Below, in pieces: positions 1 through 32,000 of a stretch of 32,000 nt of DNA (positions are counted from its first letter, which is position 1; each line of letters begins with the position of its first letter). Under the pieces are notes generated by a model. That model searched no databases. It worked only from the letters and a program-made list of their open reading frames with translations, and was not told where the DNA came from. The stretch spans positions 1-32,000 of the forward strand of contig NZ_MVHC01000005.1 in assembly GCF_002086455.1 (NCBI RefSeq). Direction: 5' to 3'. Source of the DNA: Mycolicibacter algericus DSM 45454. Its GTDB lineage: Bacteria > Actinomycetota > Actinomycetes > Mycobacteriales > Mycobacteriaceae. The translations under genes were made by a program, and so were the position numbers.

Positions 1-255
1 AAAAAGATCTGGTCGACCAACCCGTTGGAGCGTCTCAACCGCGAGATCAAGCGCCGAACCGACGTCGTCGGGGTCTTCCCGAATCCGGCCGCACTGCTGC
101 GGCTGGCCGGCTCGGTGCTCGTCGAAGCCCACGACGAATGGCAAGTCGCCGACAAGCGGTACCTATCCGAAGCCACCCTGGCCCTGCTCAAAACCAACGG
201 CCCCGGCAACAAACCCACCGAAAGCGTTGCCCCCACAGCGGCTCTCACGGCATAG
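1..255 (+). CDS. IS256-family transposase, C-terminal fragment (5' part lies outside the window)
   Basis: Frame 1 is open from nt 1 to the TAG at 253-255. The translation [55 protein letters not shown] is the conserved C-terminal block of IS256/IS1081/IS1245-type (mutator-like) transposases. Confidence 0.85.
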
Positions 256-325
256 TGAAAACCACAGAGCCTCACGCGGAAACGCTGGCCCTACTTACAC
301 CACCCCACGGGGCGCGACCTCCTGA
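1..325 (+). mobile_element. Right-hand end of an IS256-family insertion sequence (outer boundary not determinable)
   Basis: The transposase stop is at 255. IS256-type elements have only tens of bp between the stop codon and the terminal inverted repeat. The left IR is outside the window, so the true terminus (somewhere around 290-337) cannot be fixed. Confidence 0.45.
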
Positions 326-337
326 AATAGTGTTGAT

Positions 338-1108
338 GTGGCCGTCAACCGGATGAACCGTGAACAGTTCTTTTCAGCCATGTCTGGGCATGACGACGCG
401 GCGCTGCGCAAGGCGCTGTGGAACCTGTACTGGCGCGGCACCGCGGACGTGCGGCGGCGCATCGAAACTGAACTGGCCGGCGACATCCGCCCGGCTGCCA
501 AGTCGGAGCCGCTCGACCCGCAGACGGTGCACGACGAGGTGGTCCAGTTCGTGGAACTCGCTCGCTCGGGGGCGTATCTGGGGCGGGATCGCCGGGTGTC
601 GCCGAAGGAGCGCACCCGCTGGCGGTTCACCTTCAAGCAGCTGGCCACTGCCGCCGTGGAGGCCCTGCACGCCGGCGAGCCCACACCGGCGATCACGGCC
701 TTGACGCGGCTGATCGATCTGATTGTCGACGCCCGCGATACCTACTACTTCCGCAGCGAGGATCCGGTGTCGGCGGCCGGCTTCGTCGTCTCCGATGCCG
801 CCGCCGCGTTGTGGACCGCGACGTGGCGGCGGCACGGATTCCAGCGGTTCGCTGAAACCGCTGCGCCGCAACTGATTCGCTGGGAGTCCACACACGGCTG
901 GACTCGCTACGGTGACGGACCGATCGCCGCGAAGGAGACCACGCTCGCGGTTGTGCTGGCCGGCATGCTGACGGTCCCGGACGCTTGGGAGGGCTTCGCT
1001 GAGCAATACCGCAAGGCGCTGGGTAAACGCCGCGTCGGCAGCGGCGCACTGGCGGAGTTCGATCGGCTGATTCGGGAGAAACTCGCTGAGGGCTGGAGCG
1101 AGAGCTGA
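338..1108 (+). CDS. Hypothetical protein (256 aa from GTG 338; ATG 353 is an alternative start)
   Basis: Long ORF with strong third-position GC bias and ordinary amino-acid composition. The overlapping ORFs are Arg/Pro/Gly-rich artefacts. I recognise no motif. It lies directly next to the IS end. Confidence 0.6.
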   Translation: MAVNRMNREQFFSAMSGHDDAALRKALWNLYWRGTADVRRRIETELAGDIRPAAKSEPLDPQTVHDEVVQFVELARSGAYLGRDRRVSPKERTRWRFTFKQLATAAVEALHAGEPTPAITALTRLIDLIVDARDTYYFRSEDPVSAAGFVVSDAAAALWTATWRRHGFQRFAETAAPQLIRWESTHGWTRYGDGPIAAKETTLAVVLAGMLTVPDAWEGFAEQYRKALGKRRVGSGALAEFDRLIREKLAEGWSES

Positions 1109-1134
1109 TCCCTCCAGCCTCGGTGCCGGGCTGG
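1091..1134 (+). terminator. Possible alternative stem-loops at the 3' end of the 338..1108 gene
   Basis: GGCTGGAG (1091-1098) and CTCCAGCC (1112-1119) form an 8-bp inverted repeat spanning the TGA stop. CCAGCC (1114-1119) can alternatively pair with GGCTGG (1129-1134). No U-tract follows. Confidence 0.25.
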
Positions 1135-1313
1135 GCGGCGCGCTGGACGGGTGTTAACGCGCTGCAACCGAAGAACTACGACTACCTGCGAGGTGATGAC
1201 TATGGCGTCCAGGATCGACAAAACCATTGGATCGACCAGCTCGATACCACGGATCCATCGGTGACGGTGCGCGATGAAAGGCCCTGCCGTTCACAGCCAA
1301 CGCACCGGCGGCC

Positions 1314-1583
1314 TCACTGGTTGGCGAAAAACTCCGCCAACACATCGATGCCCGGCAGCAGCGACCGGGCGGACGGGCCGACGGCCCAGACCCTCCAATC
1401 ACTGGTATCGATCAGATCCAGCCCGGACATAATTGCGCACTGCGAATAGATCTGCCTGCGCACGTCGTCGATGGTCAGCGGGTTCCCACCTATCCGCCAG
1501 CGGTGACCGAGCAGTGGATGCACCTCGGTGGCGAGTTGGCCGACCGAAACTGCACCGCGGGCGGCCAGCAGCCCGGCGGTCAA
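1314..1583 (-). CDS. Hypothetical protein (89 aa from a TTG start; possibly frameshifted, N-terminus may reach 1642)
   Basis: About 80% third-position GC. The frame stays open upstream of the TTG without any ATG/GTG. A short ATG-initiated ORF in a neighbouring frame (ATG at 1642) runs into it; see findings. Confidence 0.45.
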   Translation of the reverse strand: MTAGLLAARGAVSVGQLATEVHPLLGHRWRIGGNPLTIDDVRRQIYSQCAIMSGLDLIDTSDWRVWAVGPSARSLLPGIDVLAEFFANQ

Positions 1584-1690
1584 CTCGATCAGCTGGGTCT
1601 CGAGGGCCCCGGCTCGAATGCCGCCCGAATCCGGCGCACCATGTTCAGATCATCGGCGGCGGCCGCGGCCAGCGACACTTCGATGCATTG

Positions 1691-1702
1691 CACTTATAAG
1701 TG
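1691..1702. promoter_or_regulatory. Perfect 12-bp palindrome CACTTATAAGTG in the divergent intergenic region
   Basis: Read directly from the sequence. It sits in a locally AT-rich patch between the minus-strand ORF (1314-1642) and the HTH gene (ATG 1749), which is a typical operator position. Confidence 0.4.
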
Positions 1703-1748
1703 AAACTGTCTATTCTGGCGGGAGCATGCAGTCGGAGGCGGGGAGAAG

Positions 1749-2213
1749 ATGGGCGTTGCACAGGAGCAGGCCTGCCGGACGAGCCTGACCATCGACGAGG
1801 CGGAGATCGCCGAAGCGCGCACCGTGTGCAGTTCGGTTGCCAAAGCGGGATCGGCCGCCACCGAGATCGAGTTTGCGGTCGGACCCGCCGGCGGGCAGTT
1901 GATGCCGATGCCGACAGCGCTTGCCGGACTCATGCGCGACATCCTTGGCGGGCTGAGTCGCGGCTCCACGATCACCATCCAACCGTTGCCACGGGAGTTG
2001 ACCACCACCACAGCTGCCAAGATGCTCGGCATCTCCAGGCCGACTCTGATGAAATTGGTCGCCGAGCAGAAGCTGCCGGCTCACAAGGTCGGCTCGCATA
2101 CCCGGCTGTCGGCCACCGATGTGCTGGCCTTCCGGAGGGACCGTCACGACGAACAGCGGCGCGCGTTCGATGAGCTGCGGAAACTGGATGAGGAGATCGG
2201 CATTGAGCCGTAG
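1749..2213 (+). CDS. Excisionase/MerR-type helix-turn-helix DNA-binding protein (154 aa)
   Basis: The C-terminal half TTTAAKMLGISRPTLMKLVAEQKLPAHKVGSHTRLSATDVLAFR is the classic excisionase-family HTH. A purine-rich RBS (ggaggcggggagaag) precedes ATG 1749. The N-terminal ~75 aa are unassigned. GC3 is high. Confidence 0.75.
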   Translation: MGVAQEQACRTSLTIDEAEIAEARTVCSSVAKAGSAATEIEFAVGPAGGQLMPMPTALAGLMRDILGGLSRGSTITIQPLPRELTTTTAAKMLGISRPTLMKLVAEQKLPAHKVGSHTRLSATDVLAFRRDRHDEQRRAFDELRKLDEEIGIEP

Positions 2214-2227
2214 CGTCCCACCGATGG

Positions 2228-5200
2228 ATGTCTGCCCCATCGGCTACCCTGCCGGCCATGGACCCCGGCGTCTACGAATCCCTACTCACCGAGCACCTGC
2301 ACGCCCAGCTGGCCCGTCACGCCGACCTGCGCCCCGACTTCGCTACGGTCGATGACGCCGAGCAGGCGCTGACGATCACCCGCTACTTGGCGCCGATCAT
2401 CGAGCGGTCGTTGCGCTCGGCCCGCACCGTCGAAGACCGCGTCGACTTGACCCATCGCATCCTGGAGCTGCTACCGGATACCGTCACCGACGGCGCCGCC
2501 CTGCGCACGGACGACCCTGGCAAGATCACCCGCCTCGACGAGGTGCGTCGCGCTAAGGCCCTGGCCGACAACAGACTCCCTCGCCCGGCCACCCCGTTCT
2601 CGGATGCCGCGCTGATGACCAATGGCCGTGGTGAGCCGACCTTGGCGGCCGAATTGCGCGCCGAGCTGGCCAGCGCGGATCGGGTGGATCTGCTGTGCGC
2701 GTTCGTCAAATGGCAGGGCCTGCGGCTGTTCGAAAAGGAACTCACCGAGCTGCGTGAACGCGACATTCCGTTGCGGGTCATCACCACCACCTACCTCGGC
2801 GCCACCGACGCTCGTGCGCTGGATGCCCTGGTGAACGAGTTCGGCGCCGAGGTGCGGGTCAACTACGACACCACCATCACCCGCCTGCACGCCAAGGCGT
2901 GGCTGCTGCGCCGCAACACCGGCTATCACACCGCCTACGTCGGCTCCAGCAACCTGTCGCACGCCGCCCTGGTCGACGGCTTGGAATGGAACGTGCGGCT
3001 GTCGGCGATCGGCACGCCACACCTGCTGGAGAAATTCCGGGCGACGTTCGATTCCTACTGGGAAAACCGTGATTTCGAGCCGTACCGTCCCGACCAGGAC
3101 GGTGAACGGCTCCGCCAAGCCCTGCAGAACGCATCCGGGCAGCGCAAACGTGACTCACTGGCCGTCACTTTGTCCGGTCTGGAAGTACGCCCCAAACCGT
3201 TTCAAGCCGAGATGCTGGAACAACTCGACGCCGAACGCACCTTGCACGATCGGCACCGCAACCTGATCGTCGCCGCCACCGGCACCGGCAAGACCGTGAT
3301 GGCCGCCCTGGACTACCGCCGGCTGGCCCGCGAGGTCCACGGCCGCGACCTCACCTTGTTGTTTGTCGCGCACCGCAAGGAGATCCTCGGCCAAGCCCAA
3401 CGCATGTACCGGGAGGCCCTCACCGACGCCACCTTCGGTGAACTGCTCGTCGACGGCCAACAGCCGACCAAGTGGCGACACGTGTTCGCCAGCATCCAAT
3501 CGCTGTCGGCGAACCGGCGGGCCGACATCGCCCCCGACCACTTCGACGTCGTCGTAGTCGACGAGTTCCACCACGCCGAAGCCGCCTCCTATCGTCGACT
3601 GCTCGGCCATGTACAACCGATTGAGTTGCTTGGGCTCACCGCCACCCCCGAACGCGCCGACGGTATCGACGTGCGGGCGTTCTTCGAGGGCCGCATCGCC
3701 GCCGAACTACGGCTCTGGGAAGCCCTGGAACAAAACCTGCTGTGTCCGTTCCACTATTTCGGCATCCACGACGACACCGACCTCGAAGCGGTGCAGTGGA
3801 AGCGTGGCGGGTACGACCTGGCTGCCCTCAGCGGGATCTACACCGGAAACGACGCCCGCACCCGCATCGTGCTCAAACAACTGCGCGACAAAGTCGGTGA
3901 CGTTGCGGCCATGCGCGCGTTGGGATTCTGCGTCAGCGTCGACCACGCCCGCTACATGGCCGACAGCTTCAACGACGCGGGCATTCCTGCGCTGGCGGTC
4001 TCAGCCGAGACGCCCGCCGACGAGCGTCGCTCCGCCCTTGCGGCGCTGCGCAACCGCGGCATCAACATCATTTTTGCCGTCGACCTGTTCAATGAGGGCC
4101 TGGATATTCCCGAGGTCGACACCGTGCTGTTCTTGCGGCCCACTGAAAGTGCCACCGTCTTTCTGCAGCAGCTTGGACGCGGGCTGCGACTCACCCATGG
4201 CAAGACCGTGCTGACGGCACTGGACTTCGTCGGCCATCAGCGCCGCGAGTTCCGCTTCGACCAACGCTTCCGGGCGCTGACCGGAACCGGCGGCAAAGCA
4301 CTGCAGCGCCAAGTGGAGCAGGGCTTTCCGTTCCTGCCGTCGGGCAGTCAGATCGTGCTCGACCGCGTCGCGCAGAAACTGGTGCTCGACAACATCAAAC
4401 AGCAAGTGGCGCCCCGCTGGGCGGCACTGGTCTCCGAAGTGCGAGCCCACCCCGGTGACCGGCTGGCCGGTTACCTTGGCGCTTACGGCCGCGAGCTTGC
4501 CGACATCCTGAAGAACAACCGGTCCTGGACCACACTGTGTCGCGAGACCGGCAAACAGGCCGCTGCTCCCGGCCCCCGCGAAACCGATCTGGTCAAACGC
4601 GTCCGCGCCCTGGCCCACGTCGACGACCGGCTGCGCTGGCAGACGTACCGGGCCATCCTCGACGGGCGCGTCGACCTGGCCAGCCCGGCCGAACATCGGC
4701 TGGCCGCGATGCTGTTCTATTCGCTGTTCCCCAACGGCGGCGGATTCCCCGATGTTGCAGCTGGACTCGACGCCTTGGGGGGCGAGCCCGTGACCGACGA
4801 GATGCGCCAGGTGATCGATATCGCCTTCGACGCCGCCCGCCGCAGCACCTACGATTTGGGCCGCTTCGTCCCGTCCTTGGCGGCGGTCCCACTGCAGGTG
4901 CACGCCACCTACTCGCGTGAAGAGATCCTCGCTGCGCTGGACTACGCCGCCCAGAACCGCACTCCGAGCACCATGCGCGAAGGAGTCGTGTGGCGCCCCG
5001 ACCTCAACACCGACGCATTCCTGATCACGCTGAAGAAATCCGAGACCGACTACTCACCGACCACCATGTACCGCGACTTCGCGCTCAGCGACCGGCTGTT
5101 CCACTGGGAGTCGCAATCTACCACTTCGGAGAACTCGCCAACCGGGCAGCGCTACATCCACCACCGCGAAAACGGCTCGCACATCCTGCTGTTCGTGCGC

Positions 5201-5359
5201 GCCGCCAAAACCAATGCACTCGGTGCCGCGCCGTATGTGTTTCTGGGCCCGGCCGACTACGTCTCGCATGAGGGCGAGAAGCCGATGGCGATCACCTGGC
5301 GACTGCACCAGCCGATGCCGGCGGAGGTATTCCAGGCCTCGAGTGTGGCGGTGGCGTAG
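2228..5359 (+). CDS. PLD-family nuclease / SF2 DExH helicase / DUF3427 fusion protein (1043 aa; ATG 2258 is an alternative start)
   Basis: HKD motif RLHAKAWLL..AYVGSSNLS starts at nt 2888. Walker A AATGTGKT lies at 3275-3295 and DEFHH at 3560-3574. The helicase C-domain includes LFLRPTESATVFLQQLGRGLR. The C-terminal ~150 aa (about 4886-5335; ..YRDFALSDRLFHWESQSTT..GQRYIHH..ILLFVR..YVFLGPADYVSHEGEKPMAITWRL) match my memory of the DUF3427 domain. Confidence 0.88.
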   Translation: MSAPSATLPAMDPGVYESLLTEHLHAQLARHADLRPDFATVDDAEQALTITRYLAPIIERSLRSARTVEDRVDLTHRILELLPDTVTDGAALRTDDPGKITRLDEVRRAKALADNRLPRPATPFSDAALMTNGRGEPTLAAELRAELASADRVDLLCAFVKWQGLRLFEKELTELRERDIPLRVITTTYLGATDARALDALVNEFGAEVRVNYDTTITRLHAKAWLLRRNTGYHTAYVGSSNLSHAALVDGLEWNVRLSAIGTPHLLEKFRATFDSYWENRDFEPYRPDQDGERLRQALQNASGQRKRDSLAVTLSGLEVRPKPFQAEMLEQLDAERTLHDRHRNLIVAATGTGKTVMAALDYRRLAREVHGRDLTLLFVAHRKEILGQAQRMYREALTDATFGELLVDGQQPTKWRHVFASIQSLSANRRADIAPDHFDVVVVDEFHHAEAASYRRLLGHVQPIELLGLTATPERADGIDVRAFFEGRIAAELRLWEALEQNLLCPFHYFGIHDDTDLEAVQWKRGGYDLAALSGIYTGNDARTRIVLKQLRDKVGDVAAMRALGFCVSVDHARYMADSFNDAGIPALAVSAETPADERRSALAALRNRGINIIFAVDLFNEGLDIPEVDTVLFLRPTESATVFLQQLGRGLRLTHGKTVLTALDFVGHQRREFRFDQRFRALTGTGGKALQRQVEQGFPFLPSGSQIVLDRVAQKLVLDNIKQQVAPRWAALVSEVRAHPGDRLAGYLGAYGRELADILKNNRSWTTLCRETGKQAAAPGPRETDLVKRVRALAHVDDRLRWQTYRAILDGRVDLASPAEHRLAAMLFYSLFPNGGGFPDVAAGLDALGGEPVTDEMRQVIDIAFDAARRSTYDLGRFVPSLAAVPLQVHATYSREEILAALDYAAQNRTPSTMREGVVWRPDLNTDAFLITLKKSETDYSPTTMYRDFALSDRLFHWESQSTTSENSPTGQRYIHHRENGSHILLFVRAAKTNALGAAPYVFLGPADYVSHEGEKPMAITWRLHQPMPAEVFQASSVAVA

Positions 5360-5382
5360 TGGGAAGGGGTCAGCCCTTCCCA
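5360..5382. terminator. Hairpin between convergent genes
   Basis: TGGGAAGG-ggtcagc-CCTTCCCA forms a perfect 8-bp stem with a 7-nt loop. It starts 1 nt after the helicase stop codon and overlaps the stop of the minus-strand mini-HTH remnant. Confidence 0.4.
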
Positions 5383-5514
5383 AACCGCTGGTAGGCAGCC
5401 TGGCGGCTGGTGCCGAGCGCAGCGCCGATCGCGTCCCACGTGTCGCCGGCTGCCCGGGCAGCCGGCGACGGCAGCGCGCAGGCCGGCATCGGCGGTGTCT
5501 ACTGCTTCGACCAT
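5370..5514 (-). pseudogene. Remnant or frameshifted mini helix-turn-helix gene
   Basis: The minus-strand frame ending at TGA (5370-5372) reads ..[30 protein letters not shown], a typical actinobacterial HTH C-terminus. It is only 39 codons from its sole ATG (5489). The adjacent frame (ATG 5514) reads [18 protein letters not shown].. and would join it with a 1-nt shift near 5460. Confidence 0.3.
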
Positions 5515-5624
5515 CGTGATGAGTCCTCCACGGTCTGCTCATCTTTCACTTTCGCCATGGTGATCTGGCGGAGATTCCCAGCGGGGCGCCGGTGATCTTC
5601 ATCGTGGACTCCAGCGGAGCAGAT

Positions 5625-6641
5625 TCAGGCCCATCGCTGCGCGATCGCTTGCATCGACGGGTCCACGCCGCCGTAGCTGACGAGCCGGACATCCAGACCG
5701 GCCCGCTCCACAATCCGCAGGGCCCGCTCGATGGCGGCGTCGATCCATTCAGCGGCGTTAGCGAATGCACCGCCCCCGACTCGTGTGAGTAGCACCGTGC
5801 TCGAGCCGCCCGCGGTGGCCTGCTCGGCCGCGGACAGCAGCGTTGCCTCGTAGGCGGCCTCCAGCACCAGCTGGGCGAACGGCCCCCACTGCGCGCTCGG
5901 GATGCGGCTGTAGGCCACCGGCAGCGCCGAGCAGTAGGCCTGTGAGACCGAGCGACGGGGATCGCCTGTCGCATCGGTGACTTCAACGTTGCGGTGCAGT
6001 CCGATCGCCAACTCGCCGCGCAAAGCATCGCGCTGATCAGCGCCGGCCTGATCCAGCAGAGCAGCGATGGCGCGCAGGCCCTCGACGGTGCACAGCGCGT
6101 AGCCGTTGCGCATCTCCCACAGCTCGGTCACCGGCCGCGACAGCAACTCGGACAGTGCGACGCCGACATCAGCCAGCGTGTCGAGCTGCCGGTCCCGCGC
6201 CTGGCCGATCTCGTCGCCGATTGGCACCAGATAGTTGCGGTAGATGGTGCCGGCGCCGGCGGCGACCGCACACGCCGGGCCCTGGGTGGGATCGTCGAGG
6301 TACCGCGTCACGCCCTGCTCGGGGGTGACATGCTGGGAAACCATCTCTAGCAGATTGAACTGCGAGGCAACCTGAAACAGTGCGTCGGCAAATTCCGGAT
6401 CCGCGTGCAGCGCGCGGGAATCACCGACCAGGCAGCGGACGGTGTTGCGACCGGCGTCACCCATTCTTACCCGCTCTCGTAGGTCGGCCAACGTCGGTAG
6501 CGACAGCTCGCCGATGCCATACCGTTTGCCGTTGACGGAGGAGACGAGCTCGTCACCGTCGACGGACAGTCGGGCCTGGGTGGACTCGTAATCGCCTTCG
6601 GCGAAACCGGTCAGGCTCGCAAACCAGTCACGGGAGGTCAT
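5625..6641 (-). CDS. Hypothetical protein, possibly a divergent PARG-like/macrodomain-fold protein (338 aa; the longer ORF reaches 6695)
   Basis: Clean high-GC3 ORF. I favour ATG 6641 (MTSRDWF..) with GAGG upstream. FQVASQFN..TQGPACAVAAGAGTIY (from about 6377 downward) and LLTRVGGGAFAN (5757-5786) resemble the ..FASxxN..QEExxC..LY and ..GCGxFGN blocks of bacterial PARG/DUF2263 macrodomain proteins, but the GGG-QEE catalytic signature is absent. The CDS is well supported; the functional guess deserves about 0.3. Confidence 0.75.
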   Translation of the reverse strand: MTSRDWFASLTGFAEGDYESTQARLSVDGDELVSSVNGKRYGIGELSLPTLADLRERVRMGDAGRNTVRCLVGDSRALHADPEFADALFQVASQFNLLEMVSQHVTPEQGVTRYLDDPTQGPACAVAAGAGTIYRNYLVPIGDEIGQARDRQLDTLADVGVALSELLSRPVTELWEMRNGYALCTVEGLRAIAALLDQAGADQRDALRGELAIGLHRNVEVTDATGDPRRSVSQAYCSALPVAYSRIPSAQWGPFAQLVLEAAYEATLLSAAEQATAGGSSTVLLTRVGGGAFANAAEWIDAAIERALRIVERAGLDVRLVSYGGVDPSMQAIAQRWA

Positions 6642-7170
6642 CTTCAAATATTCGCACCTCGCAACTGATTCGGTATCCGCCTTCGACCGCGCCACGTCGG
6701 CCGACCAGTGTGGCAGTCGCTTGGCCGTGCGGTACTGCGGTAACGGTCCCGGCCAGCTCCTCGATGAGCAGCTGGCCAGCGCCGTCGTCGACGACGAACT
6801 GTCACTGGCCGCGGCCGACGAGAACGCCGGTCATCGGCGGCTTCGGCGCTTTCATAGCCGAGCAACGCGGAGGCGAGGGCCGCTGCACCGCGACGTTGGC
6901 CCAGTTCGACATCGAATACGAGGTCGCCTACCGCGGTATCGACCTCGAGCAGGTGCCGCCGCTGACGCTGCAGCCGCGTGGTAGCACCGACACCGGCACT
7001 GAAATCCCTACATGCCGCTGAGCGTGGCGAGGCAGATGTGGCGGGCCGGGGCCAGGTATTCCCGCGACTCCGCCTCCTAACACGACATAACGTGCGTTGT
7101 CGCGCGAAGCCGGGCAACAACGACATATGTCCGACGCCCGGTGTCACACCCCACTCGTAGCGTGCCTGTC

Positions 7171-8151
7171 ATGAACGCGTTGGTAACCCGCGCCCGCACG
7201 GCACTGCGGTCCGGCGCCGGACCCGTCGCCGCCTCGGTGTTCGTCGTCGGGCTGGCCGGATCGACCGGGTGGGCCATCACCGTCGCCGTCCTGGCCGCGC
7301 TGGCCTTCGCCGGCTACGTCGCGGCGCCGTGGCTCGAGGAGCAACGGGGCACCGCCGCGCGGCGCCGCGAGGCGATCCGGGAACGCGCCGACCGGCAGCA
7401 CCGCTGGGCGCTGCGCGGCGACAACAGAGGCTTCTACGGCGCCGAAGGCGCGGAGTTGATGCGCCGCATCGCCGACGAACCGGACCCGGGCGAGATCGGC
7501 GACCCGGCCGACGTTGCCGCCGTGGCCTACACGGCCGACGGTCTGACCACGCTGCTGGCCGAACGGCCGGCCTGCTGGCGCTACGCGGTCTTCGTCTCGG
7601 TGCTGGTGCAGCGGTACGCGGTGTTACAACCGCGGCTACGCGACCAGCAGCTCGGCTACGCCCCACCCAAAGGCGCCCGCAGGTACAGCGGATTTGCGCT
7701 GGGGCAGTATCTGTTTGGTCTCCTCGAGCAGATGTCGGCGCTGCTGAGACAGATCGAGGACCTGATGCTCAGCCCGGCCTTCCGGCGGATGTTCGGAGAC
7801 CCCACCGACGAGCGCAGCGCCGATGCCGACGCCATCATGCACGCGGCGCACCGGCTGATGGACCTACACGAGCGGCTGCTGGAGTTGGCCGAAAGCTGCC
7901 GCAGCACAAATACCCCGGTGGAGTACGCCGACGTCGTGCGCGACTGCGCCCGCGTCTTCGACGTTCCGCTGGAGGGCTACCGCAGGTTCATCGACGAGTT
8001 CGTGGGCCGCGTCGCCGAACTGCGCGACGTGCTGCCCTATGCGCGCGGCACCATCGAGATGGACCCGGTCCTGCTGGAAATAGATGACAACGACGAACTT
8101 CTCGACAAGGCGTTCGCGGCAATCAGCAAGCTGGTACCCGGTGCTCGGTGA
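7171..8151 (+). CDS. N-terminally membrane-anchored hypothetical protein (326 aa; GTG 7141 is an alternative start)
   Basis: High-GC3 ORF. It has hydrophobic segments (VAASVFVVGLAGSTGWAITVAVLAALAFAGYVAA) followed by a charged helix and the motif AIRERADRQHRWALRGDNRGFYG. The remaining ~230 aa carry no recognisable motif. Confidence 0.72.
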   Translation: MNALVTRARTALRSGAGPVAASVFVVGLAGSTGWAITVAVLAALAFAGYVAAPWLEEQRGTAARRREAIRERADRQHRWALRGDNRGFYGAEGAELMRRIADEPDPGEIGDPADVAAVAYTADGLTTLLAERPACWRYAVFVSVLVQRYAVLQPRLRDQQLGYAPPKGARRYSGFALGQYLFGLLEQMSALLRQIEDLMLSPAFRRMFGDPTDERSADADAIMHAAHRLMDLHERLLELAESCRSTNTPVEYADVVRDCARVFDVPLEGYRRFIDEFVGRVAELRDVLPYARGTIEMDPVLLEIDDNDELLDKAFAAISKLVPGAR

Positions 8152-8169
8152 CCGCCCGCACGTAGCGTC

Positions 8170-8538
8170 TCAGGCCGTGGCTGCGCCGCCTTGCCTGTCG
8201 ATGACCTGCTGGATCAGCTCGGCGATGTGCTGTTGCCCTGCGGCGGTCAGGTCGAACTTGGCCCGAATCTCGGCGAAGCCGGTGGCCACGTCGCTGAAGC
8301 CGCCGGTCAGCTCCTGCCTCATATCGAGCATGTCTTCGCGCAGTGCGTTGAAACTGGTATTTGTGGCCTGGCGGAAGTCCCGGAGTTCGTCGCCAAGCTC
8401 CCCGACGTCGCGATCAGCCCCGCCGGCCAGCACGCGCGCTGCCGCCGCGTCCTGCTCGCTGGCCCGCACCCGGTCGCGCAGCTCGCGCACCTGCTCCTCG
8501 AGCGCGGCGACCCGCGGCTCCAGACCCTCGTCCTGCAT
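8170..8538 (-). CDS. Hypothetical coiled-coil protein (122 aa)
   Basis: I chose the start at ATG 8538 (MQDEGLEPRVAALEEQVRELRDRVRASEQD..). The sequence is heptad-like and charged. The upstream part of the ORF (to 8637) is Arg/Pro/Cys-rich and unlikely to be coding. Confidence 0.6.
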   Translation of the reverse strand: MQDEGLEPRVAALEEQVRELRDRVRASEQDAAAARVLAGGADRDVGELGDELRDFRQATNTSFNALREDMLDMRQELTGGFSDVATGFAEIRAKFDLTAAGQQHIAELIQQVIDRQGGAATA

Positions 8539-8662
8539 GCTCGCAGCGTACGCCAGTGGCCCAAGCCGGCAAGTCACCCGCGGGGACGTCGGGCACCACC
8601 GTCGTCGGCGTGGCGAATTCCCGAACAGCGGCCACATCGACCCTGATGGCCCGGGCCGCAGG

Positions 8663-10738
8663 TCAGTCGGCCCGGGCTGTCCCCAACGGATCCCCGTACT
8701 CGTCGTCCAGCTCCGACGGTGCGAGCCATCGGCTCAGAAAGCCGACCAGCTCCACCGGATCGGGCTCGTCGTCAAGCAGTGTGAGCAGCTCATCGCGCTC
8801 ATCGGGCTCAACCGGGTCAATTCCGCCGAAGAACGCGAAACCCTCGACGGTCGGCAGCACCCGCGAGCAGATCAGCTGCCCGGGATCCAGCGCGCGGCCC
8901 CGCTCGGTGACCTCGAGACTCTCGCCGGTGCGCACGTCGCGCACGGTGACGCTGTGGCCGGGGCGGGCCTGCTCGACTTCGAACACCGAGCGCGGCACCC
9001 CCAGCCATTGCTCGGCCAGCTGCCGTTCGTCCTCGGGCAGCAATTCACCACGTAACTGCAGGAATTCGGCGAACGCCCCGCCCTCGAACAGCACCGTGTC
9101 GATCGCCAGCGGGTCGGTCTTGGCCGCCGCCACCAGATCATCGATCTCATCCTCGACGTAGCGGATGCGTTCGTAACCGGCCAGCAGCAACAACTCGCCC
9201 CACTCGCCGCCGAGCACCTGTTGGTGGGCCTTGGCGTAGAGCCAGCGCACCCGCTCGGCCAGCGACAGCTGCTCATTGCCCAGGTGGCACTTCTTGTACT
9301 TGCGGCCCGACCCGCACCAGCACGGCTCGTTTCGGCCGACGTCGGTACGCGGCTGTGCCCGATGCTGTTCCAGCAGACGCACCAGCGGGTGATCGGCTCC
9401 GACGCCGGCGCGCCGCAGCAGCCCCAAACCCGCCTCGGCGTCGCCGCGGTCGGAGGCGATCCGGGCCAGCGTCAGCAACGTCAGTGGCCAGTCCGGGTCC
9501 AATGATTCGGCGGCCAACAGCTCGCGTTCGCACCCGGCGACATCGCCCAGCCCCTCGCACGCCATCGCCTGCAGCCAGTGCGTCGCCACCCGCGCCGAGC
9601 GCGGCACCTTGGACTGCAGCGACTCGGCGAGGATGCCCAGCGCGGCGGCACCCCGCCGGCCGGCGCTGGTCGCTTCCTCCATCAAGGACAGCGCCAGCAC
9701 CGGATTGGCCAGTGCCGCACCCAGTTCGCCGAGAACCTCCGCGTAGTGTCCGTCGGCGGGCTCGGTGTCGGCGGGGGCGTCGACGGTGGCCTCCTCCTCG
9801 TCTTCTGCGTCGATTGCGAGGTCGAGCACCTGCGCCATCTGAGCGTGCATCTCGACCAGCGTGGTCAGCACGAAGGCATCGTCGTCATCGAGGCCGTACT
9901 GGTCGGCCAGCCGCGCGCACTTGCGCTCGAAGCGCCACCGCTGGAAGTCGAAGCCGGCCGGTGCCAGCCAGCCGCCGCTGCGGGCCAGCCCGTGCTGGTC
10001 GGCGATCTCGCTGAGCGGGGCGGCCGGGGCGGTGAACAGTGCGGGGTCGGTCGCGCAGGCCGCCCACACCACCGAGGCGAAATGCGACGGGGATTCATCG
10101 GCGTCGAGCTGAGCCGCCAGCCGACCGCCGAGCGTCGGGTCGGTGGTCGCGGCGACCGGCTCCAAACCGATTCCCTTGTTGGTCAACCGCATTCCGAGCA
10201 GATCGCCGGCGGCCACCCCCAGGCCGGCCAGCGTGCCCGGGCTCAGCAGCAGGGCGCCGGGCTCGTCGACCAGCTCGAGCGGGATGCCGCGCTCCTCCAG
10301 CAGTTCGTCGTCGTAGCCGGGCACTACGACCGACACCGGGGAGCCGTCGGCGAGCTCGGCATAGTCGTCGTCGCACAGTTCGGTGATCGGGTCCAGGTCC
10401 GGGCCGGTCGCCAGCAAGTCATGGGTGAGCTCCTCGGCGGTGAGCCGGTGGGTGAAGACCCGCCCGGCCAGCAGTGCCGGCAACCACACCCACCGGCCGT
10501 CGGGCAGCGGGCGGGCCGGGCAGCTGAACTCATTGAGCAACTCGTCGATGACGGCGTCTGGGTCGGCGATCCCGGCCTCGTGCAGCCGGTCGGCGATGTC
10601 GTCCTTGGACGCCGGCCCGTGCTCGGTCAGGATCGCCGCAAGTGTCGGTACCGCGTCGGAGGGTTCGGTCACGGTTGACACCTTAAGGTCGGTGGGCCAG
10701 CGGCGCAGCCATCCGGATGTCGGAGTCCACTGAGACAA
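8663..10738 (-). CDS. SEC-C motif (zinc-knuckle) domain protein with an acidic linker and TPR-like helical region (up to 691 aa; start uncertain)
   Basis: NEPCWCGSGRKYKKCH lies at 9284-9331 and is the SEC-C CxC..CH motif. The ORF is long with high GC3. Candidate starts are TTG 10738, GTG 10681 and GTG 10672. Confidence 0.82.
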   Translation of the reverse strand: MSQWTPTSGWLRRWPTDLKVSTVTEPSDAVPTLAAILTEHGPASKDDIADRLHEAGIADPDAVIDELLNEFSCPARPLPDGRWVWLPALLAGRVFTHRLTAEELTHDLLATGPDLDPITELCDDDYAELADGSPVSVVVPGYDDELLEERGIPLELVDEPGALLLSPGTLAGLGVAAGDLLGMRLTNKGIGLEPVAATTDPTLGGRLAAQLDADESPSHFASVVWAACATDPALFTAPAAPLSEIADQHGLARSGGWLAPAGFDFQRWRFERKCARLADQYGLDDDDAFVLTTLVEMHAQMAQVLDLAIDAEDEEEATVDAPADTEPADGHYAEVLGELGAALANPVLALSLMEEATSAGRRGAAALGILAESLQSKVPRSARVATHWLQAMACEGLGDVAGCERELLAAESLDPDWPLTLLTLARIASDRGDAEAGLGLLRRAGVGADHPLVRLLEQHRAQPRTDVGRNEPCWCGSGRKYKKCHLGNEQLSLAERVRWLYAKAHQQVLGGEWGELLLLAGYERIRYVEDEIDDLVAAAKTDPLAIDTVLFEGGAFAEFLQLRGELLPEDERQLAEQWLGVPRSVFEVEQARPGHSVTVRDVRTGESLEVTERGRALDPGQLICSRVLPTVEGFAFFGGIDPVEPDERDELLTLLDDEPDPVELVGFLSRWLAPSELDDEYGDPLGTARAD

Positions 10739-10767
10739 TGGAACTACCAGGAGATTGGAGGGCCCCG

Positions 10768-11772
10768 ATGGCAGCGTCCACGGTGCACGGGTACGACATC
10801 ATCGGCGACGTCCACGGCTGCGCCGACCAATTGGAGGCGTTACTGGCCAAGCTCGGCTACGAAACCACCGGTGGTGCAGCGGAATACCGTCACCCGGATC
10901 GGCAAGTGGTGTTCGTCGGCGATTTGATCGACCGCGGCCCAGGGCAACTGCGGGTGCTGGCAGTAGCCAAGGCCATGGTCGACGCGGGCAGCGCCCAGAT
11001 CGTCATGGGCAACCACGAATTCAACGCGCTGGGCTACCACCACGAACATCCGGCGGGCAGCGGGAAATACCTGCGCCCACATGGTGGCTCGGACGGCCCG
11101 TGGTCGGGCAAGAACACCAAGCAGCACTGGGACTTTCTGGACCAGGTGACCGGCGAAGACCGGCGCCACTACCTGGAGTGGTTCGCCACCCTGCCGTTGT
11201 GGCTGGACCTGGGCGTGCTGCGCGTCGTGCACGCCTGCTGGCACCAGGAATCGATGGCAGCGGTTCAAGAGCACTGCAAAACCAACGCCCCCTTTGCCGA
11301 TGCGGGTCATCTGGTGGCGGCACACGACAAGGAGCACGCGCTCTACGACGCGATCGAGATCCTGCTCAAGGGCCCCGAGATCAGCCTGGTCGAGCGCGGC
11401 CAGCTCAAGTACAAGGACAAGGACGGCAACGACCGCGAGAAAGCCCGCATGCGCTGGTGGGACAGCGGCGCGCGCACCCTGCGCGACGTCGCGGTAATGA
11501 GCAGTAGCTACACCACCACGGAGGGAGAGCCTTACCCGCCGCTGCCGGAGCTGCCACTGCTGGACGGCACCGAGTCGTTCGTTTATACCGGCGACGTCCC
11601 GGTGTTCTACGGCCACTACTGGCGGCAGGGCTCGCCCGCGCTCGGTGAGGACTTCACCGAGCGCACCGCGTGCGTGGACTTCAGCGCCGTCAAAGACGAC
11701 GGGACGCTGACCGCCTACCGCTGGTCAGGGGAGCGCCGGATCCGGCCCGAGAACTACGTGCAGGTCGGGTGA
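10768..11772 (+). CDS. Calcineurin-like metallophosphoesterase, ApaH/PrpA (diadenosine tetraphosphatase / Ser-Thr phosphatase) type (334 aa)
   Basis: Three motifs occur in the canonical order: YDIIGDVHGC, VFVGDLIDRGP and VMGNHE. ATG 10768 is preceded by GGAGATTGGAGGG. The ORF extension back to 10717 is unlikely to be coding. Confidence 0.85.
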   Translation: MAASTVHGYDIIGDVHGCADQLEALLAKLGYETTGGAAEYRHPDRQVVFVGDLIDRGPGQLRVLAVAKAMVDAGSAQIVMGNHEFNALGYHHEHPAGSGKYLRPHGGSDGPWSGKNTKQHWDFLDQVTGEDRRHYLEWFATLPLWLDLGVLRVVHACWHQESMAAVQEHCKTNAPFADAGHLVAAHDKEHALYDAIEILLKGPEISLVERGQLKYKDKDGNDREKARMRWWDSGARTLRDVAVMSSSYTTTEGEPYPPLPELPLLDGTESFVYTGDVPVFYGHYWRQGSPALGEDFTERTACVDFSAVKDDGTLTAYRWSGERRIRPENYVQVG

Positions 11773-11777
11773 CGGGC

Positions 11778-11795
11778 GATAGCGCCGGCGCTATC
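11778..11795. terminator. Perfect 18-bp palindrome 6 nt after the phosphoesterase stop
   Basis: GATAGCGCC|GGCGCTATC. As RNA this would give a ~7-bp stem with a tetraloop. No U-tract follows, which is common in mycobacteria. Confidence 0.45.
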
Positions 11796-11844
11796 CGATT
11801 GGAAACTGCCCACACCGTTCGTCGAGGGCGGCCGGCGCAACACG

Positions 11845-11876
11845 CTGGTACCATCAAGACGGTAGGAAGGTACCAG
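11845..11876. promoter_or_regulatory. 8-bp inverted repeat bracketing the vapB ribosome-binding site (candidate TA operator or RBS-occluding hairpin)
   Basis: CTGGTACC (11845-11852) and GGTACCAG (11869-11876) are separated by 16 nt (atcaagacggtaggaa). The right arm ends 2 nt before ATG 11879. Confidence 0.4.
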
Positions 11877-11878
11877 TC

Positions 11879-12124
11879 ATGGCGTTGAACATCAAAGATC
11901 CGTCGGTTCATGAAGCGGTCAAAGAGATCGCCAGGATCACCGGTGAATCCCAGGCGCAGGCCGTCGCGGCCGCAGTGCGGGACCGGCTGGCTCGCCTGCA
12001 GGCGGATGACGTCACTGACCGGCTGCTTGCTATCGGTCGCCGGACCGCGGCTCGCATGAGCCCGGAGGCGAAGCGAGTCGACCATGGCGCGCTGCTTTAC
12101 GACGAGCGCGGCCTGCCCGCATGA
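11879..12124 (+). CDS. vapB: VapB antitoxin, Rv0623/VapB30-like (81 aa)
   Basis: [25 protein letters not shown]...YDERGLPA closely follows my memory of M. tuberculosis VapB30 (MALSIKHP...YDERGLPA). A 4-nt ATGA overlap links it to the downstream PIN gene. Confidence 0.85.
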
Positions 12125-12519
12125 TCGCCGACACCTCGGCAATCATCGCGATCCTCCGAGATGAAGCGGACGCGGATCGCTATGCCCGGGCGATCGCCCG
12201 GGCGCAGACCCGTCGACTGTCCGCGGCGTCCTATCTCGAATGTGGGATCGTCTTGGACTCCCAGCGCGATCCGATCATCAGCAGAGCGTTGGATGAATTC
12301 CTCGACGAGGCCGGCTTTGTGGTCGAGCCGGTAACCGAGCGGCAGGCTCGGCTGGCCCGACAGGCCTACATCGACTTCGGGAAGGGCAGCGGGCATCCAG
12401 CGAGTTTGAACTTCGGGGACTGCCTCTCCTACGCCCTGGCGACTGACCTTCGTGAACCACTGCTGTGGAAGGGCGACGACTTCGGCCACACCGGAATTCA
12501 CTCCGCTGTCGACGAATAG
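12121..12519 (+). CDS. vapC: VapC PIN-domain ribonuclease toxin, VapC30-like (132 aa)
   Basis: [12 protein letters not shown].., SYLECGIVL and [20 protein letters not shown] show the PIN acidic-residue pattern and the VapC30-type C-terminus. Confidence 0.9.
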
Positions 12520-12539
12520 CCCGCTACCCTGAGGCACAC

Positions 12540-13847
12540 ATGACCCAGCCCGTACGCTATCGACCCGGCGACGCGCTGGCCGCGCTGCATCGGCGTCGCG
12601 GCCCGATCGTCGACGCCGGGATCGGCCGCCACGGCTACGTGTATGTGTTCGGCGCCGAGGCCAACAAGTTCGTCTTCGCCAACTCCGACGCCTTCAGCTG
12701 GTGGGACGCCTTCCAGGTGCTGGTGCCCGTCGACGGGCCCACCGCCCTGATCGTCAGCGACGGGGCCGATCACCGTCGCCGCCGCAGCCTGGTCCAACCG
12801 GCATTTCACCAGCGGCACGTCGGCGGCTACCTGCAGATCATGGCGGCCAACGCCGACGCCGTCATCGACAGCTGGCGACCCGGTGACACGATCGACATCT
12901 TCGCGCAGCTGCGCTCGGCGATCCGGCGCAGCGCCATCGAAGCACTGTTCGGCCAGGCGATGGCCGGCCACGCCGACTTCCTGGGCGAACAGTTGCAGCC
13001 GCTGATGGACCTTACCCACCGGCTGCCCCAGGTGCTCAAGGTCGAAGCCCGGCTGAAGACTCCGGCCTGGCGGCGTGCGATGGCCGCCCGGACCCGCGTC
13101 GACGAGCTGATCTACGCCGAGATCGCCCGCGCCCGAACCCATCCCAGCGTCGATGACAACGTGCTGGCCACCTTGATCACCGGCCGCACCGAGGCCGGCG
13201 AGGCGCTGCGCGACGACGAGATCCGCGACCAGATCGTCTCGCTGATCGCCGCCGGGTACGAAACCACCAGTGCGGCAATGGGATGGGCGGTCTACGCGCT
13301 GCTCAGCACCCCCGAGGTGTGGCAGACCGCCGCCGCCGAAGTCCGTGACGTCACCGGCGGCCGCGCCCCCGACGCCGGCGACCTGAAGAACCTGACCTAC
13401 CTCAACGGCGTCGTGCACGAGACGCTGCGGCTCTACCCGCCGGCGGTGATCTCCGCGCGCAAGGTCGCCCGCGAGCTGTCGTTTCACGGCCGGCGCATCC
13501 GCGCTGGGCGCACCCTGGTGTTCAGCCCGTACGTCACCCACCGGCTGCCGGAGCTGTGGGCCGATCCGCTGCGCTTCGAGCCGCGCCGCTGGGACCCCGC
13601 CTCCCCGGGGTATCGCCGGGCCGCCCCGTATGAGTTCCTGCCGTTCGGCGGTGGAACGCATCGCTGCATCGGGTCGAGTTTCGCCACCGCCGAGCTGACG
13701 GTGATGCTGGCGCGACTGCTGGCCAGAACCCGGCTGCACCCTCCTGACCAGCGCATACGCGCCGGGGGATACGCGGCCCTACAGCCCCGTCCGGGCCTGA
13801 CCGTGCAGGTCGGCGAGCCGCATAAAGTTTCGGCGCCTTTTCGGTGA
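12540..13847 (+). CDS. Cytochrome P450 (435 aa)
   Basis: Heme-ligand loop FGGGTHRCIGSSFA, I-helix AGYETTS and ExxR (HETLRL) are present. ATG 12540 follows a GAGG. It lies only 20 nt after the vapC stop. Confidence 0.9.
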   Translation: MTQPVRYRPGDALAALHRRRGPIVDAGIGRHGYVYVFGAEANKFVFANSDAFSWWDAFQVLVPVDGPTALIVSDGADHRRRRSLVQPAFHQRHVGGYLQIMAANADAVIDSWRPGDTIDIFAQLRSAIRRSAIEALFGQAMAGHADFLGEQLQPLMDLTHRLPQVLKVEARLKTPAWRRAMAARTRVDELIYAEIARARTHPSVDDNVLATLITGRTEAGEALRDDEIRDQIVSLIAAGYETTSAAMGWAVYALLSTPEVWQTAAAEVRDVTGGRAPDAGDLKNLTYLNGVVHETLRLYPPAVISARKVARELSFHGRRIRAGRTLVFSPYVTHRLPELWADPLRFEPRRWDPASPGYRRAAPYEFLPFGGGTHRCIGSSFATAELTVMLARLLARTRLHPPDQRIRAGGYAALQPRPGLTVQVGEPHKVSAPFR

Positions 13848-13870
13848 ATGCGACGGGACTGGCATTTTCC

Positions 13871-13930
13871 TTAGAGGTATGATGTGGTGTAGACCACGAT
13901 AAAAAATGGTTGTGATCTAAACCACAGGAG
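13871..13930 (+). promoter_or_regulatory. AT-rich promoter/operator-like leader with two GTGGT/ACCAC-type inverted repeats
   Basis: A TATGAT -10-like hexamer sits at 13878-13883. The first repeat is GTGGT(13884-88)-gtag-ACCAC(13893-97). An A6 tract follows. The second repeat is TGGTT(13907-11)-gtgatcta-AACCA(13920-24). GGAG lies at 13927-13930. This is the only strongly AT-rich stretch I noticed in the window. Confidence 0.45.
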
Positions 13931-14074
13931 ATGATGGCCATGACGACTTTCTTGAGCGGTCTGGGCGTCACCGCTGCCACTGCCACCGTTGGAGCCAGCC
14001 TCATGGGGCAAACGACGGTGGCGTTGTGCGTCGGTCTGGTATCGGCGGCATTCTTCGCCGGCCGGGTCTGCTGA
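13931..14074 (+). CDS. Candidate 47-codon hydrophobic micro-protein (MMAMTTFLSGLGVTAATATVGASLMGQTTVALCVGLVSAAFFAGRVC)
   Basis: It is below the ORF-track cutoff and was found by hand. GGAG lies immediately upstream, with ATGs at 13931, 13934 and 13940. GC3 is about 79%, there are two hydrophobic stretches, and the stop TGA is at 14072-14074. Confidence 0.35.
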   Translation: MMAMTTFLSGLGVTAATATVGASLMGQTTVALCVGLVSAAFFAGRVC

Positions 14075-14125
14075 TTCGCCCCAACCACAGCAGCCGTAGT
14101 CCCCGAACGTGGCACGCTCATCGGC

Positions 14126-15769
14126 GTGCCCGTTTCACTGCCGGAAAACCCGAGGTTCGCCAACTCCTCCGAGCGCCACGTCTACCAGGCGCTGATCGAG
14201 CAACTCCAGGACGGTGACGTCGTGGTCGCGGGCCAGCGCGTCACCGACCACCTCAAAGACCACGAAATCGACTTCGTCGTCGCGATCGAGGGCGCCGGCG
14301 TCATCTGCATCGAGGTCAAAGGCGGCGAAGTCTGGCACGACGGGTCCGGGTGGCGTCAGATGCGCGGCGGCAAGAAGTGTCGGATCGAACCCGTGCGCCA
14401 GGCCCGCGAGGCCTGTTATGCGCTGCGGGACTACATCGAAAACGACAGGCGCTGGACGCAGGACCGGCTGCGTTGGGATCACGTCGTGGCGTTGCCGCAC
14501 ACCGAGCTGCCGGCCGACTTCGAACTCCCGGACTGCCCGCGCTGGAAGGTGATCGACCGCAACGACCTGCCGCAACTGGTGTCTCGGCTGCGCCACGTGC
14601 TGATCCGCCAGGAGCTGGACCGGCCGCTGCTGACCGCCGAAGGCATCGAGCAGTTCCGCACCGCGCTCGGCGGGCGTGGGTTGCCGCAGCGTGATGTCGT
14701 CGCCCGAGCGTTGGCCAACGACAGTGCCGCTGACGCTCTCACCGAACAGCAGGCCGTGATCCTGGAGGCTATCCGGCTGCTCAACCGGGTACAGGTGCGC
14801 GGCAGTGCCGGCAGCGGGAAGACCTACCTGGCCGTGGAACAGGCGCGCCGGCTGTCGGCTGATGGGAAACGTGTTGCACTGCTGTGCTATTCGCACGGCT
14901 TGGCGTCCTACCTCAAGCGGCTCACCGGGACCTGGCAGCGCCGCCAGCAGCCGGCCTACGTCGGCGAATTCCATTCCCTGGGTGTGGAATGGGGCGCCCC
15001 CGGCGGCCCGACGCACCCGGAGGAGTCGGTGCGCTTCTGGGAGGAGCAGCTGCCGCAGCAGATGCTCGAGTTGGCGCAAAACATCGACGACGGGCAACGG
15101 TTCGACGCGGTGGTGGTCGACGAGGCCCAGGACTTCGCCGACGCCTGGTGGGATCCGGTGCTGGCGTCACTGCGTGACGACGAAGAGGGCGGGCTGTTCG
15201 TGTTCAGCGATGAGGGCCAGCGAGTCTTCGACCGGCAGGGCACCCCGCCGGTGCCGCTGGTCCCACTCGTGCTGGACCGCAACCTGCGCAACACCCGCCA
15301 GATCGCCACCACGTTCCAGCCGCTGGTGGATCACCCGATCCGCTACCTGGGCGCCGACGGGCCCGAGGTCCACTTCGTGCCGTGCAGCCGGGCTGACGCG
15401 GCGGACAACGGCGACGATCAGGTCGAGAAGCTGCTCGATGACGGCTGGCGTCCCGAAGACGTGGCCTTGCTGACCACCGGCAGCCGCCACCCCGAGCAGG
15501 TGGCCCGCCAGGAACGGGGCAATCAGGCCTACTGGGACAGCTTTTGGGATGCCGATCAGGTCTTCTATGGACATGTGCTGGGGTTCAAGGGATTAGAGCG
15601 GCGCGCCGTCGTGCTGGTGGTCGACGCCGCCGGGCCGGTCGAGCGGGCCAGAGAACGGCTTTACGTCGGAATGTCGCGGGCCCGGGACCAACTCGTGGTC
15701 TGCGGGGACCCGGATTTCATCGCCCAGGTGGGCGGGTCGGACTTGGCGCGCAAGCTGGGGATCGAGTAG
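14126..15769 (+). CDS. NERD-domain nuclease fused to a P-loop SF1 (UvrD/PcrA-like) helicase/ATPase (547 aa)
   Basis: The N-terminus SERHVYQAL..DHEIDFVVAIEGAGVICIEVKGG is the NERD (D/E..ExK restriction-fold) pattern. Walker A GSAGSGKT lies at 14801-14824 and Walker B VVVDEAQDF at about 15113-15139. The C-terminal YVGMSRARDQLVV is the SF1 motif VI-like block. The start is GTG. Confidence 0.85.
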   Translation: MPVSLPENPRFANSSERHVYQALIEQLQDGDVVVAGQRVTDHLKDHEIDFVVAIEGAGVICIEVKGGEVWHDGSGWRQMRGGKKCRIEPVRQAREACYALRDYIENDRRWTQDRLRWDHVVALPHTELPADFELPDCPRWKVIDRNDLPQLVSRLRHVLIRQELDRPLLTAEGIEQFRTALGGRGLPQRDVVARALANDSAADALTEQQAVILEAIRLLNRVQVRGSAGSGKTYLAVEQARRLSADGKRVALLCYSHGLASYLKRLTGTWQRRQQPAYVGEFHSLGVEWGAPGGPTHPEESVRFWEEQLPQQMLELAQNIDDGQRFDAVVVDEAQDFADAWWDPVLASLRDDEEGGLFVFSDEGQRVFDRQGTPPVPLVPLVLDRNLRNTRQIATTFQPLVDHPIRYLGADGPEVHFVPCSRADAADNGDDQVEKLLDDGWRPEDVALLTTGSRHPEQVARQERGNQAYWDSFWDADQVFYGHVLGFKGLERRAVVLVVDAAGPVERARERLYVGMSRARDQLVVCGDPDFIAQVGGSDLARKLGIE

Positions 15770-15772
15770 CGG

Positions 15773-16903
15773 TCACTCCCACGAGGGCGGGAAGGCGATG
15801 TCGAGCCGCGTCGTCTGCTTGTAGCCCGACCAGGTCGGCACCCCGGCCGGTTGCATCCGATAAACCCCGACGGCGGCGGCCACCACGCGGTCGCGTTGCG
15901 TCGGCCACCCGATTTCGGCGGCGATCTGCTCTAGTACGCCTTGATCCCGGTCAAGCACCTGGTCGATGATCGGCACCGCCGGCAAAGCGTTGCTCTTGTC
16001 GCCATTGCAGCGAGTGCAGGCCAGCACCAGGTTGGCCAGGCCGTCGATGCCGACCAGCGACCACGGCAGCACATGATCGATCGGATTGCCGGCCGGCAGA
16101 TGCGTCGAACAGTAGAAGCAATGCGGCCCGAATGCGTCCTTTAACGGCTCGCGGACCTTCTCCAGCGCGGTTCGCTCCCGGCCGAACAAGTGGCCGGCGA
16201 CGTCTGGAACGTCGGCATGCAGAAACTTGTTCATCCGGCGAACATCGTCGACCCACATGATCTCCAGGGCAGGCTTCAGCAGTCCGGCTAATCGGGCGAG
16301 GCCATGGGCTACGCCAGGTTTCAGTTCGATCGAGTAGCCGCGGACCCGTTTGGCGGAGCTGCTCGGCTTCTGCAGGAATGCATCGTCGTAAAGAAAGGGA
16401 TCGCTTTCAGCTGCACCGCCAAAGCGCTGGAGGCGACGAAGTGGTTCGCCGGCCAGACACACGCTGACCTCGTCTAGCGCTGTTTCGTAGGCATGAGGGA
16501 CCCGGCTGACCGCGACATCGAGCGGCACCCTGCTGTTGGCGACGTGTGCCGCAGCGCGCAACCGTCGCGCGGCGTTGGGGATCACCCCCTTCGGCCCGCC
16601 TGTCATCTGCGACAGAACTTGGCCCTCGAACGGACGCACTTGCAACCAATAGATTTCCAGCACCCGGTGGGCCAACGCCGGAATCGAGACCTCGAGAACG
16701 TCATCGGGACTCGCCGGAACGTTTTCGATGCAGTGGTCGATCAAGGCCATCAACGTGGCGAGCTTGTAGGTCGCCGTGCGCAGGCCGGTCTCCAGGATGG
16801 CCACCACCCGCTGCCCGAGCAACAGGGGATCACCGTCGGTGTGGCGCACCTTTGAATTATGGCTGGACGGGAGCGGATGTGAGTTGTCCACAGGCGAACT
16901 CAA
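15773..16903 (-). CDS. HNH (beta-beta-alpha-Me) endonuclease with a large unassigned N-terminal region (376 aa; TTG start uncertain)
   Basis: CFYC..NPIDHVLPWS..GLANLVLACTRCNGDKSN lies at 15989-16120 and is a canonical CxxC/DH/N/CxxC HNH core. The first ~250 aa (..TATYKLATLMALIDHCIEN..) carry no motif I can name. The stop codon is 3 nt from the convergent helicase stop. Confidence 0.85.
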   Translation of the reverse strand: MSSPVDNSHPLPSSHNSKVRHTDGDPLLLGQRVVAILETGLRTATYKLATLMALIDHCIENVPASPDDVLEVSIPALAHRVLEIYWLQVRPFEGQVLSQMTGGPKGVIPNAARRLRAAAHVANSRVPLDVAVSRVPHAYETALDEVSVCLAGEPLRRLQRFGGAAESDPFLYDDAFLQKPSSSAKRVRGYSIELKPGVAHGLARLAGLLKPALEIMWVDDVRRMNKFLHADVPDVAGHLFGRERTALEKVREPLKDAFGPHCFYCSTHLPAGNPIDHVLPWSLVGIDGLANLVLACTRCNGDKSNALPAVPIIDQVLDRDQGVLEQIAAEIGWPTQRDRVVAAAVGVYRMQPAGVPTWSGYKQTTRLDIAFPPSWE

Positions 16904-17112
16904 AGATGACTACCCGTGCCCGAACGCGCGCGCCAGGTTTGTCGCCAACCGAATGGAGGCAGGGGTATGGGAAACCGAGCGAACTTCGTCGTCGTCGAAA
17001 ACGCCGACTGGCGACCGCCAGATGCCACGCATCCATTGCACGTAGTGCGTGCGCGCGAACGAGCGCCGGGTCGCCGAACTGCTCGGCTTCGTCGCGATCT
17101 GAGCGGAATCAT

Positions 17113-17505
17113 TCAGAGCTGAATGACGGTGACTCCAGGCATCCCCGAGTAATCATTGTCCTGGGTCACCACCGGAATGTCGTGTGTCAGAGCGGTTGCC
17201 GCAATCCAACTGTCGTTGATCGGTACCCGTCGGCCGGTGGCGCGTAGCTGGGACACCAATAACGCCCACGCTTCCGAGACTCGCTCGTCGACGCTTAACG
17301 GCTCGAAGCGTTGTGCGATTTGGTAGGTGGATAGCCGCCGCGATGCGGCTTCGGGAGTGGAAGCTCGCAACACTCCGAGCCGGAGTTCCCCGAGCGTGAT
17401 GGTCGAGACGCCCCATTCGAACGGTGCGAACTTGTCTGCGTCGATGCGTTGCGTTTCGATCCCGATAAACACCGACGTGTCCGCCAATGCCCGTTGAAGA
17501 CTCAT
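17113..17505 (-). CDS. vapC: VapC PIN-domain toxin, VapC5-like (130 aa)
   Basis: LADTSVFIGIE.., TLGELRLGVL and GRRVPINDSWIAATALTHDIPVVTQDNDY match the PIN pattern and my memory of M. tuberculosis VapC5. Confidence 0.9.
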   Translation of the reverse strand: MSLQRALADTSVFIGIETQRIDADKFAPFEWGVSTITLGELRLGVLRASTPEAASRRLSTYQIAQRFEPLSVDERVSEAWALLVSQLRATGRRVPINDSWIAATALTHDIPVVTQDNDYSGMPGVTVIQL

Positions 17506-17511
17506 GACTGC

Positions 17512-17769
17512 TCAGTCGGCCAGGTCGTCGGTGGTCTGCGTCAGGGTTTCGCGCAGCTCTTGACGCAAACCGGTGCTATCCGGGCCCAGTCGCACCAGTT
17601 CGCCAATCACTTCGGCGGCCGGCCGCCACTGGCGTCGCCGTGAAACCGGGCTGATGAGCGCCACCGGACGGTTGTCCTTGAGAACCTCGATCTCTTCACC
17701 GGCAGCCACCCGCCGCAGGATCTCCGCGGTGTGATTGCGGAGGTCGCGAGCAGGGATCGTAGCAGCCAT
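17512..17769 (-). CDS. vapB: Phd/YefM-type antitoxin, VapB5-like (85 aa)
   Basis: MAATIPARDLRNHTAEILRRVAAGEEIEVLKDNRPVALISPV is a Phd/YefM N-terminal fold signature. ATG 17769 was chosen over the longer ORF (17841). It lies 6 nt upstream of vapC. Confidence 0.85.
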   Translation of the reverse strand: MAATIPARDLRNHTAEILRRVAAGEEIEVLKDNRPVALISPVSRRRQWRPAAEVIGELVRLGPDSTGLRQELRETLTQTTDDLAD

Positions 17770-17855
17770 GCTACGAGTGTAGCTGCCCAGGCTCACCCCG
17801 TCCTCGGAACATGCGTCCAGCACGAATGCGACCGCCGACAACTATCGTCGAGACG

Positions 17856-18335
17856 ATGACCGTCGAACAGCGACTGGAAGCCCTCGAACAGATCGAGGCG
17901 ATCAAGGCCCTCAAACACCGCTACTTCCGCGCCTGCGACGCCAAGGATCCCGACACCTTCCGCGCCTGCTTCATCGCCGAGGGTGCCGACCTCGACTACG
18001 GCCCGCTGGGCGGTTTCACCGACGCCGATCAGATGGCCGAGGTATTCCGCCGCATCGCGCTGCACACCGTCGACGGCAAACACGTCATCTTCGACATGCA
18101 CCACGGGATGCACCCGGATATCACCATCACCGGGCCCGGCCGGGCAACCGGACGCTGGACGCTGAAGTTCCGCCAGCTCAACCTGATCGAGCGCACCGAG
18201 CGGCTGCTCACCGGCGAGTACGACGACGCCTACGTCATCGAGAACGGGAACTGGAAGATGTCACGCAGCCACTTCCGCCAGCTGTGGTCGCTGGTGCGCC
18301 CCCTCGGTGACGCCGTGGTGGAGGCCGCCAGATGA
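17856..18335 (+). CDS. NTF2-like / SnoaL-like superfamily protein (159 aa)
   Basis: The start MTVEQRLEALEQIEAIKALKHRYFRACDAKDPDTFRACF is typical of SnoaL_4/NTF2-like proteins. An ATGA overlap links it to the downstream SDR gene. Confidence 0.75.
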   Translation: MTVEQRLEALEQIEAIKALKHRYFRACDAKDPDTFRACFIAEGADLDYGPLGGFTDADQMAEVFRRIALHTVDGKHVIFDMHHGMHPDITITGPGRATGRWTLKFRQLNLIERTERLLTGEYDDAYVIENGNWKMSRSHFRQLWSLVRPLGDAVVEAAR

Positions 18336-19159
18336 GCGACGCAGGCATCGCCCTGGTCACCGGCGCAAGCCGCAGCGTCGGCAAGGGCGTCGCGCTGGCC
18401 CTGGGCTCGCGGGGCTGGACGGTCTATGTCACCGCCCGCAGGGAGGGCCCGCTGGCGGAGACCGCCGCCGGTGTCACCGAGCGCGGCGGGCACGGCATCG
18501 CGGTGCAGTGCGACCACCGCGACGACGCCCAGATCGCCGCGCTGTTCGACCGCATCGCCGACGAGCAGCACGGCCGACTGGACCTTTTGGTCAACAACGT
18601 ATGGGCGGCACCCAAGGGATTCGCCGGGTTCACCGAGAAGTTCTGGCAGCGCCCGCTTTCGGACTGGGACACCCTGATCGGGGTCGGGCTGCGCGCCCAC
18701 TACGTCGCCTCGGTGCACGCCGCACAGCTCATGGTGGCGCGCGGATCGGGCCTGATCGTCAACATCTCCTCGTTCGGCACCCGCGGGCACCTGCACTCGG
18801 TGCTCTACGGCATGTCCAAAGCCGGACTGGACAAGATGGCCGCCGATATGGCGGTGGAGCTCAACGAAACCGGGGTGAGCGCGGTGTCGCTGTGGCCGGG
18901 CCTGGTGAAAAACGAAGTCATGCAAGGCCTCATCGACCGCGGCCTGGACAACTTCCAGGGCTTCGGCCTGGCCAACGCCGAAACGCCGGAGTTCATCGGC
19001 CGAGTGGTCGCCGCCTTGGCGAGTGATCCCGACATCGCCGTCCGCAGCGGCCACACCCTGATCAGCGCCGAGACCGCACTGGACTACGGCATCACCGACG
19101 TCGACGGCAACCAGCCCGACTCGCACCGGGAACTGTTCGGCGGCGGGCCGCTGTACTGA
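18332..19159 (+). CDS. Short-chain dehydrogenase/reductase (SDR) family oxidoreductase (275 aa)
   Basis: VTGASRSVGKGVALAL is the TGxxxxxG cofactor motif. NNV and YGMSKAG (YxxxK) are also present. Confidence 0.9.
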   Translation: MSDAGIALVTGASRSVGKGVALALGSRGWTVYVTARREGPLAETAAGVTERGGHGIAVQCDHRDDAQIAALFDRIADEQHGRLDLLVNNVWAAPKGFAGFTEKFWQRPLSDWDTLIGVGLRAHYVASVHAAQLMVARGSGLIVNISSFGTRGHLHSVLYGMSKAGLDKMAADMAVELNETGVSAVSLWPGLVKNEVMQGLIDRGLDNFQGFGLANAETPEFIGRVVAALASDPDIAVRSGHTLISAETALDYGITDVDGNQPDSHRELFGGGPLY

Positions 19160-19220
19160 CCGGCGTCAACCGTGCCCGATTATTGATCTGCCTGCCACCG
19201 CCCATACACTTTCTGCCGCC

Positions 19221-20819
19221 ATGACCGACAACGCCGTGCACTCCGAAGCCAGCCGCCGCAGAACCTTCGCCGTCATCAGCCACCCCGACGCCGGCAAATC
19301 CACCCTGACCGAGGCGCTGGTGCTGCACGCCAAGGCCATCACCGAAGCCGGCGCGGTACACGGCAAATCCGGCCGCCGCGCCACCGTGTCGGACTGGATG
19401 GAGATGGAGAAGGCCCGCGGCATCTCCATCACGTCGACCGCCCTGCAGTTCGGGTACCGCACCGCACGGGGACAGGATTGCGTCATCAACCTGCTCGACA
19501 CCCCCGGCCACGCCGACTTCTCCGAAGACACCTACCGGGTGCTGACCGCCGTCGACTCCGCGGTCATGCTCATCGACGCCGCGAAAGGCCTTGAGCCACA
19601 AACTCTCAAACTGTTCCAGGTGTGCCGTCACCGCCGGATCCCGATCATCACCGTGATCAACAAGTGGGACCGCCCCGGCCGGCACGCCCTGGAACTGATG
19701 GACGAGATCGCGACCCGGATCGGGCTGCGCCCCACCCCGTTGACCTGGCCGGTCGGCATCGCCGGAGACTTCCAGGGGGTGCTCGACCGCCGGTCCGGGA
19801 ACTTCATTCGGTTCACCCGGACCGCCGGCGGCGCCACCGCGGCACCCGAGGAACACATCGCCGCCGAGGACGCGCATGGCGCGGCCGGTGTCGACTGGGA
19901 CACCGCGGTCGAGGAATGCGAGCTGCTGAGCGCCGATGGTTCCGACTTCGACCGCGAGGCGTTCCTGGACTGCACGGCATCACCGGTGCTGTTCACCTCG
20001 GCGGCGCTGAACTTCGGGGTGAATCAGCTGCTCGACGTGCTCACCGAGCTGGCGCCGCCGCCCGGCGGAGCGCTCGATGTGGACGGCAACCGGCGGGCCA
20101 CCGACGCGCCGTTCAGCGCCTTCGTCTTCAAGGTGCAGGCCGGCATGGACTCCGCACACCGCGATCGCATCGCCTTCGCGCGGGTGTACTCGGGAACCTT
20201 CGAACGCGGCGACGTCCTCACCCACGCCGTGACCGGCAAACCGTTTGTGACCAAGTACGCCCAGTCGGTGTTCGGCCAGCAGCGTGCCACCCTGGACACC
20301 GCCTGGCCCGGCGACGTGATCGGGCTGGCCAACGCCGCGGCCCTGCGCCCGGGCGACACGCTGTATTGCGATGTGCCCGTACAGTACCCGCCGATACCGA
20401 GCTTCTCACCCGAGCATTTCGCGGTGGCCCGCAACGCCGACCCCAGCAAGCACAAGCAGTTCCGTCGCGGCATCGAGCAGCTGGACCAGGAGGGCGTCGT
20501 TCAGGTGCTGCGCTCCGATCGCCGGGGCGACCAGGCGCCGGTGCTCGCCGCGGTCGGCCCGATGCAGTTCGAGGTGGCGGCACACCGGATGGCCACCGAG
20601 ATCGGTGCGCCGATCACGCTGGAGTCGCTGGCCTACCAGGTCGCGCGGATCGTAGACCCCGGCGACGTCGACTTCGTCGACAGGCAGTCGCTGACGGAGG
20701 TCATGACCCGCACCGACGGGGTGCACCTGGCGTTGTTCTCCAATAGCTGGCGACTGCAAGGATTCCAACGCGACAACCCCGATATACAGCTGCGGTCCTT
20801 GGTGGCGGCCGAAGGGTAG
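19221..20819 (+). CDS. prfC: Peptide chain release factor 3 (translational GTPase)
   Basis: RRRTFAVISHPDAGKSTLTE (G1), DWMEMEKARGISITS, LLDTPGHADF (G3) and INKWD (G4). The length of 532 aa is typical of RF3. Confidence 0.92.
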   Translation: MTDNAVHSEASRRRTFAVISHPDAGKSTLTEALVLHAKAITEAGAVHGKSGRRATVSDWMEMEKARGISITSTALQFGYRTARGQDCVINLLDTPGHADFSEDTYRVLTAVDSAVMLIDAAKGLEPQTLKLFQVCRHRRIPIITVINKWDRPGRHALELMDEIATRIGLRPTPLTWPVGIAGDFQGVLDRRSGNFIRFTRTAGGATAAPEEHIAAEDAHGAAGVDWDTAVEECELLSADGSDFDREAFLDCTASPVLFTSAALNFGVNQLLDVLTELAPPPGGALDVDGNRRATDAPFSAFVFKVQAGMDSAHRDRIAFARVYSGTFERGDVLTHAVTGKPFVTKYAQSVFGQQRATLDTAWPGDVIGLANAAALRPGDTLYCDVPVQYPPIPSFSPEHFAVARNADPSKHKQFRRGIEQLDQEGVVQVLRSDRRGDQAPVLAAVGPMQFEVAAHRMATEIGAPITLESLAYQVARIVDPGDVDFVDRQSLTEVMTRTDGVHLALFSNSWRLQGFQRDNPDIQLRSLVAAEG

Positions 20820-20833
20820 CGCGTCGGGCTGGA

Positions 20834-21709
20834 TCAGTTGCGCAGCCGCACCATCCGCGTCGTCGAACTCTCATCGAGCTCGACCAGGTCGGAGTAGGAC
20901 CGCAGGAAGTCGCTGAAAGACTTGTAGCCCAACTCCTTCTCGCTGAACGACGGATCCATCCGCTTCATCTGCGCCTTGACCGCCGAGTTGTGCAACCACT
21001 CGACGTCGTCCTTCTCCAGGCCGATCTGCAGGGCGCGGGTGAGCAGCGCGGTGGCGGTGTCCACCGGATCCGGCGCCGGCGGTTCTTCGGGCTGCTGCTT
21101 GGGCGCGCGGGTGCGCCGCTTCGGTTCGGCGTCGGCGTCGGCCGGTGCGGGCTCGAACACCGGTACCCCGGGCAGCGCGTCGTAGCTGACGAAGTCGTCG
21201 CAGGCGGCGGCCAGCGCCCGGCTGGTCGACCCGGCCACCCCGATACCGACCACATAGCGGCCCAACCGTTTACAGCGCTGCGCCAGCGGGATGTAGTCGG
21301 AGTCGCCGGCCACGATCACCACATGGGTCAGATCCGGCAGCCGGAACATGTCCTCGACCGCATCGACGGCCAACCGGATGTCCGCACCGTTCTTGCCGTA
21401 GGCCGCCGCCGGGAACAACTGCACCAGATCGACCGCGCGGGCCACCAATTGTTGGCGGTAGCCGGTGTTGACCTCGGCCGACCAGTCGGCGTAGGCGCGG
21501 GTGAGCACCAGCGTGCCGAACGACGACGCGAAGTCGATGATCGCCCCGACGTCGACGGTGGCCCGCGCCAGCCGATCCGGGTGTTTGGCCAGGCCCTTGG
21601 CCTTGTCCTTCTGGAACGAGCTGCGTCCATTGACCTGGTCATAGCGGGAGATCACGATGTTGTCGAAGTCGAGGTAGACCGCGACCCTGGTATCGCCGGA
21701 TTCCGTCAT
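20834..21709 (-). CDS. NYN (LabA/DUF88-like) nuclease-fold domain protein with a C-terminal OST-HTH/LOTUS domain (291 aa)
   Basis: VAVYLDFDNI.., GADIRLAVDAVE and VVIVAGDSDYIPLAQRCKRLGRYVVGIG form the NYN pattern. A Pro/Ala/charged linker follows. The C-terminal ..WLHNSAVKAQMKRMDPSFSEKELGYKSFSDFLRSY.. matches OST-HTH. I prefer ATG 21709 to the 21871 extension. Confidence 0.8.
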   Translation of the reverse strand: MTESGDTRVAVYLDFDNIVISRYDQVNGRSSFQKDKAKGLAKHPDRLARATVDVGAIIDFASSFGTLVLTRAYADWSAEVNTGYRQQLVARAVDLVQLFPAAAYGKNGADIRLAVDAVEDMFRLPDLTHVVIVAGDSDYIPLAQRCKRLGRYVVGIGVAGSTSRALAAACDDFVSYDALPGVPVFEPAPADADAEPKRRTRAPKQQPEEPPAPDPVDTATALLTRALQIGLEKDDVEWLHNSAVKAQMKRMDPSFSEKELGYKSFSDFLRSYSDLVELDESSTTRMVRLRN

Positions 21710-21763
21710 GGTGACAGTGTGGCACCACCGGCCCCATCCGTAGCGGCTTGGCGGGGATGAGGG

Positions 21764-21838
21764 AGTTGCCCGGCTCTCAGCGACAACTTCTGACGCGGGG
21801 TGGGCCCGATGGGACGTGTCGCTGAGAGGCGGGCAACT
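21764..21838. repeat. 22-bp imperfect inverted repeat (1 mismatch) with a 31-nt spacer
   Basis: The left arm is AGTTGCCCGGCTCTCAGCGACA (21764-21785) and the right arm is TGTCGCTGAGAGGCGGGCAACT (21817-21838). The right arm overlaps the stop codon of the minus-strand TM gene. The element lies 55 nt upstream of the NYN gene start. Confidence 0.7.
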
Positions 21839-22172
21839 ATCCGCATGGTCCCGGGCCGCCGGCACCGTCAACCCGGTACCACCGCGGAATCAATTCCGGG
21901 TCCGGCAGCGGGTACCGGCCGTAGAACCCCTGCGGGTCACCGCGCAGCACCTGGGCGTTCTGGATCTCGGCGCGGTGCCGGATCGCCTGCAGCCGGGCCA
22001 GTTCGGCGGCGCGGTGCTCGGCGTAGCTGCGCAGCAGCCAGCGTGCGACGATGACCGCCAGGGTGATCACGACTCCGGCCAGGATGACCCAGCGCAACCA
22101 CCACAGCAGCGCGAGAACCAGGATGACGGCGAACACCGATCGGCCGCTCTGCGATCCGCTGCTCGTGCTCAT
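21837..22172 (-). CDS. Small single-pass membrane protein (111 aa)
   Basis: It starts at ATG 22172 (MSTSSGSQSGRSVFAVILVLALLWWLRWVILAGVVITLAVIVA), then carries AIRHRAEIQNAQVLRGDPQGFYG. It lies 34 nt downstream of recD on the same strand. Confidence 0.6.
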   Translation of the reverse strand: MSTSSGSQSGRSVFAVILVLALLWWLRWVILAGVVITLAVIVARWLLRSYAEHRAAELARLQAIRHRAEIQNAQVLRGDPQGFYGRYPLPDPELIPRWYRVDGAGGPGPCG

Positions 22173-22206
22173 GGTCCTCACGGTAGAGCGGGGGACCGAC
22201 AGCCCG

Positions 22207-23961
22207 TCAGGCCTCACGCAACCGCAGCGCCAGCCCGGACGCCCGCACCGCCCGCCGATCCAGCGCGGCACGGATCTCGTCCTCGGAGCCGATCACCCGC
22301 ACCTGGTGTTTGGCGCGGGTCACCGCGGTGTAGAACAGCTCGCGGGTCAGCAGCCGCGACTCCACCGGGGGCATCAGCACGGTCACCACATCGGCTTCGC
22401 TGCCCTGGCTCTTGTGAATGGTCATCGCGTACATGCTGTCGACGTCGGAGAGCCGGCCGGTGGCGAAATCCACCGCACCGGACGCCGTCGCGATCACCGC
22501 CCGCAGCCCGTCGGCGCGGGCCACGACCACCCCGGTGTCGCCGTTGCGCACGCCCAGCCCGTAATCGTTGGCGGTGACCAGCAGCGGCCGCCCGGCATAC
22601 CAGTCCGCCCACACCGGATCCCCGGTCTGCTCGGACACCCACCGCCGAATCTGATGGTTCCAGTGGTTGGCCCCGTGCGGGCCGTCGCGGTGCGCGCACA
22701 ACAGCCGGTGCTCGTCGAGGTTGCGCAACGCCTCGCCGGCATCGCCGAGCAGCGCCGCCTGGCGCACCCGCAACGCGTGCGGCACCGCGATCGCCGCCAG
22801 CTGGTCGCCCAGCGCGGCCGGGGTCGACGCGTCGAGCCATTCCCGGTGCTCGTCGCCGGAGCGCAGCAGCTCGATCACGGTGTCGCCGTCGCCGGCGCGG
22901 ATCGCCGCGGCCAGCTCACCGATCGCCTTCTTGTAGCGGTGCGCGGTCACCAGCGTCGCCACCCGGGTGCCCGGGCGGGCGGCCAAGCCGTCCACCAGGT
23001 CGGCCAGCACCGCACCGGCCTCCACCGACGCCAACTGGTCGGGGTCGCCCACCAGGATCAGCCGGGCGGTGGGCCGCACCGCCTCCAACAGCCGGGCCAT
23101 CAGCGTCAGCGACACCATCGACGTCTCGTCGACCACGATCACGTCGTGCGGCAGCCGGTTGCCGCGATTGTGCTTGAACCGCGCCGAATTTCCCGGTCGC
23201 GAACCCAGCAGCGAGTGCAACGTGCTGGCCTGCAGCCCGGCCAGTCGGGCCTGATCCTTCGGCTCGAGCCCGGCCACCACCCCGGCGACCGCCTCGGTCA
23301 GCCGGGCCGCGGCCTTGCCGGTCGGCGCGGCCAGCGCAATCCGCAACGGTCGCCGCCCGGACGCCGCGGCCTGTTCGGCCAGCAGTGCCAGCAACCGGGC
23401 CACCGTGGTGGTCTTGCCGGTCCCCGGGCCGCCGGTGAGCACCGTGACCGCCTGCGTCAACGCGATCTCGGCGGCGGCGCGCTGGTCGTCGTGGTCCGGC
23501 GGGAACAGCCGCTCGAGCCCGGGCAGCTCGACCGGCCCGTCCTGCGGCATCGACAGCGCCAGCAGGTCCGCGCAGACCTGCTCCTCCTCACGCCAATAGC
23601 GGTCCAGATACAGCAGCCCGCCCGAATCGTTGTCGTAGATGCGCAACACCTGCTTTGCGACCAGCGAGCTGGCGCGCACCGCAGCCAGCCAGGCCGCCGG
23701 CTCCGGCCAACTCAGCTCGGGAGACTCGGTGCCGTCGGCCACGGTGGCCAGCTCCACGCAGACCGACCCGGTGCGCAACGCCCGCACCGCCAGCGCCACC
23801 GCCAACGCCACCGTCTCGTCAGATTCGGCGCCCAGCGCGCAGAGCCGTTGGGCGGTATGCACATCCGCGGCTTCCAGCACGCCGGCCTCGTTGAACTCGC
23901 GCAGCACGCCGGTGGCGCCGCGCGCCACCCGCCACGACAGCGGATCAAGCTCGGTGTTCAT
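22207..23961 (-). CDS. recD: Exodeoxyribonuclease V alpha subunit RecD (584 aa)
   Basis: VLTGGPGTGKTTTV (Walker A), VIVVDETSM, and the SF1B C-terminus MTIHKSQGSE. ATG 23961 overlaps the recB TGA (ATGA). Confidence 0.9.
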   Translation of the reverse strand: MNTELDPLSWRVARGATGVLREFNEAGVLEAADVHTAQRLCALGAESDETVALAVALAVRALRTGSVCVELATVADGTESPELSWPEPAAWLAAVRASSLVAKQVLRIYDNDSGGLLYLDRYWREEEQVCADLLALSMPQDGPVELPGLERLFPPDHDDQRAAAEIALTQAVTVLTGGPGTGKTTTVARLLALLAEQAAASGRRPLRIALAAPTGKAAARLTEAVAGVVAGLEPKDQARLAGLQASTLHSLLGSRPGNSARFKHNRGNRLPHDVIVVDETSMVSLTLMARLLEAVRPTARLILVGDPDQLASVEAGAVLADLVDGLAARPGTRVATLVTAHRYKKAIGELAAAIRAGDGDTVIELLRSGDEHREWLDASTPAALGDQLAAIAVPHALRVRQAALLGDAGEALRNLDEHRLLCAHRDGPHGANHWNHQIRRWVSEQTGDPVWADWYAGRPLLVTANDYGLGVRNGDTGVVVARADGLRAVIATASGAVDFATGRLSDVDSMYAMTIHKSQGSEADVVTVLMPPVESRLLTRELFYTAVTRAKHQVRVIGSEDEIRAALDRRAVRASGLALRLREA

Positions 23962-26900
23962 GCCGCCACCCCCTGCTGCAGCAGATCCGACAGCGCCACC
24001 ACCAGCGCCGCCGGCGGCCGCCAGCTGAACACCCCGGCCGGATACCCACCGAGAATCGGGGTGTCCGGCCCGCACATGCCGCGCACGAACAGATACAGCA
24101 CCCCGCCCAGGTGCCGGTCCGGGTCATAGTCCGGTTGGCGCCAGCGCAGGAACCGGTGCAACACCGCGGTGTACAGCAGCGCCTGCAGCGGGTAATCCGA
24201 GTGCAGCATGGCCTCGGTCATCCGCGGTGGGCTGTAGTCGGCGGCGGTCTCGCCGAGGTTGTTGGTCTTGTAGTCGACGACCAGATACCGCTGATCGGGC
24301 AACCGCAACACCACGTCCAACGAGCCGGACAGATAGCCGCGCAGCGACTGGCCGCCGAGCGTCTCGGACAGCAACCGGTCGGCGTAGACCGCGAACGGAT
24401 CCTCGGGCGCCAGGTGCTCACGCAGCAGTGCGCCCACGTCGGCGACCCGCAGCTGCGTCGCGGCGCCGGCGGTGTCGCCGCCGGCCAGTGGAATCTCGAA
24501 GTCCAACTCCCGCAACCGGTCCGGTAAGCCGATCCGCCGCAACGTCAACCCGTCGGCCAGCGGGCCCAGCGGGGTGTCGTGCATCGGCACCAGCGCCGCG
24601 GCCAGCGTCTCGGCGTCGACGCCGATCGGCCACCAGGGTTCGTGCACCCGCACCTGCTCGGTCAGTTCGGCGGCCAGGTTCGCGGCGAACGGGTCGGCGG
24701 TCTCCAACACCCCGTGCACCAGCGACCCGAACGTCTTGCCGCCCGGCAGGTCCGCCATCGGCGACCGCACCTCGACGCCGTCGGCGGCGGCCGCCCGGGT
24801 GACGGTGACGTCCTCGGACTCGTCGTCACGGGTGTGGGCATCGGGTTCGGAGTGCACCCCGCTCTCCGCCTGCTCCTGTGCGCCGCGGAGCAGCGCCGAA
24901 TAGGAGGTGCGCCGCCAGCCGGCATCGATGTGGCGGTGGAAGTGACGCACCGCCAGCTCGCCGGGCGCCTCGCGCCGAACCGGCGCCGTCGGCGGACCGA
25001 TTACCGACTCCTCGACCACCGGGCCGCCCCGGTCCTGCCACGCGGTGAACACCGCCCAGGCGTCGTCGTCGGAGATCCGCGACTCACACCGGTCGGGCAC
25101 CTCGGCCTGCCCGGGCGGCCGGCCACGCAGCAGCCGCGACAGCCCGCCGTTGACCTCGTCGCCGGCCGGCGCCCACCAGGCGATCACCTGCGACTGCGCC
25201 CGGGTCAGTGCGACATAGGTGATGCGGATGTGGTCGAGCGCTTCCTCCCGCCGGTGCAACTCCTTGACCGCCGCCATCCCGGGGCTGCGGGACCCGCCGA
25301 TGTGCAGGCAGCGGACCTCGGCACCGTCGGTGCCCGTCTCGTGGTAGAGCAGGTTGCCCTCGGCGGCGATATAACGGCGAAACATGAAGGGCAGGTACAC
25401 GATCGGGAACTGCAGGCCCTTGGCAGCGAACACCGTCATGATCTGCACGGCACCGGCGTCACTGTCCAGCCGGCGGTTGCGCTCCACTGCACCGGTGCGG
25501 TCCTCACGTTGGCGGCGCAACCAGTCCCGCAGCGCCGGCAGGCCGAGCCGGTCGGCGTGCGCGGCCTCATGCAGCAGCTCACCGATGTGGGCCAGGTCGG
25601 TCAGGTGCCGCTCGCCGCCGCGTTGGCTCAGCACCCGCCGCCCCATCCCGGCGAGCTGCGCGGCCTCCAACACCGCCGCGACGCCGCGCAACCGGACATG
25701 GTCGGCCCACTCGCGCAGCGTCTCGGTGACCCGGTCGGTGAGCGAGTCGCCTTCGCGGGCCAGCGATTCCGCGGACTCGCCGAAGAACATCGTGCAGGCC
25801 GCCGCGCGCACCAGCCCGGTGCGGCCCGGCTGGTCGAGGGCCTCCAACAGGCACAGCCAGTCCTCGGCGGCCCGGGAGGCGAACACGTCGGTGTCGCCGG
25901 TGTAGACCACCGGGATGCCCAGTTTGGTCAGCGCGTCCCGGCACAACGCCGCATCCTGGTGCTGCTCGACCAGGATCGCGATGTCACCGGCGCACAGCGC
26001 CCGGTCGCCGTAGCGGGCGCCGGAGTTGAGCAGGGCGCCGACGTCGGCCGCCAGGTCAGCCGGAATGTGTTCGCGCAGTGGGCCGATCAGCAGGCTGTCG
26101 AGACCGTCTTTGCCCAGCGTGGGCCGTTTGACGACCCGCAGCCGGAACGGGGCGTTGTGCGGCGCCCCGCTGAGCCGATAGCCGGTGTGGTGGGCCTCGA
26201 TGGGTGGCACAACGATCTCCGGGTGGCCCAGCTGGGCGCCGCCGAGCACGGTCTGCAGGCTGTCGACCAGCGCCTTGTCGCTGCGGTAGTTGGTGGCCAG
26301 GGTGCGCCGGTCGCCGGCGGCGCGGACCGCGGCCAGGTAGGTGTAGATGTCGCCGCCGCGGAAACCGTAGATCGCCTGCTTGGGGTCACCGATGAGCACC
26401 AGCGTGGACTGCCCGCCGAAGGCGCGGTCGATCACCTCCCACTGCACCGGGTCGGTGTCCTGGAATTCGTCGACCATCACGATCGGCCATCGCCGGCGCA
26501 TCCGTTCCGCGGCGTCGGATCCGCTGCGCCGCAGGGCTTCGGCCAGCCGGGTCAGCAGGTCGTTGTAACCGAGCACCCCGAGCCGGCGTTTGCGGTGCTC
26601 GAGCTCGTCGAGCACCGCCTCGGCGAACGCCCGTCGCACTCCCGCCTCGGATTCGGGGTCGGGATGCTGCGGGCGCAGCTGCGCGGCCGGGTCTTCCACG
26701 ACCCTGCCGGCCAACTCGAGCGCTTCTTTGCGCGTCATCGGCGGCTTGTTCTCGTCGTTGCCGAAATGCGCCAGGTAGTGGTCGTCGACGATCTCGGTGA
26801 CCAGATCGGTCAGGCTTTCCAGCAGGGTCGCGGTCGAAGCCGTATCACCGGCCACGCCAAGTGATTTCAGCACCATGGCGCAGAATTGGTGAATGGTGAC

Positions 26901-27251
26901 GATCGTCGCGGCGTCGAAGTCGGTCAGCGCATTGCGCAGCCGGGCGCACGCCTCCCCGGCCTCGCCGGTGGTGAGCAGATGGTGCTCCAGATCGTTGGCG
27001 GGCTCCCGGCGGCCCTCCAGCACCGCCAGCGCGTCACCGATCTGGCCGCGCACCCGTTCCCGCAGCTCCCGGCTGGCCACCCGGCCGAAGGTGATCAGCA
27101 GCAGCTGGTCGACACGGGCGACCCCGTCAGCCAGATAGCGGGTCACCAGACCGGCCAGCGTGAAGGTCTTACCGGTGCCGGCGCTGGCCTCCAGCACCAC
27201 GGTGGACCGCTCGGCGGGCAGCGGACCGAGCAGATCGAAGCGATGTGTCAC
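23958..27251 (-). CDS. recB: Exodeoxyribonuclease V beta subunit RecB (1097 aa)
   Basis: VLEASAGTGKTFTL, VDEFQDTDP and a UvrD-like core are present, along with a C-terminal RecB-family nuclease (..LVVDYKTN..). GTG 27251 overlaps the recC TGA (GTGA). The 81-codon upstream extension is Arg/Gly/Pro-rich and not credible. Confidence 0.92.
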   Translation of the reverse strand: MTHRFDLLGPLPAERSTVVLEASAGTGKTFTLAGLVTRYLADGVARVDQLLLITFGRVASRELRERVRGQIGDALAVLEGRREPANDLEHHLLTTGEAGEACARLRNALTDFDAATIVTIHQFCAMVLKSLGVAGDTASTATLLESLTDLVTEIVDDHYLAHFGNDENKPPMTRKEALELAGRVVEDPAAQLRPQHPDPESEAGVRRAFAEAVLDELEHRKRRLGVLGYNDLLTRLAEALRRSGSDAAERMRRRWPIVMVDEFQDTDPVQWEVIDRAFGGQSTLVLIGDPKQAIYGFRGGDIYTYLAAVRAAGDRRTLATNYRSDKALVDSLQTVLGGAQLGHPEIVVPPIEAHHTGYRLSGAPHNAPFRLRVVKRPTLGKDGLDSLLIGPLREHIPADLAADVGALLNSGARYGDRALCAGDIAILVEQHQDAALCRDALTKLGIPVVYTGDTDVFASRAAEDWLCLLEALDQPGRTGLVRAAACTMFFGESAESLAREGDSLTDRVTETLREWADHVRLRGVAAVLEAAQLAGMGRRVLSQRGGERHLTDLAHIGELLHEAAHADRLGLPALRDWLRRQREDRTGAVERNRRLDSDAGAVQIMTVFAAKGLQFPIVYLPFMFRRYIAAEGNLLYHETGTDGAEVRCLHIGGSRSPGMAAVKELHRREEALDHIRITYVALTRAQSQVIAWWAPAGDEVNGGLSRLLRGRPPGQAEVPDRCESRISDDDAWAVFTAWQDRGGPVVEESVIGPPTAPVRREAPGELAVRHFHRHIDAGWRRTSYSALLRGAQEQAESGVHSEPDAHTRDDESEDVTVTRAAAADGVEVRSPMADLPGGKTFGSLVHGVLETADPFAANLAAELTEQVRVHEPWWPIGVDAETLAAALVPMHDTPLGPLADGLTLRRIGLPDRLRELDFEIPLAGGDTAGAATQLRVADVGALLREHLAPEDPFAVYADRLLSETLGGQSLRGYLSGSLDVVLRLPDQRYLVVDYKTNNLGETAADYSPPRMTEAMLHSDYPLQALLYTAVLHRFLRWRQPDYDPDRHLGGVLYLFVRGMCGPDTPILGGYPAGVFSWRPPAALVVALSDLLQQGVAA

Positions 27252-30200
27252 GAGAGCACCTCCGCGCTCAGCAGCGGTGCCCACAGCCGCACCGCCAGCG
27301 CCCCCAGCCGGGTGCCCTCGCCGGTGACCTCCTCGCCGGGACGCGGGACGTCCAGCAGAGTGTCCAGCGGGGCGTGCTGTCCCCACACCTTGATGTGGGC
27401 GGCGTCGGTGGACTCGCCGAACTTGCCGCCCCAGGCGCCCCGGGCGGCGCCGACCGGGTCCTCCTTCTCGCGGCGGGCCGCAGCCCAGGCACACGACGTC
27501 GCCAGCGGCAGCGGCAGCGGCTCACGCCGGCCCGCGTCGTAGATCGCCACCAGGTCACCGAGCACCGCCACCGGGTCCGGTGGCGGCACGAAATGTCGCT
27601 GCCGGATATGGCTGCGGCCCACGCCCCGCCCGATGCACAGCGCGCTCCACTGGGTGTCCGGGTATTGGGCCGCCAACGCCAGCAATGGAATCCAGGATGC
27701 CAGCACATGCTTGGGCGCCAGCCGCGAGTAGACCACCGACACGGTGCGGCTGCCGTACACCCCGGACACCGTGCCGGTGAGCCGGCGCCCTCGCAGATCG
27801 ACGTCGATGTCGTAGGCGTCCGGGTCCCCGACCCGGTGGGCGAACGCGGCCTCGGCCAATGCCCGGGACAGGTCGCGGATCTCGCAGGCGGTGCGCATGC
27901 CGAGCCGCCCCGGCGGCAGGGTGCCGCGGCGCCACTCGGCGTTCGCGGCGTCGTCGGGGTGCATGCCGGCGAGCATGTCGGAGAGCATCCGATCACCGAC
28001 CGCCCACTGCGCCAGGCCCTCGATCTCGACGGGCATGGCGTCCTGGACGCCCTCGACGTCCCAGGGCAGCGTGTAATCCAGTGCCCGGAAATACCCCTTG
28101 ACCGGATCCTTGAAGAATCGGGTCAGCTCTTCGAGTTCCACGTCGGTGACCGGTGGCGGCGGCAACAACGCGGCGAAAGTGTCGGTCGGTTCGGTGCGTT
28201 TCCCGGCGGCGGCCTCGGCGGCGGTCAGCGCCGTCGGGTCGAAGGTGAACGGCCGGCCCGGCACCCCCAGTGCGCCCGGCTCGACATTGCGGATGTCGAA
28301 GGGCTGCAACGGGTGCCGCACCACGACGTGGCCGCGGACCGGCGCCTCGGTGGCGATGTCGAGCGCGTCGAGCAGCTCGGCGAGCGGCACCGCCGGCGGG
28401 CGCAGCTTGCCGGTGCTCTCATCGGCGCCGGCGTAGGTGATCACCAGCGTCTCGGTGGCCGCGCACACCGCATCCAGCAGCAGCTGCCGGTCCTCGGACC
28501 GCACGTCGCGTTCCCCGGTCAACGGGCGCCGGCACAACACGTCGTCGCCGTCGATGTGATCCGCCCGCGGGAACACCCCGTCGTCGAGGCCGACCAGACA
28601 CACCACCCGGTGCGGCACCGATCGCATCGGCACCATGGTGCACACCGTCAGGCCGCCGGTGCGGAAGTTGGCACGGGTGGGCCGCCCGGCCAGGTGCCCG
28701 GCCAGCAGGGCACGCACGTCGGAGAGTTGCAGCGCGGTCTGGGCGTGCGAACCGGCCTGCACCACCACATCGGCCAGTTCGCGCTGCAACTGGCCGGTCT
28801 GCCAACCGTCGTCGATCGAGACCCGGGTCAGCGCGGTCACGCCGTCGATCAACGCGGCGATCCACTCGCTGAGCGGCCGTGACCCGGTGAGCGCATCGGC
28901 GGCGGTCTGCAGCCGTGCCACGAACTCGGCCAGCCGCCCGGCCAGCTCCACCCGGTTGCTGCCGACGTCGTCGAGCGGCAGCGCGGTGCCCAGCCAGGCC
29001 CGGGAATCCTCCGACATCGCCACCCCGGTCAGGATCCGGTCCAGCCCGAACCGCCAGGTGTTGTGCTGAATGGTCTTGAGCCCGTACGGCTCCCGATGCG
29101 CGGCGTCGAAGCTCCACCGGACGTTGGCCTGCTGCACCCAGGAGGTGATGTCCTCCAGGTCGTCGTCGGTGAACGTGAACCGGGCCCGCACCGGTGCCGC
29201 CTGCGCCAGGTTGAGCACCGCACTGGCGGTGGCGCGGCTGTCGGCGATACCCAACAGTTGCTCGGCCACCCCCAGCAGCGGGTTGGTCTGGGTCAGCGCC
29301 CGGTCGGCCAGCTGCACCCGCAGTGAGTGCGCGGGATGGCTCTCGCCGGCCAGCTCACCGAGCCCGAAGCCGGCGACGATCAGCGGCGCATAGGTCTCGA
29401 TGTCCGGGCACATCACCACGATGTCGCGCGGCTGCAGCGTCGGGTCGTCTTCGAGCAGGCCGAGCAACACCTCGCGCAGCACGTCGACCTGGCGGGCCGG
29501 GCCGTGGCAGGCGTGCACCTGCACCGAACGGTCCGCCGGTGTGGCGCAACGCCCGTCGGGCCGCACCGCATTGGCGGCGATGTCGGCCTGCAGCCAGCCC
29601 AGCAGGGTGCCCGGTTGGGCCGCGGCGCCGAGGTAGTCATCGCCGGCCGGCGTCGCGGGCAGGGCGCGCTGCAGTTCCCGCAGATCTCGGCCCAGGGTCT
29701 GCAGCAGCGGATGCGTAGCGCGGTCGCGGCTGTCGTCGTCGGTGCGCGGCACCGCCCCGTGCACGCCGCGCAGCGCCTGCCACAGCGCATCGGAGGGGTG
29801 CGGCAGCCACAGGTGCAGCTCGTGGTGGGTGGCCAGGGCGTCGAGCAACTCGATGTCGGTGCACGACAGCCGGGTATGCCCGAACAGGCTCAGCCGGGCC
29901 GGCAGCGTGTCGGCGGGTGCGCCGCGCAGCCGGTCGACGGCGCGGCGGTGCCGAACGTGTGGGGGATCAGCCGGAATGGCCGCGGCCAGCGCCCGCCACA
30001 GCGGCGGCTGCCAGGCCAGGTCGTGATCCAACTGCCCACCCGCGCCGTCGCCGCGCCCGCCGTCGAGCCAGTCCGCCAGCATCTCAGGCCGCTGCCGGGC
30101 GTAGGAGGCGAACAGCCCGGCCAGCCGCCGCGCCACCGCGTAGCGCCGGCCACGTCGCACCTGCGCGTCGTCACCGTCGTGAAAATGGCCCAAATGCGTT

Positions 30201-30541
30201 GCCAACGTGCGGCACCAGTCCTCGTCGAGGCTGGTGTCGATCACCGACAGCAGCGGCCAGCTCATCGCGTCCGGCGACCACGGGTCCTCATCGGCGATCC
30301 CGGTGATCTCGGCGATCAGCGACGCCGGATTGCGAAACTCCACCCCCGCGCACACCCCGTCGCCCCCCGAACCGGCGCCGAGCACATGCGACAGCCGCTG
30401 GGACAGCCAGCGCTCCACGCCACGGGCCGGGACCAGCACCAGGTCCAGCGCGAACGGGTCAGCCGGCGGTGTCGCCAGCAACGCGCCCAGCCCGTCGACG
30501 AGGGCGTCGGTGCGTTCGGCGCGGTGCAGCTGCAGTCCCAT
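27248..30541 (-). CDS. recC: Exodeoxyribonuclease V gamma subunit RecC (1097 aa)
   Basis: The start MGLQLHRAERTDALVDGLGALL..DPF..LVLVPARGVERWLSQRL is typical of RecC. Size and position upstream of recB-recD fit. I prefer ATG 30541. Confidence 0.9.
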   Translation of the reverse strand: MGLQLHRAERTDALVDGLGALLATPPADPFALDLVLVPARGVERWLSQRLSHVLGAGSGGDGVCAGVEFRNPASLIAEITGIADEDPWSPDAMSWPLLSVIDTSLDEDWCRTLATHLGHFHDGDDAQVRRGRRYAVARRLAGLFASYARQRPEMLADWLDGGRGDGAGGQLDHDLAWQPPLWRALAAAIPADPPHVRHRRAVDRLRGAPADTLPARLSLFGHTRLSCTDIELLDALATHHELHLWLPHPSDALWQALRGVHGAVPRTDDDSRDRATHPLLQTLGRDLRELQRALPATPAGDDYLGAAAQPGTLLGWLQADIAANAVRPDGRCATPADRSVQVHACHGPARQVDVLREVLLGLLEDDPTLQPRDIVVMCPDIETYAPLIVAGFGLGELAGESHPAHSLRVQLADRALTQTNPLLGVAEQLLGIADSRATASAVLNLAQAAPVRARFTFTDDDLEDITSWVQQANVRWSFDAAHREPYGLKTIQHNTWRFGLDRILTGVAMSEDSRAWLGTALPLDDVGSNRVELAGRLAEFVARLQTAADALTGSRPLSEWIAALIDGVTALTRVSIDDGWQTGQLQRELADVVVQAGSHAQTALQLSDVRALLAGHLAGRPTRANFRTGGLTVCTMVPMRSVPHRVVCLVGLDDGVFPRADHIDGDDVLCRRPLTGERDVRSEDRQLLLDAVCAATETLVITYAGADESTGKLRPPAVPLAELLDALDIATEAPVRGHVVVRHPLQPFDIRNVEPGALGVPGRPFTFDPTALTAAEAAAGKRTEPTDTFAALLPPPPVTDVELEELTRFFKDPVKGYFRALDYTLPWDVEGVQDAMPVEIEGLAQWAVGDRMLSDMLAGMHPDDAANAEWRRGTLPPGRLGMRTACEIRDLSRALAEAAFAHRVGDPDAYDIDVDLRGRRLTGTVSGVYGSRTVSVVYSRLAPKHVLASWIPLLALAAQYPDTQWSALCIGRGVGRSHIRQRHFVPPPDPVAVLGDLVAIYDAGRREPLPLPLATSCAWAAARREKEDPVGAARGAWGGKFGESTDAAHIKVWGQHAPLDTLLDVPRPGEEVTGEGTRLGALAVRLWAPLLSAEVLS

Positions 30542-30594
30542 CGCGGCCACCATAAACCGCGCCACCGACAGGGGTGCCTCGTAGGCTGGGTCGC

Positions 30595-31758
30595 GTGAAA
30601 GCGGTCAGCTGCAGTAATGCCCAACTTGACGTCATCGACCTGCCGACACCGGCGCCCGCCAAAGGCCAACTGCTGCTCGGGGTGCTGCGCTCCGGGATCT
30701 GCGGGTCGGACCTGCACGCCCGCCACCACTGCGACGAGGTGGCCGAGGCGGCGGCCGAGACTGGCTACGACGGTTTCATGCGCTCGCACCAGCAGGTGGT
30801 GCTCGGCCACGAATTCTGCGGCGAGGTGCTCGACTACGGCCCCCGCACCCGCAAGGCGCCCCGCGCCGGCACCCGGGTGGTCTCGGTGCCGCTGGTACGG
30901 CGCGCCGACGGCATCCACCCCGTCGGGCTGTCGGCGGCGGCGCCGGGGTCCTACGCCGAACAACTGGTGGTCGAGCAGTCGCTGACGTTGCCGGTCCCCA
31001 ACGGGCTGTCGGCGGAGGCGGCGGCGCTGACCGAGCCGATGGCGGTCGCCTGGCACGCCGTCCGGCGCGGTGAGGTGCGCAAACGTGACGTGGCGATCGT
31101 GATCGGCTGCGGGCCGATCGGCCTGGCGGTGGTGTGCATGCTCAAGGCGAGCGGGGTGCGCACGGTGATCGCCAGCGACTTCTCGCCCGGCCGGCGCGCG
31201 CTGGCCACCCGTTGCGGCGCCGATGTCGTCGTCGACCCGGCGCAGGGCTCGCCGTACGACGCGGCCGCCGGGCACGGTCATCTCACGGGATCCGCGGATG
31301 CGTTCGGGGTCGCGGTGGGCACCGTGGAGAAGCTCTACAAGGCGCGGCTGCCCTGGTGGCATGTCTGGCGGGCCGCCGAGGCCGTCGGCGCCGCCACCCC
31401 CAAACGCCCGGTGATCTTCGAGTGCGTCGGCGTCCCGGGAGTGATCGACGGGATCATCGCCGGCGCCCCGCTGTTCTCCCGGGTCGTGGTGGTCGGGGTA
31501 TGCATGGGCAATGACACCATCCGCCCGGCGATGGCGATCAACAAGGAGACCGACCTGCGGTTCGTGTTCGGTTACACCCCAATGGAATTCCGGGACACGC
31601 TGCACATGATCGCCGAGGGCAAGGTCGATGTCACACCGCTGATCACCGGTACCGTCGGGCTCGGCGGGGTGGCGAACGCCTTCGACGCCCTGGGCGACCC
31701 GGCGCGGCATGCCAAGATCCTGATCGATCCGCAGAGCCCGTTGCAGGAGGTGTCATGA
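30595..31758 (+). CDS. Zinc-dependent alcohol/threonine dehydrogenase family (MDR) oxidoreductase (387 aa)
   Basis: GICGSDLH, LGHEFCGEV and the Rossmann motif VIGCGPIGL. GTG 30595 (VKAVS..) fits the family N-terminus better than 30574. Confidence 0.85.
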   Translation: MKAVSCSNAQLDVIDLPTPAPAKGQLLLGVLRSGICGSDLHARHHCDEVAEAAAETGYDGFMRSHQQVVLGHEFCGEVLDYGPRTRKAPRAGTRVVSVPLVRRADGIHPVGLSAAAPGSYAEQLVVEQSLTLPVPNGLSAEAAALTEPMAVAWHAVRRGEVRKRDVAIVIGCGPIGLAVVCMLKASGVRTVIASDFSPGRRALATRCGADVVVDPAQGSPYDAAAGHGHLTGSADAFGVAVGTVEKLYKARLPWWHVWRAAEAVGAATPKRPVIFECVGVPGVIDGIIAGAPLFSRVVVVGVCMGNDTIRPAMAINKETDLRFVFGYTPMEFRDTLHMIAEGKVDVTPLITGTVGLGGVANAFDALGDPARHAKILIDPQSPLQEVS

Positions 31759-32000
31759 CCTCAGGGATCAAACGCGTCGCGATCAACACCGGCGGCGGCG
31801 ACGCCCCCGGCCTCAACGCCGTCATCTACGCCGCCACGCTGGCCGCCGGCAACCGCGGTTGGGAGGTCGTCGGGATCCGCGACGGCTTCAACGGGATGCT
31901 GTTCGGTGACGACTACCCCGACGGCGGTTTGATCGAGCTGACCCGCAACCGGGTGCGCGGCATCATCCACCAGGGCGGCACCATCCTGGGCAGCACCAAC
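31755..32000 (+). CDS. 6-phosphofructokinase family protein, N-terminal 82 codons (runs off the window)
   Basis: It is absent from the ORF track because it has no stop in the window. ATG 31755 overlaps the ADH TGA (ATGA). MTSGIKRVAINTGGGDAPGLNAVI..GIRDGFNG..GGTILGSTN carries the PFK GGDxPGxN signature. Confidence 0.85.
   Translation, partial: MTSGIKRVAINTGGGDAPGLNAVIYAATLAAGNRGWEVVGIRDGFNGMLFGDDYPDGGLIELTRNRVRGIIHQGGTILGSTN

Follow-up and report, generated by a model that had tools for sequence, protein, structure and literature searches.

Is a small helix-turn-helix (HTH) gene that stands directly in front of a gene for a giant nuclease-helicase the controller of that enzyme, or do the two genes have separate histories? 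This question is raised by a locus of Mycolicibacter algericus DSM 45454, studied here in a window of 32,000 nucleotides, by which the whole stretch of DNA analysed is meant (contig NZ_MVHC01000005.1, positions 1 to 32,000). The original prediction joined both genes into a defence module, with the large protein under the control of the HTH protein as its regulator or antitoxin. The reading preferred here, to which we give a probability of about 0.7, is that the large gene is a SauUSI-type restriction gene with a PafBC-type promoter of its own, and that the upstream HTH gene is outside the system.

Table 1. Features assigned in the window, with strand and supporting evidence
Feature	Position	Strand	Basis
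C-terminal end of IS256-family (Transposase_mut) transposase	25..255	+	PF00872 positions 338-378 of 379, E 5.6e-12
Orphan antitoxin-like gene, HTH_17 (putative)	1749..2213	+	154 aa; Pfam and TIGR matches, AF2 model, PIN_3 contexts
PafBC-type (RecA-NDp) bipartite promoter, predicted	2229..2250	+	Published consensus; conservation in loci
SauUSI-family Type IV modification-dependent restriction enzyme (predicted)	2258..5359	+	1033 aa; PADLOC, PDB, Pfam, homolog lengths
PLD-family nuclease domain, HxK and GSSNLS motifs	2735..3061	+	Pfam PLDc_2, E 6e-7; SauUSI alignment
SF2 helicase-like ATPase	3185..4192	+	ResIII, E 6e-33; Helicase_C, E 4e-13; motifs align with SauUSI
DUF3427 target-recognition domain (SRA-like in SauUSI)	4883..5335	+	PF11907, E 1.2e-22
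Perfect 9-bp hairpin	5360..5382 (5360-5368/5374-5382)	+	Begins one base after the stop codon

Identity of the large protein

What kind of enzyme does the large gene encode? In the ORF as first read (2228-5359 on the forward strand, 1043 aa), all the Pfam domains that had been proposed for checking were found: PLDc_2 (residues 170-278), ResIII (320-476), Helicase_C (563-655) and DUF3427 (886-1036). The PADLOC model PDLC03659 (mREase_IV) is matched with 1093 bits, residues 119-1039 being aligned to model positions 16-940 of 945, and the crystal structure of SauUSI (PDB 7clg_A) is matched with an E-value of 2.5e-81 by the single sequence and of 3.4e-99 by a profile. The domains are arranged in the order of an N-terminal extension of about 108 residues, the PLD nuclease, the SF2 translocase, a putative helical coupler region and the DUF3427/SRA-like target-recognition domain (TRD). 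The nuclease motif LHAKAW is aligned to FHAKGY of SauUSI (119-HxK), its residues H221 and K223 in the original numbering being H211 and K213 of a 1033-residue protein, and the SF2 motifs, that is, Walker A GTGKT, motif II DEFH, TATPER and motif VI QQLGRGLR, all align with those of SauUSI. HxK, Walker A, DEFH and motif VI are invariant in a family alignment of 30 sequences, and the HKD-type nuclease, SF2 helicase and DUF3427 motifs quoted in the original prediction are indeed in place and likewise do not vary in this alignment.

The TRD segment is only weakly similar to that of SauUSI (E 0.003 in the profile alignment). When residues 920-1003 are aligned to SauUSI 839-918 by profiles, D940 comes opposite D858 and W950 opposite W868, the two SauUSI residues modelled as contacting and enclosing the flipped 5-methylcytosine (PMC7913695), and the equivalents of both are invariant among the same 30 sequences. 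The AF2 model of the full-length protein is poor (mean pLDDT 50, pTM 0.34), including residues 925-968 of the TRD; within this model, helices are placed at about 669-863 in the coupler region, with low confidence at 689-771, and profile comparison gave no sequence alignment of the coupler to SauUSI 618-805. No family match was obtained for the N-terminal extension. A methyltransferase was found neither among the scanned proteins of the window nor among the ORFs at 15.8-17.8 kb read by eye, and 80 homologous loci revealed no recurrent partner gene, the commonest neighbour of any type being present in only 11 of them.

Judged by these sequence comparisons, the large gene encodes a stand-alone, modification-dependent Type IV restriction enzyme. 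It belongs to the known family of SauUSI, an enzyme that cleaves methylated DNA of foreign origin, and is an ordinary representative of it. The ideas of a single-polypeptide nuclease-helicase defence enzyme and of DUF3427 as its modified-base reader are both supported and both already known from the SauUSI family. The accompanying remark that DUF3427 has no assigned function is outdated: in SauUSI this domain recognises the target, as an SRA-like reader of 5-methylcytosine (5mC). The modified base recognised by the present protein could be another one than 5mC. By analogy with SauUSI, the protein would dimerise via its PLD nuclease domains, and a modified cytosine of foreign DNA, 5mC or 5hmC, would be flipped out by the C-terminal DUF3427/SRA-like domain; such recognition would turn on the SF2 ATPase, leading to translocation along DNA, and the PLD active site would cleave both strands, in an ATP-dependent reaction confined to DNA that carries 5mC or 5hmC.

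Start codon and a predicted promoter of the large gene

Where does the large gene start? Annotated homologs of its product are mostly 1033 aa long, and at the position corresponding to ATG 2228 the relatives have ATG, GTG, CTG or TTG, conserved translation setting in at ATG 2258. From these homologs the translation start is most likely ATG 2258; therefore the protein would have 1033 residues and the gap to the HTH gene would be 44 nt, not 14 nt. Both ORFs are real; the 14-nt coupling originally described holds only when the first ATG (2228) is used. Terminator scanning detected nothing in the 44-nt gap, and transcription of the large gene by read-through from the HTH gene may occur.

The sequence at 2229-2250 in this gap reads TGTCTGCCCCATCGGCTACCCT, with TGTCTG (2229-2234) as the -26 element and, after N10, TACCCT (2245-2250) as the -10 element. 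The published consensus for PafBC is tGTCgg(N10)tA(N3)T, without a -35 element (PMC8635444). Seven nucleotides lie between TACCCT and ATG 2258, which is a leaderless geometry, and GTC is at -28 to -26 if transcription begins at A2258, the presumed start. Near the large gene, the promoter scan called no sigma-70 -35/-10 promoter, and no LexA box was found.

Is this element more than a chance resemblance? GTC-N12-TAN3T occurs at -28/-27 in 54 of 64 loci against a single match in 36,672 other positions; the exact motif is missing in 10 of the loci, and it is entirely absent upstream of non-mycobacterial homologs. An alignment built without selection for the motif has background conservation through 2228, and from 2229 onward conservation peaks on TGTC and T-A...T, with G 2243 and C 2252 as extra conserved positions beyond the published consensus. 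Part of this conservation could reflect common ancestry of a short block travelling with the gene. Over the whole window there are four matches where 0.46 are expected, a number reached in none of 100 shuffles, and all four are exactly 7 nt upstream of an ATG, one of which is the recC start while two precede other genes. The level of RecB protein is lower in M. smegmatis lacking pafBC (PMC5656591). Because M. tuberculosis recBCD was reported to be without such an element and not to be induced (PMC8151990), recC as an internal control in the window is itself only a prediction.

Taken from the conserved motif, the large gene appears to have its own predicted DNA-damage-responsive leaderless promoter. 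PafBC would sense single-stranded DNA, for example under damage, prophage induction or infection, and expression of the large gene would rise. Searching the literature, we found no report of damage-inducible wiring of such a restriction gene, and this predicted wiring is the only new element of the locus.

The HTH gene and its neighbourhood

If the large gene has its own start signals, what is the HTH gene? Residues 84-132 of its product match Pfam HTH_17 (E 1e-12) and TIGR01764 'excise' (E 8e-14), in agreement with the excisionase-family HTH described at first. The AF2 model has a pLDDT of 88, and its C-terminal half, an excisionase/MerR-type winged helix, is the only part that matches Xis, BldC, RacA and RdfS; the N-terminal half, said from the beginning to be unassigned, has neither a family match nor a match among solved folds. 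The protein is a full-length relative, with 40-99% identity, of a family whose genes precede PIN_3 genes: in all nine other contexts sampled, the HTH homolog is followed by a PIN_3 protein of about 200 aa, with gaps of 15-64 nt. Such HTH_17/PIN_3 pairs, which resemble type II toxin-antitoxin systems, are present in Mycobacteroides, Mycobacterium, Mycolicibacter, Prescottella, Nocardia, Paenarthrobacter, Amycolatopsis and Georgenia. Their gene organisation suggests that they are true toxin-antitoxin systems, a family for which no experimental paper was found in the literature.

No PIN_3 homolog is present anywhere in the 32-kb window, and for this reason the HTH gene is called an orphan antitoxin-like gene. 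Homology to the HTH-PIN_3 pair of M. longobardus ends with the stop codon of the HTH gene, and the exact place where PIN_3 would be is taken by the restriction gene and its predicted promoter. From the side of the large gene, none of the 80 homologous loci has an HTH homolog upstream. Among these, L008 alone contains both genes; they are 5 kb apart there, and PIN_3 comes after the HTH gene. Synteny of the large gene with its closest relatives starts only at about 2226-2230 and stops at 5359, and in the closest locus (L006, 96%) nucleotide homology is confined to 2230-5359. The same junction as here is seen in M. novum (AP022562.1), whose genome matches the window from position 319 onward with 95% identity; the two genomes are of one lineage, and the junction counts as a single event. 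The pairing is thus not conserved, an outcome that the original prediction had itself named as refuting it, and the two genes came to be neighbours by accident in a single lineage. The HTH gene, judged by its family, is the antitoxin-like half of an HTH_17/PIN_3 pair, a stray remnant and not the controller of the large gene. The control originally proposed is not supported, in view of the missing pairing, of the regular PIN_3 partner and of the promoter-like element of the large gene itself.

Could a mobile element have brought the genes together? The transposase end noted about 1.5 kb from the HTH gene was confirmed; the match covers the last 41 positions of Transposase_mut, and the IS ends at about 318. 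Window positions 1-318 have no counterpart in M. novum, and since M. novum has the same junction without the IS end, the IS did not create it. On the other side, the large gene is followed by the hairpin that had been called terminator-like (folding energy -24 kcal/mol, z = -2.1): a perfect 9-bp hairpin does follow the stop codon, but it is without a T-run, and the terminator scan did not report it. The hairpin may serve as a mycobacterial type of factor-independent terminator, or as a bidirectional stop common to the converging small ORF at 5370-5489 on the reverse strand.

Alternative explanations

What would speak for a two-gene module after all, in which the HTH protein is dedicated to the nuclease-helicase as its transcriptional regulator or antitoxin? 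Both genes are on the same strand, the scan found no terminator between them, the HTH protein is of an antitoxin-like family, and a second genome, that of M. novum, has the junction too, at 95% identity. However, the two genomes with the junction are of one lineage and represent a single event, while the pairing is missing in 80 of 80 loci, the conserved partner of the HTH family is PIN_3, and the gap itself harbours the conserved promoter-like element of the large gene, so that we regard such a module as highly improbable. The preferred reading, a self-promoted restriction gene, must also be compared with a role in the maintenance of host DNA. It is conceivable that the mycobacterial clade is a damage-induced DNA-repair helicase-nuclease whose DUF3427 reads a damaged or alkylated base; the large gene has a predicted PafBC-type promoter, as repair genes do, and recC in this very window has the same element, the proteins of the clade are extended at the N-terminus in comparison with SauUSI, and their TRD resembles that of SauUSI only weakly. 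Yet the large gene is patchily distributed, moves as a single gene through varied contexts and is present in two copies in some genomes, which is typical of a defence gene and not of core repair; its neighbours are often defence-type genes, and the equivalents of D858 and W868 do not vary. Repair is for us an improbable function.

The promoter can be doubted with somewhat better reason. The upstream block might consist of an ordinary SigA -10 promoter and an element unrelated to PafBC, owing to another regulator or to hitch-hiking, in which case the gene would be constitutive. TANNNT is a generic mycobacterial -10 and leaderless genes are common (PMC8635444), two conserved positions (G 2243 and C 2252) fall outside the published consensus, and the PafBC motif in this genus is a prediction. 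Against this, conservation is highest at precisely the positions, and with the spacing, that were published for the PafBC consensus, there is virtually no background of the motif around the 64 loci, and the window repeats it 7 nt before an ATG at recC and two other genes, far above expectation. A constitutive SigA promoter therefore seems unlikely, while deserving some weight.

Possible meaning of a damage-responsive restriction gene

With the promoter read as PafBC-type, we lean slightly towards a broader proposal, in which the whole SauUSI-type clade of Mycobacteriaceae would belong to the PafBC regulon as a mobile gene with its own promoter, a leaderless promoter of about 30 nt travelling along with the gene so that the host sensor of single-stranded DNA and damage switches on restriction. 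If true, the mycobacterial damage response would be linked to anti-phage and anti-plasmid defence. Such a link would have been overlooked until now because M. smegmatis and M. tuberculosis appear to be without the gene, which was not found in either among the best relatives. Type IV enzymes are a major barrier to transformation with E. coli-grown (Dcm-methylated) DNA. M. fortuitum carries a copy of the large gene (P0254), and if expression is PafBC-dependent, electroporation or antibiotic stress could heighten this barrier in M. fortuitum and its relatives. The finding as submitted is not new, the enzyme being of SauUSI type and its 'unknown' domain a known methylcytosine reader, and annotators should not spread a two-gene system from an 'operon' that arose by accident in one lineage. 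What deserves follow-up at this locus is the promoter.

Comparison with known systems

How does the locus stand among systems already described? As in SauUSI of Staphylococcus aureus (PDB 7CLG), the PLD nuclease, the SF2 ATPase and a C-terminal DUF3427 TRD are in one polypeptide, HxK, Walker A, the DExH-type motif II, TATPER and motif VI align, the Asp and the pocket Trp of the TRD are conserved, and no methyltransferase partner was found. Unlike SauUSI, the large protein has about 108 extra N-terminal residues, a coupler without detectable sequence similarity and a TRD of weak similarity; it falls into a sister PADLOC model (PDLC03659, 1093 bits, versus 265 bits for the other mREase_IV model, PDLC03658), and its gene has a predicted PafBC-type leaderless promoter, none being found described for SauUSI in the publications consulted. 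With promoters of the PafBC (RecA-NDp) regulon the predicted element shares the bipartite form, at a position conserved across mycobacterial copies; the scan called no -35 element, and GTC would lie at -28 to -26 from the presumed start, where promoters of this regulon have the -26 element at about -23 to -28. The regulon as known from M. smegmatis and M. tuberculosis consists mostly of DNA-repair genes on the chromosome, whereas the element here is predicted in front of a restriction gene that is patchily distributed and moves horizontally. Compared with HTH_17/PIN_3 pairs, the window lacks the PIN_3 half and has the restriction gene in its place.

In BREX and CBASS, expression of defence is gated by the WYL-domain, ssDNA-sensing regulators BrxR and CapW, respectively (PMC9122601, PMC11804915), and here too a system directed against phage or DNA would have its expression gated by a WYL transcription factor that senses ssDNA. 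Those regulators adjoin their systems and usually repress them, while the regulator predicted here, PafBC, is a global activator encoded on the chromosome and would act in trans, the defence gene carrying the binding element only. If PafBC dependence holds, the locus would clearly exemplify how a portable promoter can wire a defence gene in trans to a global ssDNA-sensing damage regulon.

The large gene moves without the HTH gene

Do the excisionase-type HTH gene of 154 aa and the large PLD nuclease/SF2 helicase/DUF3427 gene behind it form a two-gene module, as the original prediction had it? Both open reading frames are present, at 1749-2213 and 2228-5359. We fetched the best 80 homologous loci of the large gene (50-98% protein identity; mostly mycobacterial, plus other actinobacteria and myxobacteria), and a homolog of the HTH gene lies upstream of the large gene in none of them. 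Clustering of the flanking ORFs of these loci revealed no universal partner either, the commonest neighbour being an HNH-motif protein found in 11 of the 80. Nucleotide homology to the closest relatives is limited to about 2226-5359, even in the locus with 96% DNA identity (L006), and since the flanks differ around this shared stretch, the large gene travels as one unit. The two-gene module that had been proposed is not real. Two SauUSI-like copies are found in M. acidiphilus, about 10 kb from each other on a single contig (L005 and L007; NZ_JAHCLR010000044.1), and two in M. engbaekii on separate contigs (L009 and L045), these last being 85% and 73% identical to the protein encoded in the window.

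A second genome, that of M. novum (AP022562.1), also has the junction between the HTH gene and the large gene; from 319 to 11790 its identity to the window is 95%. Window positions 1-318, which hold the IS256 end, and 11790-12521 have no aligned counterpart in M. novum. The IS256 end, in which ORF 25-255 codes for the C-terminal 41 residues of a transposase of the IS256 family, is a strain-specific insertion; as the maker of the junction it was rejected, because M. novum keeps the junction without it.

What, then, is the HTH gene? In its product, residues 84-132 form a winged helix of the excisionase family (Pfam HTH_17, E 1e-12; TIGR01764, E 8e-14), and the N-terminal half has no family match. 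The structural model is confident (pLDDT 88), and in a Foldseek search against the PDB the C-terminal winged helix alone was matched, by Xis, BldC, RacA and RdfS (E at least 0.017), while the N-terminal half found no structural relative. The family is well populated in actinobacteria (426 matches). In all nine contexts sampled outside the window, the HTH homolog is followed after 15-64 nt by the gene of a conserved, roughly 200-aa PIN_3 protein; the nine are those of M. chelonae, Mycobacterium sp. pUA109, Mycolicibacter icosiumassiliensis, a Prescottella equi plasmid, Nocardia cyriacigeorgica (whose PIN gene is fused to a TetR gene), Paenarthrobacter, Amycolatopsis, Georgenia and M. longobardus (L008). 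Nowhere in the window is there a PIN_3 homolog or remnant, and homology of the window to the M. longobardus HTH-PIN_3 pair ends exactly at the HTH stop codon. For these two reasons the HTH gene is, as judged from sequence, an orphaned antitoxin-like gene, the place of whose toxin has been taken by the restriction gene; that it is an orphan unrelated to the large gene is very probable. HTH_17/PIN_3 pairs adjoin prophage-type genes in M. chelonae (L081/L082) and Mycobacterium sp. pUA109 (L083/L084), with a tape-measure protein beside one and a terminase beside the other, and prophages may often carry such a pair.

A predicted PafBC-type promoter

Annotated homologs of the large protein are mostly 1033 aa long, and the triplet at 2228 varies among relatives (ATG, GTG, CTG or TTG). 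Translation thus most probably begins at ATG 2258, so that the gap behind the HTH gene is 44 nt. This gap contains TGTCTG-CCCCATCGGC-TACCCT at 2229-2250, followed by 7 nt and then the ATG. PafBC, the WYL-domain activator of the LexA-independent DNA-damage response of mycobacteria, has the in-vivo consensus tGTCgg(N10)tA(N3)T, and its promoters pair a specific -26 element with a normal -10 element and lack a -35 element (PMC8635444). In 54 of the 64 loci with enough upstream sequence, GTC-N12-TAN3T begins at -28 or -27 relative to the start codon; elsewhere around these loci it has a single match in 36,672 positions. When the 64 upstream regions were aligned without motif selection, conservation was at background (0.3-0.45) up to 2228, and from 2229 it was 0.82-0.98 on T-G-T-C and 0.94-0.97 on the T, A and T of the -10 element. 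The motif is limited to Mycobacteriaceae copies of the large gene, and is absent in those of Kineosporia, Agromyces, Kitasatospora, Streptomyces, Micrococcus and myxobacteria. Near the large gene there is neither a sigma-70-type promoter nor a LexA box, two weak LexA-box matches elsewhere in the window being at chance level. We conclude on sequence grounds that the large gene carries a portable, leaderless, predicted PafBC-type promoter. Its dependence on PafBC is a prediction, and we put the probability that this promoter is functional at roughly 0.65.

The motif is not confined to the large gene. TGTC-N12-TAN3T occurs four times in the window against 0.46 expected, a number reached in none of 100 shuffles, and in each of the four cases an ATG comes exactly 7 nt behind the motif (Table). 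The 326-aa protein encoded behind one of them has no Pfam, NCBIfam or PADLOC match; 7 of the 80 loci have a homolog of it close to the large gene, and its gene may be an uncharacterised member of the damage regulon. The 111-aa ORF has a hydrophobic N-terminal stretch and no family match. As for recC-recB-recD, M. smegmatis without pafBC has less RecB protein (PMC5656591), whereas recBCD of M. tuberculosis is reported to lack such an element and not to be induced (PMC8151990), and this counts against the motif evidence.

The predicted link of the large gene to the PafBC regulon is the sole new element here. No paper tying DUF3427 or SauUSI to PafBC was found, published regulon lists lying outside this search. 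M. smegmatis and M. tuberculosis are neither among the best 80 loci nor among the best 120 relatives of the M. wolinskyi copy, the latter including M. fortuitum. Judging from these ranked lists, the large gene appears to be absent from both species, which could explain why regulon studies would have missed it.

Directly after the stop codon lies a perfect 9-bp hairpin (5360-5382). It had been taken as terminator-like; the hairpin is there, but the terminator scan is silent because it has no T-run. A small ORF on the minus strand (5370-5489) converges on the large gene and ends within this hairpin; its C-terminus resembles a helix-turn-helix, the ORF has no family match, and a stretch 78% identical to it is located elsewhere in the comparison locus L026.

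Genomic context

The first 17.8 kb or so of the window have the look of a variable island. It holds the IS end, several genes without family match, a SEC-C protein and, as listed in the Table, a NERD/UvrD-like helicase, a copy of the HNH protein often found beside the large gene in other loci, and a VapBC-like pair. The NERD helicase and the HNH protein may constitute a further defence module, and the PIN toxin and Phd/YefM-like genes look like a VapBC-like pair, which sits in a part of the window with lower GC (0.63). Small ORFs gave no Pfam or NCBIfam match, and Rfam found no RNA families in the window. In M. novum, the region just past the left edge of the window (L098 1-5352) encodes an AAA_23/SMC_N ATPase longer than 820 aa and a PDDEXK/RNase_H_2/AAA_11/AAA_12 helicase-nuclease of 1125 aa, and it is likely that the variable, defence-like island continues left of the window. 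In other loci the large gene adjoins defence-type proteins, either Hhe/Mko-like or DpdE/ZorD-like. The context thus fits a defence role and does not define a fixed system.

Table. Features of the large gene and of the window
Feature	Position	Strand	Remarks
N-terminal extension	2258-2581; residues 1-108 of 1033-aa protein	+	absent from SauUSI and PADLOC model
PLDc_2	residues 170-278 of 1043-aa ORF		Pfam
ResIII	residues 320-476 of 1043-aa ORF		Pfam
Helicase_C	residues 563-655 of 1043-aa ORF		Pfam
DUF3427	residues 886-1036 of 1043-aa ORF		Pfam
PafBC-type motif 1	2229-2250, ATG 2258	+	large gene
PafBC-type motif 2, exact, TGTCACACCCCACTCGTAGCGT	7142-7163, ATG 7171	+	326-aa gene, ORF 7171-8151
PafBC-type motif 3	22180-22201, ATG 22172	-	111-aa ORF 21837-22172, just downstream of recD
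PafBC-type motif 4	30549-30570, ATG 30541	-	recC, first gene of recC-recB-recD
NERD + UvrD-like helicase	14075-15769	+	PADLOC RTasNERD-Hel (DRT-associated model), E 2.6e-38
HNH-motif protein, 376 aa	15773-16903	-	homologous to commonest neighbour of large gene (11/80 loci); converges with NERD helicase
VapC-type PIN toxin, 130 aa	17113-17505	-	judged by eye
Phd/YefM-like antitoxin, 109 aa	17512-17841	-	precedes VapC-type toxin; judged by eye
recC-recB-recD operon	22207-30541	-	Exonuc_V_gamma/RecC_C, UvrD-helicase/PDDEXK_1 and RecD_N/AAA_30 matches

Comparison with SauUSI

The PADLOC model PDLC03659 ('Type IV methyl-directed restriction enzyme') matches the large protein with 1093 bits over residues 119-1039, and among solved structures SauUSI of S. 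aureus (7clg_A) is matched best, at E 2.5e-81 by the single sequence and 3.4e-99 by the family profile. An ATP-dependent Type IV enzyme, SauUSI cuts DNA bearing 5mC or 5hmC, and is composed of a dimer-forming PLD nuclease, an SF2 translocase, a helical coupler and a C-terminal target-recognition domain (TRD), which is DUF3427 with an SRA fold (PMC3141236, PMC6765204, PMC7913695). Therefore, the earlier remark that DUF3427 lacks an assigned function is out of date. A full-length AF2 model of the 1033-aa protein was too poor for fold searching (mean pLDDT 50, pTM 0.34); its input was 30 homologs of 74-92% identity, too alike among themselves. There is little doubt that the large gene is a member of the SauUSI family. 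The features first noted in the sequence are confirmed in part. The original prediction is likewise partly supported: its nuclease-helicase enzyme stands, as a member of an already characterised family, whereas control by the HTH gene falls with the pairing.

The large protein differs from SauUSI in its N-terminal extension of about 108 residues, in a coupler region that does not align, and in the weak alignment of the TRD segment (E 0.003). The extension is kept even in 50%-identical myxobacterial homologs, with a 'G-x-Y-E-S-L-L-T' start; it has no family match in Pfam or NCBIfam and is predicted to be helical with low confidence. The motifs of catalysis and of the motor (HxK, GSSNLS, GTGKT, DEFH, TATPER and QQLGRGLR) all line up with SauUSI and show no variation across an alignment of 30 sequences. 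In the model of SauUSI, the flipped base is contacted by Asp-858 in a pocket lined by Trp-868 (PMC7913695), and opposite these residues the large protein has D940 and W950 (1033-aa numbering), both of which are invariant in the family alignment.
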